From: a candidate division WOR-3 bacterium | GTDB taxonomy: Bacteria; Hydrothermota; Tepidihabitantia; SM23-42; JAOAFX01 | DNA length: 64,000 bases | Assembly: GCA_965649105.1 (NCBI GenBank) | Contig: CBFGJP010000001.1 | Coordinates: 14,464 to 78,463 of the forward strand | Direction: 5' to 3' | In this document: positions 1-64,000 of the stretch, one piece after another | Position numbering within the stretch: the stretch's first letter is position 1 | Layout of the letters: every line of letters starts with the position of its first letter | Translations under genes and position numbers: made by a program | Notes under the pieces: model-generated | What the model was told of the DNA's origin: nothing | What the model saw: the letters and a program-made list of their open reading frames with translations, nothing else | Database searches by the model: none

Positions 1-421
1 TATGATAATTGGGGTCAAGGTCATTAAAGATTGCATAGCCATCTTCAGGTGAAATCGGAGTAAAGGGATAATCTAAATCAGTTGAAAAATAGACCCGCCA
101 TTGTGCATCATTAGGATTTGAATAGGGAATGCCCGGTGTAAATTCATGCTCTGCGCCATGTGGCCCATATCCAATTGTCACAAGTGTATCACCATTTGGT
201 GCAATGGCACCAACCCATATTCCCGCACCAAAGATATAATTATGACCCGAACCCCTGGGCCAATAGGCACCAACATTGCCGGAAAGTGTCTGCCCGAACT
301 TCCCGAAGTTTGAGATACAAACCTCCCATTGACCAATTTTATTGATTTTAATATCCCAGATTGCCCAGGAGAGATTTATTATTACGAGAAAGACAAATAA
401 GAACACTTTTATTTTTCCCAT
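1..421 (-). CDS. secreted hypothetical protein, N-terminal part (gene continues beyond window start)
   Basis: ATG at 421..419 is preceded by GAGGGAGG RBS. Translation MGKIKVFLFVFLVIINLSWA... has a signal-peptide-like N-terminus and an open frame to position 1. No stop codon in window. Confidence 0.5.
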   Translation of the reverse strand, partial: MGKIKVFLFVFLVIINLSWAIWDIKINKIGQWEVCISNFGKFGQTLSGNVGAYWPRGSGHNYIFGAGIWVGAIAPNGDTLVTIGYGPHGAEHEFTPGIPYSNPNDAQWRVYFSTDLDYPFTPISPEDGYAIFNDLDPNYH

Positions 422-443
422 CTTAATCCTCCCTCTTTACTTA

Positions 444-473
444 ATTATAATATATTTTTTATAAAAAAGTCAA
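444..473 (-). promoter_or_regulatory. sigma70-type promoter TTGACT-N17-TTATAAT upstream of the partial gene at 1..421
   Basis: On minus strand TTGACT (473..468), 17-nt spacer, TTATAAT (450..444), then RBS and ATG. Confidence 0.55.
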
Positions 474-821
474 GGGTCATTTTACCTGAGTCCGCTATAT
501 TTTTTCACTTGTTAATCTCCTTAATCTCCCTTTTCTTAGGGATTTTGTCGTAAAATGTAGCATTGCCATTTATGGCACTAAAAATCCTAAGGAATTTCAT
601 TATGTTTTTACAGATTAAGGTCTCCCACTAAAAAGAAAATGAGAGAGTCCAAAAGGAAATAAGAAGATTAATCAGGAAATGACGCCAAGTTTGGTGTTAT
701 TATTGATATTTAAATGATACGGCTAAAAGGGGCGAAAAAAGGCTAAATGAGACGAAAAGGACAAAACGAATGACAGAGGGCAAAATGGTGAAATAGGGGT
801 GAACAAATATGTAAAGTTAAA

Positions 822-1988
822 CTACTTGATAAACACTATCCTTCTCATTTTATTACCAGGGGTCTTTATGAAATATACACCCGTATTGAGAGACCTATCA
901 GGTTTCCAGATGCCTGGAATAACTATTTCGGCAATCTTCTTTCCGGTAATATCAAAAATCTCTGCACCACGATCTTTTCCGATTATTCTCAAGGATTTGG
1001 TAAATGGATTGGGATAGACTGAAATATCATATTCTCTATCATCTATCTTTTTCTGTTCTTTCACTCCAACCCCTTCATATCGGACTTCAACCGTATCCAT
1101 TGTAGGATGTCCTTTTATGGAATCTCCAAAACAATAATGATAATTCCACGATGTTGTATCATTTCTCAAGTAGCGCTGGAAGAATGCGGTCATATGCCGG
1201 CGGGCAATTCTTTGTTGTTCAGCGCGGGTTATAGTTGCAGTTCCACCGTTTTCCCAAGAATATGAATAGTCCATAAAGTATCCATGATTTGCCCCATGGA
1301 TAACGGCGAATGTGCCGGGTGCTGGTGCATTCTGCCAGTATGCAGTGCGGACATCATTCCAGGGTGCAATATTATCAACTGAACCTGCGATAATCATCTT
1401 CGGTGTTATCAGGTGTTCGGAATGGGTTGCCGGTGTTGTCTGGGGACTTGCCAGTGATACGACTGCCCTCAGTGTATCAACGAGTTTAAATGTATCAGCA
1501 GCAAGAAGTGCCAGGCCACCACCCATACTGTGTCCGGTAAATCCCCATTTGAATCGTGCGAGTTTGTTATAAAAAATATCAGTTGAGACGGTATCCCTGC
1601 TTGCAGTCCAGCGCGCTGCGTCCATCATTGAATGTGCACGGGTATAGTGTTCAGGTGTTGGAAATGGATTGGAAATGGTGGGCAGGACTACAACATAGCC
1701 CCAGGATGCAAGATGCTGTGCATAACTATAATACCGGTCAATACCCATCTGGAATCCATGACCAAAGATGATTATCGGACAGGGCACAGCAGAAGGATTC
1801 ACCTGTCCCCCTGAAGAAGGATAATAGATCCGAGAGTTGTTCATTGTCTCATAGAGACCAGGGATATTTTCGGTCCGGTAAGAGACGGTTGGAAATGGAC
1901 CGGTAGTATCATAATCCGGATACTGGGAAAAGATTGGTTTAATAAATAAAAAGAGAACAATTAACACAACAAAAATAAATTTTCTCAT
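822..1988 (-). CDS. secreted alpha/beta hydrolase, cutinase/PETase-like (dienelactone-hydrolase-type) esterase with T9SS C-terminal sorting domain
   Basis: N-terminal signal peptide. GHSMGGG nucleophile elbow as in Thermobifida cutinases and Ideonella PETase (GHSMGGGG/GWSMGGGG). Downstream Asp and a His in the HGANHGYF region. Last ~80 aa form a T9SS CTD (…GVYFIKTPGNKMRRIVFIK). Confidence 0.6.
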   Translation of the reverse strand: MRKFIFVVLIVLFLFIKPIFSQYPDYDTTGPFPTVSYRTENIPGLYETMNNSRIYYPSSGGQVNPSAVPCPIIIFGHGFQMGIDRYYSYAQHLASWGYVVVLPTISNPFPTPEHYTRAHSMMDAARWTASRDTVSTDIFYNKLARFKWGFTGHSMGGGLALLAADTFKLVDTLRAVVSLASPQTTPATHSEHLITPKMIIAGSVDNIAPWNDVRTAYWQNAPAPGTFAVIHGANHGYFMDYSYSWENGGTATITRAEQQRIARRHMTAFFQRYLRNDTTSWNYHYCFGDSIKGHPTMDTVEVRYEGVGVKEQKKIDDREYDISVYPNPFTKSLRIIGKDRGAEIFDITGKKIAEIVIPGIWKPDRSLNTGVYFIKTPGNKMRRIVFIK

Positions 1989-1997
1989 AGTCGCCCC

Positions 1998-2513
1998 TCA
2001 ATATTCAACGAGGGAAAATATTTCATAATCTCTTAGTTTCTCGGTGCCGCTGAGATAGGTTAAATTGGCAATGAAGGCGCAGGCAATCACCTTACCACCG
2101 AGGGTCTCCACAAGTTTGCACGCCGCAAGCATCGTGCCACCGGTCGCAAGAACATCATCAAAAAGCAATACCCTCTCTCCTTTTTCTATTCCATCTTTAT
2201 GTATCTCAATGGTATTCTTCCCGTATTCTAATTCATATTCCATTTTTACGGTCTCTGCAGGCAGTTTGCCGAGTTTGCGCACCGGCACAATACCACAGCC
2301 AAGGTTATATGCAATAGCACCACCAAAGATATAACCCCTTGCCTCAATGGAAACAACCTTATCAATCTTTGCATCTTTGTATTTATTAACAATCGTATCA
2401 ATGGAGTATTTAAACGCCTCCGGATCTTTCAATATTGTTGTTATATCACGAAACATAACTCCTTTTTGGGGAAAGTCAGGGATATCGCGGATAAATCTCT
2501 TAAGTTCCATCAA
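1998..2513 (-). CDS. apt: adenine phosphoribosyltransferase
   Basis: 171 aa. PRTase motif VLLFDDVLATGGT. Typical Apt N-terminus (LKRFIRDIPDFPQKGVMFRDIT). Confidence 0.85.
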   Translation of the reverse strand: MMELKRFIRDIPDFPQKGVMFRDITTILKDPEAFKYSIDTIVNKYKDAKIDKVVSIEARGYIFGGAIAYNLGCGIVPVRKLGKLPAETVKMEYELEYGKNTIEIHKDGIEKGERVLLFDDVLATGGTMLAACKLVETLGGKVIACAFIANLTYLSGTEKLRDYEIFSLVEY

Positions 2514-2569
2514 ACCTCCTTACACTGATTATATATAACTAATGGAAATTGTCAATTTTCAGTCAGATT

Positions 2570-4159
2570 TTATCTTATTAAAATAAATTTGCCATTTATG
2601 CCTTCTTTTCTGATGAAATATACACCTTCAGATAACGAAGAAAGGTCTATTTTTATACTGTGATGACCGGAACTCAAATTTTCGGTCCTGATCTTTTTTA
2701 CAACCCGACCCTCGGCATTATAAATAGTAACTGTGCTGCTTTCATTTATGTCGATTTCAAGTAAGATATCTTTAGAAGCGACATTCGGTCTTATCATTGG
2801 TAAGACGACAGTATTCACCCTGCGGTTTTCTTTCGCACCAACATTTTCTACTACCCCAACGTATGTATCCTGGTTGCCATTCCTTGTATCAGTCCAGATC
2901 GGTATTGTATTTCCCTTTGAAGCCGCTGCGAGGCCATTATATTCACCAATCAAACCAGCCCTTTGGTCAACAAGGGGCTTATTTGGGTTGTAAGGTTCAA
3001 ATTCAGCAACCGAACCTGCCCTTAAATCAAAAGAGACATTGGTTACACGCACATTAGGAAGCCAGGTATTTCCTCCATCAGTTGATTGAGCAAGATATAC
3101 ATCACAGAGGATATTGTTGGGGTCATTTCTTGAATCGTAAAAAATCACAGAAATGCATCCTGTGCGGTCTACAGTGAGCCAGGGATGAAACTGGTCTATA
3201 TGATTTCCAATAGGGTCATCATTTATTCTGACCTTTTGACTCCAGGTATTTCCTCCGTCTGTGGAACGGGTAAAAAACATATCTGGATAGCCATCAATTC
3301 CATTGTCCATATAGGCAATATAGATATAACCCCGGTATGGCCCATTAGTTATATCAACATCCATAGCAGGATAGGAGAATGTCATTATCGTTCCCTTAAC
3401 ATAACGATTCATTGAGGCAATACTTTGGACTGTTTTATCGGTTCCAAATGAAAGACCACCATTTGTGGAACGGTCAAACTTTATTGAATTGTAAGTGCAC
3501 CAGGCAACATAAACCTCACCGTTTGGACCAACTGCGGGCACCGGCCATTGGAGATTTCCCTGTGTGTCACTAATTTGAATCGGGGTTGACCAGTTATAAC
3601 CCTGGTTGGTTGAACGGGTGAAATATATTGCCGGTGTGGAAAAATTAAGGAACCTTGCCCAGGCAACATAGAGATAACCACGATATGGGCTATTCGTTCT
3701 ATCACAGGCAATCAGTTCTTTATCTTCAAATACATTTTGAACGCCGTTCACCACGGTCCTCGGCAAACTCCAGGTGAGCCCTTTGTCGGTTGACTGGAAT
3801 AGAAAAAATCCGTTCGGTTGGGAAGTTGAATTAAAAGATAGAACTATCGCATAAAAATTGCCATCAGCATCAACCGTCATTCCCGGATCAGAATCCCAGT
3901 TATAGGTCGGTTCAACAAAAAGGGTCTCCGCAATCCAGGTTCTTCCTCCATCCAGTGATGCTGCATGACCAACCTGACGGTATCCGACACGAAAATCCCG
4001 CCAGTTCGCAACCAGATTTAAGGTATCATTAGGATTTATCACAATTTGTTGTTCATTCTGAATCTGGGTTGTGTTGTCGGTATTGACTTTGATGTTAAGA
4101 AAACCCTCGCTGAATAAAAGATGACAGAGCATCGCAATAAACGCAACAATTTTAATCAT
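2570..4159 (-). CDS. BNR/Asp-box repeat protein (sialidase/sortilin-like beta-propeller) with T9SS C-terminal sorting domain
   Basis: Signal peptide. Multiple S-x-D-x-G-x-T-W Asp-box repeats (SLDGGRTW, STDKGLTW, STNGGLSF, STDGGNTW x2). C-terminal T9SS CTD (…GVYFIRKEGINGKFILIR). Confidence 0.65.
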   Translation of the reverse strand: MIKIVAFIAMLCHLLFSEGFLNIKVNTDNTTQIQNEQQIVINPNDTLNLVANWRDFRVGYRQVGHAASLDGGRTWIAETLFVEPTYNWDSDPGMTVDADGNFYAIVLSFNSTSQPNGFFLFQSTDKGLTWSLPRTVVNGVQNVFEDKELIACDRTNSPYRGYLYVAWARFLNFSTPAIYFTRSTNQGYNWSTPIQISDTQGNLQWPVPAVGPNGEVYVAWCTYNSIKFDRSTNGGLSFGTDKTVQSIASMNRYVKGTIMTFSYPAMDVDITNGPYRGYIYIAYMDNGIDGYPDMFFTRSTDGGNTWSQKVRINDDPIGNHIDQFHPWLTVDRTGCISVIFYDSRNDPNNILCDVYLAQSTDGGNTWLPNVRVTNVSFDLRAGSVAEFEPYNPNKPLVDQRAGLIGEYNGLAAASKGNTIPIWTDTRNGNQDTYVGVVENVGAKENRRVNTVVLPMIRPNVASKDILLEIDINESSTVTIYNAEGRVVKKIRTENLSSGHHSIKIDLSSLSEGVYFIRKEGINGKFILIR

Positions 4160-4299
4160 AAAAACCTCCTAAATAATTGCTCCCGTAAAATTATACTGAA
4201 TAAATCAAAGAAATCAAGGTCGCGATTATTCCGAGAAGTCTTTCATACTGATGACATACCACGAATTGTTTTTCTTTCCGAACCTATGATTCATAATAC

Positions 4300-4578
4300 C
4301 TAAAATTTGACACTGAAATTTGTATATCCTTTTTCTTTCTCAGAAAATTTTACACTAACCTTCGTTACCTTTGCTGCCCTCGGACCGATTTTTAATTCCT
4401 TTATAAAATCATTCAACATCCCCTTTTCACCTTCAGCGACGACGAAGACGCTTCCATCAGGAAGATTTTGAACATATCCAGTTATTCCGTATTCCCTTGC
4501 TTTTTGAATTGCAAAAAACCTATAGCCAACTCCCTGCACAACGCCCTGTATAATTACTTCGGCATGCATTTTGACCAA
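4300..4578 (-). CDS. acyP: acylphosphatase
   Basis: 92 aa. VQGVGYR and GYVQNLPDGSV motifs. Confidence 0.8.
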   Translation of the reverse strand: MVKMHAEVIIQGVVQGVGYRFFAIQKAREYGITGYVQNLPDGSVFVVAEGEKGMLNDFIKELKIGPRAAKVTKVSVKFSEKEKGYTNFSVKF

Positions 4579-4707
4579 ATTGTTATTCGTTATACGGTTT
4601 TGCTGCCTGTATCGTTATAAGTTGTAGTCTTGAAGTTTGTAACCAAAAATATAAAACAAAAAACGATACCGACTGCCACCCCTTACAACCTTTAACGCAA
4701 AACATTC

Positions 4708-5166
4708 TTAACCTTCAGTATGTTCAAATGCCTTTTCCACTGCCTGCTTTGCGGTTTTAACATGGATTATCGGAGCATCTATCTTCCAGGTGTTGATGCC
4801 AATCACCGGCACATTGAACATTAAACAGTAGGCGATTTCAGAGAGTGTTCCATATTTTCCGTCAATCGCAATAGCACAATCACAGGTACGGGCAATGATG
4901 ATATTGCGTGCCTGGTTCATTCCAGTTACGATTGGTATATCAACATATTCATTGGCAGTCCGTTTGTCTGTTCCAGGTAGAATTCCAATCACAAGACCAC
5001 CTGCCTCTTTTGCACCCCTTGATGCGGCTTCCATTACCCCACCAAGTCCACCGGTTATTAAGATTGCTCCATTTTTGGCAATCAAAGAACCAACCTCTTC
5101 GGCAATTTTAAGATTTTTATCGCTGGTCTCAGAACCGCCGATTACTGCAATTAATTTTTTAGTCAT
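4708..5166 (-). CDS. LOG-family / TIGR00725-type Rossmann-fold protein (putative nucleotide 5'-monophosphate nucleosidase)
   Basis: 152 aa. ITGGLGGVMEAASRGA and DGKYGTLSE motifs typical of LOG/DprA-like fold. Confidence 0.5.
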   Translation of the reverse strand: MTKKLIAVIGGSETSDKNLKIAEEVGSLIAKNGAILITGGLGGVMEAASRGAKEAGGLVIGILPGTDKRTANEYVDIPIVTGMNQARNIIIARTCDCAIAIDGKYGTLSEIAYCLMFNVPVIGINTWKIDAPIIHVKTAKQAVEKAFEHTEG

Positions 5167-5230
5167 ATTATTCCTTATTCATATTTATTAACGAGATTGA
5201 AATCTCTACTACATTATTTGTTTTTAAAAA

Positions 5231-5304
5231 TCGGGGCGGTGGGATTTGAACCCACGACCTCATGGTCCCGAACCATGCGCGCTAAACCACTGCGCCACAC
5301 CCCG
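5231..5304 (-). tRNA. tRNA-Pro (anticodon CGG)
   Basis: Reverse complement folds as cloverleaf. Acceptor CGGGGTG/CGCCCCG, D arm GCGC-AGTGGTTTA-GCGC, anticodon stem CATGG/CCATG with loop TTCGGGA, T arm GTGGG-TTCAAAT-CCCAC, discriminator A. No encoded CCA. Confidence 0.85.
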
Positions 5305-5339
5305 ATTATAATAAATACCTAAAAGTCCAAAAAATGTTT

Positions 5340-5996
5340 TTATTTCTCTTCCCAGCCTTCTTTCCCCACAAGCGGAACAAAGGTACATTCAAAAAGTTCC
5401 TTTCTTGTTATTACCCCTTTATGTTTTTTTATTACATTCAAGGTCTGAAAATATTCGCCACCGATTGGAATCACCAATCTCCCTTTATCCGCCAACTGGT
5501 CAATCAATGCCCTGGGCGTTTCTGGAGCGCCTGCTGTAACAAGTATTCCATCATAAGGTGCATAATCAGGCCAGCCCACACTACCATCACCGATCAAAAA
5601 ATTAATATTATTGAATCCAAGTTCATTAAGAATCTTTCTTGCGCGAAAACTCAATTCAGAAATTCTTTCAATTGTAAAAACCCGATTACACAGTAGCGCA
5701 AGTATTGCAGTCTGATAACCCGAACCAGTGCCAATTTCCAATACCGATTCATTTCCCTTTAATTCCAGCAATTCCGTCATCACTGCCACCATATATGGCT
5801 GGCTTATCGTCTGGCCATTACCAATCGGTAGCGGATAATCATTATACGCCTGATGATAATAAGTTTTATCAACAAACGAATGGCGGGGAACACGCATCAT
5901 TGCATCAATTACCCTTTCATCTTTTACGCCGCGGGCAATAATCTGTTCCTTGACCATCCGCTCCCTTTCCACCCGCCATTCTATAACCTCAATCAC
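5340..5996 (-). CDS. pcm: protein-L-isoaspartate O-methyltransferase
   Basis: SAM-binding motif [16 protein letters not shown]. Conserved PIMT N-terminus. GTG start in the ORF track; the true start may be the internal Met (MVKEQ...). Confidence 0.8.
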
Positions 5997-6286
5997 TTAT
6001 ATAGAATATTTAAAATAAAAGAAAAGTCAAGATAGAGAGGAAATATTTTCAATTTTTATTCTGTAATTGAGCAACTTCTTTGTCACTAAATTGTTAAAAA
6101 GTTCATAGAAGATATTTAATGAGCGATTACTACATTTATAAATTTCTAATTATTGTAAATTTCTATTTAGAGTAAAATCTGATACTACATTTTTAAAAAA
6201 GTTTGTAGATCATTTCTTTCTTAAGAAACAAAGAAAGTATAATTTGGTTTGAGGAAGGGCAGAAGAAAATAGAGTAATACAAGAAA

Positions 6287-6314
6287 TTGACAACGGGATT
6301 TTACTGACTAAAAT
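6287..6314 (+). promoter_or_regulatory. promoter TTGACA-N16-TAAAAT positioned for a leaderless transcript of the 6320 gene
   Basis: TTGACA 6287..6292, TAAAAT 6309..6314. ATG at 6320 is only 5 nt after the -10 box and has no SD. Confidence 0.5.
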
Positions 6315-6319
6315 TAAGT

Positions 6320-6922
6320 ATGGATAGAGAAAAGAGAAGGTTACGCGAAGAGATTTGGCGGGTACTGGAAGAGAAAAAAGTTGCCCGATTTCCATTGCCA
6401 TTAAAGGACCGAATTCCAAATTTTGAAAATTCAGAAAAGGCAGCACTACTGCTTGCAACACTCCAGGAGTGGAAGGATGCAAAAATCATCTTTGCCAATC
6501 CTGACTATGCCCAGAAACCCGTGAGGGAGATTTGCCTTAAACAGGGAAAGACCTTGATTATGGCAACACCCAAACTGAAAGAAGGTTTTATAAAGATTGA
6601 ACCGCAGAAAGTCAAAGGCAAAGAATATGAAGCATCAACGATTGCGGGTGCATTCAAGTATGGGATAAAAATAAAGGAACTCATAAGACCAGATTTAATC
6701 ATCACCGGTTGTGTTGCAGTTGACAAAGAAGGCTGGCGCCTGGGCAAGGGTGGTGGGTATGGGGATAGGGAGATTTCAATGCATCTTGAGAAGTTCGGCA
6801 GAATCCCTGTAGCAACTACGCTCCATAAATTACAGATTGTTGATAAAGTCCCACACAATAGATTTGATACAAGAGTAGATTACATTGTTACACCAGATAG
6901 CATAATAAAAATTCCCAAGTGA
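6320..6922 (+). CDS. 5-formyltetrahydrofolate cyclo-ligase family protein
   Basis: 200 aa. GKGGGYGDR motif (family GxGGGYYD) and overall 5-FCL length. Confidence 0.7.
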   Translation: MDREKRRLREEIWRVLEEKKVARFPLPLKDRIPNFENSEKAALLLATLQEWKDAKIIFANPDYAQKPVREICLKQGKTLIMATPKLKEGFIKIEPQKVKGKEYEASTIAGAFKYGIKIKELIRPDLIITGCVAVDKEGWRLGKGGGYGDREISMHLEKFGRIPVATTLHKLQIVDKVPHNRFDTRVDYIVTPDSIIKIPK

Positions 6923-6964
6923 TTCTTGACAAATATGTTGTAGTAATTATAATTTAAATTAGCG

Positions 6965-7981
6965 ATGGTTTATTTTTTTATCATTTCTTTCTCTTTAGAT
7001 TGGGGTTACATACCCGTGAAGGTGAATCTTGGATATTCAAATCAGTATATGACAATCGCCCATTTTTCAGCGAGCACGCTGGGGCTGCACAGTGAATTAA
7101 TTACACTCGGTGTATCATTATATGGCCAGGAGAATTTCTTCTATGAACATCGTAATGGTAGAATTAAAACTGATTTTCCAACCTGGGAAGATTCAATTGA
7201 TTTAATAATACGCTATAGAAATCTGTTTTCCCAATATATCTTCAATGCCGAATTACATCCCTTAAAGAGAATACCATTTTTTATAAGAATTGAAGGTTCA
7301 TTATGGGCAAGGGCGAGAATTGACCATTGGATTGTATCAGAGATTATTTCTGAAAATCCAATCAAATTTTATGATTATGCCTTATATGAATTGTATCCTA
7401 AAGGATATAAGAGATTGTCCATAGGTATTGAACCGCTAACATTATTTAATTCTGAGATTTTTGTTGAAGCAGGTATTATGAATATAAGTTATCCAAAAAT
7501 AGATGTGAAAGAAATAAATACCGCATTCAACCAATTATATCTTTCAGTCGGGACAAACTTTCTGCATAAGAGGACAAATAATAGATTGCCCTGGGAGATC
7601 GCGCTTGCCACCGGGATTGATGCGACAGCAACTGGAACCTTCACGCTAACTTATGTCTGGAATGAAAGGTATATGAAAGATTGGCAATTGTCTATACTCG
7701 GTGGTCTATCTGTAGTTTCGGGTGCCGGGTGTGGTTATTTCCAGCATTATGTAAAAAGATTATGGTTAAAACCAGAGGATAAATTCTGGAGTAAAGCATT
7801 AAAAAAGGGTGGGGTGGGACTGGCTTCAGGATTGATCTATGAATTGGCGATGATTTCTGGTTATATATATGCAAGCCGTGATTGGCCCCATAATGGCGAT
7901 TATATGGTGCGTGATTTTGCTTATCTCTCTATTATAAAGATTGTTTTTTTGGGACATTTATTAACAAGTTTGGTATTCTGA
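6965..7981 (+). CDS. hypothetical protein (possible outer-membrane beta-barrel; ends in aromatic residue)
   Basis: 338 aa. Alternating hydrophobic pattern, C-terminal ...TSLVF. No recognisable catalytic motifs. Confidence 0.4.
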   Translation: MVYFFIISFSLDWGYIPVKVNLGYSNQYMTIAHFSASTLGLHSELITLGVSLYGQENFFYEHRNGRIKTDFPTWEDSIDLIIRYRNLFSQYIFNAELHPLKRIPFFIRIEGSLWARARIDHWIVSEIISENPIKFYDYALYELYPKGYKRLSIGIEPLTLFNSEIFVEAGIMNISYPKIDVKEINTAFNQLYLSVGTNFLHKRTNNRLPWEIALATGIDATATGTFTLTYVWNERYMKDWQLSILGGLSVVSGAGCGYFQHYVKRLWLKPEDKFWSKALKKGGVGLASGLIYELAMISGYIYASRDWPHNGDYMVRDFAYLSIIKIVFLGHLLTSLVF

Positions 7982-7986
7982 TATTT

Positions 7987-9264
7987 TTATACGATCTCTC
8001 CAATCGGTGTTCTGCCTTTTATTTTGGTGATGAGGACATTATGGATAGCACCGGGTTTTATCTCCTTTTCTACAATCACATCCTTGTTTCCCCTATTCTT
8101 TCCCCGAGTGCCATTTTCTGTTTTCTCTTCAAATAGGACCTCATAGACCCGACCCAGCATCTGTCCGGTCTTCTTGATGATTATCTCATTTTGAGTATTG
8201 ATGAGAATTTGTAGACGTTTTTTTATAACTTCTTCCGGAAGGGATGGATATTCGCTTGCCCGGGTCCCGGGTCGGACTGAATAGCGATACATATATGCAT
8301 CGTCAAATTCAATCTTTTTTACCAGCTCAATCGTCTCATAGAATTCTTCTTCAGTTTCCGTCGGAAATCCAACGATGATATCGGTCGTGATTGTAGCATC
8401 AGGAAGATTCTCCCTTATTTTTTTAATGATTCTTAAATAATCTTCTTTTGTATATTTTCTATTCATCAACTTTAAGATTCTATTGTTTCCTGATTGTAGA
8501 GGCAGGTGAAACCACTCACAGATATTTTTATTCTCTTTTATCACTTTTATTATTTCATCATCAAAATCTTTGGGATGTGAAGTTAGAAATCTTAACCTGA
8601 ATATGTTTGTTTTCTGGGCAACGAGTTTCAAGAGTTCAGGGAATTTTATTCCATCATAATAATATTCATTTACATTCTGACCGAGAAGTGTTATATCTTT
8701 TACACCGGCTTCAACAAGATGGTTTACTTCTTTAATAATATCTTCAACCGGCCTGGAGCGCAATCTTCCCCGCACAAAGGGGACGATACAATATGAGCAA
8801 TAATTATCGCAGCCGCGGGTTATGGAGACGAAATCGGAAATCTTTTTTGATTTCCTGCATATACCGGCATATAATTCTTTGCCAACTTCGGTCTCAATAA
8901 TCTTGGTCTTTTGATTTGTCAGAACTTTTATATATGCAGGAATTTTTTGGTATGAATCAGGGCCGAGGACAAGGTCAACAAATGGATATCGGGTGATAAT
9001 CTCATCAGCAAGCCTTTTTGCCATACAGCCGACTATGCCGAGAACAATGCCTTTTTCCTCGCGCCATTTTTTTAATGTTGAGATATAACCAAGTGCCCGC
9101 TGTTCAGCGTGTTCCCGGACTGAGCAGGTATTAATGAAGACCATATCCGCTTCGGCAATACTTTCTGCCGGCATACAATTTTCTTCAATAAGAATCTCCT
9201 GTATAATATCCGAGTCATTCTTATTCATCTGGCAGCCAAATGTCTTGATATAGAATTTATACAT
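7987..9264 (-). CDS. miaB: tRNA-2-methylthio-N6-dimethylallyladenosine synthase (radical SAM methylthiotransferase)
   Basis: N-terminal FGCQMNKNDSD (MiaB signature). Radical SAM CSYCIVPFVRG. C-terminal TRAM domain. Confidence 0.8.
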   Translation of the reverse strand: MYKFYIKTFGCQMNKNDSDIIQEILIEENCMPAESIAEADMVFINTCSVREHAEQRALGYISTLKKWREEKGIVLGIVGCMAKRLADEIITRYPFVDLVLGPDSYQKIPAYIKVLTNQKTKIIETEVGKELYAGICRKSKKISDFVSITRGCDNYCSYCIVPFVRGRLRSRPVEDIIKEVNHLVEAGVKDITLLGQNVNEYYYDGIKFPELLKLVAQKTNIFRLRFLTSHPKDFDDEIIKVIKENKNICEWFHLPLQSGNNRILKLMNRKYTKEDYLRIIKKIRENLPDATITTDIIVGFPTETEEEFYETIELVKKIEFDDAYMYRYSVRPGTRASEYPSLPEEVIKKRLQILINTQNEIIIKKTGQMLGRVYEVLFEEKTENGTRGKNRGNKDVIVEKEIKPGAIHNVLITKIKGRTPIGEIV

Positions 9265-10419
9265 TTACTCTACTATAATGCCAAATGTTTCGGTCTCTGT
9301 CACATCGGTGATTTCAACGGTCTTCAACTCTCTCTCCATACAGGTTTGGCTGATATTAACCCTTATGTAATTATCGGTCAAACCTTTAATCGTCCCTCTT
9401 TTCTTTTCAATGATAACACCAATCTTTTTACCCATAAGTGTCTGCCGGAATTTATAATTTTTTTCAATGATAAATTTTTTAAGCATCCAGAATCTTTTTT
9501 TCTTTTCTGCGAGATTCACCGGGTCACCAAATTCATAAGCCTTGGTTATATTTCTTGGTGAATAAGTAAAAATATGAAGGTGAGTTATGGGTGAATTGGT
9601 GATTAGATCATAGGTGTTTTTGAATTCTATTTCTTTCTCTCCAGGGAAACCAACGATGACATCCGCTCCGATTGCAACATCAGAAAAATTTTTTGTAAGA
9701 AGTTCAAAGATATTCTTAAGATGATTAGAATCATACTGGCGCCCCATTAGAGATAGAATTCTATCATCCCCGCTCTGGATGGGAATATGAAAATGTCTGC
9801 AAACGGGCAAATCCTTAAGACAGGAGAGCAATTCTCTGTTTATGAAATTCGGTTCAAGAGAGGACAATCTTAACCGCGGCAGGTTTGGTGAATTTGCTAA
9901 TCCTTTAAAAAGCTCCATTAACGAAGCACCGATATCCATACCATAAAGCCCGATATTTGCACCAACCAGCACAATTTCATTAAAACCCAGGCTCTTTGCC
10001 CATTCAATCTCTTTTTTGATTAAATCTATAGATTTACTTATGATTTTTTTTCGCAACTTTGACACTACACAGAATGTGCAAGGTTGATTGCAACCGTCCT
10101 CAATCTTTAAAAAATAGCGGGATTTTTTTGGTGCCGGGTATATACCTTCAATAATCTTGTTCCGTTCTTCGTTATCAATCTTTTCATACCCTGCAAAGAG
10201 TTCGGGTTTAAATTGTACCAGACATCCGGTTATAATTATCTTTTTATCTGAGAAATCCCGCTGTGCCTGTCTGAATTTTTTCAGGGATTTTACTTCTGCC
10301 TCATGGGTAACACAACAGGTATTGACAATGACAACATCGTCATCTTTGTGATATTTTTCGGAGAGACAATAGCCTTCGTATTGATTCAGTTTGCAACCGA
10401 CATTGAATAGAATTGCCAA
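9265..10419 (-). CDS. mtaB: MtaB-like tRNA methylthiotransferase (radical SAM MTTase paralog)
   Basis: N-terminal VGCKLNQYE (MtaB-type signature). Radical SAM CTFCVVSKLRK. TRAM-like C-terminus. Directly abuts miaB. Confidence 0.65.
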   Translation of the reverse strand: MAILFNVGCKLNQYEGYCLSEKYHKDDDVVIVNTCCVTHEAEVKSLKKFRQAQRDFSDKKIIITGCLVQFKPELFAGYEKIDNEERNKIIEGIYPAPKKSRYFLKIEDGCNQPCTFCVVSKLRKKIISKSIDLIKKEIEWAKSLGFNEIVLVGANIGLYGMDIGASLMELFKGLANSPNLPRLRLSSLEPNFINRELLSCLKDLPVCRHFHIPIQSGDDRILSLMGRQYDSNHLKNIFELLTKNFSDVAIGADVIVGFPGEKEIEFKNTYDLITNSPITHLHIFTYSPRNITKAYEFGDPVNLAEKKKRFWMLKKFIIEKNYKFRQTLMGKKIGVIIEKKRGTIKGLTDNYIRVNISQTCMERELKTVEITDVTETETFGIIVE

Positions 10420-10437
10420 ATTTTTGCCTGGCTTAGA

Positions 10438-12117
10438 TTATTCTTTCTCTTTTTTTATGATTTCTTTGGTCTTTTCACCTATTATATCACCGATGGTGAT
10501 TTTATCAGCGGCGGGCTTAATTTCTTCTTTTTCTTTTTTCTTTGCCGGAGCTCTGCCAAATCCTTTCTCGGCTAAAATTATCCTTCTCAGTTTTGTATTG
10601 TATTTTCTAACAATAAGTTGGAGTTCTTCATCAATCTTGTATAAATCTTTCAGGTTTTTGCCCTTTCTTTCCAAATATTTTGAAGGAATAAATTCCTCAA
10701 AATTACCTTCCAGAACAACGCGTAGCCCTTTGGGCAGAATATCACTAATCTTTCCAATAATTTCTGAATTATCCGGATACTTTTCCATCAATTTCACAAA
10801 CGGGTCTTCCTGGAGATGTTTTATACTCAAGGAGATTTTTCTATTCTTGCGGTCTATAGAACGGATAACTGCCTCAATCTTCTGTCCTTTCTTGAAATAA
10901 TCCGAGGCCTTCTTCACTTTTTTATCCCAGAAAAAGTCGTTGACATGAATCAAACCATCAAGGCCATCAGGCAAACGCACAAATGCTCCAAAGTCCTTCA
11001 GATTTGTTATTTTAACCGTCACTTTCTGACCAATCTGGTACTTCTCGTCAACAACTGACCAGGGGTCAGGCTGAGTTTGCTTCATTCCAAGATAGATTTT
11101 CCGTTCATCGCGGTCAACAGAAAGAACGACTGCATCAATAACATCGCCTAACTTTACCAAAGCATTAGGGTCTTTTATATCTTTTGACCAGGTCATGTCA
11201 GAAACATGGACAAAACCCTGTATGTCTTTCTCAAGTTCAATGAATGCCCCATAATCAACTATATTAACGACTTTACCTTTAATCTTGGTTCCTGGTGGAT
11301 ACTTTTTCTCAATCGCTTCCCACGGGTGAGGCAATAGTTGTTTCAAACCAACGGATACCCTTCCCGATGCCTTGTCTAAAGAAAGTACCTTTACCTTTAA
11401 TTTATCATTTATTTTTAAAACCTCGCCAGGATGCGTCAGTTTTGTCCAGGAAATATCGCTTATGTGTAGCAGGGCATCAATTCCACCGATATCGATGAAT
11501 GCACCGTAATCAGCAATGTTCCGCACCGTTCCTTCAATAATATCGCCCACTTTTATCTTGCCGAATATTCTTTTTCTCACCTCTTCCTGCTCTGCCTCAA
11601 CAGCGAGTTTCCTTGAAACAACAATGTTTTTTCTCAACATATTTATCTTGACGATCTTCACCCCGAATGTCTGCCCGATGAGTGCATCTGGATTGGTCTG
11701 AGGTTTGAAATCAATCTGAGAACTCGGCAGGAAGGCATCAACACCTAAAAGATCAATTGTAAAACCACCCTTTATTCTTTTACGTATCGTTGCCTCCGCT
11801 ATCTCACCATTTTCATAAATGTGCTTTATCTTGTCCCATGCTAATTGAAAATCTGCTTTTTTCTTTGAAATAACAGGGAACCCTTCCCGATTTTCAAAAG
11901 CCTCAAGAAAAACATATACTTCTTTACCTTCAACTGCATCATCAGGATTTGAAAATTCCTCATACGGCAAAAAGCCTTCTGCCTTTAAACCAAGATTAAC
12001 AAGAACACCATTTTTGGTGCGCTTAATTATGGTTGCCTTTATAATGTCACCTTCCTGATGGGTGACATAACTTTCTTCAAGTAACTTATTCAATTCGTCA
12101 TGAGAATGACCATTCAT
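10438..12117 (-). CDS. rpsA: 30S ribosomal protein S1
   Basis: 559 aa with repeated S1 domains (G.V.G.V..I..FGAFV... pattern). Confidence 0.85.
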   Translation of the reverse strand: MNGHSHDELNKLLEESYVTHQEGDIIKATIIKRTKNGVLVNLGLKAEGFLPYEEFSNPDDAVEGKEVYVFLEAFENREGFPVISKKKADFQLAWDKIKHIYENGEIAEATIRKRIKGGFTIDLLGVDAFLPSSQIDFKPQTNPDALIGQTFGVKIVKINMLRKNIVVSRKLAVEAEQEEVRKRIFGKIKVGDIIEGTVRNIADYGAFIDIGGIDALLHISDISWTKLTHPGEVLKINDKLKVKVLSLDKASGRVSVGLKQLLPHPWEAIEKKYPPGTKIKGKVVNIVDYGAFIELEKDIQGFVHVSDMTWSKDIKDPNALVKLGDVIDAVVLSVDRDERKIYLGMKQTQPDPWSVVDEKYQIGQKVTVKITNLKDFGAFVRLPDGLDGLIHVNDFFWDKKVKKASDYFKKGQKIEAVIRSIDRKNRKISLSIKHLQEDPFVKLMEKYPDNSEIIGKISDILPKGLRVVLEGNFEEFIPSKYLERKGKNLKDLYKIDEELQLIVRKYNTKLRRIILAEKGFGRAPAKKKEKEEIKPAADKITIGDIIGEKTKEIIKKEKE

Positions 12118-12174
12118 TATAGATAAAACCTCCCTGGAATGTTTTTACCATTCCGGAATAATTATATCTGATTT

Positions 12175-14310
12175 TTACACTTTGTCAATCCGTAATGAGA
12201 GTTGAAATAATCCGAGACCCACGATAAAATTCAGGATTATAAATAAAACAGAAGTATATAATATCCCAAGTATTGGGATGAAAATCAAGGCAGTAATCAA
12301 TGCCCCGAAACTTGCGCCCAAAAGATCAATCCCATAAAGGATACCCGACTTTTTTTCAAAAAATATGTCTATTACCAATGGGAAATGTAAACCATTTAAA
12401 AATCCCCCGGCTAATAAAAGAATGGCAATGATATAATTTATAAACTCCACCTTCGTAAAAGTACAAATAAAAATTATTAAAAAATAAATGCCTATGGTTA
12501 TTTGAATAGTCGATAAAAAGTTCAGCTTTTTCTGAAGGGTATCTATTTTTCTAAATATTCTCATCTTAATAAAAAACAAAGTTCCCATTGCAAGTCCCAG
12601 CATGAATAAACCTATAATAATACCTATCCAGTTATAAACATATCCATAAAATACTTGAAAGAGAATCAAAAGTACTATCTCAGATGAAATGCCTGCGACA
12701 CCGGTGGTAAATATTGAGAGATAAATAAGCGTTTTGCGATACCAGCAGAAAAGAATGGGAATCAATATTAATAAAAATAAACCCGGATGCATATTGAAGA
12801 GTTTTAAAAATAATTTTTTAACAAATCCTGAAGAAATACTACCCCATAGTAGCACATTGAAATAATAACATACAGGCTTTAAATCGTTGTTAATATAAGA
12901 CTTCGTTCTTTCGATACACTGCTTTATATATCCAATTTTTTCCTCAGTAAGATTGTAATCAAAAAAATAGTTATTTACGTAAAGAAGATTAAGATTTCTG
13001 TCCCTGATATTTTTCTTCAAAATTTCTCTAATTCCAACTTCAATTTCGTAGTCCAGTCCAATATATGTGGCTTTTGATAACGGTAATACATAAACTTTTT
13101 TGAAAACCCTTTCCAATGTATTCTTGATTGTGCCTAAAAATTGGCTATAAATCGGGCTGAAAATATCCGGTGTATAATTGACTCTAATACAGAATATCCC
13201 ACCCTGATTAAGCCTGCCTTTAGATTCCTGGAAGAATTCTAATGTATAATATCTATTAAGATTTGCATTTACCGGATCAGGCAGATTAATAATAATACAA
13301 TCAAATTTTTCTTTGGTATTTTTGATATAGTATCGACCATCGCCGATAATTACATTTAATCTATTATCAAAAATTTGAGAACCAATAAATTTTTTTGAGA
13401 TTTCAATAATCTTGGGATCGAGTTCCAGATAATTCAATTTCTGAATCGATGGATGTTTGAAAATCTCTTGTATGCCACCACCCAAACCACCGCCAATAAG
13501 CAGAACACTTTCAGGATTCTTGTGGATTAACAGCGGATAATGAACCGCCTCTTCCGAGGCATAAAAATCAGGGTACGCAAAGTCAAAAACGCCGTTTGAA
13601 TAAAAGTTGATCTGATCATCCGATTTTGTTAATGTGATATTTCCGTATTTTGATTCAAAGACACCAATAATATTTTGCCCCGGCATCTGCACTTTTTTTA
13701 ACTTAAACTCTATCGAGTTTATAGCCAGAAATAAAAATAAGGGAAGCACGGACAATAACAGGTAAATCTTTTTTCTAATACATAAATAACTGGCGAATAT
13801 TAATAACGAAATGAGCAAAATAAAGATACCCGATGGGGGGATGAAAGATAATAAAACGAAGGATAATATAATACCACCAAAAACAGCACCAAAACTTTCA
13901 AAAAAATACACCCTTTGTGGTCTTATAATTTCAGTAGCAGCAGGAAATAGGGCACCAAAGATGATACAGAGTGGACAAAGCGTAATAAACGCAATAATTA
14001 TTATCTTGTATAAATCAATAACCTCACCAAAGTTTATAGAGAAGATCGCAGGGGCATTCCTTATGAATATAAAAGAGCATACCAAAAACAGTGCGGTTAA
14101 AAAAATAAGATTTGCATAATTTCGCGCCGGGTTATCTCTTAAATTCAATTTTGAATATATGAAACTTCCCAACCCGGTCAACAAAAGCCAGAGAAATAGC
14201 ACAATACCTGAAATCAATTCATTGCCCGAAAAAAATGCGAGCATTTCGCGGATGATCATTGTTTGACTCATAACTGCCGCCATACCCGATATAAAAATTG
14301 CAATGTGCAC
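12175..14310 (-). CDS. fused polytopic-membrane / spermidine-synthase-like (polyamine aminopropyltransferase family) protein
   Basis: 711 aa. Multiple TM helices at both ends. Central PABS-like domain (LLIGGGLGGGIQEI...LELDPKII...GDGRYYI...DCIIINLPDP). Confidence 0.6.
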   Translation of the reverse strand: MHIAIFISGMAAVMSQTMIIREMLAFFSGNELISGIVLFLWLLLTGLGSFIYSKLNLRDNPARNYANLIFLTALFLVCSFIFIRNAPAIFSINFGEVIDLYKIIIIAFITLCPLCIIFGALFPAATEIIRPQRVYFFESFGAVFGGIILSFVLLSFIPPSGIFILLISLLIFASYLCIRKKIYLLLSVLPLFLFLAINSIEFKLKKVQMPGQNIIGVFESKYGNITLTKSDDQINFYSNGVFDFAYPDFYASEEAVHYPLLIHKNPESVLLIGGGLGGGIQEIFKHPSIQKLNYLELDPKIIEISKKFIGSQIFDNRLNVIIGDGRYYIKNTKEKFDCIIINLPDPVNANLNRYYTLEFFQESKGRLNQGGIFCIRVNYTPDIFSPIYSQFLGTIKNTLERVFKKVYVLPLSKATYIGLDYEIEVGIREILKKNIRDRNLNLLYVNNYFFDYNLTEEKIGYIKQCIERTKSYINNDLKPVCYYFNVLLWGSISSGFVKKLFLKLFNMHPGLFLLILIPILFCWYRKTLIYLSIFTTGVAGISSEIVLLILFQVFYGYVYNWIGIIIGLFMLGLAMGTLFFIKMRIFRKIDTLQKKLNFLSTIQITIGIYFLIIFICTFTKVEFINYIIAILLLAGGFLNGLHFPLVIDIFFEKKSGILYGIDLLGASFGALITALIFIPILGILYTSVLFIILNFIVGLGLFQLSLRIDKV

Positions 14311-14353
14311 TGAAAAGTATAATTAAAATTTTTTGATTGGCAATAAGATTTTC

Positions 14354-14381
14354 TTGACTCTACATTTTTTTTGCGTAAAAT
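14354..14381 (+). promoter_or_regulatory. promoter TTGACT-N16-TAAAAT upstream of the glutaredoxin-like gene / lar region
   Basis: TTGACT 14354..14359, TAAAAT 14376..14381, followed by AAGGAGG RBS and ATG at 14400. Confidence 0.55.
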
Positions 14382-14399
14382 AAAAAACAAGGAGGCCCA

Positions 14400-14666
14400 A
14401 TGAAAAAAATTTATATTTTTGGTCGACAAACCTGTCAGGTTTGTAAGGATACCTATGAGAAATTTTGTTATTTTAAAGAAAAAAAGGGGTTTAAGGCACC
14501 GATTGAATATATTGATATGGATACGGTTGATGGTATGGCAGAGGGTGCATTTTATGAAGTCGCTGACATTCCAACAATTATTATATTTGAAAACGATCAA
14601 GAAATTGTGCGTTGGTCAAAAAAACCACCGGTCAGTGAAGAATTTCTACCGTATTTGTTAAAATAA
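14400..14666 (+). CDS. glutaredoxin/thioredoxin-fold protein (CxxC)
   Basis: 88 aa. CQVC redox motif near N-terminus. NrdH/glutaredoxin-like size. Confidence 0.5.
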   Translation: MKKIYIFGRQTCQVCKDTYEKFCYFKEKKGFKAPIEYIDMDTVDGMAEGAFYEVADIPTIIIFENDQEIVRWSKKPPVSEEFLPYLLK

Positions 14667-14685
14667 ATTCTGTAATTTAAACTGT

Positions 14686-15489
14686 ATGGAAGAAATTCTC
14701 CAAGCAAAGCAGAAAAAGATTGAAAAGTTAAAAGAAATTTTAAAGAAATTTCCGGGCGTGGTAGTTGCCTTCTCTGGTGGTGTTGACTCAACATTTCTTT
14801 TAAAAATGGCGGTAGAAATATTTAAGGACCAAGTTATTGCAGTAACCGCCACTTCACCTCTTTATCCTGAAGCCGAAATCAAGCAGGCAAGAAAGATTGC
14901 AAAACTATTGAATGTTAAACATATCATCATCGGCTCAAATGAACTTATGAATAAGTATTTTAAAAATAATCCGGTCAATCGTTGCTTTCATTGCAAGGTT
15001 GGATTGTTTAAAAAATTAAAAAAAATTGCACAAAAATGTGGATTTATTGTTGTTGAGGCAAGTAATTATTCTGATCTCAATGATTTCAGACCCGGGCTAA
15101 AGGCAGTAAGAAAACTTGGTATCAAATCGCCATTGATAGAAGCGCGCTTGACAAAAGATGAAATAAGATATTTTGCCAGAATGTTTAAATTGCCGAACTG
15201 GAACAAACCTTCAATGGCTTGCCTTGCCTCAAGAATCCCTTACGGTGTAAAAATAAATAAAAAAATTCTAAAACGCATTGAGCGAGCGGAAGCATTTTTA
15301 AAAAAACTAAAGTTTTCTCAATGCCGGGTACGGGACTACTTTCCGATTGCCCGGATCGAAATCCTACCCAATGAATTTTCCCGAATACTTAAGGATAGAA
15401 CACAAATTATTAGATTTTTCAAAAGAATCGGCTACAAATATATTACACTCGATTTGGATGGCTATAAAACCGGCAGTATGAATTTATGA
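14686..15489 (+). CDS. larE: LarE-type PP-loop ATP pyrophosphatase (sulfur transferase of nickel-pincer cofactor biosynthesis)
   Basis: PP-loop AFSGGVDS. LarE-like blocks YRPGLKA, NWNK, CLASRIPYG (Cys at the sacrificial-Cys position) and YITLDLDGYKTGSMN (cf. YVTLDLGGFRSGRMN). Extra CxxC (NRCFHCK). Confidence 0.7.
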   Translation: MEEILQAKQKKIEKLKEILKKFPGVVVAFSGGVDSTFLLKMAVEIFKDQVIAVTATSPLYPEAEIKQARKIAKLLNVKHIIIGSNELMNKYFKNNPVNRCFHCKVGLFKKLKKIAQKCGFIVVEASNYSDLNDFRPGLKAVRKLGIKSPLIEARLTKDEIRYFARMFKLPNWNKPSMACLASRIPYGVKINKKILKRIERAEAFLKKLKFSQCRVRDYFPIARIEILPNEFSRILKDRTQIIRFFKRIGYKYITLDLDGYKTGSMNL

Positions 15490-16574
15490 ACTCCTTGAAA
15501 ACCATAGCCAAGACATTTTTCAAAATCGGACTCCTTGGTTTTGGTGGTGGTCCCGGGATGCTTGCGCTATTAAGGTCTGAATGTGTTAGAAAAAAGAAAC
15601 TCATCTGTGATGACGAATTAACAACCGCGGTCGCCATCGGACAGATGCTTCCCGGTCCATTTGTCCCTAATTATTGTGAATATATCGGATATTGTCTTTC
15701 GGGTTTGAAGGGTGCGATTGTAGCGGGAATTTCTTTGCTCCTCCCATCTTTTATTATTATGCTTATTCTCTCTTATCTCTATTTTGCCTTCCACACACTT
15801 CCGGCAATCAATCAAATATTCAAGGGCGTTGGCGCTGTAATGACAGCAATAATTCTCTGGTCCGGAATTGATATGGGACGGTTGATAATTAACAAGGTCA
15901 ACCGGGTTATTATATTTATTTTTGCCTTTATCCTTTTTCTAATTAGATTTGATCCGGTACTCGTCGTGCTTTTTGCGGGTGGTTTGAATATAATACTTGA
16001 GCATATCAAATCCCCAAAAATTTTTCTTTCCGTACCGATTTTTTTATTTGATATTAAAAAGGCATTTGAATTATTCGGTATCTTTTTAAAAATCGGCGCA
16101 GTGATCTTTGGTGGGGGTTATGCGGCTATTCCATTTATTCAGAATGAAGTTTGCATTTACCGTGACTGGCTTACAACAAGAGAATTCTTTGATGGCTTTG
16201 CACTCGGACAAATAACACCCGGACCGGTGGCGATCACGGCAACTTTCGTTGGCTTCAAAGTCATGGGAATCTTCGGTGCATTGATTTCTACAATTGGAAT
16301 CTTTCTACCATCATTTCTCATGCTCATCATATTAATAAAAATTTACAAAATAATTGAGCAAAACTGTTATGTCCAATCGTTTCTAAATGGAATAAAATCC
16401 GCGGTCGTTGCCGTCTTGCTATCTACCGGGGTTATATTCATTCCGATGCATTGGTTTAATATAGCATATGGATTCTTTGGTATTTTATGCTTGATTATTT
16501 TAGTCACCGTAAAAAAATTAGACCCTTTTATACTCGTCGTTACCGGCATTATCTTTGGGATAATAAAAGGATAG
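15486..16574 (+). CDS. chrA: ChrA-family (chromate ion transporter, CHR) two-domain membrane protein
   Basis: 362 aa. Two CHR repeats, each with GxxxFGGG signature (KIGLLGFGGGPGM and LKIGAVIFGGGYAAIP). Start overlaps larE stop. Confidence 0.65.
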   Translation: MNSLKTIAKTFFKIGLLGFGGGPGMLALLRSECVRKKKLICDDELTTAVAIGQMLPGPFVPNYCEYIGYCLSGLKGAIVAGISLLLPSFIIMLILSYLYFAFHTLPAINQIFKGVGAVMTAIILWSGIDMGRLIINKVNRVIIFIFAFILFLIRFDPVLVVLFAGGLNIILEHIKSPKIFLSVPIFLFDIKKAFELFGIFLKIGAVIFGGGYAAIPFIQNEVCIYRDWLTTREFFDGFALGQITPGPVAITATFVGFKVMGIFGALISTIGIFLPSFLMLIILIKIYKIIEQNCYVQSFLNGIKSAVVAVLLSTGVIFIPMHWFNIAYGFFGILCLIILVTVKKLDPFILVVTGIIFGIIKG

Positions 16575-16593
16575 ATATCCAAACTGCTCCTGG

Positions 16594-16621
16594 ACTTGAC
16601 TTTTATTGTATTTTAACTAAA
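16594..16621 (+). promoter_or_regulatory. promoter TTGACT-N16-TAAAAT upstream of bioY-like gene
   Basis: TTGACT 16594..16599, TAAAAT 16616..16621, then GGAGG RBS and ATG 16639. Confidence 0.55.
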
Positions 16622-16638
16622 ATATTTCAGGAGGTGCA

Positions 16639-17220
16639 ATGAATATCACTAAGACAATTGATTTGTTCAATTATGGAAAAATATTATATTTTGAGTGGTT
16701 AAAAGAGTTACATTGGATCAAAAAATTAGGTCTATCTTTGTTATTTGCTTTGGCTACGGGAATCTTTGCACAAATTAGAATACCGCTCGGATTCACACCG
16801 GTTCCCGTAACGGGACAGGTATTTGTAGTGTTGTTAAGCGGGGTGTTTCTGGGTGGATTTTATGCGGGTATGAGTATGATTTTTTATATAACTCTTGGGG
16901 CAATTGGAATTCCATGGTTCGCGGGATTTCGTGCTGGATTAAATCCTGGTTACACTCTGGGTTATCTTTTAGGATTTATTCCTGCTGCAATCTTTATTGG
17001 ACTGTTTGTTCATAGACATAAAGGTTTTTTCAACCAAATTTTGATAATGATGTTTGGTGTATCAGTAATCTATTTTGTTGGTGCCCTTAATTTTGCCTTT
17101 CTACTCCGGACAAATTTTTTAATAACAATGAAATTGGCTGTCTTACCATTTATACCATTTGATATTATAAAGGCATTGGTCGCTGGGGTTTTATCGCGGG
17201 TGATCATTCCTAATGATTGA
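16639..17220 (+). CDS. bioY: BioY-family S-component membrane transporter
   Basis: 193 aa. TPVPVTGQVF signature (BioY PVP(I/V)T.Q). 5-6 TM helices. Confidence 0.65.
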   Translation: MNITKTIDLFNYGKILYFEWLKELHWIKKLGLSLLFALATGIFAQIRIPLGFTPVPVTGQVFVVLLSGVFLGGFYAGMSMIFYITLGAIGIPWFAGFRAGLNPGYTLGYLLGFIPAAIFIGLFVHRHKGFFNQILIMMFGVSVIYFVGALNFAFLLRTNFLITMKLAVLPFIPFDIIKALVAGVLSRVIIPND

Positions 17221-17235
17221 AGTTTTGATTGCTAT

Positions 17236-18690
17236 ATGTTTAAAATTATTACTAAAATTTTTCTGACAGGAGTTTTAATTATGACACAGAACTGTAATGG
17301 TGGAGAGTATCGCGAATCAATCCATGCTGGCTCCTGGTATCCGGGCAGGGAAAAAGACCTTCAAGAGGTGATAAAGACCTATCTCAAAAATGCCCGAACA
17401 AAGATTTCGGGTGAAATATACGGACTTGTTTCACCTCATGCCGGTTATATGTATTCAGGACCATTTGCAGCATTCTCATATAAACTATTGGAAAATAAAG
17501 AATTTGATGATGTGATAGTAATAGGTCCGAGTCACCGGTATGGATTTTATGGCGTTTCTGTTGATAAAATGGCGGGCAGGAAGACGCCTTTAGGCAAGGT
17601 AGATTTTGATACAGACCTTGCGGATAAAATAATCAAGCAAAACTCAAAGATTATAAAATACGAACCGATGGCACACATTGAAGAGCATTCTGTTGAAATA
17701 CAGATACCATTCCTCCAGATGGTTTTGAAGAAATTCAAACTTATTGAGATTGTTATGGGATCTCATGATTATAAAACCTGTGGTGTACTTGCTGATGCCA
17801 TTGTAAATGCAGCAAAAGATAAGAAATTTTTAATCATTGCGAGTTCCGACCTATCCCATTATCATAATCAGGAGACCGCGGAAAAACTTGATAATCTTGT
17901 GATTGATGCTATAGAAAAATTTGACCCGGAACTTTTATATAAAAGGCTCTCTTCGGACAGTTGCGAGGCATGTGGAGGTGCACCGATAATCACTGCAATG
18001 CTCGTAGTGAAGAAATTAGGTGCAGACAAGGCAAAGGTTTTGATTTATGGAACGAGTGGAAATATCACCGGTGATTATGCTCAGGTCGTTGGTTATCTTT
18101 CAGCAGTTTTTTTTAAGGGAAATGAGCAGAAACATGAAAAAGTTGGGGTTGATCTTGGTTTTAATGAAGAAGAAAAGAAGGTATTAAAGGATATCGCAAG
18201 AAAGACTATCGAAGCGGTGGTTCAAGGTAAAAAAGTTCCTGAGTTTAAAGATGTACCTGAAAAACTGAAAGAACCCTATGGTGTATTTGTGACGCTTACC
18301 AAACACGGAAATTTAAGAGGATGTATCGGTCATATCATTGCGGATGAGCCCCTTTATAAAACATGTGCTGAGATGGCAAAAGCTGCCGCACTCCACGACC
18401 CGCGGTTCAATCCTGTAAATGAAAAAGAACTTCCCGAGATCGAGATTGAGATCTCCGTTCTTACTCCGATGGAGAAAGTTAAGGATTTCAATGATATTGT
18501 TATTGGCAGAGATGGATTGTTTGTTCGTAGAGGCTATTATAGTGGCCTGCTTTTACCCCAGGTGGCAACTGAGTATGGGTGGACTGTTGAGGAATTTTTA
18601 GAACAGACCTGTATGAAGGCCGGGCTTCCCGAAGATGCTTACAAATTGAAGGATACCGAGGTTTATAAATTCTCAGCCCAGATATTTTAG
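17236..18690 (+). CDS. fusion protein: Memo1-like (AmmeMemoRadiSam system protein B) N-terminal domain + AMMECR1 (system protein A) C-terminal domain
   Basis: N-terminal domain has AGSWYPG and VSPHAGYMYSG motifs of the MEMO1/extradiol-dioxygenase-like family. C-terminal about 180 aa has AMMECR1 hallmarks (GVFVTLTKHGNLRGCIGHI ... LLPQVA). Confidence 0.65.
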   Translation: MFKIITKIFLTGVLIMTQNCNGGEYRESIHAGSWYPGREKDLQEVIKTYLKNARTKISGEIYGLVSPHAGYMYSGPFAAFSYKLLENKEFDDVIVIGPSHRYGFYGVSVDKMAGRKTPLGKVDFDTDLADKIIKQNSKIIKYEPMAHIEEHSVEIQIPFLQMVLKKFKLIEIVMGSHDYKTCGVLADAIVNAAKDKKFLIIASSDLSHYHNQETAEKLDNLVIDAIEKFDPELLYKRLSSDSCEACGGAPIITAMLVVKKLGADKAKVLIYGTSGNITGDYAQVVGYLSAVFFKGNEQKHEKVGVDLGFNEEEKKVLKDIARKTIEAVVQGKKVPEFKDVPEKLKEPYGVFVTLTKHGNLRGCIGHIIADEPLYKTCAEMAKAAALHDPRFNPVNEKELPEIEIEISVLTPMEKVKDFNDIVIGRDGLFVRRGYYSGLLLPQVATEYGWTVEEFLEQTCMKAGLPEDAYKLKDTEVYKFSAQIF

Positions 18691-18704
18691 TTAGGAGCGA
18701 TAAC

Positions 18705-19376
18705 ATTAAAAAAAGATTTAGCAAAACAATAAGCGACATCGGGTTTGCAAAATTAGATCTGCACCGAAAAAATAGAAAAGGATTTCCCGAGGTCATCTTA
18801 TGCCAAGGTAAGTCAGAAGAGCAAATAGTGCAATGTGCGTGGCAGATATTTAAAGCCAATAAAAAAGTGCTTTTGACGAGAATTAATCCATCCATTGCCC
18901 GATCGCTTGATAATGAATTTAAATCAGGCAAATATTATTCTGAAGCCAGATTGTATTTTATTGGTAAACAAAAGGAAAAAACAGGTCTGGTAGTTGTAAT
19001 ATCTGCAGGTACCGGAGATATCCCGGTGGCTGAAGAAGCCGCGGTCACCGCTGAAATTATGGGGAGTAATGTTAAAAGAATATATGATGTTGGTGTAGCT
19101 GGGTTGCACAGGCTCTTAAAATTCAAAAACCTGATAAAAAAAGCGCGGGCCCTTGTGGTTGTGGCAGGCATGGACGGTGTTCTTCCCTCAGTTGTTGGTG
19201 GTTTATTCCCGGCACCGGTAATTGCGGTGCCCACAAGCATTGGATATGGGGCGCATTTCAATGGCATTGCATCTTTATTGACAATGTTGAATTCCTGTGC
19301 GCCGGGTGTAGCAGTGGTTAATATTGATAATGGTTTTGGAGCGGGTTATCTTGCGGCAATTATAAATAGTCTATGA
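18705..19376 (+). CDS. larB: LarB (pyridinium-3,5-biscarboxylic acid mononucleotide synthase, PurE-like); start codon uncertain
   Basis: PurE-like core (VVVISAGTGDIPVAEEAAVTAEIMG ... VVAGMDGVLPSVVGG ... VPTSIGYG). LarB-specific N-terminal block GFAKLDLHRKNRKGFPEVI is encoded in frame upstream of the first ATG (18828). No ATG/GTG/TTG between the in-frame stop at 18666 and 18828. AGGAG at 18693 is followed 7 nt later by ATT at 18705. Confidence 0.6.
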   Translation: MKKRFSKTISDIGFAKLDLHRKNRKGFPEVILCQGKSEEQIVQCAWQIFKANKKVLLTRINPSIARSLDNEFKSGKYYSEARLYFIGKQKEKTGLVVVISAGTGDIPVAEEAAVTAEIMGSNVKRIYDVGVAGLHRLLKFKNLIKKARALVVVAGMDGVLPSVVGGLFPAPVIAVPTSIGYGAHFNGIASLLTMLNSCAPGVAVVNIDNGFGAGYLAAIINSL

Positions 19377-20032
19377 TTGTCTTTGATAAAGTCACAAAGA
19401 TTTTCCAGCGAGACTGGGTCGCACTTGACAGCATTTCTTTTGAAATCCAGAAAGGCGAGTTTGTTTTTATTACTGGTCCGACCGGTGCAGGAAAAAGTAC
19501 GGTCCTCAAACTAATCTACAAAGACGAAGAACCAACCAAAGGAACAATTAAAGTTCTTGATTACCATCTTCATTTTTTAAAACGGAATAAATTACCCGAA
19601 TTCCGTCGTAAGATCGGCGTTATTTTTCAGGACTTCAAACTTCTTCAGGACCGGACGGTCGAAGAAAATGTTGCATTTGCCCTGGAGGTCACTGATATTC
19701 CACCCCGGGATTTAAAGAAAAAAGTGTTTGATATTTTAACCTATGTAAAATTAAGTCATAAAAAATTTAATTATCCTTATCAACTTTCTGGTGGCGAGCA
19801 GCAAAAGATCGCAATTGCCCGCGCATTAGTGCGTGATCCCTACATACTGCTTGCCGATGAGCCCACCGGAAATCTGGATTTGAAAAGTTCCCAGGAAGTT
19901 CTTGAAATTCTGCTGGACATCAACTATAAAGGCACCACCGTTCTGATGGCAACACATAATCAATTACTCGTCCGCAAGGCAAAAAAACGTATCATCCATC
20001 TGGAAAATGGAAAAATCGTGTCGGATAAATGA
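19373..20032 (+). CDS. ftsE: cell division ATP-binding protein FtsE
   Basis: Walker A GPTGAGKST, ABC signature LSGGEQQK, Walker B LLADEPTGNLD. ATGA overlap with larB stop. Confidence 0.8.
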   Translation: MIVFDKVTKIFQRDWVALDSISFEIQKGEFVFITGPTGAGKSTVLKLIYKDEEPTKGTIKVLDYHLHFLKRNKLPEFRRKIGVIFQDFKLLQDRTVEENVAFALEVTDIPPRDLKKKVFDILTYVKLSHKKFNYPYQLSGGEQQKIAIARALVRDPYILLADEPTGNLDLKSSQEVLEILLDINYKGTTVLMATHNQLLVRKAKKRIIHLENGKIVSDK

Positions 20033-20044
20033 GAAAGGATTAAT

Positions 20045-20893
20045 ATGGCATTGCGCATTGGCATAAGAGAGGGTTTGAGAACGATAATCAGAAGTCGTTC
20101 TTTATTCATTCTTTCGTTACTTGTCGCCGCGATATCTTTTTATTTGCTATCAATTTTCGGATTGGTAACGGTCAATCTTTATGAAATTGCAAACCTTCTT
20201 GATGAAAAGATTGAAATCATTGCATTCCTTGAAGAACGTGCAGATATCGCTTGGTTAAAAAACAGCATAAACAAGATTAACGGTGTTCAAGAAGTGGTTT
20301 ATGTATCAGCCGAAACCGCATTAAAACAACTGCAGGACGAAGTTGCTGAAACAAAAGAGATAATCCGCATATTTGAAGATAACCCATTACCTGCATCGAT
20401 AAGAATTAAACTCGAGCCTCAATATCGTAATCCAAAAGGATTAGAAGAAATAAGCAAGAAAGTTTTGTTGCTCAAGGGTGTGAAAGATACAATATACGGT
20501 GGAGAACTTGTAGAGCAACTAAAAAAGATAACTAATATTATGCTATTCTTCGATGTCGGCTTATTGATCATCATTACTCTTTCCGTCATATTTGTCATAT
20601 TTCAGACCATTAAACTAACAATCTTTGCCCATGCTACCGAGATTGAAATAATGAAACTCGTTGGTGCAACAGATATATTTATCACCATACCATTTGTGTT
20701 TCAGGGATTGGTCCAGGGTATATTAGGTGGAATCATTGCCTTTATACTGCTTGAAATAACCGTCCGGATTGCATCATCATTTTTCAACATTCCTTTCTTT
20801 CCCAAACTCTTATTCTTTCTGGGCAGCATATTATTCGGAGTGGTATTTGGTATAATAGGTTCAAGTATTGCATTGAGAAGGTTTTTAAAATGA
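20045..20893 (+). CDS. ftsX: cell division permease-like protein FtsX
   Basis: 282 aa. N-terminal TM, periplasmic domain, three C-terminal TMs. Follows ftsE. Confidence 0.75.
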   Translation: MALRIGIREGLRTIIRSRSLFILSLLVAAISFYLLSIFGLVTVNLYEIANLLDEKIEIIAFLEERADIAWLKNSINKINGVQEVVYVSAETALKQLQDEVAETKEIIRIFEDNPLPASIRIKLEPQYRNPKGLEEISKKVLLLKGVKDTIYGGELVEQLKKITNIMLFFDVGLLIIITLSVIFVIFQTIKLTIFAHATEIEIMKLVGATDIFITIPFVFQGLVQGILGGIIAFILLEITVRIASSFFNIPFFPKLLFFLGSILFGVVFGIIGSSIALRRFLK

Positions 20894-22002
20894 CATCCTT
20901 TTTAATATTTTTATGTTTATTTTTACAATTAAATCAAAAACAGAAAGAGCTTGATGACTTAAAGAAACGATTAAGTGAAGTAAGACAGGAAATTAAACAA
21001 CTTGAAAAGGAAAAATCAGGTGCCCTTGCTCGGCTCGAAAAGATAGATGAGGCCATAAATCTTTCCTCAGAGTATATCGAAAAAGTGACTACCCAGGAAT
21101 ACGAAGAAAAGATGCGAGTCTCAGAATTAAATCGTGAAATTGCACGTTTAGAATCAAAAATGAAATTTCAAAAAGAGGAATTGAAAGAAAGATTAATCCG
21201 TCTTTATAAATGGACTCCCTTTTATAAACTGGAGATTTTATTATCATCAAAGTCAATACCTGAGATACTATCAACCTCCTATTACTTACAGATTCTTGCG
21301 AAGCACGACAGCAAATTGTTCTTTGAATTTAAAGATTACTGGACAAAATATCTTGCTGATAAAAAAATGCGTGAGCAACTTATTTCGTTATTAGAAACCC
21401 GGCGGCAAGAAAAGGAACAGGAACTTGAGCAGTTAAATAAAGAAAGGCAGGAAAAAAGAAAAATCCTTGATGAAATAGCAAAACAGGAAAATGAGAAAAA
21501 AAAGATTGAGAAAGAATTGAAAAGTGCACAGCGCAAATTGGAAGATTTGATCGTCTCGCTTCGCAAAAAGAAAGAAAAAGAAGAAGCAAGTGCCAAGAGT
21601 TATTTTGAAATAAACAAAGGTAAATTACCCTGGCCCTGCAGAGGTTCGGTTGGGACAAAATTCGGGAAGGTCATTCATCCAAAGTACAATACAACGACAA
21701 AAAATAATGGAATTGATATATTGAGCAATTATGGAGAAAATGTTTATGCAGTTGCCCAGGGCAAAGTTGTTTATGCGGGGAAATTTATGGGATATGGTGA
21801 CTTGGTTGTAATTGACCACCAGGATGGATTTTATTCACTTTACGGGCATCTTTCCGAGATCCTTGTTAAGGTCGGAGACGAAGTGCCTTTAGGAAGAATA
21901 ATTGGTAGAGTAGGAGAAAGTGGTTCGTTGTCAGGTCCAATGCTACATTTTGAATTAAGAAAAGAAGGCAAACCAGTTGATCCCCTGGTATATCTGGAAT
22001 AG
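20890..22002 (+). CDS. envC: EnvC-like murein hydrolase activator (coiled-coil + degenerate LytM/M23 domain)
   Basis: Long coiled-coil region. C-terminal M23 fold where the Zn-ligand motifs are degenerate (NGIDIL instead of HxGxD; MLHFE instead of HxH). ATGA overlap with ftsX. Confidence 0.65.
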   Translation: MTSFLIFLCLFLQLNQKQKELDDLKKRLSEVRQEIKQLEKEKSGALARLEKIDEAINLSSEYIEKVTTQEYEEKMRVSELNREIARLESKMKFQKEELKERLIRLYKWTPFYKLEILLSSKSIPEILSTSYYLQILAKHDSKLFFEFKDYWTKYLADKKMREQLISLLETRRQEKEQELEQLNKERQEKRKILDEIAKQENEKKKIEKELKSAQRKLEDLIVSLRKKKEKEEASAKSYFEINKGKLPWPCRGSVGTKFGKVIHPKYNTTTKNNGIDILSNYGENVYAVAQGKVVYAGKFMGYGDLVVIDHQDGFYSLYGHLSEILVKVGDEVPLGRIIGRVGESGSLSGPMLHFELRKEGKPVDPLVYLE

Positions 22003-22019
22003 AATTTAACTTTAAATAT

Positions 22020-22799
22020 TCACATAACTATTTTGGTTGCACTTAAAAGATATGCGGTATGAGTAATTTCTCTTTCTCTTGGCCGAACACCTCTCTCCCT
22101 AACTAAAATCTCCCGTTGCATAATCTCGCAAACTTTTATTCTAACGAAATTATGTGCATGAAGTGATTCTACGGTTTTTTTTATCTGCTCAACATTCGGA
22201 CTCCATGATACCAGGTGGTGTCCACTTTTTAATACATCAAATGCCCGGGGCACAATTTCCCATGGTTCAGGAACATCGATAAATACTGCATCAACATTTC
22301 TATGAATAAAACCTTCAATTGCCACATCCCTGAGAATGAATTCGACTTTGCTTTTATATTTGCCCTTCTCCACATTTCGCTTTGCATTTGCAAGAAATTC
22401 TTCGTTCCTTTCGTAAGAATAGACAATGCCGTCGGGGGCAACAATCTTTGATAAAAATAAGGTCAATGCACCACTACCGGTTCCCACCTCAATGACTTTT
22501 GAACCCGGTCCAACAGAAGTTTCAAATAATAGATAACCAATGTCCTTTGGGTAGACAATTGTAGTTTTTCTTTTTATTTTCAATATTAAATCGCTCGTGG
22601 TGGGCTTAAGACAATAAAAATTTCTGCCCAGATGTGTTTTACCAGTAAAACCAAACTCTTTATTTATGATTTCATCAACCTTTATATCACCAAAATCTGT
22701 TGATAATTTCATTTTAGGGATTGCCTGGATAAGAAATTGCCGTTTTTCATCAAGGTATATAAGGACCAATTCACCTTGTCCAATCAAATTTTCATTCAT
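22020..22799 (-). CDS. trmI: tRNA (adenine58-N1)-methyltransferase TrmI/Gcd14 family
   Basis: SAM motif VIEVGTGSGALTLFLS and Gcd14-like architecture. 259 aa. Confidence 0.7.
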   Translation of the reverse strand: MNENLIGQGELVLIYLDEKRQFLIQAIPKMKLSTDFGDIKVDEIINKEFGFTGKTHLGRNFYCLKPTTSDLILKIKRKTTIVYPKDIGYLLFETSVGPGSKVIEVGTGSGALTLFLSKIVAPDGIVYSYERNEEFLANAKRNVEKGKYKSKVEFILRDVAIEGFIHRNVDAVFIDVPEPWEIVPRAFDVLKSGHHLVSWSPNVEQIKKTVESLHAHNFVRIKVCEIMQREILVRERGVRPREREITHTAYLLSATKIVM

Positions 22800-22805
22800 T
22801 AAATT

Positions 22806-22833
22806 AGTATATTGAAAAATATTTTATGGTCAA
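22806..22833 (-). promoter_or_regulatory. promoter TTGACC-N16-TATACT for trmI (leaderless geometry)
   Basis: On minus strand TTGACC (22833..22828), TATACT (22811..22806). ATG at 22799 is 6 nt downstream of the -10 box. Confidence 0.5.
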
Positions 22834-22852
22834 TAGACTAAATTTTTTAAAC

Positions 22853-22880
22853 TTGACTTTATTATCATCTCCATTATACT
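22853..22880 (+). promoter_or_regulatory. promoter TTGACT-N16-TATACT for the 22887 gene (leaderless geometry), divergent from trmI promoter
   Basis: TTGACT 22853..22858, TATACT 22875..22880. ATG 22887 follows after 6 nt with no SD. Confidence 0.5.
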
Positions 22881-22886
22881 CACTCC

Positions 22887-25322
22887 ATGGGTATATATTT
22901 GGTTCTATTTTTCTTGTCTGGTTTTTCTGCTTTGATTTATGAGATTACCTGGACAAGATTACTCTTGCTTGCATTTGGTTCAACAACCTTAGCAAATGCC
23001 CTGGTCGTATCAGCATTTATGCTGGGACTTGGTCTTGGCGGATTATATTATGGTTCCTATGTCGATCGGGTCAACAATTCTAAGAAATTATTTTCATATC
23101 TGCAGTTAGGAATTGGCTTATCTTCCTTTTTATTACTGCTTCTCATTAATCAGTTACCAAATTTTTATAAAGGCATATCAAAAAATATACATTTAAACCC
23201 ATCAATTTCATCAACCATTATATTCATTTTAACCTTCGCAGTCTTATTTATTCCTACATTTTTAATGGGCGGGACATTTCCAGTAATTACAAAATGTTAT
23301 GTTCAGGATGAGAATAAAATCAAAAATGGAATAGGATTATTATACGGATTCAATACTTTCGGAGGTACGATTGGTGCATTATTAACCGGATTCTTTTTTA
23401 TCAGAACATTGGGGCTTTCTTCGACCCAGTTGATCGCAATTTTAATAAATTTAATAATCGGCATTTTGGTGTATCTTTTCATTGCAAAAATGTCAACGGA
23501 AAATAGAATTTCAAAAACTGTTCCCCAGGAATCAAAAAAAGATAATTTAAACAAAATAAAAAAATATATGCCACTCATTGCCGGGCTAACAGGGTTTGCT
23601 GGGCTTGCCTGTGAAATTTTATGGATTCGTGCATTATCAATATTCCTTATCAATTCCACCTACACCTTTACTATGATTATTATTGTCTTTCTGTCGGGAA
23701 TTTTTATCGGTAGTATTGTATTTACCAGATTATCAAAAAAATCAAATATCCATAATGTTTTTGCATTAGTGCAAATTCTGACAGGATTATATATCATAAC
23801 TGGCAGTTTATTTTTAAATAAACTACCAGCATTACTATTTTTGTTCTCTAGTATCTTTGAAATACCTACCCTTAGAATGTTCCTACCCGCATTACTTCTT
23901 TCTTGGGTTATAGTCTTTGTACCCGCAATATTTATGGGGATAAGTTTTCCGCTAATTTGTTCTCTATACGAACAGAAAATACCGAACCTTGGTAACTATC
24001 TGGGTAATATTTATTTTTTCAATACAATTGGCAGTGCACTTGGTTCGCTAATTGCTGGTGTGCTCTTAATCCAATATATCGGAGTCATAAGGGGATTGGT
24101 AACTGTTGCTTTTATAAATTTACTGATTGGTTTCTTTTTTACGCTTTCTTTGAAGAAAAAATTTGTATATATCATTATTTTTGTTTGGGCAATCGCCAGC
24201 TTTTTTTATTCAATGCAAAATAAATTAATACTTCCGCCTTCCCTTTACCAGTCACCGAGCAGACAACACCGTGTTTTATTTTATCAAGAAACATTGGATG
24301 GGACTATAATTGTGAGTGAAGACCGTTCCACGGGCATAAGGTCCTGCTATGTAAATAACAGTGCGGTAATCGGCACAACCTATGATGCATTGAAGGTTGT
24401 AAAAATGCTCGGGCATCTTCCGTTCATATTCAATCCTGATGCAAAAGAGATATTGGTCATTGGTTTTGGAATTGGTATAACAACTTCAGCAATTGCACGG
24501 TATAATGTGAACCAAATAGATTGTGTTGAAATTTGTCCGGGCTTGCGTACAGCAGCAAAATATTTTGCAAATTTTAATAACTATATTTTTAATAATCCCG
24601 TAGTAAATTTTATTAACGCTGATGGCAGGAATTTTTTGCTATTAACAAAAAAAAGATACGATATCATTTCCTGCGACCCAACACATCCTATATTGGGAAG
24701 CGGAAGTCTTTATACTAAAGAGTTTTTCATATTGTGCAGGGAGCATCTATCGGATAATGGAGCAGTCTGTCAATATCTGCCCCTTCATAAACTGAGCCCG
24801 GATCAATTTAAATCTTTGATAAAAACCTTCGCTGATGTCTTCCCGCATACTTCAATCTGGCTTGGTTATTCGCATGGTATCCTTGTGGGCACAAATCATT
24901 CCCAAAAGATAATCTTTGAATCATTAAAAAATTTAAACGATGACCTGCTCAAAGATCCATATCTTCTTGCCGTCTCATATCTTCTTGATACAGAGGCAAT
25001 TAGACATTTCACCTCGGGTGCAAAGATAAATACCGATAACCAACCCAGGTTAGAATTTTTTACTCCCTTAAGTTTGAGGAATGAAAACTGGGAGCATAAT
25101 ATAAAATCAGTAATGGAACACAGAATTAGTATTGATAAAATCGTTATTGGCATTGAGGATTTAGAAAAATTGCAACGATATTTGCAGGGACAGAAGTATT
25201 TTATTGAAGGGCTCATATATCAAAACCGAAGAGACCGACAGTCAATGATCGAGGCGTTTAAAAAATCATTGGCAGTAAATCAAGAAAATAACGAAATAAG
25301 GCTATTACTTCAATCGCAATAA
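22887..25322 (+). CDS. fused polytopic-membrane / spermidine-synthase-like protein with C-terminal TPR region (paralog of 12175..14310)
   Basis: 811 aa. About 12 TM helices in the N-terminal half. PABS-like domain (ILVIGFGIGITTSAIA...IDCVEICP...FINADGRNF...DIISCDPTHP). TPR-like C-terminus. Confidence 0.6.
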   Translation: MGIYLVLFFLSGFSALIYEITWTRLLLLAFGSTTLANALVVSAFMLGLGLGGLYYGSYVDRVNNSKKLFSYLQLGIGLSSFLLLLLINQLPNFYKGISKNIHLNPSISSTIIFILTFAVLFIPTFLMGGTFPVITKCYVQDENKIKNGIGLLYGFNTFGGTIGALLTGFFFIRTLGLSSTQLIAILINLIIGILVYLFIAKMSTENRISKTVPQESKKDNLNKIKKYMPLIAGLTGFAGLACEILWIRALSIFLINSTYTFTMIIIVFLSGIFIGSIVFTRLSKKSNIHNVFALVQILTGLYIITGSLFLNKLPALLFLFSSIFEIPTLRMFLPALLLSWVIVFVPAIFMGISFPLICSLYEQKIPNLGNYLGNIYFFNTIGSALGSLIAGVLLIQYIGVIRGLVTVAFINLLIGFFFTLSLKKKFVYIIIFVWAIASFFYSMQNKLILPPSLYQSPSRQHRVLFYQETLDGTIIVSEDRSTGIRSCYVNNSAVIGTTYDALKVVKMLGHLPFIFNPDAKEILVIGFGIGITTSAIARYNVNQIDCVEICPGLRTAAKYFANFNNYIFNNPVVNFINADGRNFLLLTKKRYDIISCDPTHPILGSGSLYTKEFFILCREHLSDNGAVCQYLPLHKLSPDQFKSLIKTFADVFPHTSIWLGYSHGILVGTNHSQKIIFESLKNLNDDLLKDPYLLAVSYLLDTEAIRHFTSGAKINTDNQPRLEFFTPLSLRNENWEHNIKSVMEHRISIDKIVIGIEDLEKLQRYLQGQKYFIEGLIYQNRRDRQSMIEAFKKSLAVNQENNEIRLLLQSQ

Positions 25323-25348
25323 CTCAATATTAATTTTTTGAAAAAAAG

Positions 25349-25690
25349 CTATTTATGAGGAATCATTTGCTGGAGTTCAGTTTCATCAAATCCAAAATAA
25401 TGACCGATCTCATGCAGTAAAACATCAAAAATCAAATTTTCCAGTTCCCCTTCATTCCTCGTGATACTTTCAATATTGGTTTTAAATAATGTTATCTTGT
25501 CCGGCAGGACATTGCCATACCAGAATCCCCTTTTCTTTAAAGGGACACCTTGATAAAGACCCAATAGTGTTTTTTGTGGTATAGGTTTATCCTCAATGAC
25601 AATCTCTACATTTACCAATTTATCTTGAAGAATTTTAGGTATTTTTTTCAACGACACCCTTACAATCTTTTCAAAATTTTCTTTGGTCAT
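25349..25690 (-). CDS. small zincin-like metallopeptidase family protein (HExxH)
   Basis: 113 aa. C-terminal LLHEIGHYFG zinc-binding motif. Confidence 0.5.
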   Translation of the reverse strand: MTKENFEKIVRVSLKKIPKILQDKLVNVEIVIEDKPIPQKTLLGLYQGVPLKKRGFWYGNVLPDKITLFKTNIESITRNEGELENLIFDVLLHEIGHYFGFDETELQQMIPHK

Positions 25691-25737
25691 ATCTATCTAC
25701 TTATAATTATAAGCAAACAACTCATTAACAAATCTAT

Positions 25738-26850
25738 TTAACGGGAAGAACTTGCTAATAAATTTCCACTTTTCAGTATTGTCCGAGCAATCTTTAAAGC
25801 AGAATTGTTTTTGCCCAATTTTAAAAGGTTTTCTTGCATTTGTGCAATCTTTTCTTTATGGGCAAGCAAATCAGCCATAACCTTCTGCGCATTGTCTTTC
25901 GTGATCTTCAAGCCGGCATTATGGCTTATAAAAAATTCTTCATTTTTATCTTCCAGACCAGGAATTGAATTTGCAAACAAAAGGCAAGGACCTGTCCTGG
26001 TCGCTTCAGTAGTTGTAATACCCCCTGCCTTTGTGATTAAAATATCACAAACTGCAATCAATTCTTGAATCCTATCAACCATACCATAAACCTTTAAATT
26101 TGCCTTACCTCTGAGGCCCTTAATCTTTTCCATGGCTTCTTTATTTGTCCCGCACAAAACAAGTAAATCATAATCAAAGTCAACAATTTCCTGAACAATT
26201 TCAAACCAATCCCCCCCAAAGACTTTACTACCCATTACCACAACCGAAATTCTATCTGCAGTCAATCCAAATCTTTTACGTGCCATTTCTTTATCAATCG
26301 CACCTTCCAAGGCAATGTTCACCGGAATACCAAATGGATAGATCTGAGCTCCTTTTATTCCATATTTTAATATCTGTTCACTCAAATCTTCATTTGGGAT
26401 AAAATAATCGTCAATCTCTTTATTGACCCAATGCGGATGGATATAATAATCAGTAATTACCACGCCCAATCTATAATTAAATATTTTTTTGTATAGCGCC
26501 GAATAATAAGCGGGAGAAAAATGTGTACACAAGATATAGTCCGGTCTATATTCATTGAGCAAGTGTGAAAATTTATAGGCAGTCATTTTATGAAATTTAT
26601 AAAGGGTCTTATCGCCACCGGTTTTCACACCCATTCCTTGATAGAAAATCTTTAAAAGCCAAATTGCATTTTTCTGACAAAATTCATAAATGTTTTTGTA
26701 CATAAAACCGTATAGTGGAAACACCCAATTGAAGCAATCTTCAAATCGAACCTCTGATTCTGATGATAAACTCTCTACTGCCTGTTTTATAGCATTTGCG
26801 GCCTTTAAATGCCCTGCACCAATCGGTACCGCAAGGAGAAGAATCCTCAT
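25738..26850 (-). CDS. glycosyltransferase family 28 (MGDG-synthase / UgtP-like diacylglycerol glycosyltransferase)
   Basis: 370 aa. N-terminal MRILLLAVPIGAGH (MGDG synthase-like). C-terminal GT-B domain with ITKAGGITTTEA. Confidence 0.6.
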   Translation of the reverse strand: MRILLLAVPIGAGHLKAANAIKQAVESLSSESEVRFEDCFNWVFPLYGFMYKNIYEFCQKNAIWLLKIFYQGMGVKTGGDKTLYKFHKMTAYKFSHLLNEYRPDYILCTHFSPAYYSALYKKIFNYRLGVVITDYYIHPHWVNKEIDDYFIPNEDLSEQILKYGIKGAQIYPFGIPVNIALEGAIDKEMARKRFGLTADRISVVVMGSKVFGGDWFEIVQEIVDFDYDLLVLCGTNKEAMEKIKGLRGKANLKVYGMVDRIQELIAVCDILITKAGGITTTEATRTGPCLLFANSIPGLEDKNEEFFISHNAGLKITKDNAQKVMADLLAHKEKIAQMQENLLKLGKNNSALKIARTILKSGNLLASSSR

Positions 26851-26891
26851 AGAAGATTATATGGATTTAATATAAATTTTCAAGGAATTTT

Positions 26892-28062
26892 TTAACCAAA
26901 TATTATTAAAACAGCAATGCCAATAATTAAGGTTATTATCGTAAAAGGTAAACCGAGTTTTAAATATTCAAAAAATCCCACCCTTACGCCTTTTTTTCTG
27001 CTTATTCAAAAACAATTATATCGGCAACCAAACCAATGACCGTAAGATTTCCGGCAAGCGTTGAAGACATAGCCAGCGTAAGCCAAGCAATTTTAGAATT
27101 AACTAAGCCTGCAAAGAAATGCGAGAACAGGATCACAGCTGGCGTATTGCTTATGATATTAGATAAAACTGTGGAGCCCACCGTCAAATTAAAAATTTGG
27201 GAAAATTTACCATTGGAAAGATAAATTTTTACATATGCAAAGATTGATAAAGTAATACCTGATTTCTCCGCGCCCCGCATTACAATAAATAAACCGGCAA
27301 AGAATAGAAGCAACTGCCAGTCCATCTCTTCTAATACCTTTCTCGGCTTATTGACACCAAACAGAATTCGAAAACATGTAATGGTGATTGCGACATTCTG
27401 CGGGCTATAACCCAAACACAAAAAAATCAGCAGCAAAACCAAGTTTATAAATGATGCGATAAAAAGTCTTTTCGGAACAACGATTTTATTTTCATTAGAT
27501 TCAATTTTTATCTTTTTGCCTGCAAAATCATTGTGATAAACAAGGCGGATTAGTTAAAAATTTACCAATAATCCTATGATTGAAATCGATGAAAGGATTC
27601 TTAGAAACTCCAAAAAAGGAGTTTGGGGAATAAAGACCGATAAACATATTTTGTGGATTCCCGATGATCGTCATTGTGCTACCGATATTTGAAGAGGTTG
27701 CCAATGCAATTAGATAAGGAATCGGATTTAATTTGACTTTTCTCGTAATCTTTAAAACAATTGGTGTAAACAGCAGGGAAATGGTATCATTCATAAAGAG
27801 GCTGGCTGTAATTCCTGATAAAACTATTAGAAAAAACAAAAGCCCAGAAGCACTTTTTGCCCTGCGCAATATCCACCTTTCAACTGTTTCAAAAAAACCA
27901 GATAATTCTATCTACGCGATAATAATCATCATCCTTAGAATGAACAATATTATATCCAGGTCGATCGCTGCATATGCTTCTTTCAATGAAATAACACCAA
28001 AAAACCATCGCCACGGCCCCTAAAAGTGCACTTGCTGGTCTATTAATATGAATTCCTGGCAT
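26892..28062 (-). pseudogene. ArsB/NhaD-superfamily anion permease (CitMHS/YbiR-like) disrupted by multiple frameshifts
   Basis: Homologous segments lie in different frames. MPGIHINRPASALLGAVAMVF (from ATG 28062), GVISLKEAYAAIDLDIILF, ORF 27528..27869 (…IGSTMTIIGNPQNMFIG…), ORF 27002..27442 (…WQLLLFFAGLFIV…NLTVIGLVADIIV) and terminal GFFEYLKLGLPFTIITLIIGIAVLIIFG* (stop 26892). At least 5 frame changes, one at a T7 homopolymer (26991..26997). Confidence 0.7.
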
Positions 28063-28385
28063 ATTTGGGATGCCGATTACAATATAGGTTATGGTAAATA
28101 TATACCTGGACTCATTCAGAAATTTTATCGTTGAAGATATGTTGATAAATAATATTTTCGTTGTGGTAATTATATTTTAAAAGTCACTTATAATGTATCC
28201 TGATTCCCTTTTTCTTTTCCCATCGTCCCACCAAGGATTGGTGCGGTGATGAAATAACTGAAAGAAAGCAGAAAAGAATGATGATTGGTGTTTTGAGAGA
28301 ACTTTCCTATCAAAGATGTCTATTAATTCAAATATTTTCAATTTGATTCTTCAAGAAAATGGAGTTTAGTCATTAATATATCGTA

Positions 28386-28413
28386 TTGACTCTGCCTTTT
28401 TTTTGCGTATAAT
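28386..28413 (+). promoter_or_regulatory. promoter TTGACT-N16-TATAAT for glnA (leaderless geometry)
   Basis: TTGACT 28386..28391, TATAAT 28408..28413. ATG at 28423, 9 nt after the -10 box, no SD. Confidence 0.55.
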
Positions 28414-28422
28414 TTAAAAAAT

Positions 28423-29772
28423 ATGAAAAAACAATATAATATAAGACAATTAAAAAAACAGTTGATCAAAGAGGAAATAAAATTCATTGATTTAAAGTAT
28501 TGCACACTTATCGGCACACTGAATCATATCACCATTCCAATTGAAAGATTTGAAGAAATAATTTCCGAAGGGGTTGGGGTGGACGGTTCAAGCCTGCCCG
28601 GTTACAAAGGGGTCCAAAAAGGTGATATGCTCTTGTTCCCGGATTTAAACACCCTTTTTATAGATCCATTTTTTGAAGATAAGACAGTTTCTTTTTTGTG
28701 CAGTGTTTATTTACCTGATAAATGGGTTCCTTACGAACGAGATTCAAGAAATATTGCCAAAAAAGCAACAAATTATTTAAAAAAAGTCCTCAATGCCCAG
28801 GCATTTTTTCAACCTGAACTTGAATTCTATGTTTTTGAAAAATGTACCTATGGCGAAGGACCTGGGTACGGGTATTATCGAATTGCATTTGCTGATGAGA
28901 TAGAAAATAAGATAAACTATCCAATAAGGTATAAAGGTGGATATCATATTGGTCCGCCGGAAGACCGTTACGCCAATCTGCGCAATGAAATGGTAAAAAT
29001 ACTCAATCAATGTGGAATTAAGGCAAAATATCATCACCATGAGGTAGGGGCAAAAGGGCAGCTGGAAATAGAGCTGTTAATGGAACCAATGTTGCAAGCC
29101 GCCGATAATCTATTTCTTTCAAAATATCTACTGAAATCTCTGGCACAAAGTCGGAATATCTATCTCACATTTATGCCCAAACCATTCATTGGTGAACCTG
29201 GAAATGGCCTTCATTTACATCAATATCTTGGCGAAAAAAATAGCTCACTATTTTATGATTCAAAATCCACGAACAATCTTAGTGAACTGTGTCTAAAATA
29301 TATCGGGGGAATTCTCCAGCATTCAAGGGCACTCTGTGCTTTTACAAATCCCAGCACAAATTCTTACAAAAGATTGATCCCCGGATTTGAGGCTCCAACC
29401 TATACTGATTTTGCCCTTGGAAGCAGAACATCCGCAATCCGTGTTCCCGCATATGTCAGGAACAAAAAAGAACTGGATATAGAATATCGTATTCCTGATG
29501 CAACAAGCAATCCATATCTTGCAATGAGTGCAGTCCTCCTTGCTGGACTTGATGGAATAGAAAATAATCTTAAACCAGATAAAAAAGAAAAATTACCTAC
29601 CAATTCCTATGAAGCAATAAACGCACTTAAGGAAGACCATAAATTCTTGCTAAAAGGCGAGGTATTTAATACCGATCTTATTGAACGATGGATTGAAGTA
29701 AAAACTAAAGAATTTGAAGAAGTCCATTTAAGGCCACACCCTTATGAGTTTAATCTCTATTTAGGAATATGA
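28423..29772 (+). CDS. glnA: glutamine synthetase family protein (type I-like)
   Basis: 449 aa. GS beta-grasp N-domain (GVDGSSLPGY). Catalytic domain motifs (HHHEVGAKGQLEI, RIPDATSNPYLAMSAVLLAGLDG). Confidence 0.75.
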   Translation: MKKQYNIRQLKKQLIKEEIKFIDLKYCTLIGTLNHITIPIERFEEIISEGVGVDGSSLPGYKGVQKGDMLLFPDLNTLFIDPFFEDKTVSFLCSVYLPDKWVPYERDSRNIAKKATNYLKKVLNAQAFFQPELEFYVFEKCTYGEGPGYGYYRIAFADEIENKINYPIRYKGGYHIGPPEDRYANLRNEMVKILNQCGIKAKYHHHEVGAKGQLEIELLMEPMLQAADNLFLSKYLLKSLAQSRNIYLTFMPKPFIGEPGNGLHLHQYLGEKNSSLFYDSKSTNNLSELCLKYIGGILQHSRALCAFTNPSTNSYKRLIPGFEAPTYTDFALGSRTSAIRVPAYVRNKKELDIEYRIPDATSNPYLAMSAVLLAGLDGIENNLKPDKKEKLPTNSYEAINALKEDHKFLLKGEVFNTDLIERWIEVKTKEFEEVHLRPHPYEFNLYLGI

Positions 29773-30776
29773 AAAAAACAATCAAAATCGGAATTGTTGG
29801 TTGCGGGGCTCACGCTCAGATTGCCCACATTCCTGTTTTTAAAAAGAACAATGATTGCAATTTGATCGCATTGTGCGACACCGATACCCAAAAGGTTGAA
29901 CAACTTGCAAATAAGTACAGCATCCCAAAGAGATACGGCGACTTTCAAGAGATGATAGAAGATAAAGAGATAGATGCGTTAGTAATCTCTACACCCAATT
30001 ATCTTCACGCACCCATGACCATCGCTGCGCTGAAATTTGGCAAGGATGTCCTCTGTGAAAACCCAATGGCGATAAGCCTCAACGAGGCACAGGAAGTCGT
30101 GAAAGTTTCCCGGCAGACTAAAAAGCAGGTGGCGGTCGCACTTACGGGCCGATTCAGGCCCGATGTTCAAACATTAAAAAAATTCATCAAGGAAGGCGAG
30201 CTCGGAGATGTATACTATCTAAAAGCCGGATGGCTTTTAGGGATGAAAGAATGGGTCCTTTCTGACTGGCGGTTGGATCTCTTGAAAAGTGGTGGCGGTG
30301 CCTTTTTAACGCTTGGCACCCAGATTCTCGCCATTGCCACCCATTTTCTTGAAGATAAAGAAGTGGATACAATTTTCGGCTCTATGCACAAAAAAGAATC
30401 GGATACAAAAGTGGAAGACACCGCTTTATGTATAATCAACTACAAAGATGGCACCCTGCTTACAATTGAGGTGGGCTGGTCGCTATTGTTTGATAAAGAT
30501 TTTTTATATTGCAATATATTTGGCAGAAAAGGCGGAGCATTACTCAATCCATTAAAAATTCATAAAGAGTTGCATAATGAACTGGTAAATGTTACCCCAT
30601 CGATCCCGGTTAAAAATTTTTATAAGGTTGCCTGTGAGCTCCAGGCACAATTTTTTATTGATGCTATCAGAAAAAATACAAATCCGCCCTTTACTGCTGA
30701 AGATGGATTGTTCGTTGCGCGTGTCACCGATGCCTTTTATGAATCAGCAAATAAAAATAAAATGGTAAAGATTTAA
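29769..30776 (+). CDS. Gfo/Idh/MocA family NAD(P)-dependent oxidoreductase
   Basis: N-terminal Rossmann IGIVGCGAHAQIAHIP. 335 aa. ATGA overlap with glnA stop. Confidence 0.65.
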   Translation: MKKTIKIGIVGCGAHAQIAHIPVFKKNNDCNLIALCDTDTQKVEQLANKYSIPKRYGDFQEMIEDKEIDALVISTPNYLHAPMTIAALKFGKDVLCENPMAISLNEAQEVVKVSRQTKKQVAVALTGRFRPDVQTLKKFIKEGELGDVYYLKAGWLLGMKEWVLSDWRLDLLKSGGGAFLTLGTQILAIATHFLEDKEVDTIFGSMHKKESDTKVEDTALCIINYKDGTLLTIEVGWSLLFDKDFLYCNIFGRKGGALLNPLKIHKELHNELVNVTPSIPVKNFYKVACELQAQFFIDAIRKNTNPPFTAEDGLFVARVTDAFYESANKNKMVKI

Positions 30777-30785
30777 AAATGTCGA

Positions 30786-32255
30786 ATGAAAAAAATTTTT
30801 TTAATATTACTCTCATCAGTTCTGTTGTCGCTTTCCTTCCATCCGCTCGGGCTCTATTTTCTTGCCTGGGTTGGACTAATTCCCCTCCTTTTTGTAGCAT
30901 ATAATTCAAATCTTTCAAAAACTTTCCTTTACGGTTTGCTCTTTGGCTTTTTATTCTGCCTTTTTTCTCTCTTCTGGATTATATTTCTCCAGATCGGAGT
31001 TAGTATAAAATTGTTAATGGTGTTAGGAATGGTATTGATGTTTTTATATATCGGTTTATATATTGCTACAGGATTGTTATTTTCAAAAATAATTGGACTC
31101 TGGTCATTACCTTTTATCTGGGCAGGTCTTGAATATCTAAAAGGTCTCGGGGAACTCGGTTTTCCCTGGCTTTCGTTGGGTTATTCTCAGGCACGCTATC
31201 CTTTAATTATTCAGCAGGCTTCTATTTATGGAGTATATGGGGTATCTTTCTGGTTGGTTCTTCTAAATGTAGCATTTTTTTATTTTCTACTCAATAGAAA
31301 CAAAAAAAATATTTTTATAATTCTTTTGGTCTGGCTATTACCCATTTTGTTCGGATATATCAGATTGCATAATAAACCAAAAGTTACAAAAGAGATCACC
31401 GTAGGCATTGTCCAACCAAACATTGACCCAAATTTAAAATTTACCTGCCCAATGCGTGATGAAACATTTCGCCGGCTCTTAAGGCTTTCGGAAATGTGTC
31501 AGGAAAAAAATCCGGATAAAAAACTTTCTTTAATTGTCTGGCCCGAGACCGCGACTCCAATATTCATCAAAGCCCCGGGCGCTTATCAGGACTCGGTAAT
31601 GGCTTTGGCAAATCGGCTTGAAGTCTCAATCCTCACAGGAACACCTATCTACGATCGGAAAATAAATGAGATTTACAATGGAGCCGTCATCATTGAACCC
31701 AAAAAGGGTATAACCCAGGAATACAAAAAAATCCACCTTGTCCCGTTCGGTGAGCATATACCATTTGATAAATATATCCCGCTATTTAGAAAAATTGATT
31801 TTGGGGAGGGTGATTATTCACCCGGAAATGAATATACAATCTTTTCTACCAATGATGTAAAGTTATCCTGTCTTATCTGTTTTGAGTCAATATTCCCTGA
31901 AATCTCAAGAACATTTGTAAAAAATGGCGCTCAGTTACTTGCCAATATCACCAATGACGGCTGGTTTGGCAAAATTTCTGGACCCCAGCAGCATAATGAT
32001 ATGGCGATTTTAAGGACAGTTGAAACTGGTGTTTCGCTGGTGCGCAGCGCCAATACGGGTATATCAATGGTGGTAGACCAGTTTGGAAGGATACAAAAAG
32101 AAACACCCCTCTTTACCGAAGATATAATAACCTTTTCTTTACCCCATTTTAACATCCCAACAATCTATCTTATTATTGGCGATTCGTTCTGGTTAATCTG
32201 CCTTTTATTAGTACCATTCTTTGCTGCCTATAAAATTTTTATACGCAACCATTAG
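30786..32255 (+). CDS. lnt: apolipoprotein N-acyltransferase
   Basis: 489 aa. N-terminal polytopic membrane domain plus C-terminal CN-hydrolase domain (VWPETA, catalytic Cys in LSCLICFES). Confidence 0.75.
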   Translation: MKKIFLILLSSVLLSLSFHPLGLYFLAWVGLIPLLFVAYNSNLSKTFLYGLLFGFLFCLFSLFWIIFLQIGVSIKLLMVLGMVLMFLYIGLYIATGLLFSKIIGLWSLPFIWAGLEYLKGLGELGFPWLSLGYSQARYPLIIQQASIYGVYGVSFWLVLLNVAFFYFLLNRNKKNIFIILLVWLLPILFGYIRLHNKPKVTKEITVGIVQPNIDPNLKFTCPMRDETFRRLLRLSEMCQEKNPDKKLSLIVWPETATPIFIKAPGAYQDSVMALANRLEVSILTGTPIYDRKINEIYNGAVIIEPKKGITQEYKKIHLVPFGEHIPFDKYIPLFRKIDFGEGDYSPGNEYTIFSTNDVKLSCLICFESIFPEISRTFVKNGAQLLANITNDGWFGKISGPQQHNDMAILRTVETGVSLVRSANTGISMVVDQFGRIQKETPLFTEDIITFSLPHFNIPTIYLIIGDSFWLICLLLVPFFAAYKIFIRNH

Positions 32256-32271
32256 ATTTAATTTTTCAAAT

Positions 32272-32301
32272 AAAAAAGCCCCTTCATCAGAAGGGGCTTC
32301 T
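32272..32301. terminator. bidirectional rho-independent terminator between convergent lnt and the T9SS cargo gene
   Basis: A-tract, GCCCCTTC-ATCA-GAAGGGGC hairpin (32278..32297), then TTCT. Confidence 0.7.
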
Positions 32302-32323
32302 CACAATCAATTGCTATGATTAT

Positions 32324-35300
32324 TTATTTTACCATTAGCACTTTATTTGTCATGCGCCGCCCCTCGGTATTCATCCGAATAAAATAGACACCGTTGGGCA
32401 ATTTTCGGTCATTATCATCAAATCCGTTCCAGATTGTCGTATACAACCCTTGCTCAACCCTTGTCTTGACTATAGTCTTTACCTGCTGTCCTGCAATATT
32501 ATATATTACAATCTCAACATCAGAAGTCTGTGGTATTCCATAATTTATCACTAATTTTTCTGAAAAAGAATTAGGCTGGGTTTCAAAAAAATATTGACTT
32601 ATTAAATCCTTATTTGCCTCATTTATGCCCACATTGAAGTCCAGAATAAAGTCATCAATGTATCACCACATTTCATTATTCGCACTGTAATGGAAGGCGA
32701 ATCGAACATCATTTTCACCCTGTACATAGGATGTTACATCCACGGACTTGTAACTTGAATCATCGGCATTAGAATAGAAATGAATTTGCTGCCAGGTCAA
32801 ACCATCATCGGTGCTCACGAGGACTCTACCCGAATCTAAACGGGTAGTTGCTAAATCATTGTAGTAATGCCAGTAATTGAGCGTATAGGTACTACTGTTG
32901 GTGCAATCAAAGCGCGGCGAAATAAGCCAATCATCATGGGTCTCAACCGGTGAAAAATATACCCTTGCCACGATCCGTGCTGGACTTGTTGAAGTATAAC
33001 GATGCCAGTCATTATTATCAGTAACGGGCGGTGTTTGCGAACCACCGTCAATTATATACCAGCCGCAGAACGGTGGCTCAGTGGAATTGTTCCAGAGTTC
33101 ATCAAAGTTTTTTGAGTATGGTGGGGTATGTGAATAAGGACATACTGTAATTACCCTAACGATTGTATCATTTTGAGGATTCTGGTCTCCTGACATTTTT
33201 GTCCCGAACCAGATTGTATTATCGCCCGCGGTCGTCGGGACAAATTGTTGAGTAAAGGAATAATTAGCAATCTGACTAATCTCAAGATAACCGGTCCAGT
33301 TTTCAAAAGTCGTATCGGCACCACCGGTCGCATAAAAAACCTGGAGTGATGTAACCGGATTAAACCCAAAATTCTTAATCGTAACGCTTACATTTATTGG
33401 TTTACCGATCACGAATGGCTTTGGTCCCATTGTCGCAGTAATGATTCCGGCATCATTGTTGTATGCCGTTGGTGCCGTGGTGTACGCTCGGACAGAATCT
33501 ATAAACATATTGTTTCCGTAACCACTCCGAGCACGGAATGCGAGATACAGATTACGGTTGGCAGGGAAGTCACCCACTTCTACATCATGGACATACCAGC
33601 CAGCAGTAGGATTGTATCTATGGAATGCGGCGACCGGTGTATAAAGAGTGTCATTATAAGAGAATTCAACGATGATTGAGTCCGGATTGCCCTGATTACC
33701 GGCGTCATGATACATATAGAAACGGAGCATAAGTTTTTTGTTCTGCGGTCCGATATTAATCCGATGGGTACGGAGCCGAACACCCGAGCCACTGCTCGCA
33801 TTATAAGAAGGATAACCCGCCATTGCATAACCTTCAAGTGGGGTACAGACTGGATTCGTCCCATTTGTATATCTAGCCCAGTTATATGTTCCGGCAAGGA
33901 TTATCCGCCACCAAGTCTCGGGCGTATTGCCCGGTGGTGAAAATGTAGCATTAGTCGGTGGGAATGGTATGGCATTAAAATTTGATGCCACCATTGTGCT
34001 TTCATCATAGACTTCAACATGGAGTTTTGTGGTATCATTGACCGGGTTATCATCACCGTATAGATTTGTATAGACATAAAGAGTGTTTATACCAAGAAAA
34101 TTCATTATTAGATGAATCTTCAGCGAATCGCATCCCCCTGGCGGCAATGTTCCAGAATAATTTGCAACACCACTAATTGGATTATTTTTGAAACTGTATT
34201 GAACCGGGAAGCCACTCTGCGGATTTGAACCCGAATTATATATGGTCACGACTAAGGTATCGTTTGCCATTCTTATTGAAGTAGGATTCTTTAACCGAAA
34301 ATAATATGTTCCAATATCATTCATTAGATCAACCTGTTCAATTTCCACGAGTGAACCGCCACCCGAAAGTACAATTTCCTGATTAAAATTTCGGAATCGG
34401 TTGATATCTCCGATAACCACCCCATAATCACTCTGAGATGTGACCGATTTTTGCAAACCCCTGATCCAGGCCGTGCCATTGGGTGCATACCAGAAGATAT
34501 AAGGTATTGCCGAGGTACTGGTTCCACCGCTCAGAACAAGCTCTGCATCAGGATTATCAGTTAATATATCGCCGATAGCAATGCAATTATCTGAGGAACC
34601 CCAGGTCGTAGTCCAGAACCAGGCAACCCCATACCAGGTTGCGCCGGTCCAGTTCCAGATCGAAACCTGATAAGTAGGTGTGCCATTCCAGTATAACTGC
34701 CAGAGTCGCGATGCACCAACCACATAGACCTCATTTCCCGAAATACTAGTTATATGCGATACCCCTGGCTGCGACTGTACCACCCAAAAGGATTCTCGTT
34801 GTATCCCAGGCCGAACCGCTCCATAGAACTCTCATTATTCCGCACTTGGAGAAGTCTGGGCAATATTGATATAAAAATCCCTGGTTGCGGGATTATTGTC
34901 GCCGTCTCCGAAGACAATATCATTTATTGCGCTATTCACCGAAAATGAATCGCGGTCTGCCCAGTTTGATCCATCCCATTCAAACCAGATAAGTCGATAA
35001 GGTGTGGCAGAATGGCCCGTAACAATATCGGTATATTCATCTCCATCCACATCCCCACCGCCACTCCATATGTGGTACTACCACTCGTAAATGAATAAGG
35101 TGTTTCAATACGAAAACCATTTTTGACAAAGCCCGTGCCCATCATGTCTGTAGCCATGACAAGAAATCTTGTCCCACCTGATTGGACCGTTATTATTCTC
35201 AAAGTATCATCCGTGCTTCCTTTGAAATATTTGCCATAGGCAACCTTTCTCGTCAAATTAGAAGTACTCCCGGTCCAAACCCGGTTGGAATCATATACTG

Positions 35301-35439
35301 GCGCCGGCAATCTCACTGATGTGCCGGCATCGTTTGCCCTTAGAATCTCTATATTCTGAATCGTTATATTCTCTTTTGCATATAATAGAATGAAAGAAGA
35401 AAACAGACATCCTATTAATAGTTTTTTGACTATCTTCAT
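32324..35439 (-). pseudogene. large secreted FG-GAP / MAM-like (choice-of-anchor) T9SS cargo protein, interrupted
   Basis: Fragments: 34936..35439 (signal peptide MKIVKKLLIGCLFSSFILLYA), frameshift near 35075 into the frame of 34835..35050 (FG-GAP GDVDGDEYTDIVTG), consecutive stops TAA TGA at 34832..34837, main body 32663..34783 (FG-GAP repeats, two MAM-like domains), in-frame TGA at 32663..32665, then T9SS CTD 32324..32632 in the same frame. Confidence 0.6.
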
Positions 35440-35539
35440 ACATATAATACCTCCTCTCCTTTATATAAGTTTAACCATTTATAAATATCAATACTGCGAT
35501 AATTCTTGACTTTTTCATAAAATTGCTTAATATTATATT

Positions 35540-36493
35540 ATGAAATTGCCTAAGGGCAGACCGATACTTGAGAATACACGTCTTGAATTTATCAATCTTG
35601 ATAATGTATTGACGGCATCAAAGCGTGAAAGGGCACACCGTATTTCAGGATACATTTCTATTATTTATCCCGAAATGGAAGAGTTAATATTCTTAAAACA
35701 GGGCGAACCATTCAATGCTGCAAGATTGAGTTTAAAAGAAAGAAATATAATTTCAATATCCGAGGTCATTGAAAAGGCGAAAAAGGCAACTTCAGGGATT
35801 CTATCTGAATATGCAACAGATGAAATCCTGCTCAATATGATTATAACCTCAATCACAAACCAACCGATAAAAGCGGGGATTGATCTCAATAGACTTCAAC
35901 CCAAAATTCTTATAGATAAACTTAAGTCGACAAAATTTGATGGTTTTATATGGATAAAATCAGGCATTGAAGAATCTTTTATTGCCTTCAAACAGGGTGA
36001 ACTACTGGGACTTTATGCCGCGGGAACCAATGAAAAAATTCAGGATGAAAAAACCGTTTTCAGCTATTTGACTAAACCAAATGTAAAAATATCAATCTTC
36101 GACCACATTGAAGTTATTGTACCGGTTCAAGCAACTCCTGCACAGGTTGAAATGTTTTGCAAAATAATCTCAGCGATGCTGAGAAAATACGCAAGACCAC
36201 TTGGCAACACAATGGTGCTTAAAACGGTCATTATGGCCAAAGCAACTGCCCAGAAAGAATATCCCTTCATTAGCGAATTCCAGATTGATGCTGATTTCAA
36301 TATTTCGGCAAAACTTGTCATTGAACCAAGGTTGCTTTCGCGCGGAATTGCCCGCTGGTTGGATTTAATCTTCGAATCTTTTTCGACACTATTGGGCAAA
36401 GAAAGTGAAAATATCGCCAAAAAAGTCCTCAATGATTATCGTTTTGCCTTGATGTCTTTAAACTTTTTTGATTATACAAAATTAAAACTTTAA
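35540..36493 (+). CDS. hypothetical protein with two DUF4388-like repeats
   Basis: 317 aa. Two segments fitting the DUF4388 pattern (…FINLDNVL…[24 protein letters not shown] and …[39 protein letters not shown]). Confidence 0.35.
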
Positions 36494-37176
36494 TGCCCCT
36501 TTTTATAGTAGCGACTCCGATAGGGAATCTTGAAGATATAACTATCCGAGCAATAAAAACTCTAAATGAAGTAGATCTTATTGCTTGTGAAGATACAAGG
36601 CGGGCAAAGATAATTTTAAAAAAATATAATATTAAAAAGAGTCTGATTTCTTATTATGATCGAATCGAAAAAAAGAGAACACCAGAATTATTAAAATTAT
36701 TAAATGAAGGGAAAAAAATTGCGCTCATCTGCAATGCGGGAACACCTTTAATATCGGATCCCGGTTATGTTTTGGTTAAAGAAGCGGTTTCAAAAAACAT
36801 CCCGGTAATCTCCGTGCCCGGTCCCTCAATACCCATCGCGGCACTTGTGGTCTCTGGATTACCAATTAATCGTTTTATATTTGAAGGATTTCTACCGAAA
36901 AAGAAAAAACAGCGCGAAAAAATTTTTGAAGCATTAAAAACCGAAACAAGACCAGCGATAATATTAGAATCACCACATCGAGTCATTAAAACGTTGAACG
37001 AGATGAGCGCGATCCTTCCGAATAGAAAAATCGTCCTTGTTCGTGAATTGACTAAATATTATGAAGAAATTTTGAGGGGAACAATCGATGAGGTCTTAAA
37101 AAGTCTAAAGACTGATTGTGGAGAATTTACAATAATAGTTGCAGGTAAAGATGAAAAAGATAAAGGCACTGTATAA
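36493..37176 (+). CDS. rsmI: 16S rRNA (cytidine1402-2'-O)-methyltransferase
   Basis: [18 protein letters not shown]...CEDTRR N-terminus. Tetrapyrrole-methylase fold length (227 aa). Confidence 0.75.
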
Positions 37177-37735
37177 GAAAATCTTCCTTTTACCGATTGT
37201 AAATCTCTTTATAAAATTAAATATTGCGCCCAACATTATCACAATATTGAGTTTTATTATCGCAATATTTGCCTTTTTTGCTTATCAAAATGGCGTTTTC
37301 TGGCTCGGTGGCATTATTTTATTTTTCAGCAGTATCCTTGATACATTTGATGGCGAAATTGCTCGTCAGACAAATCGGGTCACAAAATTTGGCGGATTTT
37401 TGGATTCAACGCTTGACCGGGTGAATGAATTTTTAGTTTATCTTGGATTATTTTTTTACTATTATCATCGTTTGGATTTCGTTCTTTACTGGATTCTATT
37501 TGCCCTGTTCGGTTCACTAATGGTCAGTTATACAAGGGCGCGAGGTGAAGGTGTTGGAATATCACCCCAGGTTGGCTTATTTGAACGATTTGTAAGACTA
37601 TTATTTTTAATACTTGGCTCCTTTGGAGGACCTCAGATTATGATTTATGCTCTGATCGTTATTGCCGTAGGATCATTTATGACATCGCTCCAGCGTATTT
37701 TATATCTATTCAATAATTCAAAGTCTGCGGATTAG
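37139..37735 (+). CDS. CDP-alcohol phosphatidyltransferase family protein
   Basis: [28 protein letters not shown] matches D-G-x2-A-R-x8-G-x3-D-x3-D. Multiple TMs. Start may be an internal Met (about 37151). Confidence 0.65.
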
Positions 37736-37740
37736 ATTAT

Positions 37741-38829
37741 ATGGAAAAGAAAGAACGGACTTTTCTCATTGGAGTCAGCGATGGTAATTTAAAACGCTAC
37801 GAATTAATCAAAGCGCTTGAAGAATTAGCCAATCTTACTCGCACTGCGGGTGGTGAGGTTGTTGAAAGTTTTATCCAGATCAGGGAAAAATTTAATCCGG
37901 CACTATTGATTGGAAAAGGGAAGGCGCAGGAATTGAGCAAACTCGCACAAGACTATAAAATTGACCTGCTGATATTCGATACTGAACTTTCGGGTATTCA
38001 GATAAGAAATATTGAATCTGAAACCGGAGTCAGGGTAATCGATCGCACAACTCTAATCCTTGATATATTTGCCAAACATGCTCGCACCAGGGAAGCAAAA
38101 TTACAGGTCGAAATGGCACAACTTGAATATCGTTTGCCCCGGCTTACGGGAAAAGGTTTAGAACTTTCAAGGCTTGGCGGGGGCATTGGAACAAGGGGTC
38201 CCGGAGAAAAAAAATTAGAAGTGGATCGTCGGAGAATAAAAGAAAGAATTGCAGTATTAAAAAAGGAACTTAAAAAAATTGAATTATCTAAACAGGTACA
38301 GAGAAAACAACGCCGGAATTTTTATAAAGTATGCACAGTTGGATACACGAATGCAGGTAAGTCATCATTAGTAAACGCCCTTACCAAAGGCAACCTACTT
38401 ACTGCAGATTATCTATTTTCCACCCTTGATTCAAAAACATCCATTCTATTTTTACCACCAGATCACAAGGTTCTGTTCAGCGATACCGTTGGTTTTTTAA
38501 GAAAATTGCCTCATAGTTTGATTGCCTCTTTTCACGCAACACTCGCGGAAGTGCTTGAGGCGGATTTATTGATTCATATCGTTGATGCAACAGAAGATGA
38601 TATTGAAGTAAAAATCAATACCGTGGAAGAAGTTTTAAAAGAAATTGGTGCTGAAAATAAACCAAAGATTTTGGTTTTCAATAAATTAGATCGGCTCTTC
38701 AACGAGGAACGCATTCGATTGAGTGAAAAATATCCCAAGGCACTGTTCGTTTCGGCAAAAGAAAAAATTGGTATTGAAGATTTAAAAAGATATTTAAATT
38801 CTTATTTTTTTGGTGAAAATTCCTGTTGA
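37741..38829 (+). CDS. hflX: GTPase HflX
   Basis: HflX N-domain with GIGTRGPGE. G-domain GYTNAGKSSL, DTVGF, NKLD. Confidence 0.8.
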   Translation: MEKKERTFLIGVSDGNLKRYELIKALEELANLTRTAGGEVVESFIQIREKFNPALLIGKGKAQELSKLAQDYKIDLLIFDTELSGIQIRNIESETGVRVIDRTTLILDIFAKHARTREAKLQVEMAQLEYRLPRLTGKGLELSRLGGGIGTRGPGEKKLEVDRRRIKERIAVLKKELKKIELSKQVQRKQRRNFYKVCTVGYTNAGKSSLVNALTKGNLLTADYLFSTLDSKTSILFLPPDHKVLFSDTVGFLRKLPHSLIASFHATLAEVLEADLLIHIVDATEDDIEVKINTVEEVLKEIGAENKPKILVFNKLDRLFNEERIRLSEKYPKALFVSAKEKIGIEDLKRYLNSYFFGENSC

Positions 38830-38859
38830 CATTTAAAGAATTTTATATAGAATCTTCTG

Positions 38860-40389
38860 ATGCCCAGAAAGGTAGATTTTCTGGTTGTGGGCTCCGGTGT
38901 TGCAGGTTTAACCTTTGCAACTAAGAGTGCAAAATACGGCAGTGTTCTAATCCTCACAAAGAAACATAAGGCAGAATCAAATACGAATTATGCACAAGGT
39001 GGAATTGCTGGTGTCTTTAGCAAGGATGATTCATTTGAAAGTCATATTGAAGACACTTTAAAAGCAGGAGACGGGTTATGCCATCGGGATGCAGTTGAGA
39101 TAATGGTGAAAGAAGGTCCTTCCTTGATAAAAGAACTATATCACATGGGTTGCCGTTTTTCGGTGGATAGTGAAGGGAATTTTGAACTCGGACAGGAAGG
39201 TGGACATTCACATCGTAGAATTGTCCATGCACGAGATTATACCGGGCAGGAAATCGAGCGGGTACTGATTGAAGAAGCAAAAAAATATGATTTTACAATA
39301 AGCGAAAACGAAGTGGTTCTCGACCTGATTGTTCAGGATGGTGAATGTCTTGGTATTTATTACCTTGATGTTGACACGCAACGAGTGGAAACGATATTTG
39401 CCAGTGCAACAGTTTTAGCAACAGGGGGAGTTGGTCAGGTATATGAACATACCACAAACCCACCAATCGCGACCGGGGATGGTATCGCAATGGCATTTCG
39501 AGTTGGTGCAGAAATAGCAAATATGGAATTTGTCCAATTCCATCCCACCGCAGTTTATAATATAAAAATAGACGGCAGGTCGTTTTTAATATCCGAGGCG
39601 GTTAGGGGCGAAGGTGGGATTTTGAAAACACGGGCTGGTAAAGCGTTTATGAAGAATTACCACCCTCTTGAGAATCTTGCACCACGAGATGTGGTTGCTC
39701 GCGCCTGCGTTACTGAGATGATCAAAAACAACGACCCGTATGTGCTGCTTGATGTTACCCACCTCAAACCGGATTATATAAAAAATAGATTCCCAACGAT
39801 TTATGAAACCTGCCTGCGCTGGGGCATTGACATCACAAGGGAACCAATCCCAGTTGTTCCTGCAGCCCATTATCTGTGTGGCGGGATAAAGGTAAACACC
39901 TGGGGTGAAACATCTATCAAAAGGTTATTTGCTCTTGGCGAATGTGCTTGTACCGGGGTTCACGGTGCAAATCGTCTCGCCTCGAATTCTCTACTCGAGG
40001 CACTTGTTTTTGCGACAAGGGCTGCAAAACGTGTTTCTCAAATCAAATCATTAAGGTTAAAAAAACACCCCAAATTAAAACCATCGGTCAGCACGGGTCC
40101 GGATTTCAAGATTCAAATAAAACAATTGATGTCTCAATTTGTTAATGTTATTAGAACCGAAGCTGGATTGAAAAAGGCGAGCGAAATGTTGAACGAATAC
40201 AAAAAATATTTTGAGCCAGGTATTCATTTAAAAAATGCTGAATCTCGCAATATGATTGATGTCGCTTGGTTGATTGTAGAATCTTGTTTGATAAGAAAAG
40301 AATCGCGTGGGCTGCACTACATTATGGATTATCCCGAGAAGGATGACGATTTTTTAAGAGACACAGTTATCCAGAGAATATCAATATGA
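38860..40389 (+). CDS. nadB: L-aspartate oxidase
   Basis: FAD-binding DFLVVGSGVAGL. Fumarate-reductase-family flavoprotein domains (HYLCGGI catalytic region). 509 aa, no extended C-terminus of SdhA. Confidence 0.75.
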   Translation: MPRKVDFLVVGSGVAGLTFATKSAKYGSVLILTKKHKAESNTNYAQGGIAGVFSKDDSFESHIEDTLKAGDGLCHRDAVEIMVKEGPSLIKELYHMGCRFSVDSEGNFELGQEGGHSHRRIVHARDYTGQEIERVLIEEAKKYDFTISENEVVLDLIVQDGECLGIYYLDVDTQRVETIFASATVLATGGVGQVYEHTTNPPIATGDGIAMAFRVGAEIANMEFVQFHPTAVYNIKIDGRSFLISEAVRGEGGILKTRAGKAFMKNYHPLENLAPRDVVARACVTEMIKNNDPYVLLDVTHLKPDYIKNRFPTIYETCLRWGIDITREPIPVVPAAHYLCGGIKVNTWGETSIKRLFALGECACTGVHGANRLASNSLLEALVFATRAAKRVSQIKSLRLKKHPKLKPSVSTGPDFKIQIKQLMSQFVNVIRTEAGLKKASEMLNEYKKYFEPGIHLKNAESRNMIDVAWLIVESCLIRKESRGLHYIMDYPEKDDDFLRDTVIQRISI

Positions 40390-40422
40390 AAATAACACAT
40401 ATAAAATAAAAAGGAAAGGAGC

Positions 40423-40704
40423 ATGCAATCAGGAGAAATTGAAGTTTTAATGGAGATTGGACAATCATATCTCTTAAATAAGGAGTATGATAAAGCAATA
40501 GCAAAATTTAGTGAAGCCTTAAAAATAAATTCCCATGACCCGGAATTATATTATTATCTGGGTCTGGCTTATGAACAATCGGGTAGATTAGAACAGGCAA
40601 AGGATATGTATTTAAAGGCGCTGGCGTTAGACCGGGGATTCTGCAATGCTGAAATAAGGTTATACGAAGTAAATAATAAAATTTCTCAGGAGAAGAAAAT
40701 GTAG
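40423..40704 (+). CDS. small TPR-repeat protein
   Basis: 93 aa. Two TPR-like helices (AIAKFSEALKINSHDPELYYYLGLAYEQSGRLEQA). Confidence 0.5.
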   Translation: MQSGEIEVLMEIGQSYLLNKEYDKAIAKFSEALKINSHDPELYYYLGLAYEQSGRLEQAKDMYLKALALDRGFCNAEIRLYEVNNKISQEKKM

Positions 40705-40717
40705 GGTTAAATGTTTT

Positions 40718-41899
40718 TTACTTCTTTTCATCCGTTTTTATCAAGGCAATTAACAGTAGCGCTGCAATAAAGGACAATAGCGCACCAAGAAAAAGAGCAA
40801 CATTAAAACCAAATTTCTGCCAGAGATAGCCCATCATCAGGTTGGCGGGCAAAAGGGTAATACCCACAACCGTGTGATAGAGGCCAAAAATTGTTCCCCT
40901 GTGTTCAGCACCTGTGAGGTCGGCCACAAATGCCCGGAGATTTCCTTCAGTAAAGCCATAATATAAGCCATAGATAATAAAAATTGGCCAGAGCAGAATA
41001 ACTTTATCATTAAATGCAAGTGCGGAATAAGTAATGGCGTAGATAAAAAAGCCAAAGACTATTGTTTTTTTTCTACCGATGCGGTCGGAAATAATACCTG
41101 CCGGATAAGACCAGAGAAAATAAGATATGTTAAAAACAAGCCAGAGAATTGGTATCAATGGAAGAGCAAGGCCCAGTTCTTTTGCCCTCAAGATTAGAAA
41201 TGCATCCGATGAATTGCCCAATGTAAATAAAATTATTATAAGAAAAAAAGTTCGCAGTTTTGGATGGATTTCTTTAAAAGAGAATTTGAAAGTCTTTTTT
41301 GTTTCCGAAAGTATATCTGTCACCCCGAAAATAATAAACATAACGGCGATAAAACCAGGAATGAAAGCAATGACAAAGAGCAATCGATAATTCTGCGAAG
41401 ATAGCGAAAGAATAAAAAATGCCAAAAGAGGTCCAAGAATTGCTCCCATTGTATCCATCGCCCGATGAAAACCATATGTCCTTCCATAAAATGCTGCCTT
41501 GGTAGATTCGGCAATCAATGCATCCCGCGGCGCTGTCCTTATGCCTTTGCCAAAACGATCGGCAAAACGCACAATTAGTACATGCCAGCCTTGAGTGGCA
41601 AGGGCAAGCAATGGTTTGACGATTGCCGAAAAAGTGTAGCCGATAAAAATAAAAAGTTTTCTTTTTCGAAAACGGTCCGAGATATACCCAGAAAAAGTCT
41701 TTAAAATACTTGCGGTTGATTCCGCTATTGCCTCAACCAGACCAATAAATATCGGTTGTGCCTTCAAAACTTCTTTTAAAAAGATTGGTATTATTGCATA
41801 AGACATCTCCGTGGAAAGATCGGTGAAAAGACTAACCAGACCAAGAATGAGGACATTGCGAGTAAGGAAAAATCTCAATCCGTTTTTTTTCTCATTCAT
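40718..41899 (-). CDS. MFS transporter
   Basis: 393 aa. 12 predicted TM segments. MFS loop motif (ISDRFGRKK). Confidence 0.7.
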   Translation of the reverse strand: MNEKKNGLRFFLTRNVLILGLVSLFTDLSTEMSYAIIPIFLKEVLKAQPIFIGLVEAIAESTASILKTFSGYISDRFRKRKLFIFIGYTFSAIVKPLLALATQGWHVLIVRFADRFGKGIRTAPRDALIAESTKAAFYGRTYGFHRAMDTMGAILGPLLAFFILSLSSQNYRLLFVIAFIPGFIAVMFIIFGVTDILSETKKTFKFSFKEIHPKLRTFFLIIILFTLGNSSDAFLILRAKELGLALPLIPILWLVFNISYFLWSYPAGIISDRIGRKKTIVFGFFIYAITYSALAFNDKVILLWPIFIIYGLYYGFTEGNLRAFVADLTGAEHRGTIFGLYHTVVGITLLPANLMMGYLWQKFGFNVALFLGALLSFIAALLLIALIKTDEKK

Positions 41900-41902
41900 T
41901 GT

Positions 41903-42286
41903 CTATTTACGGAGATTAATTTCGACCGTGTCTACAACTCCCGATAGGGTTAAATACCAATACTGTCTGGGCCATCCAGGATTATCAACACTGTCTAATA
42001 AAACCGCAACAATCTGACTACCTTGATAACTTGATGTTCCGTAACAAACACTATCCATTTCAAAAAATCCTGGGAACGAATCACCTGAATAACCGGTTGT
42101 CACAGGTCTGAATCTATAATAGCCTGTATCATCCGGTTTGATATCTCTTATGACCAAATTAAGCCCATTAATACCGCTTGTATCATATTTTGCCCATCCA
42201 TATAAATGAGTGAAATAAAGTTCTTCTTTTTTTGTGCAATCAAAAACAACGCCAGTAATTATTATGAAAAAAATAATCTTCTTCAT
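41903..42286 (-). CDS. hypothetical secreted protein / lipoprotein
   Basis: 127 aa. Signal peptide MKKIIFFIIITGVVFDC with lipobox-like Cys. Confidence 0.4.
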   Translation of the reverse strand: MKKIIFFIIITGVVFDCTKKEELYFTHLYGWAKYDTSGINGLNLVIRDIKPDDTGYYRFRPVTTGYSGDSFPGFFEMDSVCYGTSSYQGSQIVAVLLDSVDNPGWPRQYWYLTLSGVVDTVEINLRK

Positions 42287-42440
42287 AAAACCTCCCTATG
42301 CCCTTAATTTTATCAAAGAAATTTCAAAAGTCAAGTTACCGGTATCTGTATTTCTCAATAACTTCTCTTTCGTAATTGAATAAACAACAAGAATGTGTTG
42401 CACAGATTTAAAAAGCAGTAGTTAAGATTGCTTAACAATA

Positions 42441-42468
42441 TTGACCCAGTGTGATTTCTGAATATAAT
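42441..42468 (+). promoter_or_regulatory. promoter TTGACC-N16-TATAAT for iorA (leaderless geometry)
   Basis: TTGACC 42441..42446, TATAAT 42463..42468. ATG 42477 is 8 nt after the -10 box, no SD. Confidence 0.55.
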
Positions 42469-42476
42469 AATTCATT

Positions 42477-44231
42477 ATGAGCAATAAAAAAATACTTTCA
42501 GGAAATGAGGCGGTCGCAAGGGGTGCCTGGGAAGCAGGATGCCACTTTGCCGCTGCTTATCCGGGAACTCCATCTACAGAAATTTTAGAGAATATAATAA
42601 AATACCCGGAGATCTATACCGAATGGTCGGTAAATGAGAAAGTAGCGCTTGAAGTTTGTGCAGGCGCATCATTTGTTGGTGCGCGGGCTATCACGGCAAT
42701 GAAACATGTAGGTCTGAATGTTGCTGCCGATCCGATGTTTACCCTTGGATATACTGGAGTGACCGGTGGACTTGTTATTGTCACCTGTGATGACCCGGGA
42801 TTGTGGTCATCACAAAATGAACAGGATAACCGCCATTATGGAAGGCATGCCAAGATTCCTATTCTTGAACCTTCGGACTCAAATGAGGCAAAGATATTTG
42901 CAAAAATGGCATTTGATTTATCTGAGCAATTTGACAGTGTATTTCTCTTGAGGCTGACAACCCGTATTTCACACTCATCAGGCATTGTTGAATTTGGAGA
43001 ACGTCAAGAAGTTCCAGTAAAAGGCTACACAAAAAATATCAAAAAAAGGCTTGTTCTTCCTGCCCATGCTAGAATTCTCCATCAAGTTGTTGAAGAACGA
43101 TTAAAAAAACTTGCTGAATATTCTGAAAAGTTTCCTTATAATAGGATTGAATGGGGCGAGAAGAACCTTGGGATAATAAGTTCCGGGATTGCCTATATGT
43201 ATGCAAAAGAAGTCTTTCCCGATGCAAGTTTTTTGAAACTCTCATTCACATATCCCTTGCCAAGGAATTTAATCAAAAAATTCGCACGGAAGATGAAACA
43301 CTTACTTGTCATTGAAGAAGGTGACCCTATCCTTGAACAGGAAATTAAAGCAATGGGAATTAAGGTTATCGGTAAAGATAAAATTCCTTTGTGCGGTGAA
43401 CTCGATCCAACCGTGATAAAAAAGAGTTTCAATAAAAAAATTTATAAACCTCAATTGGAATTAAAAGATGTACCCGAAAGACCTCCGGTCCTTTGTCCTG
43501 GTTGTCCCGAAAGAGGTGTATTTTATGTTATTAATAAATTGAAACTCACCGCGACTGGAGATATCGGCTGTTATACCCTCGGTGCCCTGCCGCCATTAAA
43601 CGCAATGGATACCTGCATTTGTATGGGGGCATCGGTGACGAATGCACACGGAATGGATAAAGCCTTAAAAAAAGAGTTAAGCAAAAAACTTGTAGCAATC
43701 ATTGGTGACTCTACCTTCTTCCATATGGGTATCACTGGATTGATAAATGCGGTATACAATAAAGGAAATCTGCATCTGATAATTCTCGACAACTTAACCA
43801 CCGCAATGACCGGACATCAACCCCATCCGGGAACCGGAAGACTCGCTCGGGGTGAAGAAGGTAAAAGAATTCTACCAGAAGATGTTGCGCGTGGCTGTGG
43901 GGTTGAATTTGTCAGGGTTGTAGATCCAATGGATTTGAAACAAACAGAGCAGGCGATTAAAGATGCAATAAATTTTGAAGGCGTAACAGTCCTTGTATTT
44001 CGCAGCCCCTGCATATTTTTGAAAAAACCAAAACCCTATCTTGCGGTAGACCCAGAAAAATGCAATGGCTGTAAACTCTGCTTGAGATTGGGGTGCCCGG
44101 CAATTATCATTAAAAATATAGCATCAAAAGAAAAACCGGTGGCATATATTGAACCAACACTTTGTAACGGTTGTGATTTATGTCTTCAATTATGTCAGCA
44201 TGATGCGATATATCCGTCAAAAAAGGAATAA
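42477..44231 (+). CDS. iorA: indolepyruvate ferredoxin oxidoreductase subunit alpha
   Basis: 584 aa. TPP-dependent 2-oxoacid:ferredoxin oxidoreductase N-terminus. Two C-terminal 4Fe-4S motifs (CNGCKLCLRLGCP and CNGCDLCLQLCQ). Confidence 0.75.
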   Translation: MSNKKILSGNEAVARGAWEAGCHFAAAYPGTPSTEILENIIKYPEIYTEWSVNEKVALEVCAGASFVGARAITAMKHVGLNVAADPMFTLGYTGVTGGLVIVTCDDPGLWSSQNEQDNRHYGRHAKIPILEPSDSNEAKIFAKMAFDLSEQFDSVFLLRLTTRISHSSGIVEFGERQEVPVKGYTKNIKKRLVLPAHARILHQVVEERLKKLAEYSEKFPYNRIEWGEKNLGIISSGIAYMYAKEVFPDASFLKLSFTYPLPRNLIKKFARKMKHLLVIEEGDPILEQEIKAMGIKVIGKDKIPLCGELDPTVIKKSFNKKIYKPQLELKDVPERPPVLCPGCPERGVFYVINKLKLTATGDIGCYTLGALPPLNAMDTCICMGASVTNAHGMDKALKKELSKKLVAIIGDSTFFHMGITGLINAVYNKGNLHLIILDNLTTAMTGHQPHPGTGRLARGEEGKRILPEDVARGCGVEFVRVVDPMDLKQTEQAIKDAINFEGVTVLVFRSPCIFLKKPKPYLAVDPEKCNGCKLCLRLGCPAIIIKNIASKEKPVAYIEPTLCNGCDLCLQLCQHDAIYPSKKE

Positions 44232-44233
44232 AA

Positions 44234-44836
44234 ATGGAAAAAAATAAAAAAACGATTGAATCATCAAATAATAAAATTACCAGTATAATAATCTGCGGAG
44301 TTGGCGGTCAGGGTATATTGCTTTCCTCAGATATTCTTTGTACTGCGGCATTTCTGGCGGGATACGATGTAAAAAAAAGTGAAATACATGGAATGGCCCA
44401 GCGTGGCGGCAGTGTAATAACGCATGCACGATTTGGTAAAAAAGTATATTCACCACTCGTAGAAGAAGGCAGTGCTGATTTTATTCTGGCATTTGAAAAA
44501 CTGGAGGCATTGAGATACAGTTATTTTCTGAAAGAAAAAGGGATAATCATTTTGAATGACCTTGAAATTCCGCCCATGAGTGTACTTACCGGTGAAAGAA
44601 AATATCCTGAAGATTTAATTAATAAATTAAAAAGCATTGCTACTGTAAATTTAGTCCCCGCTCAGGATATTGCCTTGAGATTGGGTAATGTGCGCGTAGC
44701 CAATGTCGTACTTTTAGGCAGTATTGCGAAATTTTTGCATTTTCCTAAAGAAGTCTGGATTGAAGCAATAAAAGAAAATGTGAAACCACAATATCACGAT
44801 TTGAATATTAAGGCATTTGAGCAGGGATTACTTTGA
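44234..44836 (+). CDS. iorB: indolepyruvate ferredoxin oxidoreductase subunit beta
   Basis: 200 aa. IIICGVGGQGILLSS gamma-domain-like. Directly follows iorA. Confidence 0.7.
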   Translation: MEKNKKTIESSNNKITSIIICGVGGQGILLSSDILCTAAFLAGYDVKKSEIHGMAQRGGSVITHARFGKKVYSPLVEEGSADFILAFEKLEALRYSYFLKEKGIIILNDLEIPPMSVLTGERKYPEDLINKLKSIATVNLVPAQDIALRLGNVRVANVVLLGSIAKFLHFPKEVWIEAIKENVKPQYHDLNIKAFEQGLL

Positions 44837-44967
44837 TATTTGTTCGATCAGTTTTATCCCCAAGCGATTGCAGAATAAATCTTTAGCTCTGAACTTATTG
44901 CATTTATCCGATTACTTGTTTCTCTAATAATTCTTGACTTTATTAGCTTTATGGGTAGAATTATTTT

Positions 44968-45603
44968 ATGAAAGGAAGTAAAATGAACAAATTAATTATA
45001 TTCTCATTTACTTTGCTATTGATTACAGGAATTGCTCAGCCGCAAAACTTAGATAGTATCATTAACAAAACAATTGCCCATTATCAAAACCTTAATAGTT
45101 TTTACATAGAATTCTCCCAGAATTTCTGCGAAAAAAATTCTGGTATCTGTCAGAATTTTGATGGCACCGTATACTTTCTTAGACCCAATTATTTCCGTAT
45201 GGAAATAAAAGCACCCAAACAGATTTATGTCGGTGATAGTATCTCACTATGGATTTATCTTCCGGATAAAAAAAGGGCCATAAGGCAGCACTTTGGTGCC
45301 CAGATTCCGTTCGCGGTTAACCCTGATATTTTTCTCAAGGATTATAACCAAAGATTTAATGCCGAATTGAAAATAAACAAAAATTATGAAATAATTATGA
45401 CGCCCAAGGAAGATACCGAAATTTATAAAAAAATAATCGTCACGATTGACTCTCAAAAATACGAAATAATTGGAATCACCATTTTGGACGAAACCGATGC
45501 CGAGAATAAATTCATCTTCAAAAATATTCAGTTGAATAAAAAGATATCTAAAACATTATTTGAATTTAAACCACCTAAAGGGACTGAGGTCATTGAAGAT
45601 TAA
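44968..45603 (+). CDS. LolA-like outer-membrane lipoprotein carrier family protein
   Basis: Signal peptide. LolA-like size and beta-rich composition. Alternative ATG at 44983 has a better RBS (AAGGAAG). Confidence 0.45.
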   Translation: MKGSKMNKLIIFSFTLLLITGIAQPQNLDSIINKTIAHYQNLNSFYIEFSQNFCEKNSGICQNFDGTVYFLRPNYFRMEIKAPKQIYVGDSISLWIYLPDKKRAIRQHFGAQIPFAVNPDIFLKDYNQRFNAELKINKNYEIIMTPKEDTEIYKKIIVTIDSQKYEIIGITILDETDAENKFIFKNIQLNKKISKTLFEFKPPKGTEVIED

Positions 45604-45610
45604 ATTCTTA

Positions 45611-45991
45611 ATGGACAATAAGTGTTTTGCCTGTGGTACTGATAATCCCATCGGATTACATCTCGATATTCGTGAAAATCCAAATGGAGTGTATGCAAAG
45701 ATAAAACTAAGCCCGATATATCAAGGTTATCAGCAGGTGATACATGGCGGCATTGTTTCAACGATTCTTGACGAAATGGCAGTTTGGGCATCGTTCAAAA
45801 AAGGCAAAAAGGCTGTTACTGCCGAACTGAATGTGCGGATAAAAAAACCAATGCTTTCAGATACAGAATATATTGCTATCGGACGGGTGATAAATACAAA
45901 GTATAATCTCGTAATTGCGCAGGCAGAGATAAAAGACTCAAATGAAAAGGTTATTGCCTGTGCCGATTTGAAATTGATAGAGATTGATTAA
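45611..45991 (+). CDS. hotdog-fold acyl-CoA thioesterase (PaaI/YbgC-like)
   Basis: QQVIHGGIVSTILDEMAVWA motif. Start chosen at internal Met after the LolA-like stop. Confidence 0.6.
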   Translation: MDNKCFACGTDNPIGLHLDIRENPNGVYAKIKLSPIYQGYQQVIHGGIVSTILDEMAVWASFKKGKKAVTAELNVRIKKPMLSDTEYIAIGRVINTKYNLVIAQAEIKDSNEKVIACADLKLIEID

Positions 45992-47219
45992 GGTATATTT
46001 CATTTCGCTGGGCTGTCCCAAGAACCTTGTTGATTCAGAAAAGATAATGGGAACTTTGGAAAAAAACGGCGTAACACTCGGCTCCAGTCTGCAGGAAAGC
46101 GATATTGTCATAATCAATACTTGTGGATTTATAAGACCTGCCTTGAAAGAAACTGAGAGGGAAGTGGAAAAGAGTTTAAGATTTAATAATAATAAAGAGG
46201 TTTATGTATACGGTTGTGCGGTCAATCGAGCACGTGATTTTTTATCTAAAAAGTTTCCTGGAGTCAAAACCTGGTATTATATAACTGAAAGAAAAAAGCT
46301 TATTAAAGATATCCTAAAAAAGGTTCCAAAAACTGACGCAAGATTGTTGACAACATCAGGTTATGCTTATCTCAAGATCGCCGATGGGTGCTCAAATCAT
46401 TGTTCATATTGTACAATTCCTATGATCAAAGGAGAATTTAAAAGTTTAAATTTTAACGACCTCATCAATGAAGCAGCAGCGCTAGCAAAACTGGGCATAA
46501 AAGAGTTGATCCTCATTGCTCAGGATACAGCACGGTATGGCTTGGACTTGTATAATAAAAAAATGATTGTGCCACTTATAAGAGAACTCTCAAGATTAAA
46601 AGGAATTGAATGGATAAGGTTGTTATATGCCCATCCCAGATCATTGACTGATGAATTAATATCCGAGATAAAAAATAATCCGAAAGTCTGTAAATATCTT
46701 GACCTTCCAATTCAACATATCAATGACCGAATTCTTAAATTGATGAATCGTTATATCACAAAAAAAGAAATTTTAAGATTGATAAAAAAATTAAAGGGCA
46801 TAACCCTGCGTACAACAGTAATCGTTGGTTTTCCAACGGAAACTGATGAAGAATTTGATGAACTTTTTGATTTCTTGCAAAAAGGCTACTTTGATTGGCT
46901 CGGTGTTTTTAAATATTATCAGGAAAAAGATACACCCGCTGGTCTGTTAAAACAACTTCCATCTTATGTTGTCAATAAAAGATTTAATAAATTGATAAAA
47001 CTTCAGCAGAGAGTAATAAAATATAAGAACAGGCAAAGAATAAATAAATCTTTCAGGGTTCTTGTTCATCAAAAAAACAAGTATTTTATTGGACATACCG
47101 ATTTTGCCGCACCTGATATTGATGGGCAGATAATAATCAGACACGAAAATGTAGAATTGGGTAAATTTTATTGTCTTAAAATAAAAGACGCAAAAGGGGC
47201 TGACCTTTATGCCTATTGA
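45984..47219 (+). CDS. rimO: ribosomal protein S12 methylthiotransferase
   Basis: N-terminal LGCPKNLVDSE (RimO signature). Radical SAM CSYCTIPMIKG. TRAM domain. Confidence 0.75.
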   Translation: MIKVYFISLGCPKNLVDSEKIMGTLEKNGVTLGSSLQESDIVIINTCGFIRPALKETEREVEKSLRFNNNKEVYVYGCAVNRARDFLSKKFPGVKTWYYITERKKLIKDILKKVPKTDARLLTTSGYAYLKIADGCSNHCSYCTIPMIKGEFKSLNFNDLINEAAALAKLGIKELILIAQDTARYGLDLYNKKMIVPLIRELSRLKGIEWIRLLYAHPRSLTDELISEIKNNPKVCKYLDLPIQHINDRILKLMNRYITKKEILRLIKKLKGITLRTTVIVGFPTETDEEFDELFDFLQKGYFDWLGVFKYYQEKDTPAGLLKQLPSYVVNKRFNKLIKLQQRVIKYKNRQRINKSFRVLVHQKNKYFIGHTDFAAPDIDGQIIIRHENVELGKFYCLKIKDAKGADLYAY

Positions 47220-47976
47220 TCTTATAGTTATAACCATCTCTTGTATTATCAGTCACATTGATTTTCCGCTTGAATTTAATGGGCGCGTTTTCCTTGGGAA
47301 GTACCTTAATAGTGATACGGCCAGATTCAACATGGATGCTTCAGCACAAATGAGATGTACAATGATAAGATATAAAAATCTTTCTTATTATATGGAGTAT
47401 AGAGATGATCTCGATATGGCAGAACAGAAAGGCGGCGTCTCTCTTGACCCGAGATATTCACATTATTATGTCACAGGTGGTTTCGAATATAAATTTTCAA
47501 AATCCTTCTGCCAGGTCTCGTTTGTCCACGATTGTGTCCATGATATTGATTACGAAGTAACAGGGACGCCAGTTTTTAACCGACTCTCTTTGCTCTTTGC
47601 CAATTCCGCATACCATCCAGCGAATATAATAATAACAAATGAAAAATTCCTCTGGGCATTCAGCACAAAATTCTATCCACACTGGGAATATCATGGCTGG
47701 GATATAAATGCTGGTGCTGACTATCAGCTCGATTTTAATATCGATCTTACATTCAAATTTTATGATAAAAAATCCTTCGCTGCTTTCACCAACCTATATC
47801 TATTGGTATGTAAAAGTGATACCACAGTTTACCATCAGGATTTTGTTCGAATGAATGTTTTTTATAAAAATTTCAGTCGCAGATTTGGGGTTGAGTTAAA
47901 ATATAATTTTTATAATAACGACCCAATAAAGGATCCGGGAGGCTTATGGCTACTTTCAGTATTTGTGGAATTTTAA
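47209..47976 (+). CDS. hypothetical protein (possible outer-membrane beta-barrel, C-terminal Phe)
   Basis: 255 aa. Amphipathic beta-strand-like pattern. Ends ...LLSVFVEF. Confidence 0.35.
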   Translation: MPIDLIVITISCIISHIDFPLEFNGRVFLGKYLNSDTARFNMDASAQMRCTMIRYKNLSYYMEYRDDLDMAEQKGGVSLDPRYSHYYVTGGFEYKFSKSFCQVSFVHDCVHDIDYEVTGTPVFNRLSLLFANSAYHPANIIITNEKFLWAFSTKFYPHWEYHGWDINAGADYQLDFNIDLTFKFYDKKSFAAFTNLYLLVCKSDTTVYHQDFVRMNVFYKNFSRRFGVELKYNFYNNDPIKDPGGLWLLSVFVEF

Positions 47977-49577
47977 TATTAAATCTTCTGTCTTTCAATC
48001 AAGCAGGCAATTCTTACGAATTATTCAGCATTGGTTGTCAGCTTGAACTTGAAGGCAAAATTTCTGAGGCAATAAATTATTATCTAAATGCCCTCCAATT
48101 CGACCCGACCGCAAAAGAGTTATACTTTTCTCTCGCCAGTGCATTTTATAAAATAAAGGAATTTGATAAAGGAATTGAATATGCGCATAAAGGACTAGCC
48201 TTCGTCAGTGATAGTTCTGAAATGTACGGTTTGATTGCCGCAGGATACATTGGAAAGGGCGACCTTAAGAATGCAGTCACGATCTATAAAAAAATAAACG
48301 AATTGAAACCTTTAGATACCGGAGTAATTCAAACTATCGCTTTAATCTATGAAGGTATGGGCGATTTAAACTCCGCAATGAAGACACTCCTTGAATTTCC
48401 TGATAGTCTCAAAAATGCTGATATATATAACCGTTTAGGAACGATAGCAGGAAAATCTCAAAATCATATGGATGCCATTAAGTATTACAAACAGGCATAT
48501 GTCCTTGATACAACAAAAGCCCTTCCCCTAATTGGTATCGGCACAGGATTTGATATTTTGAATGTAAAGGATTCGGCAATATACTACTATGAGCTTGCAT
48601 TAAAATACGATGATTCCAATGATCTTCGTAAAAGACTTCTTGACCTTTACAGTGATACCGAACAATATGAAAAAATAATCAGTGTTGCTCATGAAATACT
48701 AAAGTTTGATTATTACGACGCTTATGTCCGCAGAAGTCTCGGTTTTGCATTATACAAATTAGGCTTATTTAATGAAGCCCTGAATGAATTTTTAATAAGT
48801 GCGGGTCTAAATCCACTGGACGATTATTCCCGTTTTTACATTGCACGCATAAATCTTGAGAAAAGAAAATACGATGAAGCACAGCAGGCGATTGAGGATG
48901 CAATTAAAATCAATCCCAATTTTACCGAACTATGGGTTTATGCTGGATTTATTGCGCTGGATAAAAAAGAATATAAGGTCGCAAGATATTACTTTACCGA
49001 AGCAGCGTATCGCAATGCGGATATGTCGCAAATCTACTACTTACTTGGTGTTGCTTGTGAACTTGATAGTGAATTTACTAATGCCTATTTCCATTATAAG
49101 AAATCTTTGCTCTTGAATCCTCAATCCCTGCCGGTTTTATCTGCCCTTGCCAGTATATGTGAACGTCTTGGCAGAGAAAATGAAGCCCTGCGTACATTTG
49201 AAAAAATTATTCAGATTGACTCTACCAATGCTACTGCCCTGAATTATGTTGGGTATACTTACGCAGAGCGTGGTGAAAAATTAGATTATGCCTTGGATTT
49301 GATTGAAAGGGCGCTACTGATTGAACCGAACAATGGTTATATAATTGATTCCAGAGGATGGGTTCATTACCAAAAGGGTGATTATGAGGCTGCCCTCATC
49401 GATTTAAAGAGAGCAAGCGAACTCGTTGAAGATGCAGTGATCTTTGAGCATTTGGGGGATGTATATTTGAAACTCAATGAAGTTGAAAGGGCAATCGAAA
49501 TGTACAAAAAGGTTATTAATCTCGACCCACAAAATAAAACCGTGAGGCATAAATTATTAAGATTGGAAGGAAAATGA
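47946..49577 (+). CDS. TPR-repeat protein
   Basis: 543 aa with numerous 34-aa TPR units. Confidence 0.65.
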   Translation: MATFSICGILILNLLSFNQAGNSYELFSIGCQLELEGKISEAINYYLNALQFDPTAKELYFSLASAFYKIKEFDKGIEYAHKGLAFVSDSSEMYGLIAAGYIGKGDLKNAVTIYKKINELKPLDTGVIQTIALIYEGMGDLNSAMKTLLEFPDSLKNADIYNRLGTIAGKSQNHMDAIKYYKQAYVLDTTKALPLIGIGTGFDILNVKDSAIYYYELALKYDDSNDLRKRLLDLYSDTEQYEKIISVAHEILKFDYYDAYVRRSLGFALYKLGLFNEALNEFLISAGLNPLDDYSRFYIARINLEKRKYDEAQQAIEDAIKINPNFTELWVYAGFIALDKKEYKVARYYFTEAAYRNADMSQIYYLLGVACELDSEFTNAYFHYKKSLLLNPQSLPVLSALASICERLGRENEALRTFEKIIQIDSTNATALNYVGYTYAERGEKLDYALDLIERALLIEPNNGYIIDSRGWVHYQKGDYEAALIDLKRASELVEDAVIFEHLGDVYLKLNEVERAIEMYKKVINLDPQNKTVRHKLLRLEGK

Positions 49578-50830
49578 TGGAACCATATCGTATAAAAGTT
49601 ATTGAGCCTCTGAGGAAAACAACCCGGAATCAGCGCGTCGAGATATTAAAAAAGACAGGCTATAATCTTTTTCTCATCCCTGCCCGTTATGTATACCTCG
49701 ATTTTATCTCAGATTCTGGTACTGGTGCAATGAGTGCCTGGGCCTGGTCCGAAATGATTGCAGCAGAAGAAGATTTTTCTGGTCAGAAAGCAAGTGAAGA
49801 TTTCATAAATATTGCTCGAAAGATCACTGGCTTTCCTTTTATACAACCAGTGCATCAGGGTAGAACTGCCGAAAATATTCTGTTCAATTTATTTTTCAAA
49901 AAGGGTGATAGAATTATCTCTAATACTCACTTTGAGACAACCCGGGCAAACCTTGAGAAAATCGGCTGTGCAGTCACTGATATCCCTGATTTCACACCAC
50001 CCTTCTGTGGAAACATAGATCTAAATAGACTGGAATCAGCCGTAAAAAAAGATAATAAGATAAAAGCTGTGGTGTTAACGCTCACCAACAATATAAAAGG
50101 TGGGCAACCAGTTTCCCTTGAAAATATAAAACAGACACATCGAATCATAAAAAAAATTGGTGCCCTTTTGATATTCGATGCAAGCCGATTTGCCGATAAT
50201 GCCTATTTCATAAAAAAATATTCCGATTCAAGAAAATCAATATCGAGCATATGCCATGAAATGTTCCGATACTGTGATATTCTATACCTAAGCAGTAAAA
50301 AAGACGGACTCGTAAATATCGGCGGATTTATCGGTCTGCGCGATAGAAAGAAATATGAGCAATTGAGAGAAAAGATTATTGAACAAGAATCATATCCAAG
50401 TTCGGGTGGCCTTGCAGCAAGAGACCTTGCCGCAATGGCGGTTGGACTCAAAGAATCCATTGACGAAGAGTTTCTTAAATCACATATCGAAAAGGTTCGT
50501 TATCTGGGCAAAGTTTTAAAAAATAACGGGGTAAAAATTTTTGAACCGCTCGGTGGTCATGGTGTTGTAATAATTCCAAAATCTAATAATCCATATCCCG
50601 CCTATACATTAGGTGCCATGATTTACCTTGAAACAGGCATAAGGGGTGGTGTATTTGGTAATGAATTTAGACTTGCAATTCCAAGAAGAGTTTATACTTC
50701 TGAACATCTCAAATATGCCGGCGAGGCGATAAGTTTTGTTTATAATAAAAAACCAAAATTCACATTAAAATTAATAAATAGACCAAAAACTTTTTTCAAT
50801 TTCTTCGCCCGATTCACCGCCGAAAAATAA
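49574..50830 (+). CDS. tryptophanase / tyrosine phenol-lyase family PLP-dependent beta-eliminating lyase
   Basis: PYRIKVIEP, DSGTGA, HQGRTAE, GGQPVSLENIK, DASRFADNAYFIK, PLP-lysine region LSSKKDG. All collinear with TnaA/Tpl. Confidence 0.7.
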   Translation: MMEPYRIKVIEPLRKTTRNQRVEILKKTGYNLFLIPARYVYLDFISDSGTGAMSAWAWSEMIAAEEDFSGQKASEDFINIARKITGFPFIQPVHQGRTAENILFNLFFKKGDRIISNTHFETTRANLEKIGCAVTDIPDFTPPFCGNIDLNRLESAVKKDNKIKAVVLTLTNNIKGGQPVSLENIKQTHRIIKKIGALLIFDASRFADNAYFIKKYSDSRKSISSICHEMFRYCDILYLSSKKDGLVNIGGFIGLRDRKKYEQLREKIIEQESYPSSGGLAARDLAAMAVGLKESIDEEFLKSHIEKVRYLGKVLKNNGVKIFEPLGGHGVVIIPKSNNPYPAYTLGAMIYLETGIRGGVFGNEFRLAIPRRVYTSEHLKYAGEAISFVYNKKPKFTLKLINRPKTFFNFFARFTAEK

Positions 50831-50912
50831 ACTTTATTTCTATAAATTTGTCTAACTCTTGACAACCTATAGATTTTATATAAAATCAATGTAGGTAGTT
50901 AAGGAGGTTTAT

Positions 50913-53315
50913 TTGCAGGAACGATTTACCGAAAGAGTTAGAAAGATATTGCATATTGCCCGTGAAGAGGCGATAAAATTTAGACATAATTTTATAGGAA
51001 CTGAGCATCTTCTTTTGGCAATGATTAAAGAAGGCGAAGGTGTCGGTGCTATGGTTTTGATAAACTTAGGTGTAGAATTAGGAGAATTATTAAAGGCAAT
51101 TGAAAATTCTATAACAATTGGACCGGGTGGTAAGATTGATGTAACCCTGGGTAATGAAGCGCGCCTCTGTCTTAATTATGCAATGGAAGAAGCAAAAAAT
51201 CTTGGTCACACCTATGTAGGTACTGAACATTTATTATTAGGTATCATAAGGACTGAAGGAAGCATTGGTGCCCAGATTCTTAGTTCTATGGGCATTGATT
51301 ATGAAATAGCAAAGAACGAAATTATCCAATTATTAAAACCCGAAGGTGTTGCTGCAGGAAAGGCAAAAGGAAAACAAAGGGGTTCCGCCCTTGATTTATT
51401 TTCAAGAGACCTTACTCAACTCGCCCGCGAAGGTAAACTTGACCCGATAATAGGAAGAGAAAATGAAATTGAACGGGTTATACAGATTCTATCCAGGAGG
51501 AAAAAGAATAATCCAGTACTAATCGGTGAAGCGGGGGTTGGGAAAACCGCAATCGTTGAAGGACTTGCTCAAGATATAGTTTCGGGTAATGTTCCGGATT
51601 CCTTAAAGAATAAACGGGTTCTTGCCCTTGATATGGCATCTATTGTAGCGGGTACCAAGTATCGTGGACAATTTGAAGAAAGACTCAAGGCAGTGATCAA
51701 TGAAGTTACCAATAACAAAGAGATAATACTGTTTATTGACGAGCTTCACACAATCGTTGGCGCAGGTGCAGCAGAAGGTGCGATTGACGCATCAAATATG
51801 CTCAAACCGGCGCTGGCAAGAGGCGAACTCCAGTGCATCGGTGCCACAACCCTTGAGGATTATCGGCGCTATATTGAAAAAAACGGTGCATTGGAACGAA
51901 GATTCCAACCCGTTATCGTTAATCCACCAACGGTTCAGGAAACAATTGGAATATTAAAAGGATTAAAAGAAAATTATGAAAAGCATCATCAGGTGATATA
52001 TTCCGATGAAGCACTTGAGGCTGCCGCATATCTTTCTGATCGATATATTATCGACCGATTCCTACCTGATAAAGCAATCGACGTCATTGATGAAGCCGGT
52101 GCAAAGGTAAAATTATCAAAAATTACTAAAGACCCCAAGGTGGTTGAACTGGAAAATAAACTTCTTGAAATTAAAAAGACAAAAGATAAAATGGTTGCCG
52201 AACAAAAATATGAAGAGGCGGCTGAATTACATAAAGAAGAATTAAAAATCCAAGAGCAGATAAAAAAGAGAAAAGAGCAACAGAGCGAAAGTTCCAAACC
52301 AGTTGTTTGTGAAGAAGATATCGCCTTCGTAGTGTCGCGCTGGACCGGAATTCCGGTATCAAAAATCGAAGAGAAAGAATCGAAACGTTTATTAAAAATG
52401 GAAGAAGAACTTCGAAAAAAGATTGTGGGGCAAGATGAGGCAATTAAAGTCATATCCCGGGCGATAAGACGAAGCCGTGCCGGCGTGAAGGATCCCCGGC
52501 GACCGATTGGCTCTTTTATCTTCCTGGGACCAACCGGTGTCGGAAAAACAGAACTTGCCCGCAGACTGGCAGAGTTTCTTTTCAACGATTTAAATTCCCT
52601 CATTACTCTTGACATGTCGGAATATATGGAGAAATTCAATGTATCAAGACTGATCGGTGCCCCGCCTGGATATGTTGGTTATGAAGAGGGTGGACAATTG
52701 ACCGAAAAAGTAAGGCGCAAACCCTATTCGGTTGTCCTCTTTGATGAAATTGAAAAGGCTCATCCAGATGTGTTTAATATCTTACTTCAGATTCTTGAAG
52801 ATGGGCAACTTACGGATTCTTTTGGCAGAAAGGTGGATTTCAAAAATACTGTAGTAATTATGACATCAAATATCGGAACTGCTGATATAAAGCGGAGTGA
52901 TGGACTTGGATTTGCCAAAGTTGATCCCAATGTATCTTACGATAAAATGAAAGAAAGATTATTGGAAGAAGTCAAAAAACTATTTAATCCCGAATTCCTC
53001 AATCGCGTTGATGAAATAGTGGTATTCAAGCAATTAACGAAAGAAGATATGAAAAAGATTGTAGATATCCTCATTGCCGAGCTTGAAGAAAGATTAGATG
53101 ACAAGAAAATGGTTCTTGAACTTGATGAATCGAGTAAAGAATTACTGGTGGAAGAAGGATTCGACCCTCAATACGGCGCGCGCCCTATTAGAAGAACAAT
53201 AAGAAGATTAATTGAAGACCCGCTTTCCGAAGAAATCTTGAAAGGAAACATAAAAGAAGGTAAGCATATAAAACTCATTCGGGCAGGTGACCGACTGGAA
53301 TTCAAAGTTAAATGA
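50913..53315 (+). CDS. clpC: ATP-dependent Clp protease ATP-binding subunit ClpC
   Basis: 800 aa. Two Clp_N repeats. Two AAA+ modules ([18 protein letters not shown]). Short UVR-like linker. TTG start. Confidence 0.8.
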
Positions 53316-55504
53316 TTTTATCCATAATCTTCGCTTATACAATCGCCAATATAACGGTTGACGCCCAATTCACTAACAAAGAGTTTATTATCCAGACCAG
53401 TGGATTTAAAATCGGAGAACAATTTAAAGAATCAATGATTCCGCAGGCAATAAACAACCTTTTTCGCCTGCGGCTGTTTGATTACATCGCCATTGATACA
53501 ACAATTGTCGCCGATGGAATTTTTATTAAAATAAATGTAACTGAAGCACCTTTTTTAAACGGTGAACCACGATTTATTGGCAACAAAAAAATTAAAAAAG
53601 GTGATTTACTAAAAAAAGTTGATTTAAAAAATGGTCAGGTTCTTACAAAAAAAGCAATCTTTGACGCTCGGCTTAAGATAATTGACCTTTACGCTGAAAA
53701 AAATTTTTATAATACTTCGGTAAAAGATAGTATAGTGCGCGATTCACTCAATAGAGTTGATCTTTACTTTATAATAAATGAGGGTTCGGCATTGAGAATA
53801 AGTAAAATAAAGGTTGAAGGTAATAAAGCGATTTCGGAGAACGCCATAAAAAGAAAAATGCAAAACAAAGAGAAAGGATTTCTGCGCAGTGGAAAACTTG
53901 ATCGTGCTAAACTAAAAGAAGATATAGAGCGAATAAAAATTTTGTATCGCGAGAACGGATTTCTTGATGTTGTTGTTAGTGAACCAGAGATAAAAGTCGT
54001 TGATAATAAACTTATTATAAGTATAAATATAAATGAAAATCAAAGATTTTATGTGGGTGAAACAAAATTCAGCGGTAATAATCTTTTTTCTAATGACCAG
54101 TTGCAAAAGTTATTAATGATCAAACCCGGGGCGGTCTTCAATTTAACCAAGGCACAGAATACATTGCAAAAATTTTATGAGCACTATGCAGACGAAGGAT
54201 ATATATATTGTTCAATAACACCGATTGAAACGATCCGGGATAGTTTTGTTGATATTGAGTATCAAATAAATGAATCAAAACCGGCAAATATAAATCGTAT
54301 CATTATTGCCGGTAACTACCGAACCAGAGAAAAGGTTATCAGAAGGGAAATTGTTACCCTGCCCGGAACGAGGTTTCGACGCTCTCAGGTTATCAGGAGT
54401 ATGCGCGAAGTCTTCAATCTTGGATTCTTTGAAGACATCACCCCCGAGACCGGTAGCCCGGATGACAGTGGTAACATCGACTTAATTTATCGGGTTAAGG
54501 AAAAAGAAGGTGTTGGATCTATCGGGGCAGGGATGGCATATTCTGCCCAAGATAAATTAACTGGTTATATTGAATTAAGCCATCCCAATGTCTTTGGCAG
54601 GGGGCAACGTGTTTATACCAAGTTTGAGATCGGTGGTCGACTAACCAATATCCAATTTGGTTTTACCGAACCCTGGCTTTTTGATACAAGAACCACCGCG
54701 GGATTTGATATTTATTATACCAATAGATTATGGGATTTTTATACAAAAAGGGATATCGGAAGTGCCGCAAATGTTTCATTTCCATTTTTCCTTGATTATA
54801 CAAGACTCAATTATACATTCAGGGTGGAAAGAACGCAAATTCTGGATATCGCAAAAGAATATCAGCCAACCTCAGGATATGATTTGAGAAAAGATACCAT
54901 TCCTAAATGGACGCTGGCAAACAATTATGGAATAACAAGGGACACGCGTGATTTCATATTTAACCCTTCAAGTGGCTCATATATTTCTTTGCAGACCGAA
55001 ATCGCCAAACCCTGGATATTTGCTAATATTGATTATAATAGATTTACCTTTGAAACCCGTTCATATTTTCCAATCTTCTGGAAGTTTGTTTTAATGACGC
55101 GCTTCCGTATGGGCATTGTTACAAGTGTAGATGAGGTTCCATATTACAAAAGGTTCTATGCCGGTGGTACCGGCGAAGATGGCGTAAGGGGATATTCAGA
55201 CCGTTCCCTTTCACCAGTTGAGGATGGCAAAAGGATTGGTGGTAATGCCTTATTTATAAATAATATTGAATTGAAATTAAAATTTTCACAAAGTTTTGCT
55301 ATTCTTGCATTTTACGATATGGGTAATGCATTCGCCTCTTATAAAGACTTCAATCTCTGCGACCTAAAAAGAGGTGCTGGAATAGGGATAAGAGTCGAAA
55401 TACCAATGATGGGTGTTCTGGGGTTTGATTTGGGTTATGGGTTTGACCGTGTGCAACCAGGTTTTGAACCCCATTTCCAGATAAATCCGTTTGGAATGTT
55501 TTAA
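53312..55504 (+). CDS. bamA: outer membrane protein assembly factor BamA
   Basis: 730 aa. POTRA repeats followed by Omp85 beta-barrel, ending ...INPFGMF. Confidence 0.8.
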
Positions 55505-55523
55505 TCATTGTAATGGAGGAGTA

Positions 55524-56480
55524 ATGGAAAAAATAAAATCTATTTTAATAATTGTAATAATACCGTTAATTATTTTTGCCAAGGAGCAAAAGATTGGATT
55601 TGTTGAATCATCAAAAATTTTTAGCCAGTATCAGGCAACAGCTTCTGCCAGTCAAGAATTTAATGAATATGTAAGTGCCTGCCGTGACTCGGCAGCGAAA
55701 TTGCAGTTGACGGTTCAAAATCTAAAAAGTGAATTTGATGCCCAGAAATTGATGTTGAGTGAAGAAGCACGCTTGAAAAAACTTGATGAAATTGAAAAAT
55801 ATATCCAGTTTTATAACCAATATCTTCAAGATGTGTTTGGACCTGGTGGAAAGATTGAGCAAAAGAATGACGAACTGATGGCGCCATTATTAAAAAAAAT
55901 AAATGATGCCATAGCCAAAATTGCGCAACAAGAAGGGTTTGCAATGATAATAGACCTTTCCGAAGATATTTTTTATGCCTCGGCAGAATTAAATATTACC
56001 GATTTAGTGATCAATGAACTAAATCGTGAATATGGTGTTGCTACAACTATTCCCAGTGCAATGAAAAAATACATTGGGATAATGCCCTTCAAAGAAGAAA
56101 ACACTGAAGCAATCAATGAAAATCTTGGAATGAGATGTCAAAATGAATTATATACAGTATTAAACAACTACTCCCAGACATACAATATTGTGACCAAAGC
56201 AACAATCATGGCCGAATTAACTAAAAGGCAGTGGGACTATAAAATGATCGATGAAAATCAGGCACTCCAGATCGCCGGATTTGCTTTGTGTAATTATATT
56301 GTTATGGGGAAAGTGAGTAAGTCCGGTATAAAAATTGATTATACAATCAGTCTGAAAGATGTCAGTTCAAAGGAAGAAATTGGCAGTCGTTCTAATTCAG
56401 TCACTGATGATATAAAATTTTCCGAATCTCTAAAAAACGATTTAATGGGTCTGATTGAAGCATTAAAGAAAAAAGAATAA
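55524..56480 (+). CDS. skp: Skp/OmpH-family periplasmic chaperone fused to a C-terminal TolB-N/CsgG-like domain
   Basis: GGAGG RBS before ATG 55524. Signal peptide. OmpH coiled-coil region (KIGFVESSKIFSQYQ...). Extra about 150-aa C-terminal domain starting YIGIMPFKEEN. Located immediately after bamA. Confidence 0.55.
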   Translation: MEKIKSILIIVIIPLIIFAKEQKIGFVESSKIFSQYQATASASQEFNEYVSACRDSAAKLQLTVQNLKSEFDAQKLMLSEEARLKKLDEIEKYIQFYNQYLQDVFGPGGKIEQKNDELMAPLLKKINDAIAKIAQQEGFAMIIDLSEDIFYASAELNITDLVINELNREYGVATTIPSAMKKYIGIMPFKEENTEAINENLGMRCQNELYTVLNNYSQTYNIVTKATIMAELTKRQWDYKMIDENQALQIAGFALCNYIVMGKVSKSGIKIDYTISLKDVSSKEEIGSRSNSVTDDIKFSESLKNDLMGLIEALKKKE

Positions 56481-56490
56481 CTACCGATAA

Positions 56491-56518
56491 TTGACTAAAA
56501 TCTAAACTTGAATATAAT
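56491..56518 (+). promoter_or_regulatory. promoter TTGACT-N16-TATAAT upstream of tRNA-Arg/tadA
   Basis: TTGACT 56491..56496, TATAAT 56513..56518. Predicted TSS is about 128 nt upstream of the tRNA. Confidence 0.55.
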
Positions 56519-56605
56519 TTGAAAATGATATTTAATAGATTGAGGTTGAGGTGCTGGATTGGTTAATGGGCTTGGTGAATAATCCAGATCCCTAAATCAG
56601 TGACC

Positions 56606-56640
56606 AAAGACCATACCAGCATCCATGCCCAATAACCTTA
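56606..56640. repeat. 35-bp exact direct repeat, copy 1 (10 nt upstream of tRNA-Arg)
   Basis: AAAGACCATACCAGCATCCATGCCCAATAACCTTA is identical to 57303..57337. Flanking similarity extends (TTGAGGTTGAGG block about 65 nt upstream in both copies). Confidence 0.9.
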
Positions 56641-56652
56641 GATTATCTGTGG

Positions 56653-56726
56653 GCGCCCGTAGCTCAACTGGATAGAGCGGCGGACTACGAATCCGCAGGC
56701 TACGTGTTCAAGTCACGTCGGGCGCG
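56653..56726 (+). tRNA. tRNA-Arg (anticodon ACG)
   Basis: Acceptor GCGCCCG/CGGGCGC, D arm GCTC-AACTGGATA-GAGC, anticodon stem GCGGA/TCCGC with loop CTACGAA, T arm ACGTG-TTCAAGT-CACGT, discriminator G. Confidence 0.85.
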
Positions 56727-56759
56727 TGGTAATAAAAAAGACTTTGTGCCTGGGAAAAT

Positions 56760-57227
56760 ATGGTAAATAATGATGAACTTTTTATGGTTGAGGCATTGAA
56801 AGAGGCACAAAAGGCATTTAACGAAGATGAAGTGCCGATTGGTACAGTGGCGGTTTATAAAAATCAAATCATCGGGCGTGGTCATAATCGGACAGAAGCA
56901 CTTCAGGATCCCACTGCCCATGCCGAGATTCTGGCAATCACCGCTGCAGCAATTAGTTTGAAGTCTTGGCGTTTGAACGATGTGGTTATTTACACAACCA
57001 TTGAACCCTGTATAATGTGCGCTGGTGCGTTAATTCTGGCGAGGGTTAAAAAAATAATTTTCGGTGCACGAGATGAAAAATTTGGTGGTTGTGGTTCGGT
57101 TTTCAATATTGTCCAGGAGAAAAAATTGAATCATAGGATTGAGGTAGTTGAAGGTGTTTTAAGAAATGAAGCATTGTCTTTAATGAAAGATTTCTTTAAG
57201 CAAAAACGTAATAAAAAGAAAAAATAG
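56760..57227 (+). CDS. tadA: tRNA-specific adenosine deaminase
   Basis: CDA zinc motifs HAEILAI and PCIMCAGAL. 155 aa. Confidence 0.8.
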   Translation: MVNNDELFMVEALKEAQKAFNEDEVPIGTVAVYKNQIIGRGHNRTEALQDPTAHAEILAITAAAISLKSWRLNDVVIYTTIEPCIMCAGALILARVKKIIFGARDEKFGGCGSVFNIVQEKKLNHRIEVVEGVLRNEALSLMKDFFKQKRNKKKK

Positions 57228-57302
57228 ATACATTAAATTATATAGTTGTTGGGTTGAGGTTAGGAAGCTGGTTGAAGGTTTAAAGCCTAAAAACCTTTGA
57301 AT

Positions 57303-57337
57303 AAAGACCATACCAGCATCCATGCCCAATAACCTTA
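57303..57337. repeat. 35-bp exact direct repeat, copy 2 (175 nt upstream of tRNA-Ser)
   Basis: Identical 35-mer to 56606..56640. Confidence 0.9.
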
Positions 57338-57512
57338 AACCATCTGTTCGGGTGGTTTGCTTGATGCGAAGTTTTTTTCTGGTAGAGCAAAGCCGAAAGA
57401 TTAAGGGTTGATGTATGAAAACAGGTCAACGAGGGGGGATTAAAGACTTCCAAGAACTTTTGGGCTTTGTTTAGCAAAGTGAGTGGAAAAAAGGGGGAAC
57501 CATCCCCCTTTA

Positions 57513-57601
57513 GGAGAGATGGCCGAGTGGACTAAGGCGCGCGACTCGAAATCGCGTATCCGCTTAAAAGCGGGTCGGGGGTTCAAATCCCCCTCTCTCC
57601 G
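57513..57601 (+). tRNA. tRNA-Ser (anticodon CGA), class II with long variable arm
   Basis: Acceptor GGAGAGA/TCTCTCC, 3-bp D stem with 11-nt loop, anticodon stem CGCGA/TCGCG with loop CTCGAAA, 20-nt variable arm, T arm GGGGG-TTCAAAT-CCCCC, discriminator G. Confidence 0.8.
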
Positions 57602-57679
57602 TCTACTCGACTGAATACCATTTTATTTCCACAATTCCATTATTCCAGAATACTAAAATTGTGGATTTGTCATTTCTGC

Positions 57680-57946
57680 TCACACATCTTTGTCAAGGCG
57701 TATTGATATTCTCTCAACCAGATGTTCACAAGCACTAAGGAATTTACTAACTTCTTCCGGATATTTTATCCAGTATATGGTGGACCTGCCTTTCTTTTCG
57801 TAACGCACCAAATTCGCAAGCCGTAATTTTGTCATATGAGAACATACTGCCTGACACATTTGGTAATCGTATCTAAATCCAATCTCTCTTTTTCTAACAA
57901 TAATTTTAATATGCCATAAGAAATTGGATATCCCAAAACACGGCAT
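57680..57946 (-). CDS. ArsR/SmtB-family transcriptional regulator
   Basis: 88 aa. Winged-HTH segment CQAVCSHMTKLRLANLVRYEKKGRSTIY fits the ArsR recognition helix. TTG start. Confidence 0.55.
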   Translation of the reverse strand: MPCFGISNFLWHIKIIVRKREIGFRYDYQMCQAVCSHMTKLRLANLVRYEKKGRSTIYWIKYPEEVSKFLSACEHLVERISIRLDKDV

Positions 57947-58004
57947 ATTATTGAACCACGAAATCTTTTCTCAATAATCTGCATAATTACACCTTCATTC
58001 CATA

Positions 58005-58022
58005 ATTCCACAATACTGGAAT
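58005..58022. promoter_or_regulatory. perfect inverted repeat ATTCCA-N6-TGGAAT overlapping the predicted arsR-family promoter (candidate operator)
   Basis: Lies 59-76 nt upstream of the regulator start and overlaps the -35-like TTGTGG on the minus strand. Confidence 0.4.
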
Positions 58023-58217
58023 AATGTAATTATAGTATAATGAAAAAAAGAATATCTGTCAAGAATTTGTATACAATTATTTATAAAATTAGACTGATTA
58101 TAAAAATTTTATATCCGGAATGGCGGTGTCATATCCTTTTTAGATTTTGTTGAAAAATTAATCTATTCACAATTATATATTATAAATTCTTGATATTAGA
58201 AAATATGGTCTATCTAA

Positions 58218-60200
58218 TCAGAATACATCCAGTGGGTCAACATCAATCTCTAATTTTGATTTAATCAATTTAACCTGTTTTAAAAATTTCAGTCTTCGAT
58301 GTTCAAACTTTAGTGGCGATTTTATTAAAATATAAACACGATAATTGTTGCGTATTTTATAGTAAAAAGATTGGTTTGGTCCAAAAATTTTAATTCCTTT
58401 AATTCCGGTTAGCAAATTATAAATTTTCTTTGCTTCACTCCAGGTGGTTTGTTCATCTTTGCCTGAAAAGCGGATAAGAATTAGTCGCGAAAATGGTGGA
58501 AAATTCAGTTCTCTACGCAATTTCATTTCTTCAGCATAAAATTTTGGATAATTCTGCAACTGACTAAAAAGTATTGAATACTGCTCGGGATGATATGTTT
58601 GTATTAAAACCCTGCCTGGTTTTTCTCCCCGGCCGGCCCTTCCTGCAACCTGGGTTAAAATTTGGAATGTTCTTTCACTGCCTCTAAAATCAGGTAGATT
58701 AAGAATGGTATCTGCATTAACAATACCCACGAATGTGACATTCGGAAAATCAAAGCCTTTTGTAACAAGTTGCGTGCCAAGCAATATCTTAGCCTTTTGC
58801 TCTTCAAATTTCTTCAAAATTGCTTCTGCCTCTCCTCTTTTCCGTGCACTATCGCGATCAAGTCTTAAGATCATTGATTTAAAACTCTCATCATCTAAAC
58901 TAAATTCAGATTTTAGTATCTTTTTAATTATCTCTTCTATGCGCTGCGTCCCAGCACCGCGGTATAACAAAGTAGCCTTACCGCATTTTGGGCAAAGTCT
59001 AAAATAATCAGTCTTATAATCACAGGTATGGCAGGAAAGAAAAGGAACATCCCCTTTCTGAAAGGCACGATGGTATACCAGTGGCAATCTACAATATGGA
59101 CAACGAACAGTGTGACCACAATTTGGACATAATAAATTTGGAGCAAAACCCCGGCGATTCAAAAATAAAATTGCCTGTTCATTTCTTTGGATAATTTCCT
59201 TTATTGACTCCTCAAATCTTTGAGAAATAAATTTTCCACTTTCTTTTTTTAAATCCACAACCTCAACTTCAGGCAAAGGACGGGCATCTATCCTTTCTTT
59301 TAGTGTCAGAAGTTCATACTTTCCAATTCCCGCATTATAATAAGATTCTATCTGAGGTGTAGCACTACCCAAAACAACAACACAATTTTCAATCTTCGCT
59401 CTAACCACAGCAACATCACGGGCATTGTATTTGACTGCCTGCTGATGTTCTTTGTAGGAATGGTCATGCTCTTCATCAACGATGATTATTTTCAAATCCG
59501 GTATGGGGAGAAATATCGAACTCCGGGGTCCAATAATGATTTTATAAATTCCATTTTTAATTCCGTACCATGCATTTCTTCGCTCTTTAGCAGTAAGTGC
59601 TGAATGTATTGTAATTACATCCTTACCAAAGCGTTCGGCAAATCTTTTTAGTAAAAGAGGCGTCATTGATATTTCCGGGACGAGAATAAGTGCCCTGCCG
59701 CCACTTTTCAAAACTTCCGAAATGACTTTTAAATAGACTTCAGTCTTTCCACTCCCCGTTACACCGAAAAGGAGAAAAACCTTAAAGAGATTTTTTTTGA
59801 ATGAATAAAGAATACGATTTATTGCATTATTCTGAGAAAATGTTGGGACGGGTTCCTTTGCCACAATTGGTTGTTCAGATTCTTTTTTTATATATTCAAA
59901 TTTCTTTAAAATCTTGGGAGGAAATGCCTGTTTAAGAACCTCGCCAAGATATGATAAATAATAATACGCAATCCATTTATAGAGATTTACCAATTTTGGT
60001 GAAATAAAATTTGTTTCCACCAATTTATGGACTTTTTTTAAATTGGGCACATCCCTCTTTATATTTGTGCCAACGATTATTCCGTATTTGAATTTTTTCT
60101 TTAAAGGCACGATGACCAGGTCTCCGATATGCAAATCAAGGTCTGTCTCATATGTAAGATAATCAAACTTCGTATTAGGTATCGCAACATCAACAAACAT
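58218..60200 (-). CDS. priA: primosomal protein N' (replication restart helicase)
   Basis: 660 aa. Walker A GVTGSGKTEVYL, DEEH box, Cys-rich zinc-binding region (CPNCGH...CPYC...CHTC...CPKCG). Confidence 0.8.
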   Translation of the reverse strand: MFVDVAIPNTKFDYLTYETDLDLHIGDLVIVPLKKKFKYGIIVGTNIKRDVPNLKKVHKLVETNFISPKLVNLYKWIAYYYLSYLGEVLKQAFPPKILKKFEYIKKESEQPIVAKEPVPTFSQNNAINRILYSFKKNLFKVFLLFGVTGSGKTEVYLKVISEVLKSGGRALILVPEISMTPLLLKRFAERFGKDVITIHSALTAKERRNAWYGIKNGIYKIIIGPRSSIFLPIPDLKIIIVDEEHDHSYKEHQQAVKYNARDVAVVRAKIENCVVVLGSATPQIESYYNAGIGKYELLTLKERIDARPLPEVEVVDLKKESGKFISQRFEESIKEIIQRNEQAILFLNRRGFAPNLLCPNCGHTVRCPYCRLPLVYHRAFQKGDVPFLSCHTCDYKTDYFRLCPKCGKATLLYRGAGTQRIEEIIKKILKSEFSLDDESFKSMILRLDRDSARKRGEAEAILKKFEEQKAKILLGTQLVTKGFDFPNVTFVGIVNADTILNLPDFRGSERTFQILTQVAGRAGRGEKPGRVLIQTYHPEQYSILFSQLQNYPKFYAEEMKLRRELNFPPFSRLILIRFSGKDEQTTWSEAKKIYNLLTGIKGIKIFGPNQSFYYKIRNNYRVYILIKSPLKFEHRRLKFLKQVKLIKSKLEIDVDPLDVF

Positions 60201-60311
60201 AAATTATCACTTTCAATTTTTACCTCTTTTATACATAGATTCTAATTTATACAATAAACAGAATTAACTTCCATACATAAATCTTACAATGCAACACAAA
60301 ATTATAATATC

Positions 60312-60848
60312 TTAATTATGCAATACAAAAACTTGATTACCTGGAGATTTGATCGACCAGTTATCTTTGCCCGATCCGATCAAACCATATTCGGTCCATG
60401 GATATATACCTGTGGGAGACCAGCGCCCATAACCGATACAACCAGAATTAATAAGATTTACATAATTTGGTCCTGGTATGTTTGTATTACAGTTATCATT
60501 CTCATTTGCATAATTAAAAATAATGAATTCAGTAATAACCATTTGTTTACCGGAATACGGATTGGTCGGTAATGTACCTAACCGGGTTTGTAGATCTTCG
60601 TCGCCACCCGGAAAATAGTAACCAAATCCTTGCCCTGCTGTGTTAAGATCTGATGGGTAGATCCCATGCTTATCTATTGAAAAAGCATAAACACAAACCT
60701 GTGTAGCATGCATATTTTCTTTTACTGCCGCTTGATGCGCCCTTTCCCTCATTATTATGTAATTTGGAATAGCAATTGCTGCAAGAATACCGATTATTGT
60801 TACAACAACCATTAATTCTATCAGCGTAAAACCCTTTCTCACACACAT
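60312..60848 (-). CDS. type IV pilin / pseudopilin (prepilin-type N-terminal cleavage/methylation domain)
   Basis: Leader MCVRKG followed by FTLIELMVVVTIIGILAAIAIPN (class III signal peptide). 178 aa. Confidence 0.75.
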   Translation of the reverse strand: MCVRKGFTLIELMVVVTIIGILAAIAIPNYIIMRERAHQAAVKENMHATQVCVYAFSIDKHGIYPSDLNTAGQGFGYYFPGGDEDLQTRLGTLPTNPYSGKQMVITEFIIFNYANENDNCNTNIPGPNYVNLINSGCIGYGRWSPTGIYPWTEYGLIGSGKDNWSIKSPGNQVFVLHN

Positions 60849-60856
60849 ATTCCCGT

Positions 60857-61906
60857 CTATAGTTTTTTCTTTTTAATGTAAGATGGTAATATTATCTTAC
60901 CTTTATTTCGATCGTAGATATACGGATTTCCAAATGGATTTTTTGGTATCTCCCGTATAAATTTTTCTTTTACAAGGTCATCAAGTTTATCCGGGTATTT
61001 CCCCTTTGCTGCTTTATATGCCATAATGCGCTGATTGAGATAATTGGCATTCATTTCTAATTCATCCAACAACAAAGTTGTGCTTGACACTATACTATCC
61101 ATTATCAAAATATATTTACCTCCAAATGGTTCTGCCGGAATCTTAGTGAGTAGCCTTGCATTAACAAGTTCCGTTAAACCTTTCGGCAAAACGTCAAATT
61201 TACGCCGGTATTGATGTACAAATCTCTGTAATGAATCAATGTCTTCTTCAATTTGGATATAATATAGGGATTTCAGTGCCGTCTCCTTTCTTTTCTCTGT
61301 CTGGGCATTTTTCAGGACTATCTGCCAAAGATCTTTTGCAAATTTATATTTTTTTGCTTTTCTGAAGGCATGAGCAGCAAAACGGATGGATCTTCCAGAA
61401 AAACCTTCCCTCAAAGCAGAAAGTTTAAAATAACGCCCGGCCTTGTTGAAATCCTTCAATAAAAAATAGTTAATAAATCCAGCGTCAAAAAGTGGTTCCC
61501 ATCTATCAGGACAGTTGGTGATCGCGCGTCTAAGTAATTTAATAGCTTCTGCAGGACTACCAGCATCTTCAGCAATCAAAAGTGCACCAAAACGATATCC
61601 GTTAATAAATAGAGGATCCAATCTTGTAAGTATATCAAAAATATGTGTTAACCATGGATAATTATAATCGGTAAGTGCATGCTGGCCATAATATTGAATT
61701 GCCCTAAGCCAAACAATATTTGAAACAAATATATCAAAATCGCACACTACAATTTTTAAAAATCTTCCTGATGGGAAATACATCATTTCATTAAGAATTT
61801 CCTTCTTAGGTGGATAAATTTGGTCGTACTTAATCTGGAAAAAATGAACTATCATTGGAAAAATGACAATGATCAAAATAGGCACAAAAATCTTCTTAAT
61901 AATCAT
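60857..61906 (-). CDS. membrane-anchored TPR-like protein with two GspG-like C-terminal motifs (pilus/ABC-system accessory protein)
   Basis: N-terminal TM helix without prepilin motif. Central helical-repeat region. Two copies of a pseudopilin-like segment (…LVNARLLTKIPAEPFGGKYI and …LVKEKFIREIPKNPFGNPYIYD, cf. GspG …LP.DPWGNPYQY). 4-nt overlap with upstream permease gene. Confidence 0.45.
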   Translation of the reverse strand: MIIKKIFVPILIIVIFPMIVHFFQIKYDQIYPPKKEILNEMMYFPSGRFLKIVVCDFDIFVSNIVWLRAIQYYGQHALTDYNYPWLTHIFDILTRLDPLFINGYRFGALLIAEDAGSPAEAIKLLRRAITNCPDRWEPLFDAGFINYFLLKDFNKAGRYFKLSALREGFSGRSIRFAAHAFRKAKKYKFAKDLWQIVLKNAQTEKRKETALKSLYYIQIEEDIDSLQRFVHQYRRKFDVLPKGLTELVNARLLTKIPAEPFGGKYILIMDSIVSSTTLLLDELEMNANYLNQRIMAYKAAKGKYPDKLDDLVKEKFIREIPKNPFGNPYIYDRNKGKIILPSYIKKKKL

Positions 61907-62664
61907 AAATCCTTTCTCTCAAAAATAACAATTGCTAAAGAAAGCAGAATAATAGTATAAGCAAGTCCATAGGCGACCGCAAATATTGTAGCATTCAAAT
62001 CCAAAGAAAGGTTATTAGCGATAGCGGCGCGAACATTAAAATAAGAAAGGTTAGGGAGAATGTAGTAAAGCGCCGTAGAGATGTTCTTCAAAATCGGTGA
62101 CTTCGTCAATTCACCCAGAACCAATATATCCGCGGTGAAATGTCCACAAAAATAGATCGCAAATGTAAAAACACCACTACTCATAGGGCTGGAAAATGTA
62201 GAAAAGAGAATCGCAACAGCTGAAACAATTATTATTTCCATAAACTGTAAAAATATTGCAACGATAATATTTGTACTGAATGCCACTTTAAAAACAATTA
62301 AATAAAGAATAAATATGAAACCAAGTATACCTATTATCAAAGATAAGGCAAAAATTATACCCAGATATTTTCCAACAATAAATTGCCACCTTTTGACAGA
62401 TTTAGGGATTATCATATAGATTGTCTTTCGCTGAACTTCATCAAATACCAATCTGGTACTTACAAAAACCGTAATTAGAATACCAATAATTGAAATCATT
62501 GAAAGTCCAAAATCTTTGATTAATCGAACCTCCTCTCCAAATGAAAGGGGAGCAATTAATTTAACACTCATTATTGAAATTAGCCCTAACACCAATATAA
62601 TCAGAAGAACTTTGTCTCGAATTACCTCACGCATTGTATTAATAGAAACAGCAATTGTTTTCAT
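61903..62664 (-). CDS. ABC-2 family transporter permease
   Basis: 253 aa, 6 TM helices, ABC-2 topology. Overlaps the ATPase gene by 4 nt. Confidence 0.65.
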   Translation of the reverse strand: MKTIAVSINTMREVIRDKVLLIILVLGLISIMSVKLIAPLSFGEEVRLIKDFGLSMISIIGILITVFVSTRLVFDEVQRKTIYMIIPKSVKRWQFIVGKYLGIIFALSLIIGILGFIFILYLIVFKVAFSTNIIVAIFLQFMEIIIVSAVAILFSTFSSPMSSGVFTFAIYFCGHFTADILVLGELTKSPILKNISTALYYILPNLSYFNVRAAIANNLSLDLNATIFAVAYGLAYTIILLSLAIVIFERKDL

Positions 62665-63584
62665 TTTTTATGTCCAGAAATTGATACAAAATAGTCTTCT
62701 AAAGTTTTGGTTTCCGGGGCCAAACTGATTATGGTGCCATTATTGTCCAAAATTGTTTTCATCGCTTCATTGCAGTCATTAATATTATTGAAGACAAGTT
62801 TTATAGAATCAGAAAGTTCTACTATTTCGATGAGATTATGTATTCTGGAAAGAACATCTTGATTAACATTTTTGGCTTTGATAATATACAAACCTGCATC
62901 CGGTTTCAGAAGATCATCAATGCTACCTTCTCTGACAAGGTGGCCAGAAATTATTATTCCTACCCGGTCACAAACTTCTTCGACATCAGACAGTATATGA
63001 GTTGAAAAAAATATGGTTTTCCCCTGTTTTTTGAGATTAGACATTATTGCTTTCACATCCTTTCTGCCGATTGGATCAAGCCCTTCCATTGGTTCATCAA
63101 GAATAAGCAACGAAGGATCATTAATCAATGCCTGCGCAATACCAAGTCTCTGAAGCATGCCTTTAGAATAAGTTCTAATTTTCATGTTACTAGCACTTTC
63201 TAAACCAACCAGAGACAATAGATTAGGTATACGTTTATGTAATACCTTAATGGAAATTTCAAAAATATGTCCGCAGAATTCTAAAAATTCATATCCAGTG
63301 ATATGAGAATAAAAACTTGGATTTTCGGGTAAATAACCTACTTGTTTCATTGCAAGTATGTTTGGTAACTTAATACCATTTATATAAACATCGCCCGAAT
63401 CTGGAAAAAGCAAACTGGTCAGGATTTTTATTGTTGTCGTTTTTCCTGCTCCATTCGGTCCAAGAAATCCATATATCTCACCAGACTTTACTGATAAACT
63501 AACATTGTTCAAGGCATTCTTCTTTTTGAGGAGAAAACCCGTTTTATAGTTTTTTGTCACTTTTAATATTTCTATTGCATTCAT
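62661..63584 (-). CDS. ABC transporter ATP-binding protein (ABC-2 subfamily)
   Basis: Walker A GPNGAGKTT, signature YSKGMLQR, Walker B LLILDEP. 307 aa with C-terminal extension. Confidence 0.75.
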   Translation of the reverse strand: MNAIEILKVTKNYKTGFLLKKKNALNNVSLSVKSGEIYGFLGPNGAGKTTTIKILTSLLFPDSGDVYINGIKLPNILAMKQVGYLPENPSFYSHITGYEFLEFCGHIFEISIKVLHKRIPNLLSLVGLESASNMKIRTYSKGMLQRLGIAQALINDPSLLILDEPMEGLDPIGRKDVKAIMSNLKKQGKTIFFSTHILSDVEEVCDRVGIIISGHLVREGSIDDLLKPDAGLYIIKAKNVNQDVLSRIHNLIEIVELSDSIKLVFNNINDCNEAMKTILDNNGTIISLAPETKTLEDYFVSISGHKK

Positions 63585-63595
63585 ATTGATAGAAT

Positions 63596-63633
63596 AAAGG
63601 GACCTTTATATACGCGTATATAAAGGTCCCTTT
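63596..63633. terminator. perfect 38-bp palindrome (19-bp arms) between pilin paralog and ABC operon; terminator and/or operator
   Basis: AAAGGGACCTTTATATACG|CGTATATAAAGGTCCCTTT, flanked by T/A tracts on both sides. Confidence 0.6.
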
Positions 63634-63656
63634 TTGGCGTTTAGAGTAAACAGCAG

Positions 63657-64000
63657 CTAATTGTGCAGAACGAGAATGCTGCTACCACCTCTTAAAGTGA
63701 GAAAGTCTTTCCTTGAACCAACGACACCCCACTCAGTCCAAGGCCACGCACCGGAGGTTGAATAGGTTCCGTACCTTATAAGACCTGCTCCACCAAGGTT
63801 TGCGTCATTTGCTCCGCCGATTGATTGGTCACTATTGTCGCCGGCATTGGCGTACACATGTATAATAAAATCAGCTACTTGCATTGGTGCACCCGTATAT
63901 GGATTATTGGGTAGTTGTCCAAGTACTGTTTGCAAATCTTCGTCACCACCAGGGAAATAATAACCAAAGCCCTCTCCAGAAGTATTCACATCTGTTGGAT
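63657..64000 (-). CDS. type IV pilin paralog, C-terminal part (N-terminus beyond window end)
   Basis: Aligns with residues about 70-178 of the 60312..60848 pilin (GEGFGYYFPGGDEDLQT…LVLHN). No prepilin leader within window, so the gene must start past 64000. Confidence 0.65.
   Translation of the reverse strand, partial: PTDVNTSGEGFGYYFPGGDEDLQTVLGQLPNNPYTGAPMQVADFIIHVYANAGDNSDQSIGGANDANLGGAGLIRYGTYSTSGAWPWTEWGVVGSRKDFLTLRGGSSILVLHN

Follow-up and report, generated by a model that had tools for sequence, protein, structure and literature searches.

A probable exported serine carboxylesterase with a T9SS-type tail and an apparently mosaic active site in an uncultured WOR-3 bacterium

The PET-active esterases PET27 and PET30 (PDB 7pzj) of Bacteroidetes consist of a signal peptide, a cutinase-like hydrolase domain and a C-terminal Por domain of the TIGR04183 type (PMC8767016). 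For functional PET hydrolases, a scheme of sequence motifs M1-M5 is available, and in that study M5-bearing enzymes alone degraded PET (Alam et al. 2025, PMC12224614). The C-terminal domain of proteins handled by a type IX secretion system (T9SS) is a seven-strand sandwich whose beta3-beta4 loop contains an essential Gly and whose C-terminal motif is conserved, and the loop Gly is needed for secretion in P. gingivalis (PMC11285876). No description of a T9SS in WOR-3 was found in the searchable literature, which likewise gave nothing relevant on a PET hydrolase from WOR-3.

Here we describe a gene from a 64-kb window of WOR-3 DNA (the window being the whole stretch of 64,000 nucleotides that was analysed), the product of which consists of a signal peptide, an alpha/beta-hydrolase domain, a linker and a T9SS-type C-terminal domain, in this order (Table 1). 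From its sequence and predicted structure, it is probably an exported serine carboxylesterase with an extracellular scavenging role in an uncultured, probably thermophilic WOR-3 bacterium. The name esterase is based on homology and the intact catalytic triad. A preliminary description of this DNA had reported a T9SS-tailed hydrolase ORF without giving its strand, and its coordinates proved to be exact; the parallel it drew with the PET-active esterases of Bacteroidetes that carry a Por-type tail is also sound, as PET27 and PET30 share this architecture (PMC8767016).

An identical copy of the protein is present in NCBI-derived data (P0001), and the AlphaFold2 model of the 388-residue protein has a mean pLDDT of 93.9. 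By eye, the signal peptide shows a basic n-region (MRK), a hydrophobic core of 13 residues and the sequence IFS followed by Q, with a small residue at -1 and a putative cleavage site before Q22; residues 2-20 are modelled as a single helix. The residue at +1 after the predicted cleavage is Gln in 37 of the 49 homologues, which fits the 'Q-rule' of Bacteroidetes. This Sec-type signal peptide, the Ser-Asp-His triad and the C-terminal tail together agree with the secreted alpha/beta-hydrolase that had been proposed.

Table 1. Features of the esterase gene and its surroundings, with positions in the window
Feature	Residues	Positions	Strand	Basis
Complete ORF (ATG start, 388 aa, stop codon 822-824)	1-388	822..1988	minus	ORF list
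Sec-type signal peptide (MRKFIFVVLIVLFLFIKPIFS)	1-21	1926..1988	minus	inspection of sequence
Catalytic alpha/beta-hydrolase domain, PF12740 (PET hydrolase-like)	22-308	1065..1925	minus	
Oxyanion-hole motif H77-G78-F79, within GHGF 76-79	77-79	1752..1760	minus	alignments
Nucleophile elbow G-H-S154-M-G-G-G, catalytic Ser154	152-158	1515..1535	minus	alignments
Loop S181-P-Q183-T-T-P after strand beta6	181-186	1431..1448	minus	HMMER and MAFFT alignments
Catalytic Asp205 in G-S-V-D-N-I-A-P after strand beta7	205	1374..1376	minus	aligns with D206 of IsPETase
Catalytic His235 in G-A-N-H-G	235	1284..1286	minus	aligns with H237 of IsPETase
Aromatic-rich insertion after catalytic His (G236-YFMDYSYSWENGGTATIT), about 18 residues		1227..1283	minus	alignment blocks
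Flexible linker (VKEQKKIDD)	309-317	1038..1064	minus	sole segment with pLDDT <50 (AlphaFold2)
T9SS type-A C-terminal sorting domain	318-388	825..1037	minus	TIGR04183, AlphaFold2
Upstream phosphoribosyltransferase gene (apt-like)		1998..2513	minus	Pfam Pribosyltran, 63.9 bits
Sigma-70-type promoter consensus TTGACA-16 nt-TATAAT		2528..2555	minus	promoter scan, 12/12 matches
BNR/sialidase-like T9SS cargo gene		2570-4159		

The best of the 12 Pfam families matched is PF12740 (53.5 bits, cut-off 28, E 3.1e-14, residues 28-236). A phmmer search of the PDB returned PETases at E values of 1e-11 to 1e-8, and Foldseek placed the model nearest to GlacPETase and IsPETase, so that by fold the protein is an alpha/beta-hydrolase closest to solved bacterial cutinases and PETases, albeit with only 20-24% identity to PET-active enzymes and cutinases. 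We identified 95 homologues with at least 41% identity, and the conservation counts given here were taken over 49 family members. Together with the invariant triad, these matches place the similarity well outside what chance would produce. All sources of the clade that carry a name to date are uncultured, FCB-related candidate phyla: WOR-3, Fermentibacteria, Aegiribacteria, Latescibacteria and Coatesbacteria. A profile of the family scores higher with IsPETase (49.8 bits), LCC (41.0) and TfCut2 (40.6) than with chlorophyllases (32 and 28) or PAF-acetylhydrolase (PAF-AH, 16.8), and its best 60 PDB matches are all cutinases or PETases, with PET30 in first place.

Neighbour-joining (NJ) trees with Kimura-corrected distances, in which PET30 was represented by a partial sequence and PET27 was left out, recovered the family as monophyletic with 100% bootstrap, nested neither among the PETases nor in the chlorophyllase/PAF-AH clades. 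Grouping of the family with the PETases received 2-3% bootstrap and grouping with chlorophyllase/PAF-AH 0%, and no deep branch joining it to either side exceeded 21%. Because these deep nodes are weakly supported, the statement that the family is closer to cutinases is based on scores and fold similarity rather than on phylogeny, and we make no sister-group claim. Of the reference sequences of IsPETase, LCC, TfCut2, Arabidopsis CLH1 (AtCLH1) and human PAF-AH, that of PAF-AH is identical to PDB 5i8p over residues 47-429, AtCLH1 was confirmed as a chlorophyllase homologue (E 3e-87 to PDB 8fjd), and IsPETase could be checked at residues 47-237 against variant alignments from the phmmer search of the PDB. 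The protein is placed in a subfamily of its own within the broad group of PET-hydrolase-like, cutinase, chlorophyllase and PAF-AH enzymes, with PF12740 as its best match. The earlier placement in the cutinase/PET-hydrolase branch thus holds with respect to best family and nearest solved folds, but in the tree the protein lies outside the clade of reference PET hydrolases; it also lies outside the chlorophyllase/PAF-AH clades, and has Asp and His at the triad positions of cutinases, so that neither of the findings named in the preliminary description as its refutation came up.

S154 aligns with S160 of IsPETase, and S154, D205 and H235 are each conserved in 49/49 members, in agreement with the Asp/His arrangement downstream of the elbow that the preliminary description had pointed out; D205 is at the cutinase-type acid position. 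Ser and Asp both follow the pattern of the PF12740 group (polyesterase-lipase-cutinase), with Ser in G-[HW]-S-M-G-G and Asp in D-x-[IV]-A-P behind strand beta7. The elbow itself is of the cutinase/PET-hydrolase type, as had been claimed, and is the same as that of LCC and TfCut2. M155, the second oxyanion-hole residue in the alignments, is Met in 47/49 members. The GHGF region noted earlier is present, but is not cutinase-like: H77 and G78 are invariant (49/49), residue 79 is F, W or Y, and this HG[F/L] form is that of chlorophyllase and PAF-AH, while cutinases have PG[YF]. In the loop after strand beta6, P182, Q183 and P186 are invariant (49/49). The insertion that follows the catalytic His, modelled by AlphaFold2 with short helical turns and including an invariant D240, is missing from cutinases and PETases and found in chlorophyllase and PAF-AH. 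On these alignments the active site is a mosaic, with an elbow and acid position like those of cutinases, and an HG motif and post-His insertion like those of chlorophyllase and PAF-AH.

Most hallmarks of PET binding are missing from this site, which argues for an ordinary esterase rather than a likely PETase. The protein fails the published M2-M5 filters. Regular expressions found neither the M4 motif [PG]-G-[YF], in place of which the sequence has H-G-F, nor the DxDxR(Y)xxFxC motif, where it reads RNDTTSWNYHYC. The M2 motif S-M-G-G-G-G is not found either, the sequence being S-M-G-G-G-L (other members of the family vary between G, S and A at residue 158 and between L, I and C at residue 159). 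The Met after the catalytic Ser, which is part of M5, is present as M155. The clamp Trp that stacks on terephthalate (W185 in IsPETase, with a Trp or Tyr at this place in PET27/PET30) is replaced by Q183 in 49/49 members, and the S-P-Q-T-T-P loop has no aromatic residue at all. Alignment with IsPETase, LCC and TfCut2, which had been suggested as a check of the disulfide pattern, went against the cutinase assignment, as the conserved C-terminal disulfide (C273-C289 in IsPETase) has no counterpart in the esterase sequence. The only Cys residues of the mature protein are C70 and C286, the C-terminal strand has none, and C286 is missing in 18/49 members. A family-specific C70-C286 disulfide was also considered and may or may not form: both residues occur in 26/49 members, neither in 12, and 11 are discordant, so it is clearly not universally required.

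It is therefore unlikely that the protein serves as a true polyesterase of the cutinase/PETase kind, breaking down PET or comparable aromatic polyesters on the surface of the cell as PET27 and PET30 do, even though its top Pfam family is PET hydrolase-like, the PET-active GlacPETase is its nearest solved structure (PMC12976661, PMC13234336), the order of signal peptide, hydrolase and Por tail is that of PET27/PET30, and F79, M155, H153 and I207 agree with cutinase subsite residues. The predicted thermophilic origin would also suit PET hydrolysis, but identity to any PET-active enzyme is low, and the post-His insertion may partly cover the cleft. PET-active enzymes without M5 do exist (GlacPETase, HaloPETase1 and enzyme 101), but M5-less enzymes did not degrade PET in the study of Alam et al. 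2025 (PMC12224614), and no activity was seen for several Bacteroidetes candidates whose binding motifs deviate (F-M-A, F-M-Y) (PMC8767016). Because the clade, the clamp Gln, the disulfide, the insertion and the M2-M5 tests, along with the HGF motif, all went against it, the 'polyesterase candidate' of the preliminary description is a possibility but not the best-supported reading; PET activity of the esterase is possible.

The C-terminal tail appears to be a T9SS type-A domain, as had been stated earlier, though it is borderline by sequence: it scores 25.1 bits against NCBIfam TIGR04183 (cut-off 23), but only 22.5 bits against Pfam PF18962, just below the cut-off of 27. AlphaFold2 predicts seven strands in residues 322-386 with pLDDT >90, a strand count from which the 3+4 sandwich topology is not readable. 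The tail contains the motifs YPNPF and GVYF and a basic C-terminus (RRIVFIK; R or K in 36/49 members), and the Gly that separates strands 3 and 4, G349, does not vary (49/49). The family profile also aligns the tail, though weakly (domain E 0.19), to PET30's PorC domain. We also considered that the tail may not be a working T9SS signal, but an Ig-like or FlgD-like beta-sandwich for adhesion, another sorting route or periplasmic retention. This would account for the PF18962 score, for the many homologues that match PF13860 (FlgD Ig-like) instead, every homologue bearing one or the other, and for the finding that none of SprA/Sov, PorV, PorK/L/M/N or PorU occurs among the 41 scanned of the 51 ORFs of at least 150 aa in the 64-kb window; moreover, documented cases of T9SS come solely from Bacteroidota and a small number of further FCB phyla. 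However, a 64-kb sample is not large enough to exclude T9SS machinery, NCBI annotates the homologues as T9SS type A sorting-domain proteins, and the same kind of tail is found on two further ORFs in the window and on unrelated putative exoproteins of related loci. With the TIGR04183 match, the motifs, the seven strands and the loop Gly, these observations make such a non-T9SS role of the tail improbable, to much the same degree as PET depolymerisation.

The HG motif and the post-His motif raise the question of membership in the chlorophyllase or PAF-AH families, which was rejected on acid position, elbow, scores and tree. A related proposal concerns function, namely that the protein is a lipid esterase of the chlorophyllase/PAF-acetylhydrolase type, which would take an acyl or alcohol group off single amphipathic lipids rather than attack polymers; it is a still less likely one, with candidate substrates such as phytyl or farnesyl esters of (bacterio)chlorophyll, or phospholipids with short or oxidised sn-2 acyl groups that neighbouring cells release. 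The protein has the HG[FL] motif and an ASxGY/F helix in common with PAF-AH and chlorophyllase, its post-His insertion is of the type H-x-x-F-x-D-[FY]-x-[FY] as in PAF-AH (HQNFADFTF) and chlorophyllase (HMDMLDD), and two invariant polar residues close to the triad, Q183 and D240, suggest that the substrate has a polar portion. Pfam Chlorophyllase (PF07224) is over its cut-off (29.5 against 26 bits), but the match spans just profile positions 42-131 of 301 (90 positions), and PF03403 (PAF-AH) is below cut-off (16.5 against 20 bits). The catalytic Asp of chlorophyllase, assigned by mutagenesis, follows strand beta6 (I-D-P-V). At this position, shared by PAF-AH, the alignment of the present protein has S181, its Asp being at the cutinase position instead; the elbow is GHSMGGG rather than GHSRGG or GHSFGG, and profile scores, fold similarity and the 0% bootstrap with chlorophyllase/PAF-AH also favour the cutinase side.

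The genomic surroundings say more about transcription than about substrate. The apt-like gene ends 9 nt before the start of the esterase gene, a Shine-Dalgarno-like sequence (GAGGGG) spans its stop codon, and the adjacency of the two genes is conserved in seven close relatives; they are probably co-transcribed. The perfect promoter consensus just upstream of apt likely drives this transcript, and on the minus strand no terminator-like site was found from there to position 822. Scanning the window for Rfam families and tRNAs yielded three tRNAs and nothing else. The closest loci, which are syntenic and show 80-86% identity, are from WOR-3 MAGs, and the IVYWREL fraction of 0.423 gives a predicted optimal growth temperature of about 61 C, suggesting that the source bacterium is probably thermophilic. 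No conserved partner gene points to a substrate, as only the housekeeping apt gene is conserved, in close relatives alone. The neighbours of distant homologues (secreted peptidases of the S8 and M14 families, a TonB-dependent receptor, a BNR protein) are unrelated, and an operon-based functional assignment was rejected.

It is very unlikely that the protein acts on carbohydrate-linked esters (as a feruloyl, acetyl or similar esterase), clearing glycans outside the cell of their ester groups in concert with secreted proteins that work on glycans. No carbohydrate-esterase family of Pfam or NCBIfam was matched, and the linkage to BNR genes is found in two lineages only and is missing at most loci: here the BNR/sialidase-like gene lies two genes upstream, and in a second lineage of WOR-3 (L085) a distantly related BNR_2 gene stands directly before a homologue with 55% identity. 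The type I dockerin of the nearest outgroup protein (P0096, 33% identity) does indicate a plant-cell-wall-degrading context.

For the exported carboxylesterase that we favour, the domain order suggests the following course. The Sec signal peptide would bring the pre-protein to the periplasm, with cleavage before Q22, after which the type IX secretion system would recognise the seven-strand tail and carry the folded enzyme over the outer membrane, to be attached to the surface or released. Ser154 would act as the nucleophile, with Asp205 and His235 completing a classical triad, and F79 and M155 would form the oxyanion hole with their backbone NH groups. Extracellular hydrophobic or polymer-bound esters (for example lipids, aliphatic polyesters or cell-wall esters) would most probably be hydrolysed as part of a secreted scavenging repertoire; if synthetic polyesters are cleaved at all, this would be a side reaction. 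A bolder view is that the clade represents a distinct class of surface esterases, thermostable and disulfide-independent with a hybrid site, that may depolymerise polyesters including PET near 60-70 C without a Trp clamp; we regard this as a long shot. If true, this hybrid class would offer a new scaffold for plastic recycling and have a natural role on microbial or plant polyesters in hot springs.

Irrespective of substrate, the analysis documents a well-conserved subfamily between the cutinases and the chlorophyllase/PAF-AH enzymes, as well as T9SS-type tails on several putative exoenzymes of WOR-3, for which the searchable literature held no T9SS report. It also provides a worked example of why a match to a 'PET hydrolase-like' Pfam family should not be taken as PETase function. 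Should the enzyme be PET-active, the usable PET hydrolases, a very narrow set in sequence space, would be joined by a thermophile enzyme that has no cutinase disulfide and stems from an uncultured phylum, and the canonical Trp clamp would be shown to be dispensable.

Compared with the known enzymes one by one, the esterase shares features with each. Chlorophyllase (wheat PDB 8fjd; Arabidopsis CLH1) has in common with it the HGF motif, an ASHGY-type helix and an acidic residue in the post-His insertion, but is a plant intracellular enzyme without a Por tail, with a GHSRGG elbow and the catalytic Asp directly after beta6 (IDPV), where the esterase has a Ser, its own Asp following beta7; profile scores to chlorophyllase are lower than those to cutinases. 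PAF-AH/Lp-PLA2 (PDB 5i8p, 3d59) shares the N-terminal GPY...YYPS hairpin and the SHGLG...ASHGF block, and its post-His H-x-x-F-x-D-F-x-F resembles H-G-Y-F-M-D-Y-S-Y of the esterase; its triad (S273/D296/H351) is of a type that the esterase does not have, since Asp296 is at the beta6 position and aligns with S181, and the large lipid-interface insertions of PAF-AH are missing from the esterase.

IsPETase, LCC and TfCut2 have the same fold (target TM-score about 0.8), the same triad positions, and likewise a Met following the Ser and an Ile following the Asp. At 20-22% identity, the esterase differs from them in lacking an equivalent of W185 and in having HG for PG; its catalytic domain is about 25 residues longer, and its C286 aligns with C273 of IsPETase, but without the C-terminal partner. 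GlacPETase (PDB 8x6v), a divergent PET-active enzyme of glacier-metagenome origin, gave the best PDB match in the single-sequence search (E 1.9e-11). It resembles the esterase in its Ser-Asp-His triad and S-M-G-G-G elbow, in having an aromatic residue where IsPETase has Y87 (F79 here) and in lacking the M5 motif. It is unlike the esterase in overall sequence (23% identity), with GGF, GFSMGGGG and a clamp aromatic (APF, against SPQ here).

PET27 and PET30 are 22% identical to the esterase and have PGF, GWSMGGGG, a Trp or Tyr clamp and one C-terminal disulfide (PMC8767016), where the esterase has HGF, GHSMGGGL, a clamp Gln, no such disulfide and the added post-His insertion. PET30, as a partial sequence, falls in another clade than the esterase in the NJ tree. 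Nevertheless, the binding motifs of PET27 (F-M-W) and PET30 (F-M-Y) begin with Phe, as in the esterase, and both domains of PET30 align to the family profile.

The preliminary description had proposed a T9SS-secreted, cutinase/PETase-like polyesterase at 822..1988, and its account of the sequence was right, as the open reading frame (minus strand, ATG start, 388 codons in the ORF listing), the motifs and the T9SS-type tail are all found there. The N-terminal sequence MRKFIFVVLIVLFLFIKPIFS/Q looks like a Sec signal peptide. At position +1, just after the predicted signal-peptidase site, 37 of the 49 aligned family members have a Gln, in keeping with the 'Q-rule' for signal peptidase I substrates of Bacteroidetes. 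A confident AlphaFold2 model (mean pLDDT 93.9, with 58 homologues as input) gives the domain order and fold.

Motifs and modelled domains of the esterase, in residue numbers of its product
Feature	Residues	Source
Signal helix	2-20	AlphaFold2 model
Alpha/beta-hydrolase domain	between signal helix and linker	AlphaFold2 model
GHGF motif	76-79	esterase product
GHSMGGG motif	152-158	esterase product
Catalytic Asp motif, G-S-V-D205-N-I-A-P		esterase product
Catalytic His motif, G-A-N-H235-G		esterase product
Disordered linker	309-317	AlphaFold2 model
C-terminal beta domain, seven strands	322-386	AlphaFold2 model

Against Pfam, the esterase scores 53.5 bits with the PET hydrolase-like family PF12740 (cut-off 28), 32.7 with DLH (cut-off 21), 29.5 with Chlorophyllase (cut-off 26, covering only 90 of the 301 profile positions) and 16.5 with PAF-AH (cut-off 20). 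In a phmmer search of the PDB, GlacPETase had an E-value of 1.9e-11, and numerous IsPETase variants fell between about 1e-9 and 1e-8. The profile of the 49-member family had PET30 (7pzj) as its top PDB match, the PorC tail of which appeared as a weak second-domain match, and its top 60 matches were all cutinases or PETases. In a local run, the catalytic-domain profile of the family ranked IsPETase (49.8 bits), LCC (41.0) and TfCut2 (40.6) above wheat chlorophyllase (32.3), Arabidopsis chlorophyllase (28.3) and human PAF-AH (16.8). A second reference ranking ran from GlacPETase (33.7) through T. fusca cutinase (30.4), P. mendocina lipase (30.2), Mors1 (30.2), PET30 (30.1), chlorophyllase (27.9), PAF-AH (27.3) and a Streptomyces feruloyl esterase (26.0) to the dienelactone hydrolases (about 22), and Foldseek orders the references in agreement with it. 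In neighbour-joining trees (161 or 261 aligned columns, 200 bootstraps) the family forms its own clade with 100% bootstrap, and the deep nodes lack resolution. It is nested in none of the PETase, chlorophyllase or PAF-AH groups; hence the chlorophyllase/PAF-AH position that the preliminary description had named as evidence against its proposal is not seen in these trees, and the suggested membership of the PETase branch is not obtained either.

The active site is a mosaic. Cutinase-type features are the GHSMGGG elbow, which is the same as in LCC and TfCut2, the Met following the catalytic Ser (47/49 members), and two residues kept in all 49 members, namely His235 and the catalytic Asp, which in the sequence V-D-N-I-A-P follows strand beta7. 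What discriminates is where the acid lies: in PAF-AH (D296) and chlorophyllase the catalytic Asp directly follows strand beta6, whereas the family uses the cutinase site and has Ser181 at the beta6 site. Two other features are of the chlorophyllase/PAF-AH type. The oxyanion motif is H-G-[FWY], with H77 and G78 invariant (49/49), in contrast to P-G-[YF] in cutinases and G-G-F in GlacPETase. An insertion of about 18 residues immediately after the catalytic His (H-G-Y-F-M-D240-Y-S-Y-S-W-E-N-G-G), rich in aromatics and with an invariant Asp (D240), resembles H-Q-N-F-A-D-F-T-F of PAF-AH and H-M-D-M-L-D-D of chlorophyllase, but is missing in cutinases. The claimed match to the cutinase branch thus holds for GHSMGGG, D205 and H235, but not for GHGF, which is the non-cutinase-like motif. 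Specific to the family is an invariant S-P-Q183-[TS]-x-P loop devoid of aromatic residues, in which Q183 takes the place of the terephthalate-stacking Trp (W185) of PETases and cutinases. In the sequence alignment no conserved cutinase-type disulfide is found in the family. The mature esterase has two Cys (C70 and C286), both of which a quarter of the family lacks; C286 aligns with IsPETase C273, but lacks a C-terminal partner.

In the study of Alam et al. 2025 (PMC12224614), PET was degraded only by enzymes with the M5 motif; exceptions such as GlacPETase exist. The Met after Ser is the sole element of that study's PETase motif scheme kept by the esterase, from which [PG]-G-[YF], the GGGG run, the aromatic-clamp signature and DxDxR(Y)xxFxC are absent. 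In a study of Bacteroidetes enzymes, many of the candidates whose binding triplets were altered proved inactive (PMC8767016). One family member is already labelled 'PET hydrolase/cutinase-like domain-containing protein' in UniRef, by automatic annotation. A true polyesterase or PETase, as the profile and fold matches might suggest, is unlikely, and 'PETase-like polyesterase candidate' was an overstatement, given that the PET-binding signatures are mostly absent and the oxyanion motif departs from that of cutinases.

The last ~70 residues pass the curated cut-off of NCBIfam TIGR04183 for T9SS type-A sorting (25.1 against 23), but stay just under that of PF18962 (22.5 against 27). YPNPF stands close to their start and G-V-Y-F in strand six; their C-terminus is basic, and G349, between strands 3 and 4, is invariant in the family. 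RgpB of P. gingivalis depends for its secretion on a beta3-beta4 loop Gly at the same place and on an intact seven-strand sandwich (PMC11285876). The same kind of tail occurs on a BNR/sialidase-like ORF (2570-4159 (-); a clear Por_Secre_tail, PF18962 33.4 bits) and, by our own tail HMM (E 1e-17), on a large ORF (32327-34783 (-)). The latter comprises 706 residues that match no Pfam or NCBIfam family, a TGA at 32663-32665 (..NNEMW*YIDDF..) and 112 more in-frame codons including the tail; in this putative surface protein the TGA could be a TGG-to-TGA pseudogene mutation, a sequencing error or a site of read-through. No T9SS machinery gene was found among the 41 scanned ORFs of the window, nor any paper on T9SS in WOR-3 in the literature searched, and a review text names only Bacteroidota and some other FCB phyla as having T9SS. 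T9SS export of the esterase is therefore something that we infer; the sorting domain itself is borderline by the sequence models, and the seven strands and G349 speak for it. That the tail fails to act as a T9SS signal in the WOR-3 phylum is a separate doubt, compatible with any of the substrate readings, and seems unlikely.

An identical copy of the protein occurs once in NCBI-derived data, on a 103.5-kb contig. About 95 protein clusters have 41–88% identity to the esterase. Those named by source come from candidate division WOR-3, Aegiribacteria, Fermentibacteria and Latescibacteria, and genome loci add Coatesbacteria and UBP2; the family is a distinct subfamily, with names so far from uncultured FCB-related phyla only. 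All members have a C-terminal tail of PF18962 or PF13860 (FlgD-Ig-like). In four members of ~666-669 aa (P0079, P0081, P0083, P0089), ~300 residues of Ig-like domains, with a weak Rha78A-N Ig match, are inserted between hydrolase and tail. The nearest outgroup protein, P0096 (484 aa), is 33% identical and, instead of the T9SS tail, has a type I dockerin.

From these features we infer chemistry, export route and physiological role: the esterase is most likely a carboxylesterase with the triad Ser154-Asp205-His235, which is exported and whose oxyanion hole would consist of backbone groups of F79 and M155. After export it would either stay on the cell surface or be released, and its substrates would be extracellular hydrophobic or polymer-bound esters. 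A chlorophyllase/PAF-AH-like lipid esterase is quite unlikely, as the acid position and the profile scores speak for the cutinase side; the oxyanion motif and post-His insertion would favour it.

The esterase gene lies downstream of an apt-like phosphoribosyltransferase gene, with a 9-nt gap containing GAGGGG. Just upstream of apt is TTGACA-16-TATAAT (2528-2555 (-)), a 12/12 match to the sigma-70 consensus, which is unusual and of interest as WOR-3 promoter types lack characterisation. No terminator-like site was found on the minus strand from this putative promoter to where the esterase gene ends, and both genes are likely to share one two-gene transcript. Only seven close relatives have apt next to the esterase gene as well. 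Distant homologues have secreted S8 and M14 peptidases and a TonB-dependent receptor as neighbours, or lie beside a BNR_2 protein or amid unrelated genes. With such varied neighbours no conserved partner points to a substrate, but the repeated company of exported hydrolases fits a scavenging exoenzyme. The BNR/sialidase-like gene is situated two genes upstream of the esterase, and in another WOR-3 MAG (locus L085, 6578-7999) a BNR_2 gene, distantly related to it, is followed directly by an esterase homologue of 55% identity; the BNR-esterase linkage may be weak. A glycan-linked esterase, to which the BNR neighbours, the dockerin of P0096 and the fold match to feruloyl esterase would point, is the least probable alternative.

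Some other genes of the window deserve mention. Two unusually large proteins, encoded at 12175-14310 (-) (711 aa) and 22887-25322 (+) (811 aa), have spermidine/spermine synthase domains, fused in the second to an MFS-like membrane region, and both may be membrane-bound polyamine synthases. Homologues of LarE (14686-15489 (+)) and LarB (18828-19376 (+)), proteins for synthesis of the nickel-pincer cofactor that lactate racemase-type enzymes use, flank a chromate-transporter-like gene, an ORF without family match and a Memo/AMMECR1 fusion. A 338-aa ORF without Pfam match (6965-7981 (+)), strongly conserved (E 1e-140) at the syntenic site in a related MAG (L081), probably encodes a conserved hypothetical membrane protein. 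The CDP-alcohol phosphatidyltransferase at 37139-37735 (+) best matches archaetidylinositol-phosphate synthase (154.7 bits, below the cut-off of 180) or phosphatidylinositol-phosphate synthase, which suggests that the host may synthesize inositol phospholipids; an inositol 2-dehydrogenase-like gene is located at 29769-30776.

The nearest homologous loci, at 80-86% identity, lie in metagenome-assembled genomes of WOR-3 and are syntenic with the window for apt, LOG, PCMT, acylphosphatase and MiaB, which points to a WOR-3 bacterium as the source of the window; the isolate names of the closest genomes look like those of hot-spring samples. The IVYWREL fraction of 0.423 (47 window ORFs, 18,087 aa) corresponds by the Zeldovich relation to an optimal growth temperature of ~61 C, a rough estimate; together with an (E+K)/(Q+H) ratio of 3.4 in these ORFs and a GC content of only ~37%, it suggests a thermophilic, low-GC WOR-3 lineage as host. 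The hybrid active site and this probable thermophilic origin are the main grounds for interest in the esterase. The esterase belongs to a kind already known, the cutinase-like alpha/beta hydrolases that bear a T9SS tail, and the parallel drawn with Bacteroidetes PET-active esterases stands, as PET27 and PET30 share the order of signal peptide, hydrolase domain and Por tail (PMC8767016).

Follow-up and report, generated by a model that had tools for sequence, protein, structure and literature searches.

The window, a 64 kb stretch of DNA from a candidate division WOR-3 bacterium, carries a nine-gene array on the + strand, in the order CxxC protein, larE, chrA, bioY, Memo/AMMECR1 fusion, larB, ftsE, ftsX and envC-like. 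Its features, with the evidence used for each, are as follows.

14354-14381, + strand: P1 promoter-like site (TTGACT-16-TAAAAT), 5' of module A (promoter scan)
14400-14666, + strand: thioredoxin/glutaredoxin-like CxxC protein, module A gene 1 (sub-gathering Pfam matches, motifs, synteny)
14686-15489, + strand: LarE, PP-loop sulfur insertase, predicted CxxC-C ([4Fe-4S]) subclass (TIGR00268)
15486-16574, + strand: ChrA-family (CHR) two-domain transporter (PF02417 twice, TIGR00937)
16596-16623, + strand: P2 promoter-like site (TTGACT-16-TAAAAT) (promoter scan and repeat search)
16639-17220, + strand: BioY-family membrane protein (ECF S-component type), module B gene 1 (PF02632)
17281-18690, + strand: Memo (AmmeMemoRadiSam protein B) and AMMECR1 (protein A) fusion (TIGR04336, TIGR04335)
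18694-18698, + strand: Shine-Dalgarno AGGAG for the non-canonical larB start (direct reading)
18705-19376, + strand: LarB (NaAD carboxylase/hydrolase, P2CMN synthase), ATT start (NF033503)
19373-20032, + strand: FtsE (TIGR02673)
20045-20893, + strand: FtsX (FtsX_ECD and FtsX Pfam domains)
20890-22002, + strand: EnvC-like coiled-coil protein with a degenerate LytM (M23) domain (PF01551)

Profile searches upheld the identities that the initial annotation had given to LarE, ChrA, BioY, Memo plus AMMECR1, LarB, FtsE, FtsX and EnvC. LarE scored 301.6 bits against TIGR00268 (cut-off 150), ChrA 235.8 bits against TIGR00937 (cut-off 171.7) with two PF02417 matches, that is, two CHR domains, BioY 109.6 bits against PF02632, and FtsE 280.3 bits against TIGR02673 (cut-off 264.85); the fusion lies far above the cut-offs of both TIGR04336 (282 bits) and TIGR04335 (193 bits). 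The best NCBIfam matches of FtsX were FtsX_Gneg and FtsX_Gpos, both below their equivalog cut-offs. The EnvC-like protein matched PF01551 at 111 bits, NNGID and MLH stand where the metal-binding HxxxD and HxH would be, and it has a long, charged, coiled-coil-like N-terminal region. All the genes first listed for the array belong to it, as does the CxxC thioredoxin-like gene at 14400-14666, which had been left out.

The window (WIN) was compared with about 100 related loci (L-numbered). Because the whole array recurs in the same order in independent assemblies (L003/L004, L006, L007 and L091, with a shorter stretch in L005), this order is real and not an assembly artefact. HMM and gene-neighborhood checks showed that both family membership and synteny hold, and the co-localization of the genes is not due to chance: the partners of larE and of larB are kept across the WOR-3 clade, through rearrangements. 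In the body of literature searched, no paper linked these families (Lar, ChrA, BioY, Memo/AMMECR1).

Module A, CxxC protein–larE–chrA, was present in 11 of 11 WOR-3-type larE contexts (WIN, L003/4, L006, L007/91, L092, L088, L086/87, L096, L097, L099 and L100), the CxxC-protein gene lying 5' of larE and chrA directly 3' of it in every one. In contrast, neither the module nor a chrA gene directly 3' of larE was found in the four larE contexts outside WOR-3 (L093-L095 and Carboxydothermus), where the genes run in the classical order larE-larB-larC. Upstream of module A, at least three types of flanking gene occur (M48 peptidase, transglutaminase-core, spermidine-synthase-like), and P1 (cTTGACT...TA(A/G)AAT) is conserved 5' of the thioredoxin-like gene despite these differing contexts (WIN, L003/4, L006, L007/91, L092, L088 and L096). 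L097 has a P1-like site, but farther upstream of this gene, and no P1 was seen upstream of it in L086/L087.

The CxxC protein is about 87-88 aa long; its Glrx-like and Thioredoxin Pfam matches are weak and below gathering scores, and a C-x-[VI]-C-K-D motif and a C-terminal KKPP[VI]SEEFLPYL are invariant in six orthologues. When LarE was aligned to LpLarE 5udq and to 8cnz, we found that SGGVDS and the cysteines of NRC[FY]xCK and MACLA are present and that the column of L. plantarum Cys176 holds alanine. Read after the Thermotoga maritima LarE, which depends on [4Fe-4S] (PMC9283937), these motifs identify the window LarE as a predicted CxxC-C type enzyme, the type that binds [4Fe-4S] in Thermotoga.

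Module B, [bioY]–fusion–larB, occurs in 30 of the 31 WOR-3-clade species loci that have DNA downstream of the fusion; larB stands at +1 in 29 loci and at +2 in one, where a spurious ORF intervenes, and the L014 lineage has bioY-fusion without larB downstream. The next gene after larB is larC in 20 of these loci, which is the ancestral module B order, and ftsE in the window's subclade. bioY lies 5' of the fusion in 19 of 33 WOR-3-clade loci (at −1; once at −2). Outside the clade, no Lar gene was found within 10 kb of any of 48 fusions (Desulfobacterota, Latescibacterota, Zixibacteria, Ignavibacteriales and an archaeon), 13 of which adjoin the canonical TIGR04337 radical-SAM partner; the fusion–Lar association is confined to one clade. 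P2 contains an inverted repeat, TATTTTA-N2-TAAAATA, at 16609-16624 that overlaps the −10 element (repeat search), and its −35, spacer ATTTTA and −10 are kept 5' of bioY in subclade loci whatever gene lies upstream, with variants in L012 and L013.

The Memo part is a dioxygenase-like domain that binds metal. The fusion keeps the MEMO1 metal-site residues (PHAGY, GPSH, SSDxxH, CG) and the AMMECR1 motifs RGCIG and DPRF, and eight positions (C20, D110, R115, E171, Q212, R237, T273 and C377) are conserved in a clade-specific manner in WOR-3 and differently in non-WOR-3 fusions. Fusion of AmmeMemoRadiSam A and B is already known, and AMMECR1, which combines a catalytic Cys with a RAGNYA fold predicted to bind nucleotides, is a predicted base/nucleotide modifier (PMC2034487). 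The reading frame is open from ATG 17236; ATG 17281 is more probably the start, as an AGGAG lies at 17269-73 and the product then has 469 aa, as in most homologues. With this likelier start, the bioY-Memo gap is 60 nt instead of the 15 nt initially given.

The start of larB at about 18705 was confirmed. The codon is ATT, 6 nt past AGGAG, and direct reading of the window found that the conserved motif at the N-terminus is preceded by no ATG, GTG or TTG. Most subclade genomes likewise have none upstream of GFAKLDLHR..GFPEV, and in them AGGAG is conserved 5-9 nt before an in-frame ATT or ATA; larB begins with ATG in L013 and the deep lineages. Read from 18705, LarB scores 284.1 bits and covers positions 1-208 of the NF033503 model, whereas reading from GTG 18828 covers only positions 31-208; the protein aligns to residues 31-245 of LpLarB (7mj0). 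From these comparisons, larB appears to have lost its ATG and to start now at AUU or AUA.

The overlaps described at larE/chrA, larB/ftsE and ftsX/envC are all ATGA on direct reading. Their use as evidence of co-transcription did not hold up, as this compact genome normally packs its genes so closely: of the window's 47 same-strand gene pairs, 26 (55%) overlap or lie at most 20 nt apart, unrelated genes included. A single co-transcribed unit also proved an oversimplification in view of the two conserved promoter-like sites, P1 and P2. Since one of them lies in the chrA-bioY gap, the array has two or more promoters rather than being a plain single operon, each module having its own predicted conserved sigma-70-like promoter. 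In deep lineages the fusion and larB stand 16 to about 320 nt apart, which means that co-transcription of this pair is not universal, and in sister genomes larC overlaps an ECF sigma gene. Given this overlap and the normality of tight junctions, tight coupling is no sign of shared function here.

Both Pfam scans (all ORFs ≥110 aa) and tblastn (probes LarC, validated LarA and TIGR04337) agreed with the earlier report that the 64 kb window has no larC, no larA and no TIGR04337 radical-SAM gene. The Lar cluster is nevertheless not "partial," as it had been called, because two sister genomes of the subclade retain a bona fide larC at the ancestral locus, so that their pathway is dispersed. L089 (genome shared with L011 and L088) shows LarC-sigma-antisigma without larB, while in L090 lpxC-lpxD lie directly upstream of LarC, with an lpxD–larC gap of only 84 nt; the LarC1 and LarC2 domains were confirmed in this sister-genome LarC (L089/L090). 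Both larE and larB are true genes of nickel-pincer-nucleotide (NPN) biosynthesis. The NPN pathway is therefore complete but dispersed in the two sister genomes and, by inference, in the window's own genome. NPN chemistry has three steps, NaAD to P2CMN to P2TMN to NPN (PMC13524815). LarB catalyzes the carboxylation and hydrolysis of NaAD to P2CMN, and LarE the conversion of P2CMN to P2TMN.

The gene ftsE follows larB only in the subclade comprising L003 and L006-L013, and module A stands directly upstream of module B only in the window's closest relatives. Deep WOR-3 lineages share a syntenic order of lpxC, lpxD, fusion, larB, larC, ECF sigma, anti-sigma and an RNase J-like gene. In this WOR-3 bacterium of hot-spring type, evolution put the array together from separate parts, and it is no operon dedicated to a single pathway; larE and larB share one array because two conserved modules moved together and onto ftsEX-envC. 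In the subclade ancestor, bioY-fusion-larB was excised from between lpxD and larC and inserted directly upstream of ftsEX-envC, leaving larC behind beside the ECF sigma/anti-sigma pair. After this translocation, larB lost its ATG, apparently in exchange for AUU or AUA behind the conserved AGGAG, and in a last step, in the closest relatives only, module A came to lie just upstream of the bioY promoter. The divisome linkage, which the initial annotation called unusual, is derived in one subclade, with larC 3' of larB elsewhere, and nothing suggests a functional tie between cofactor and divisome.

The same data bear on the idea of a trafficking module, in which a pyridinium or metal cofactor is carried by the BioY-like and ChrA-like proteins and the ftsEX-envC link is functional. 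We regard it as very improbable. In its favor, both transporters are conserved beside lar genes, Pfam scans of ORFs ≥110 aa revealed no ECF A or T component for BioY in the window, and larB overlaps ftsE. Against it, the ftsEX-envC genes lie 3' of larB in that one subclade only, BioY is replaced by DUF498 or missing in about 40% of WOR-3 loci, and both transporters score as ordinary family members with no sign of changed substrate.

It is possible, though we think it doubtful, that the genes are neighbors by descent only, in an ancestral order within a compact, slowly rearranging genome, and that Memo/AMMECR1, BioY, ChrA and the CxxC protein are unrelated to NPN; the fusion would then use a radical-SAM protein encoded elsewhere, BioY would serve biotin, and ChrA chromate or a sulfate-like anion. 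The synteny around module B in deep lineages takes in clearly unrelated genes, larC is joined no less closely to an ECF sigma factor, over half of the window's same-strand pairs are overlapping or nearly so, fusions outside WOR-3 pair with TIGR04337 and never with Lar genes, and every family score is that of an ordinary member. Because the deep WOR-3 neighborhood is wholly syntenic, much of the 30/31 reflects shared descent and not repeated selection; fusion and larB were kept together through one translocation only, which also split larB from its proven partner larC. Against descent alone, the module A trio and its promoter stay constant across at least three flank types in all 11 sampled genomes, bioY-fusion-larB translocated as a single block, module A later reached module B although some 2000 positions were open to it, as if clustering had been selected for, and TIGR04337 is missing from the window and from the 10 kb around each of the 33 WOR-3 fusion loci.

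Taken together, the best explanation, which we hold with modest confidence, is a composite array of two modules whose partners would work in the NPN pathway. Module A would be a working unit for sulfur insertion, in which the CxxC protein may act as a redox or sulfur-relay partner of an Fe-S LarE and the ChrA-type oxyanion transporter may somehow be coupled to the reaction. The fusion and larB would be co-expressed from P2, with ftsEX-envC merely a passenger on the bioY-fusion-larB transcript. We hypothesize that a pyridinium nucleotide of the NPN pathway is most probably what the fusion acts on or uses, given the nucleotide-binding RAGNYA fold and catalytic Cys of AMMECR1 and the metal-binding Memo domain. 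Memo/AMMECR1, BioY or ChrA may plausibly be linked in function to the cofactor pathway, a link so far unreported.

A bolder version, in which the WOR-3 fusion is a new NPN-dependent (or P2CMN/P2TMN-tailoring) enzyme that replaces LarA as the cofactor client, seems unlikely to us. There is precedent, since adjacency to larBCE revealed the non-LarA NPN enzymes AKR-type NphT and NPAD-dependent ornithine cyclodeaminase (OCD), and WOR-3 would have been skipped by that pipeline because it demanded larB and larE within 20 ORFs of larC (PMC13524815). The fusion always adjoins larB(-larC) in WOR-3, no LarA, AKR or OCD homologue was found in the window or any fetched WOR-3 locus, the radical-SAM partner was not found nearby, AMMECR1 is a predicted nucleotide-binding fold, and the eight clade-specific residues could mark a distinct activity. 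However, binding of NPN by the fusion is a prediction, the LarA search is limited to the window and fetched loci, the residues may simply reflect phylogeny, only one clade shows the association, and larC was left behind in the window's subclade, which is odd for a tight three-part unit.

Lactiplantibacillus plantarum has an NPN biosynthesis cluster, larA-E. Compared with this and the Carboxydothermus hydrogenoformans cluster, the window LarB and LarE are clear orthologues, LarC is also present in the lineage, and the same three-step chemistry is expected (PMC13524815). In contrast to the classical larE-larB-larC order, the lar genes here are spread over three loci, neither larA nor a nickel transporter is near them in the window, each window lar gene has a conserved non-lar partner, and larB has a non-ATG start. 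T. maritima LarE (PMC9283937) and the window LarE, the latter a predicted [4Fe-4S] enzyme, share an invariant SGGxDS P-loop and CxxC-C triad; the fixed CxxC mini-thioredoxin and CHR neighbors are not described for TmLarE.

With the AmmeMemoRadiSam system (TIGR04335, TIGR04336, TIGR04337), the window shares A and B parts with intact active-site motifs, but the radical-SAM partner is adjacent in no WOR-3 locus, and larB(-larC) takes its place. As with NphT and OCD, a LarA-unrelated family persistently accompanies NPN genes with no larA near; the fusion differs in its fold (Memo/LigB-like plus RAGNYA), in having no defined His/Lys NPN-binding motif and in its restriction to one clade. Finally, as in Escherichia coli FtsEX-EnvC, contiguous genes encode the FtsE ATPase, FtsX with an extracellular domain and a coiled-coil protein whose degenerate LytM domain has lost its metal ligands, whereas the window's module is subclade-specific, has its translation coupled to that of larB and apparently depends on the bioY promoter.

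Profile searches assigned nine ORFs, all on the plus strand, to the array at 14354-22002:

14400-14666 (+), thioredoxin/glutaredoxin-like protein of 88 aa (weak Pfam matches, CxxC motif)
14686-15489 (+), LarE (TIGR00268, 301.6 bits against a cut-off of 150)
15486-16574 (+), ChrA, a two-domain CHR transporter and putative chromate exporter (TIGR00937, 235.8 bits against 171.7; PF02417 in two stretches)
16639-17220 (+), BioY, of the biotin ECF S-component family (PF02632, 109.6 bits against a gathering score of 25)
17236/17281-18690 (+), Memo and AMMECR1 fusion (TIGR04336, 282 bits against 26; TIGR04335, 193.4 bits against 99)
18705-19376 (+), LarB (NF033503, 284.1 bits against 175 when read from 18705)
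19373-20032 (+), FtsE (TIGR02673, 280.3 bits against a cut-off of 264.85)
20045-20893 (+), FtsX (Pfam FtsX_ECD and FtsX permease domains; NCBIfam equivalog scores below cut-off)
20890-22002 (+), EnvC-like M23 protein (PF01551; degenerate LytM domain)

The initial annotation had named larE and larB from the sequence alone, and the HMM check bears out both identities, with TIGR00268 and NF033503 above cut-off. Direct reading of the junctions revealed that the overlap it had reported at larE/chrA is ATGA, as are those at larB/ftsE and ftsX/envC. The M23 protein was judged EnvC-like because its LytM metal ligands are lost (NNGID and MLH are found instead) and the domain lies behind a long charged, coiled-coil-like region. 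An FtsE equivalog, an FtsX with the ECD, and a coiled-coil activator with a degenerate LytM domain thus make up an FtsEX-EnvC set. The closest protein matches come from MAGs named "candidate division WOR-3" (87-89% identity), and an assembly chimera was ruled out by the identical gene order in independent assemblies.

Several genes around the array were also recorded. Two large membrane-fused spermidine-synthase-like proteins of the NF037959 type bracket it (12175-14310, minus strand; 22887-25322, plus strand). The window holds two protein-L-isoaspartate O-methyltransferase-like genes (5340-5996 and 22020-22799, both on the minus strand), the second of which runs convergently towards envC, their stop codons being separated by just 17 nt. 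A CitMHS/ArsB-type transporter at 27002-27869 (minus strand) is divided into two ORFs of 146 and 113 aa and corresponds to one 409-aa gene in the close relative L003; it has probably been split by a frameshift or a sequencing error or has become a pseudogene.

A scan with the fusion alignment, taking one genome per GTDB species, returned 80 loci. In the WOR-3/Stahlbacteria/TA06 set (33 loci counting the window, fusion identity 60-89%), larB followed the fusion in 30 of the 31 loci with downstream DNA and larC came next after larB in 20, while BioY was encoded upstream of the fusion in 19. Among the 48 fusions from other phyla, none had a lar gene or BioY within 10 kb, and the TIGR04337 radical-SAM partner adjoined the fusion in 13. 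The co-localisation pointed out by the initial annotation is therefore conserved across related genomes and does not reflect chance. It is also previously undescribed: our literature search found no paper tying AMMECR1 or Memo to LarB, or LarE to a chromate transporter.

The order bioY-fusion-larB-ftsE-ftsX-envC was observed in one subclade only, that of L003 and L006-L013, where fusion identity is 74% or more. In one of its genomes, GCA_049700315.1 (also the source of L011 and L088), the genes for LarC, an ECF sigma factor, and an antisigma factor stand together without larB (locus L089), and in GCA_039802125.1 (locus L090) lpxC-lpxD lies directly 5' of LarC-sigma-antisigma, with an lpxD-larC gap of just 84 nt. 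Both larC products contain confirmed LarC1 and LarC2 domains. As read from its gene order, the GCA_039802125.1 locus is the ancestral site minus the three-gene block. Since larC was left at its old site in these sister genomes, bioY, the fusion, and larB moved as a block, and the pathway to the nickel-pincer nucleotide (NPN) is dispersed, not partial. What had been described as a partial cluster is a by-product of genome rearrangement, and so is the linkage to the divisome genes, which had been called unusual, the ftsEX-envC junction being confined to one subclade. In L089 and L090 (10001-11720), larC overlaps the start of the ECF sigma gene by 29 nt, and a putative anti-sigma gene follows; the sigma/anti-sigma pair remains joined to larC in deep and derived WOR-3 lineages alike.

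The other conserved unit is the trio of CxxC protein (87 aa), larE, and chrA, which was found in 11 of 11 distinct WOR-3-type larE contexts sampled, behind at least three kinds of upstream neighbor (M48 peptidase, transglutaminase-core, and spermidine-synthase-like proteins). The metagenome scan with LarE gave five loci only. Outside WOR-3, larE loci had the classical larE-larB-larC arrangement without chrA, and the trio stood directly 5' of bioY only in the window and its closest relatives (L003/4, L006, and L007/L091). All orthologues of the CxxC mini-protein that were compared retain C-x-[VI]-C-K-D and a C-terminal KKPP[VI]SEEFLPYL.

Promoter-like sequences mark both units. The motif TTGACT-16-TAAAAT occurs twice, at 14354, where it is conserved 5' of the CxxC gene in most sampled genomic contexts, and in the chrA-bioY gap at 16596, where it is conserved 5' of bioY in nearly all subclade genomes regardless of the upstream gene. 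A perfect inverted repeat, TATTTTA-N2-TAAAATA (16609-16624), overlaps the -10 element of the bioY site and may be the operator for a regulator; its arm ATTTTA is conserved across nearly all subclade genomes, with the rest of the spacer variable. Rfam searches at the gathering threshold, covering the window and the long fusion-larB gaps of four loci (L020, L023, L025, and L032), gave only tRNAs and one rRNA and no riboswitch or other RNA element. Taken together, it is well supported that the array consists of two conserved modules with their own promoters, the CxxC-larE-chrA trio and the bioY-fusion-larB block, which were joined by two relocations, the block having landed on ftsEX-envC.

The start of larB required a correction of the gene model. 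Its longest ORF with an ATG, GTG, or TTG start begins at GTG 18828, a start that would remove the conserved N-terminal segment GFAKLDLHRKNRKGFPEVILCQGK and leaves NF033503 covered from model position 31 only, versus 1-208 when translation is read from 18705. From 18705, LarB also aligns with residues 31-245 of Lactiplantibacillus plantarum LarB (7mj0), and the codon there is ATT, 6 nt past an AGGAG (18694-18707 region), so the start of "about 18705" proposed earlier was right. No ATG, GTG, or TTG was present upstream of the conserved N-terminal motif in the window and most of the subclade (L003, L006-L012, and L091), and most of the subclade has an in-frame ATT or ATA 5-9 nt past AGGAG; in L013 and every deeper lineage, larB has an ATG start. 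Translation of larB thus seems to begin at a weak codon, AUU or AUA, and termination on the fusion ORF, 14 nt before it, may assist. Automatic annotation truncates or displaces the gene in these genomes: the window's model has 182 aa and begins at GTG, and that of L003 begins at a TTG four codons further downstream. A programmed -1 frameshift from the fusion ORF into larB, whose frames overlap at 18669-18690, would offer another explanation. We rejected it because there is no slippery heptamer, the conserved AGGAG and in-frame Ile codon account for the data, and the deep lineages have a separate larB starting with ATG. For the fusion itself, ATG 17281 is more probably the start than 17236, as it follows an AGGAG at 17269-73 and gives a product of 469 aa, as in most homologues; with this start, the gap to bioY would be 60 nt and not the 15 nt reported before.

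LarE belongs to the sulfur insertases of the NPN pathway and is predicted to turn P2CMN into P2TMN. Its PP-loop AFSGGVDST (SGGVDS) is present and invariant, and in six orthologues a CxxC-C triad is invariant while the column of L. plantarum Cys176 holds Ala. LarE proteins handle sulfur either with a single sacrificial cysteine (Cys176 in L. plantarum) or with a CxxC-C triad and a [4Fe-4S] cluster, and in the Thermotoga enzyme the triad holds this cluster and permits catalytic, not sacrificial, sulfur transfer (PMC9283937). With the triad and with Ala at the Cys176 column, the NCBIfam label "sacrificial" is probably inapplicable to the WOR-3 protein.

Pfam scans of all other ORFs of at least 110 aa revealed no LarC (PF01969), LarA, AKR- or OCD-type candidate, or TIGR04337-type radical-SAM protein in the window, and tblastn with LarC, the TIGR04337 protein, and LarA gave no match there, in agreement with the initial annotation, which had noted that larC, larA, and the radical-SAM gene were absent. 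Neither the window nor any of the fetched loci yielded a client enzyme of the LarA (PF09861), AKR, or OCD type. The LarA probe, an L. plantarum sequence confirmed against 5huq (945 bits), had no tblastn match in the window or about 95 fetched loci. Similarly, the TIGR04337 protein of L039, a Desulfobacterales locus, had no tblastn match in the window or in the WOR-3-clade loci fetched, about 45 in number, of which 33 hold the fusion with as much as 10 kb of neighboring DNA. The three radical-SAM genes of the window were rejected as AmmeMemoRadiSam partners because they are of the MiaB/RimO type with UPF0004 domains; two of these methylthiotransferase genes form a tandem pair (7987-9264 and 9265-10419, both on the minus strand) about 4 kb upstream of the array, and the third lies at 45984-47219 (plus strand). 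No ECF energizing component (EcfA/A'/T or BioMN) for BioY was detected in the window; solitary BioY proteins exist. An L-aspartate-oxidase-like flavoprotein (FAD_binding_2 and Succ_DH_flav_C) is encoded at 38860-40389 (plus strand); if it is NadB, it would catalyze the initial reaction towards NaAD, the substrate of the P2CMN synthase LarB. The gene lies 17 kb from the array and is probably unrelated to it by position.

The conserved families AMMECR1 and Memo extend from archaea to humans, where their homologues are disease-linked, and to our knowledge a reaction has been described for neither. In the Memo part of the fusion, His, His, Asp/His, and Cys align with the MEMO1 metal-site residues H49, H81, D189/H192, and C244 (named in part in PMC9477392). 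RGCIG and DPRF are invariant in the AMMECR1 part, for which the motifs RGChG and DxR-aromatic were defined and nucleotide binding was predicted (PMC2034487). A dozen positions differ between the WOR-3 and other fusions, each conserved within its own group, and these may or may not reflect a changed function.

In other phyla, the AmmeMemoRadiSam genes have recurring neighbors as well. NF037959-type genes adjoin them in Latescibacterota, Desulfacinum, and Ignavibacteriales (L059, L078, L083, and L085), on both sides in the Latescibacterota locus L059, and this family seems to be a second, undescribed recurring neighbor of the fusion. The N terminus of the L039 TIGR04337 protein (11516-12670) resembles a twin-arginine signal (TRRDLIKKG...), which would not be expected of a radical-SAM enzyme in the cytoplasm. 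A DUF362 protein (PF04015, 72.5 bits) adjoins the fusion or radical-SAM pair in L076, L077, L081, and L085, which belong to different phyla, one being an archaeon; the L077 protein has an N-terminal RRRRFF signal-like peptide. In PMC11770544, DUF362 served as outgroup to the LarA superfamily, which makes it conceivable that AmmeMemoRadiSam proteins are remotely linked to LarA-like folds.

From this conserved arrangement, we infer a functional coupling of the partner genes to the NPN pathway, and the observations pull in both directions. Coupling is favored by the constant boundaries of the trio through several rearrangements, by the movement of bioY-fusion-larB as a block, and by the later arrival of the trio beside it; the lack of a radical-SAM partner near any WOR-3 fusion, the predicted nucleotide binding of AMMECR1 (PMC2034487), and the recent discovery of NPN enzymes by adjacency (PMC13524815) argue the same way. 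On the other hand, only a single clade shows the association, synteny among the deep lineages extends well beyond these genes and takes in unrelated ones, and larC is equally tightly joined to the ECF sigma gene. Moreover, 26 of the window's 47 same-strand gene pairs overlap or almost do, some lineages have up to about 320 nt between the fusion and larB, adjacency is lost in one (L014), and the sole informative translocation parted larB from its proven partner larC, all of which speak against coupling. The interpretation in the initial annotation finds partial support. Its proposals that the transporters may carry a pyridinium or metal cofactor and that Memo/AMMECR1 may act on the Lar pathway are hypotheses. 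In a specific form that we regard as unlikely, the WOR-3 fusion, parted from its radical-SAM partner, would be a new NPN-using enzyme or a modifier or carrier of the pyridinium nucleotide made by LarB, with the CxxC protein and ChrA as a dedicated sulfur/redox supply for an Fe-S LarE. If true, this would offer a first biochemical entry point to AMMECR1 and Memo.

NPN is among the very few organometallic nickel cofactors. A clade with Memo/AMMECR1 fixed beside a nucleotide-modifying enzyme suggests a concrete substrate class for these proteins, and the WOR-3 loci nominate four partner families: Memo, AMMECR1, the CHR transporter, and the CxxC mini-thioredoxin. Even if the link is merely positional, the locus illustrates how the genes of a pathway operon are dispersed and brought together again and how "partial cluster" calls made from a single window can mislead, and it corrects the larB gene model (AUU/AUA start) for a whole group of MAGs. 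Since 2025, NPN has been known to be used by enzymes unrelated to LarA that can be found beside larBCE (PMC13524815). To be detected in that screen, larB and larE had to lie no more than 20 ORFs from larC, and the WOR-3 arrangement would escape it because larE lies far from larC.

Follow-up and report, generated by a model that had tools for sequence, protein, structure and literature searches.

A fused Memo–AMMECR1 protein of candidate division WOR-3 and its conserved larB neighbour

The Memo and AMMECR1 protein families, which have links to human disease, are conserved from the Archaea to humans. To our knowledge, neither family has a known biochemical function, and we likewise know of no function or substrate for any protein in which the two are fused. 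Systems that combine Memo, AMMECR1, and a radical SAM enzyme were described by Burroughs et al. (2019), as that work is cited in PMC7159879. In the AmmeMemoRadiSam three-gene system, protein A (AMMECR1, TIGR04335), protein B (Memo, TIGR04336), and the radical SAM enzyme (TIGR04337) are encoded by neighbouring genes. We analysed a 64-kb stretch of DNA from a candidate division WOR-3 bacterium (hereafter the window), for which a preliminary description, made from the sequence alone, had reported a single gene joining B to A without a radical SAM partner beside it. The fusion is already known and annotated in many bacterial phyla; the most distinctive feature of its WOR-3 form, which the preliminary description had overlooked, is a conserved neighbourhood of larB, together with larE or larC.

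The fusion gene is one uninterrupted open reading frame (ORF) on the plus strand (17236..18690) and encodes 484 amino acids (aa). A full-length Memo, or protein B, domain of the LigB/protocatechuate-dioxygenase superfamily occupies about aa 26–292, and a full-length AMMECR1, or protein A, domain occupies about aa 316–484. In the Pfam scan, PF01875 (Memo) matches aa 29–291 (17320..18108, plus strand) with an E-value of 8.6e-67 and 225.6 bits against a cut-off of 27, covering profile positions 3–269 of 269, and PF01871 (AMMECR1) matches aa 320–484 (18193..18687, plus strand) with an E-value of 3.4e-60 and 202.8 bits against a cut-off of 25, covering positions 3–168 of 168. The NCBIfam models agree: TIGR04336 scores 282 bits in the N-terminal half (cut-off 26, profile 1–270 of 270), and TIGR04335 scores 193.4 bits in the C-terminal half (cut-off 99). 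With both databases far above their cut-offs, and AMMECR1 detected in the C-terminal part, the reported union of a Memo-like B and an AMMECR1 A in a single 484-aa ORF is confirmed. The motifs named in the preliminary description (AGSWYPG, VSPHAGYMYSG, and GCIGHI) are all present, within HAGSWYPG (aa 30–37), VSPHAGYMYSG (aa 65–75), and RGCIGHI (aa 361–367).

The residues expected at the active sites are also intact. In an alignment of 16 WOR-3 homologues, the metal-site residues of the Memo domain (H68, H100, D205, H208, and C246) are invariant; we take them to correspond to H49, H81, D189, H192, and C244 of human MEMO1. In the AMMECR1 domain, L360, R361, G362, C363, I364, and G365, which form the LRGCIG motif, are invariant in the homologue alignments. 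The catalytic residues do not vary across sets of 16 and 43 WOR-3 homologues, and most of them are kept in the three groups of homologues defined by gene context, with H68, H100, and C246 kept in all three. The WOR-3 proteins differ from all other fusions at four fixed positions of the Memo domain, where D110, R115, E171, and T273 stand in place of Tyr, Tyr, Pro, and Asn, respectively.

An AlphaFold2 model, built on the 469-aa form of the protein that begins at an internal methionine, has a mean pLDDT of 86.9, with both domains well modelled. Its confidence is low in the linker between the domains (low pLDDT at residues 283–286 of the 469-aa model). In Foldseek comparisons, the Memo half superposes on MEMO1 (7kq8 and 3bcz) with TM-scores of 0.76–0.78, its fold matching that of iron- and copper-bound MEMO1, and the AMMECR1 half superposes on PH0010 (1vaj) with a TM-score of 0.83; homologues of the AMMECR1 half in the PDB include PH0010, MM0484, and ST0229. 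Neither the PDB homologue search nor Foldseek returned a solved chain that carries both domains. The structural prediction of the fusion interface, which had been proposed as a check, succeeded for the individual domains and not for their relative orientation, which is unreliable in this model because the pTM is only 0.65.

The two domains are connected by a linker of 28 residues (aa 292–319; 18109..18192, plus strand), supported by the alignment, by the low pLDDT, and by the stop codons of related split loci. It contains the segment VGVDLGF, of which V303, G304, L307, and G308 are invariant in the WOR-3 alignment. The same single-ORF layout, B followed by A, is shared by more than 100 homologues. 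Because a conserved linker continues the reading frame from one domain to the next, and because the close homologues all have a single ORF, the hidden frameshift that the preliminary description had named as a possible flaw, and that would have made this two genes, is excluded. Genuinely separate genes do exist elsewhere: in 14 fetched loci, for example from Smithella and Syntrophaceae, B and A are adjacent and stand in the same order as in the fusion, with a stop codon (TAA or TAG) at the position of query residues 293–300, that is, within the linker. We considered selenocysteine insertion or readthrough at these loci, where tblastn gives one in-frame alignment spanning both domains, and rejected it; since the stops are TAA or TAG, these are true split genes.

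How common is the fusion? Among 5.8 billion proteins searched, 7,996 match at E <= 1e-10, and each of the best 120 contains both Pfam domains, at 60–87% identity to the window protein. Many of these 120 carry the JGI name 'AmmeMemoRadiSam system protein B/AmmeMemoRadiSam system protein A', and candidate division WOR-3 is the source of those with NCBI or UniRef names. When 1.84 billion representatives clustered at 50% identity were searched exhaustively with HMMER, 3,401 proteins reached E <= 1e-30, and the best 150 of these are all two-domain proteins of 402–632 aa, in which any extra length consists of longer linkers or leaders. One of the 150 has the permuted order A–B, so Memo and AMMECR1 have been joined at least twice; in none is the pair joined to LarB or to a radical SAM domain. 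In the set of species-representative genomes, more than 10 phyla carry the fused gene, its hosts including WOR-3, Stahlbacteria, Desulfobacterota, Latescibacterota, Omnitrophota, Neomarinimicrobiota, Calditrichota, Acidobacteriota, Planctomycetia, Ignavibacteria, and Spirochaetes. The closest relatives belong to candidate division WOR-3, with the best genome locus at 89% identity. Our literature search found no paper that discusses a Memo–AMMECR1 fusion. The unusualness implied by the preliminary description is thus not upheld, and the window protein has the layout common to its orthologues: Memo at the N-terminus, a conserved linker, and AMMECR1 at the C-terminus.

The absence of a radical SAM neighbour, in contrast, was correctly observed. 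The motif CX3CX2C occurs in just three ORFs of the 64-kb window, encoding MiaB (7987–9264), an MtaB-like protein of the MiaB/RimO family (9265–10419), and RimO (45984–47219), which are the methylthiotransferases that had been noted; Pfam scans of the remaining window ORFs found no further radical SAM gene. A tblastn search of the window with a verified TIGR04337 protein gave no homologue (best E-value, 0.4), and no complete three-gene system, with TIGR04337 next to A and B, stands at this locus. The rest of the window is unremarkable chromosomal DNA of a diderm bacterium, encoding BamA, Skp, LolA, Lnt, ClpB, and GlnA, as identified with Pfam.

To place this absence in context, we compared 26 non-duplicate WOR-3/Stahlbacteria loci (59–89% identity) with 59 loci from other phyla. 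A radical SAM gene lies beside the fusion in 18 of the 59, at a distance of 500 nt or less in 15 of these 18, and the three such genes that were scanned with profiles match TIGR04337 at 355–380 bits. The best 120 matches to a verified TIGR04337 protein (from locus L025) all come from Desulfobacterota, at 58% identity or more. The gene next to the fusion is not a radical SAM gene in the other 41 of the 59 loci or in any of the 26 WOR-3 loci, and TIGR04337 was not found within 10 kb of the fusion in any of the 26. A missing radical SAM neighbour is thus also common, and the fusion is no departure from the described three-gene system, to which it belongs because the same fusion adjoins a TIGR04337 gene in other phyla.

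What does accompany the fusion in WOR-3 is larB, which encodes the NaAD carboxylase/hydrolase of nickel-pincer cofactor synthesis. In the window, larB (18705..19376, plus strand) begins 14 nt past the stop codon of the fusion and overlaps ftsE by 4 nt. It encodes 223 aa if the ATT codon at 18705 is the start; this codon lies 7 nt after an AGGAG (18693–18697), and the same layout, with ATT or ATA, is kept in five related loci (L001 and L006–L009). Read from the ATT, the product matches the LarB equivalog NF033503 with 284 bits against a cut-off of 175 (profile 1–208 of 209), whereas the ORF that starts with GTG at 18828 scores lower (242 bits, profile 31–208). Upstream, a gene for a BioY-family membrane protein (16639..17220, plus strand; PF02632, 109.6 bits) ends 15 nt before the ATG at 17236, and is preceded by a gene for a chromate-transporter-family (ChrA) membrane protein (15486..16574, plus strand; TIGR00937, 235.8 bits). 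Before this, on the same strand and 1.75 kb upstream of the fusion, is larE (14686..15489, plus strand; TIGR00268, 301.6 bits against a cut-off of 150), encoding the ATP-dependent sulfur transferase of nickel-pincer cofactor synthesis. The gene order is therefore glutaredoxin-like, larE, chrA, bioY, fusion, larB, ftsE, ftsX, and M23 peptidase, and it is fully syntenic with three loci from WOR-3 metagenome-assembled genomes (L001, L006, and L007; 87–89% protein identity). From 14686 to 22002, the genes are co-directional and separated by –4 to 64 nt, with no convincing terminator. As far as this arrangement can tell, the fusion is probably co-transcribed with larB.

The pairing extends well beyond the closest relatives. 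In 24 of the 26 WOR-3 loci, the fusion is followed by larB at a distance of at most 400 nt, and the other two loci end at a contig boundary, so that the pairing is found in 24 of 24 informative cases, with a spacer that reaches 200–318 nt in some genomes. The other Lar genes are less constant: larC directly follows larB in 13 of the 26, and larE lies within 10 kb of the fusion in 4 and is confined to the subclade of the window itself (L001, L006, and L007). The window contains no LarC, and the Pfam scan of its ORFs found no LarA-type enzyme or domain. The outer flanks are scrambled: upstream of the fusion there is either BioY, which adjoins it in 15 of the 26 loci, or DUF498/LpxC/LpxD, and downstream of larB there is ftsEX, larC with a sigma factor, or genes for unknown proteins of 632 and 929 aa. 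No Lar gene was found near the fusion in any of the 59 loci from other phyla. The only new point is that in WOR-3 the fusion always has larB as its neighbour and not the usual radical SAM partner.

It should be mentioned that the start of the fusion protein can be read in two ways, and that the choice bears on its location in the cell. The alternative start is the internal Met16 (ATG at 17281), which yields 469 aa; many homologues are annotated from this position, mostly with 465–469 aa. Met16 is invariant, a GGAG lies 8 nt upstream of it, and the Gly codon is GGA in 20 of 21 loci. Nevertheless, most WOR-3 lineages have a start codon 14–16 codons 5' of Met16, followed by a Lys or Arg and a hydrophobic run; this codon is ATG in most lineages and TTG or GTG in two, and is absent from L010 and L022. 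The upstream start and the leader are kept whichever gene precedes the fusion, and we regard 17236 as the likely start given the conservation of this codon and the hydrophobic leader. The absence of a Shine–Dalgarno sequence at 17236 is uninformative, because such sequences are little used in the window, where they precede 12 of 59 starts.

The resulting leader (aa 1–22; 17236..17301, plus strand) resembles a signal peptide, an interpretation that we infer from the alignments and the conserved start codon: it consists of MFK, a hydrophobic stretch, and C20-N-G22. Across the WOR-3 alignments, Cys20 never varies and position 22 holds only Gly, Ala, or Ser, a pattern that would be compatible with the –3/–1 site of signal peptidase I. 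A canonical lipoprotein reading of Cys20 was rejected, as the preceding residue is Asn, Thr, Asp, Gln, Lys, Gly, or Ser and there is no lipobox. Among four close relatives, the differences in the leader fall on the three codon positions in the numbers 18/13/15; of the codon changes, 13 are synonymous and 26 non-synonymous, a pattern that favours neither start. In other phyla, most fused relatives also have hydrophobic leaders, seven of them with lipobox-like motifs, and most TIGR04337 partners have twin-arginine and hydrophobic N-termini; the unfused B genes of Smithella have no leader.

Taking these observations together, we consider it probable that the window gene is an ordinary member of the large annotated family of fused B–A proteins, with a short signal-like leader. 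The fusion is a covalent form of the known pair of A and B and fixes their ratio at 1:1; it would hold the metal site of Memo and the cysteine site of AMMECR1 together, which implies that the two domains may act in succession on one substrate. In other phyla, it works beside the TIGR04337 radical SAM enzyme, while in WOR-3 and Stahlbacteria this enzyme is not linked, and would be either encoded elsewhere in the genome or lost and dispensable; here, the fusion is held in a string of [BioY]–fusion–larB(–larC). The WOR-3-specific residues D110, R115, E171, and T273, together with the different neighbour larB, suggest that this clade may have diverged in its substrate or partner. That the gene is instead an artefact, two adjacent genes B and A merged by an error of sequencing or assembly, is so improbable as to be negligible. 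True split pairs in the Smithella and Syntrophaceae relatives give the idea its one footing, but the continuous frame, a linker conserved at the protein level, and the same single ORF in independent assemblies (NCBI, JGI, ENA, and Logan) effectively refute it. A rather unlikely reading takes the leader as a true Sec signal and the protein as an exported, or membrane-tethered, enzyme that would act outside the cytoplasm on a component of the envelope, such as an isoprenoid or a lipid, the Lar neighbourhood being merely an inherited operon arrangement. The start codon, the basic residue, and the hydrophobic run before Met16 in most WOR-3 lineages, the C20-x-[G/A/S]22 pattern, and the distribution of leaders in other phyla, including the twin-arginine partners and the leaderless Smithella B, all speak for it; the nearby genes are mainly envelope-related (BioY, ChrA, FtsEX, and the M23 peptidase, with LpxC/LpxD in relatives), and the genome encodes Lnt and LolA. 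On the contrary, the invariant Met16 with a GGAG at ideal spacing argues for a leaderless, cytoplasmic form, the hydrophobic core is short (approximately 9 residues) and no lipobox precedes Cys20, and neither SAM nor reductant would be available to a radical SAM enzyme that works outside the cytoplasm.

The conserved neighbour invites a further reading, which we regard as unlikely: that in WOR-3/Stahlbacteria the fusion has lost its tie to the radical SAM enzyme and, together with LarB (and with LarC and LarE), acts on a pyridinium nucleotide derived from nicotinic acid, either making or modifying a cofactor of the nickel-pincer type or using that cofactor as a new client. Stated as an outright exchange, in which LarB (with LarC/LarE) has taken the place of the radical SAM enzyme and the fusion now acts on or uses a nickel-pincer-related pyridinium nucleotide, it seems to us quite improbable. 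What suggests it is the persistence of larB in every informative WOR-3 locus, down to 59% identity and despite differing outer flanks, the 13 loci with larC, the larE in the gene string of the window, the contrast between 0 of 26 WOR-3 loci and 18 of 59 others in linkage to TIGR04337 or a radical SAM gene, the clade-specific substitutions in the Memo domain, and a window that lacks a LarA-type enzyme. It would also accord with the role in nucleotide-base modification that Burroughs et al. reportedly predicted in 2019 for Memo systems, for which they are reported to have drawn a link to isoprenoid modification as well, and with the many genomes that, as Hausinger and colleagues are reported to have noted, have larBCE without larA. 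Against it, all this comes from one lineage, with Lar genes in none of the 59 loci from other phyla, and the best 150 representatives include no fusion of LarB to Memo or to AMMECR1. Moreover, larB is equally conserved beside ftsEX in the subclade of the window, a pairing that nobody would call functional; the spacer before larB reaches 200–318 nt in some genomes; and the Lar enzymes are cytoplasmic, so that the possible export of the fusion, suggested by its signal-like leader, would count against direct cooperation. A literature search found no paper that connects either AMMECR1 or Memo to Lar or to the nickel-pincer cofactor, and no description of a Memo–AMMECR1 protein as a member of the Lar pathway.

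The ordinary family member is the preferred reading. The fusion itself adds little: it confirms A and B as a working unit, as hundreds of fused, permuted, or adjacent pairs in public databases already imply. The value of the window lies almost wholly in the conserved larB pairing as a lead into the function of Memo and AMMECR1: a pairing that is phylum-wide and resists rearrangement offers a hypothesis that is cheap to test, namely that the fusion binds or converts pyridinium nucleotides derived from NaAD. If the exchange of partners were true, it would give the first concrete clue to a substrate for both families, and could identify a client other than LarA or an additional maturation factor of the Lar pathway.

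It remains to set the locus beside the known systems. Like the AmmeMemoRadiSam three-gene system, it has full-length A and B with their active-site residues kept; unlike that system, A and B are one polypeptide, the neighbour is larB, and TIGR04337 is not within 10 kb. The Memo half has the fold and metal-site residues of human MEMO1 (3bcz, 7kq8, and 7l5c) at approximately 21% identity, and the C-terminal half has the fold and the LRGCIG motif of the archaeal AMMECR1 homologues PH0010 (1vaj), MM0484 (1zq7), and ST0229 (1wsc), although all of these solved proteins are separate single-domain chains. With the Lar pathway, in which LarB, LarC, and LarE serve LarA racemases, the gene string shares larB and larE at the equivalog level, and larC is adjacent in 13 relatives; unlike a full Lar cluster, the window is without LarC, and without LarA among the scanned ORFs. 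The closest counterparts are the fused B/A proteins of WOR-3 and other phyla (for example, P0004 in GCA_039802105.1 and P0086 in CP070686.1), which have the same domain order, length, linker, and leader. Relatives of this kind are 60–89% identical to the window protein and have the same larB neighbour, with no material difference, and the window protein is a new sequence within this fused family, its best database match standing at 87%.

The genes for the Memo domain (AmmeMemoRadiSam protein B) and for AMMECR1 (protein A), which are joined into one 484-aa reading frame in the window (17236-18690, + strand), are separate and adjoining in 14 relatives, including Smithella and Syntrophaceae (homologous loci L043, L045, L047, L048, L050, L051, L053-L056, L061, L062, L066, and L080). 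In these split relatives, the TAA or TAG stop codon lies at a position equivalent to residues 293-300 of the window fusion. The linker is the site of gene fission or fusion between B and A. The domain order is reversed, as an AMMECR1-Memo fusion, in one 50%-identity cluster representative, P0368. Within the Memo domain of the window gene, the substitutions D110, R115, E171, and T273 are fixed in the WOR-3 clade, and every other fused protein carries the conserved Tyr, Tyr, Pro, and Asn, respectively, at these positions; the WOR-3 residues are compatible with an altered substrate or partner.

Outside WOR-3, the radical SAM gene of the AmmeMemoRadiSam system (TIGR04337) adjoins a fused B-A gene at L024, L025, L039, L040, L052, L057, L074, L076, L077, L079, L084, and L085. 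At the N-terminus, most of these radical SAM proteins carry a twin-arginine motif together with a hydrophobic stretch (for example, TRRELIKK, ERREFLKQ, and NRRSFLAT), and the adjoining fused proteins in other phyla have signal- or lipobox-like leaders. From these leaders, the whole system in those phyla is predicted to be extracytoplasmic or membrane-facing, an odd placement for a radical SAM enzyme.

Downstream of the fused gene, larB lacks a canonical start codon near its true N-terminus (start region, 18690-18830): the earliest in-frame ATG, GTG, or TTG is the GTG at 18828, which corresponds to residue 42, and a start there would truncate the LarB profile. An ATT at 18705 is preceded by AGGAG (18693-18697) and a 7-nt gap, and this Shine-Dalgarno plus ATT/ATA arrangement is kept in five related genomes (L001, L006, L007, L008, and L009). 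Its retention, with no canonical start nearby, suggests a conserved non-canonical AUU/AUA start in the window and these relatives, which would possibly limit LarB translation. In distant WOR-3 genomes, larB starts with ATG. The fusion-larB spacer reaches 200-318 nt in some Stahlbacteria/WOR-3 genomes (L013:9669-9990, L015:3160-3362, L016:8019-8326, and L021:1247-1553) and holds short AT-rich, repeat-like sequence (aaatccgaat..ctaaatcctaaacaaat..), a possible regulatory or mobile insertion.

Flanking the gene string that contains the fusion are proteins of 711 aa (12175-14310, - strand) and 811 aa (22887-25322, + strand), both of them large membrane proteins that carry spermidine-synthase-like domains; the L001 orthologue of the latter includes an MFS region. 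A second, short methylthiotransferase (384 aa; 9265-10419, - strand) adjoins MiaB; it passed only the MiaB/RimO subfamily cut-off and fell below the equivalog cut-offs of MtaB, MiaB, and RimO. Preceding larE (14686-15489) is a conserved 88-aa thioredoxin/glutaredoxin-like ORF (14400-14666) with a CQVC motif; L001, L006, and L007 have this ORF too. The window larE itself encodes a CxxC pair (CFHC, approximately residues 100-103) and the cysteine of ACLASR, a pattern that we take to resemble the Fe-S-cluster type of LarE, not the sacrificial type.

Follow-up and report, generated by a model that had tools for sequence, protein, structure and literature searches.

A multiply disrupted gene for a predicted type IX secretion system cargo protein, probably a recent pseudogene, in a candidate division WOR-3 genome

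We analyzed a 64,000-nt stretch of contig CBFGJP010000001.1 from a candidate division WOR-3 bacterium (the window). Its minus strand from 35439 to 32324 holds one collinear coding region that is broken into pieces of 167 aa, ~70 aa, 686-722 aa and 102-112 aa. The locus is very probably a genuine pseudogene of fairly recent origin, derived from a gene for a cell-surface protein specific to WOR-3. An ordinary dead gene, it once encoded a secreted surface protein of ~1080 residues and has been inactivated by four deletions together with a premature stop codon. We classify it as a pseudogene because intact single-gene orthologues occupy the syntenic position in related genomes, the five lesions are independent of each other, the flanks are lesion-free, and accelerated change is restricted to this lineage. 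The same observations bear out the first-pass annotation in its reading of the locus as a decaying accessory surface protein. After repair of the lesions, the translation is covered over 100% of its length by intact proteins with an E-value reported as 0.0, a match that, judged on the sequences, is far beyond chance. The intact family appears to be an uncharacterised surface protein, seemingly confined to WOR-3 in these searches.

Lesions and reading frames

The positions that define the disrupted gene, with the basis of each in brackets, are as follows.

32324..35439, minus strand: whole pseudogene, the remnant of a ~1080-aa type IX secretion system (T9SS) cargo gene (frames, stops and intact homologues)
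35053..35056, minus strand: lesion 1, 1-nt deletion in a G run, GGGG against GGGGG in the orthologue (DNA alignment)
34936..34938, minus strand: TGA closing the shifted 167-aa N-terminal ORF (frame reading)
between 34839 and 34840, minus strand: lesion 2, 1-nt deletion (orthologue GCAGCGATAATG, window GCGG-AATAATG)
34832..34837, minus strand: TAA-TGA 'double stop', which is ATA-ATG-AGA (I-M-R) read out of frame
between 34754 and 34755, minus strand: lesion 3, 11-nt deletion (the orthologue carries ATTGGTGATAT)
between 34677 and 34678, minus strand: lesion 4, 111-nt (37-codon) in-frame deletion (DNA alignment, model of orthologue P0001)
32663..32665, minus strand: lesion 5, nonsense TGA, with TGG (Trp) in the orthologues (alignment with orthologues)
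32271..32295, minus strand: terminator-like hairpin (stem 32295..32279) followed by a T run, CTTTTTTATT, between the convergent pseudogene and lnt (pattern match only)

Base-level DNA alignment sets the 3116 nt of the window copy against 3240 nt at the orthologous locus L001 (L001:8001-11240), with 76% nucleotide identity. The alignment contains exactly four gaps, of 1, 1, 11 and 111 nt, each of them a deletion in the window that together make its copy 124 nt shorter; a nonsense substitution is the remaining lesion. Four of the five lesions sit in the region of a predicted beta-propeller.

Reading from the ATG at 35439 gives a 167-aa ORF, closed by the TGA at 34938..34936. A second frame, running from 35077 to 32324, is open except for three stops (TAA at 34837..34835, TGA at 34834..34832 and TGA at 32665..32663). 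The frame change that the first-pass annotation had placed near 35075 is present, and its cause is the G missing at 35053..35056, where the shift falls within the motif VAVG/DVDGDEYTDIV (slash at the shift). Between lesions 2 and 3 the true frame is the third one, which reads IMRVLWSGSAWDTTRILLGGTVAARGIA in agreement with the orthologues. The consecutive TAA and TGA noticed earlier are thus there as letters but are not real stops: a pair of nonsense mutations is ruled out, since ATAATGA is misread between two deletions.

Lesion 3 takes out the IGD motif of one propeller blade and brings reading back into the long frame. Lesion 4 strips three strands, that is, most of the next blade (residues ~259-295 of P0001); being in frame, it could in principle predate inactivation as a tolerated variant. 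These two larger deletions had been overlooked in the first inventory; the three disruptions that it did name are all present in the sequence. Lesion 5 had been proposed to be a TGG to TGA transition, and its TGA does align with the TGG codon of the orthologue motif EMYWYVDDF, whose Trp is nearly invariant among 26 family members. This TGA severs the sorting domain, as had been claimed, but not the sorting domain alone, as the second choice-of-anchor J domain also loses its last strand.

A TGA opposite a conserved Trp is also what TGA-to-Trp reassignment would look like, and we therefore weighed whether the pieces are natively separate genes, or whether recoding of TGA (as Trp, Gly or Sec) or programmed frameshifting yields a full-length protein. 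Hardly any credence can be given to these schemes. More than 20 other ORFs in the window end in TGA, several of them in ATGA overlaps, and these include glnA, which matches its orthologue in length; this rules out TGA recoding, which had been considered unlikely from the outset. The plain deletions lie at three unrelated sites (one of them of 11 nt) and a further 37 codons are gone, losses that no recoding or frameshifting scheme repairs. Natively separate genes are ruled out by the syntenic orthologues, each of which is a single ORF of 1077-1085 aa at the same locus.

Orthologues, flanking genes and rates of change

The closest orthologue, P0001 (1079 aa), is a WOR-3 protein annotated as 'choice-of-anchor J domain-containing protein' from the metagenome-assembled genomes (MAGs) GCA_039802305.1 and GCA_039802225.1. 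Its protein identity to the window copy is 74% by BLASTP and 77% in a MAFFT alignment. The intact orthologues of 1077-1085 aa (P0001, P0003-P0005, L004 and L005) are 59-74% identical to the repaired translation and span 98-100% of it. At loci L001 and L002 a 1079-aa ORF lies between a 317-aa gene and lnt, and the genes at L004 (1077 aa) and L005 (1084 aa) are intact with lnt adjoining. Synteny with L001 is exact, with the 317-aa gene, TP_methylase, CDP-OH_P_transf and HflX on one side and Lnt, GFO_IDH and GlnA on the other. In length, these seven flanking genes (~16 kb) equal or nearly equal their L001 counterparts, and their frames are undisrupted. If one or two disruptions per ~57 kb of coding sequence elsewhere in the window are assumed, the chance of at least four within 3.1 kb is about 4e-7 to 5e-6.

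Values of dN/dS against the closest orthologue were unusable, as dS was saturated or undefined for most of the flanking genes, and we used codon-position divergence and relative-rate counts instead. Divergence from L001 at the three codon positions is 0.156, 0.111 and 0.451, which shows that purifying selection acted through most of the history of the gene. In a relative-rate test with L004 and L005 as outgroups, 61 amino-acid changes are unique to the window copy and 29 to L001 (binomial p = 0.001). The corresponding counts for the flanks are 20 vs 16 for Lnt and 12 vs 19 for the 317-aa gene (together 32 vs 35; Fisher p = 0.014). Constraint is thus relaxed on the lesion-carrying lineage, with amino-acid change faster, though only about twofold, in this gene alone. 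Counts by codon position on the separate branches are not decisive, the excess (59 vs 36) being limited to first positions. At 79 family-invariant columns the window copy deviates seven times, and intact members deviate at 0-2.

The main competing explanation is that the gene is truly intact and that consensus errors, mixed strains or misassembly of the propeller repeats have broken it in the assembly, which we regard as unlikely. The source is a MAG contig from the only assembly of this population on record, lesion 1 lies in a homopolymer G run and is a change that could arise from sequencing or consensus errors, and the propeller is internally repetitive; the two 1-nt deletions may be assembly errors. 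However, all five lesions, of four kinds, fall inside one 3.1-kb gene while ~16 kb of flanks are intact, just one other broken gene occurs across the 64-kb window, and the window is free of Ns. Read errors do not typically take the form of 11-nt and 111-nt deletions or of a G-to-A nonsense change, and indel errors would not be expected to produce gene-specific acceleration of amino-acid change. Repeat-mediated assembly collapse behind the 111-nt deletion is unsupported, since the longest word shared by its borders in the orthologue is 6 nt, too short for k-mer collapse. In an exact cluster look-up, three ORF products of the locus were each found once, all on a single 103,531-bp NCBI contig. 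Neither this look-up nor searches of species-representative genomes and JGI metagenomes yielded a closer relative or a second assembly of this population.

The window contains a second multi-lesion pseudogene, of a CitMHS-family transporter, at about 27002..28150, and gene decay thus occurs in this genome. A synteny break was also observed nearby. The ORFs at 14268..14600 and 12175..14310 were considered as a third split gene and rejected, because no similarity was seen between the 110-aa ORF and the N-terminus of the paralogue, and the 711-aa protein aligns whole, as one unit. Taken together, the surface-protein pseudogene, the transporter pseudogene and the synteny break suggest that this WOR-3 lineage is, to some extent, still losing and rearranging genes.

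Domain architecture and predicted loss of function

From N- to C-terminus, the intact protein of ~1080 aa consists of a Sec signal peptide, a seven-bladed FG-GAP / integrin-alpha-like beta-propeller, an Ig-like (CARDB-like) sandwich, a first choice-of-anchor J domain, a second Ig-like domain, a second choice-of-anchor J domain and a T9SS type A sorting domain; nothing recognisable as a catalytic domain was seen in it. The following parts were located in the window copy.

35374..35439, minus strand: putative N-terminal signal peptide, MKIVKKLLIGCLFSSFILLYAK (basic N-region followed by a hydrophobic core, read from the sequence)
34334..35307, minus strand: remnant of the seven-bladed FG-GAP / integrin-alpha-like beta-propeller (sub-cut-off Pfam matches, P0001 model, Foldseek)
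32648..33118, minus strand: second choice-of-anchor J beta-sandwich domain (NF038128), with the TGA five residues ahead of its matched end
32336..32575, minus strand: T9SS type A C-terminal sorting domain, Por_Secre_tail / FlgD_ig-like (profile scores above cut-off)

The propeller is assigned mainly by structure, and its seven-bladed fold was assessed on a model of the orthologue P0001 and not on the damaged window copy. The Pfam profiles FG-GAP_3 and FG-GAP score below their gathering thresholds on the window copy (19 vs 26.9 bits and 15.5 vs 22.1 bits) and on P0001 (22.2 and 20.2 bits); only a ~1560-aa homologue, P0006, passes them (32.7 and 23.4 bits). The AlphaFold model of P0001 has a mean pLDDT of 81, exceeding 80 over most of residues 50-370, and shows a lone helix at residues 2-21 and about 29 strands across residues 29-410. 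Foldseek places integrin alpha chains at the top of its PDB matches (E about 9e-15). When PDB sequences were searched with a profile, only Fn3-like and FlgD-like matches came back, in the region specific to the longer homologues and in the tail, and these are uninformative on the main body of the protein.

NF038128 (choice-of-anchor J) matches the repaired translation in two stretches with 63.7 bits (cut-off 30), including residues 777-933, which cover profile positions 2-160 of 162. With the piece upstream of the TGA, the match drops to 51.4 bits and extends only to profile position 150; P0001 scores 66.2 bits. The 722-aa fragment scanned whole matched nothing in Pfam or NCBIfam, a result that is not trustworthy, as its C-terminal 178 aa alone give 51 bits with NF038128. 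The first-pass annotation had described two MAM-like beta-sandwich domains. Two such domains exist, but they are MAM-like by fold only: Pfam MAM (PF00629) matched neither the window pieces (E up to 0.1) nor P0001 (E up to 1), and a weak match was to Pfam Reelin_subrepeat-B. In our literature search, the name 'choice-of-anchor J' turned up only incidentally.

The T9SS C-terminal domain suggested by the first reading was recovered in the last 112 codons, whose residues 30-109, at the extreme C-terminus, match TIGR04183 (35.3 bits, cut-off 23) and PF18962 (30.4 bits, cut-off 27) above the curated cut-offs; PF13860 scores 39.4 bits (cut-off 27). Signal peptide and sorting domain stand on one polypeptide in P0001, but not in the window copy, where three frame disruptions and the TGA lie between them. 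Homologues of PorU, PorV, SprA and GldKLMN were absent from the ten window ORFs that were scanned, and our literature search found no papers on WOR-3 with T9SS.

Based on this architecture, we propose that the intact protein would be a ligand-binding or adhesive cargo, exported and attached to the cell surface by T9SS. In the window copy, translation from the native start would halt at 167 residues, after the signal peptide and about two blades, and the downstream ORF of 706 aa would lack a signal peptide. The TGG-to-TGA change would detach the sorting domain, and the propeller would be missing the greater part of one blade along with the Gly-Asp motif of the blade next to it. Because of these losses, no product is likely to be both exported and sorted.

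It can be speculated that some function persists, with the 167-aa secreted piece or an internally initiated 706-aa protein being used, or with slippage in the G run (phase variation) restoring the frame in a subpopulation. The N-terminal ORF does retain its signal peptide and start context, and the rest of the protein sequence still shares about 77% identity with intact orthologues. However, such high identity is expected of a recent pseudogene, the 167-aa piece comprises only about two of seven blades, and the 706-aa ORF has neither a signal peptide nor a sorting domain. A run of four or five Gs is below the usual size of a contingency tract, and its repair would leave four more lesions. We thus consider a partly functional remnant very improbable and retain the assignment as a pseudogene. 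The ORF fragments should be merged in annotation as one pseudogene feature and not listed as proteins or T9SS cargo of this MAG. Functional work would be better directed at the intact orthologues than at the window copy.

Comparison with related genes and known systems

Another interrupted copy of the gene adjoins lnt in the WOR-3 MAG JZ-2_201709_bins_162 (JBDRWA010000063.1, locus L003), where the annotation lists its N-terminal part as hypothetical protein ABIL46_06020. Its lesion is different and independent: at positions 2160..2165 of L003, adjacent TAA and TAG codons replace Ser-Tyr in PLEGYAMAGYPSY, and the copy contains no frameshifts. This copy is sister to the intact L001 gene (86% protein identity) and not to the window copy. 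Independent knockouts in two hot-spring WOR-3 lineages may reflect recurrent selection for losing an exposed T9SS cargo, which a phage or predator might for example exploit as its receptor, and not neutral decay, although we view this idea as improbable. A tandem double stop in the otherwise intact L003 gene might fit a recent sweep of a null allele.

P0001 shares with the window copy the locus (between the 317-aa gene and lnt), the orientation and the domain order. In contrast to P0001, the window copy has four deletions and a TGA in place of a conserved TGG, and cannot encode the full protein. With T9SS type A cargo of Bacteroidota and the wider FCB group it has in common an N-terminal signal peptide and a C-terminal sorting domain that scores above cut-off; unlike in such cargo, its sorting domain shares an ORF with no cargo.

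In this family an integrin-alpha-like propeller occurs together with two choice-of-anchor J domains and a T9SS tail. Integrin alpha ectodomains and other FG-GAP proteins (4g1e_A, integrin alphaV; 9etn_A, CRTAC1) likewise carry Gly-Asp loop motifs in a seven-bladed propeller, with beta-sandwiches after it, and match the P0001 model in Foldseek with E about 1e-14. Sequence identity to these proteins is only 7-10%, so this is a likeness of fold and no evidence of integrin-like function. Both choice-of-anchor J domains resemble in fold the MAM and reelin-repeat sandwiches (2v5y, RPTPmu ectodomain; reelin 3a7q and 6a48), whereas the sequence family that fits them is NF038128 and not Pfam MAM.

Relatives and gene order of the locus

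We used the conceptual translation of the joined pieces of the T9SS cargo gene (window 35439..32324, minus strand) as the query for a protein search. This repaired translation matched 33 proteins. The best match is P0001, the closest intact orthologue (1079 aa, 74% identity, 100% of the query covered), named at NCBI 'choice-of-anchor J domain-containing protein [candidate division WOR-3 bacterium]'. P0003-P0005 (1080-1085 aa) share 59-61% identity over 98-100% of the query, and related proteins of ~1560 aa share 43-60%. This longer form (P0006-P0023, P0026-P0029; loci L006-L011, L014, L016, L017) is widespread in MAGs of WOR-3 and Candidatus Hydrothermia; in it, ~480 extra residues, including an Fn3-like segment, separate the second choice-of-anchor J domain from the T9SS tail. 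P0002, which matches at 100% identity (686 aa) and is encoded on a 103,531-bp NCBI contig, evidently represents the largest fragment of the window gene as called in the source assembly. In a collection of 15 billion proteins, each of the three fragment products occurs once, on the P0002 contig, and no second assembly of this population came up.

At L001, the locus of the P0001 gene, this gene is flanked by a 317-aa gene, TP_methylase, CDP-OH_P_transf and HflX on one side and by Lnt, GFO_IDH_MocA and GlnA on the other. The order around window 32324..35439 is exactly the same. Two more intact copies adjoin lnt in species-representative genomes (L004, 1077 aa; L005, 1084 aa). Therefore, the possibility that the window pieces are natively separate genes was rejected, as the relatives carry them as one gene at the same position.

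Beyond this block, the window differs from L001 in gene order (window 27869..28423 and 42477..47219 versus L001 13795..19240). The point of difference is marked by a remnant of a CitMHS/ArsB-family transporter that adjoins glnA in the window. In three-frame translation, this second pseudogene (~27002..28150, minus strand) falls into several pieces, with a number of frameshifts and stops; two of its ORFs match the Pfam CitMHS profile:

27528..27869, minus strand: transporter piece, profile positions 70-157
27002..27442, minus strand: transporter piece, profile positions 210-336

Immediately after glnA, L001 has two POR-family genes (586 and 202 aa), then LolA, 4HBT and a radical-SAM gene. ORFs of 584, 200, 211, 143 and 411 aa lie ~13 kb off in the window, at 42477..47219; matched to the L001 set by length and order only, they suggest that the two genomes differ by an inversion or rearrangement. 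Elsewhere in the window, 12175..14310 (minus strand) and 22887..25322 (plus strand) encode paralogous large membrane proteins (22% identity over ~520 residues). Both have a spermidine-synthase-like domain, and an MFS_1 region is also present in the 811-aa one.

Lesions in the window gene

Aligned globally at the DNA level, the window gene (3116 nt) and L001:8001-11240 (3240 nt) share 76% nucleotide identity and show exactly four gaps, every one of them in the window. Together with one nonsense codon, these lesions and the reading frames of the locus are as follows:

35439 (ATG) to 34938..34936 (TGA), minus strand: 167-aa ORF, starting with a signal-peptide-like segment
35077 to 32326..32324 (TAA), minus strand: second frame, broken only by TAA 34837..34835, TGA 34834..34832 and TGA 32665..32663
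35053..35056, minus strand: lesion 1, one G absent from a G run (GGGG versus GGGGG in L001)
between 34840 and 34839, minus strand: lesion 2, one base absent
between 34755 and 34754, minus strand: lesion 3, 11 bases absent (ATTGGTGATAT in the orthologue)
between 34678 and 34677, minus strand: lesion 4, 111 bases (37 codons) absent
32665..32663, minus strand: lesion 5, TGA for TGG of L001 (…GAA ATG TAC TGG TAT GTT GAC…)

Lesion 1 splits an FG-GAP-type motif between VAVG and DVDGDEYTDIV. The stretch from lesion 2 to lesion 3 is correctly read in the third frame, as IMRVLWSGSAWDTTRILLGGTVAARGIA, a close match to IMRVQWDGSAWDTARILLSGTVAARGIA of P0001. The Trp lost in lesion 5 is nearly invariant among the 26 family members compared. 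The plus strand opposite the gene has no ORF longer than 77 aa.

The frame change, the TAA-TGA pair and the single TGA thus sit where the first-pass annotation had placed them. The double stop at 34837..34832 is present as described, but it is an out-of-frame reading of ATA-ATG-AGA downstream of lesion 2 and no mutation itself. The native start would give only a 167-residue product, with the signal peptide and about two blades followed by out-of-frame residues; the product of the 706-aa ORF would have no signal peptide, and neither would the isolated sorting domain. We infer that no product of the locus would be both exported and sorted.

Recoding of TGA had been considered unlikely, and this holds: TGA terminates 24 of 60 tiled window ORFs; two of the 24 belong to the window pseudogene, leaving more than 20 others. 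Several of these terminators form ATGA stop-start overlaps, and glnA ends in TGA at a length equal to that of its orthologue. With TGA a regular stop and the frame changes plain deletions at unrelated sites, both recoding and programmed frameshifting are in practice excluded.

A broken orthologue, of which the intact L001 copy is the sister (86% protein identity), was also found at L003 (JBDRWA010000063.1, WOR-3 MAG JZ-2_201709_bins_162). Adjacent TAA TAG codons at 2160..2165 take the place of Ser-Tyr of PLEGYAMAGYPSY, with a Gly-to-Asp change three codons upstream, and the reading frame is otherwise preserved (ORFs of 585 and 469 aa). This lesion is independent of those in the window gene; a tandem double stop as the sole lesion is odd.

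Domains of the intact protein

The last 112 codons encode a T9SS type A sorting domain (TIGR04183, 35.3 bits, cut-off 23; PF18962, 30.4 bits, cut-off 27) and also match FlgD_ig (39.4 bits, cut-off 27). The choice-of-anchor J profile NF038128 matches the repaired translation in two stretches (63.7 bits, cut-off 30), the better one at residues 777-933 (profile positions 2-160 of 162). In the piece upstream of TGA 32665..32663 the match ends at profile position 150, thus the TGA costs the protein not only the linker and the sorting domain but also the last strand of this choice-of-anchor J domain. Scanned whole, the 722-aa fragment (32666..34831, minus strand) has no NCBIfam match at E up to 0.1, whereas its last 178 residues alone reach 51.4 bits with NF038128; a missing family match in a long fragment should therefore be read with caution here.

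Pfam MAM was not matched in the Pfam scan; FG-GAP and FG-GAP_3 are below cut-off in the window translation and P0001 and above it in the longer homologue P0006. The AlphaFold2 model of P0001, built on a 26-sequence alignment, is all-beta (mean pLDDT 81.2). Among solved structures, its best Foldseek matches are integrin alpha chains (E ~9e-15), CRTAC1, reelin repeats, the MAM-containing RPTPmu ectodomain and PorZ. Model and matches support a seven-bladed integrin-alpha-like propeller at the N terminus, with beta-sandwich domains after it. Mapped on the model, the 111-nt deletion takes out the strands at ~residues 260-293, most of one blade, and the 11-nt deletion the IGD motif of the preceding blade. 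We recognised no catalytic domain, and the intact protein is presumably a surface adhesin or ligand-binding protein.

Decay or sequence error

The breaks could in principle reflect assembly errors. However, none of the seven flanking genes is frame-disrupted relative to L001 (lengths within 0-10 residues, with differences at the ends), the window contains no Ns, and ~60 long ORFs tile it tightly. Besides the gene under study, only the transporter is visibly broken; a suspected third broken gene was rejected, not being a split gene. Assuming 1-2 disruptions per ~57 kb elsewhere, the chance of at least four in 3.1 kb would be ~4e-7 to 5e-6. Read errors do not typically produce 11- and 111-nt deletions or a nonsense transition, and the orthologue has no repeats longer than 6 nt at the borders of the 111-nt deletion, which argues against assembly collapse there. 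This evidence is indirect but points one way, to real decay rather than error.

Divergence from L001 at codon positions 1, 2 and 3 is 0.156, 0.111 and 0.451, therefore the gene was under purifying selection over most of its history; synonymous sites are saturated, which precluded an estimate of dN/dS. Polarised by the outgroups L004 and L005, 61 amino-acid changes are unique to the window lineage versus 29 to L001 (binomial p = 0.001), compared with 20 versus 16 in Lnt and 12 versus 19 in the 317-aa gene (Fisher p = 0.014 against these flanking genes). Of 79 columns that do not vary among the other family members, the window copy deviates at seven, four of them in the deleted blade, and intact members at 0-2. 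The gene thus shows signs of recent release from constraint, which by rough inference would cover ~10-20% of the time since the L001 split, if the constrained rate is ~1/10 of neutral.

Lesion clustering, intact flanks and relaxed constraint support the decaying accessory surface protein favoured by the first-pass annotation, with its details corrected. The window gene is an ordinary pseudogene of an already annotated, uncharacterised WOR-3 protein family.
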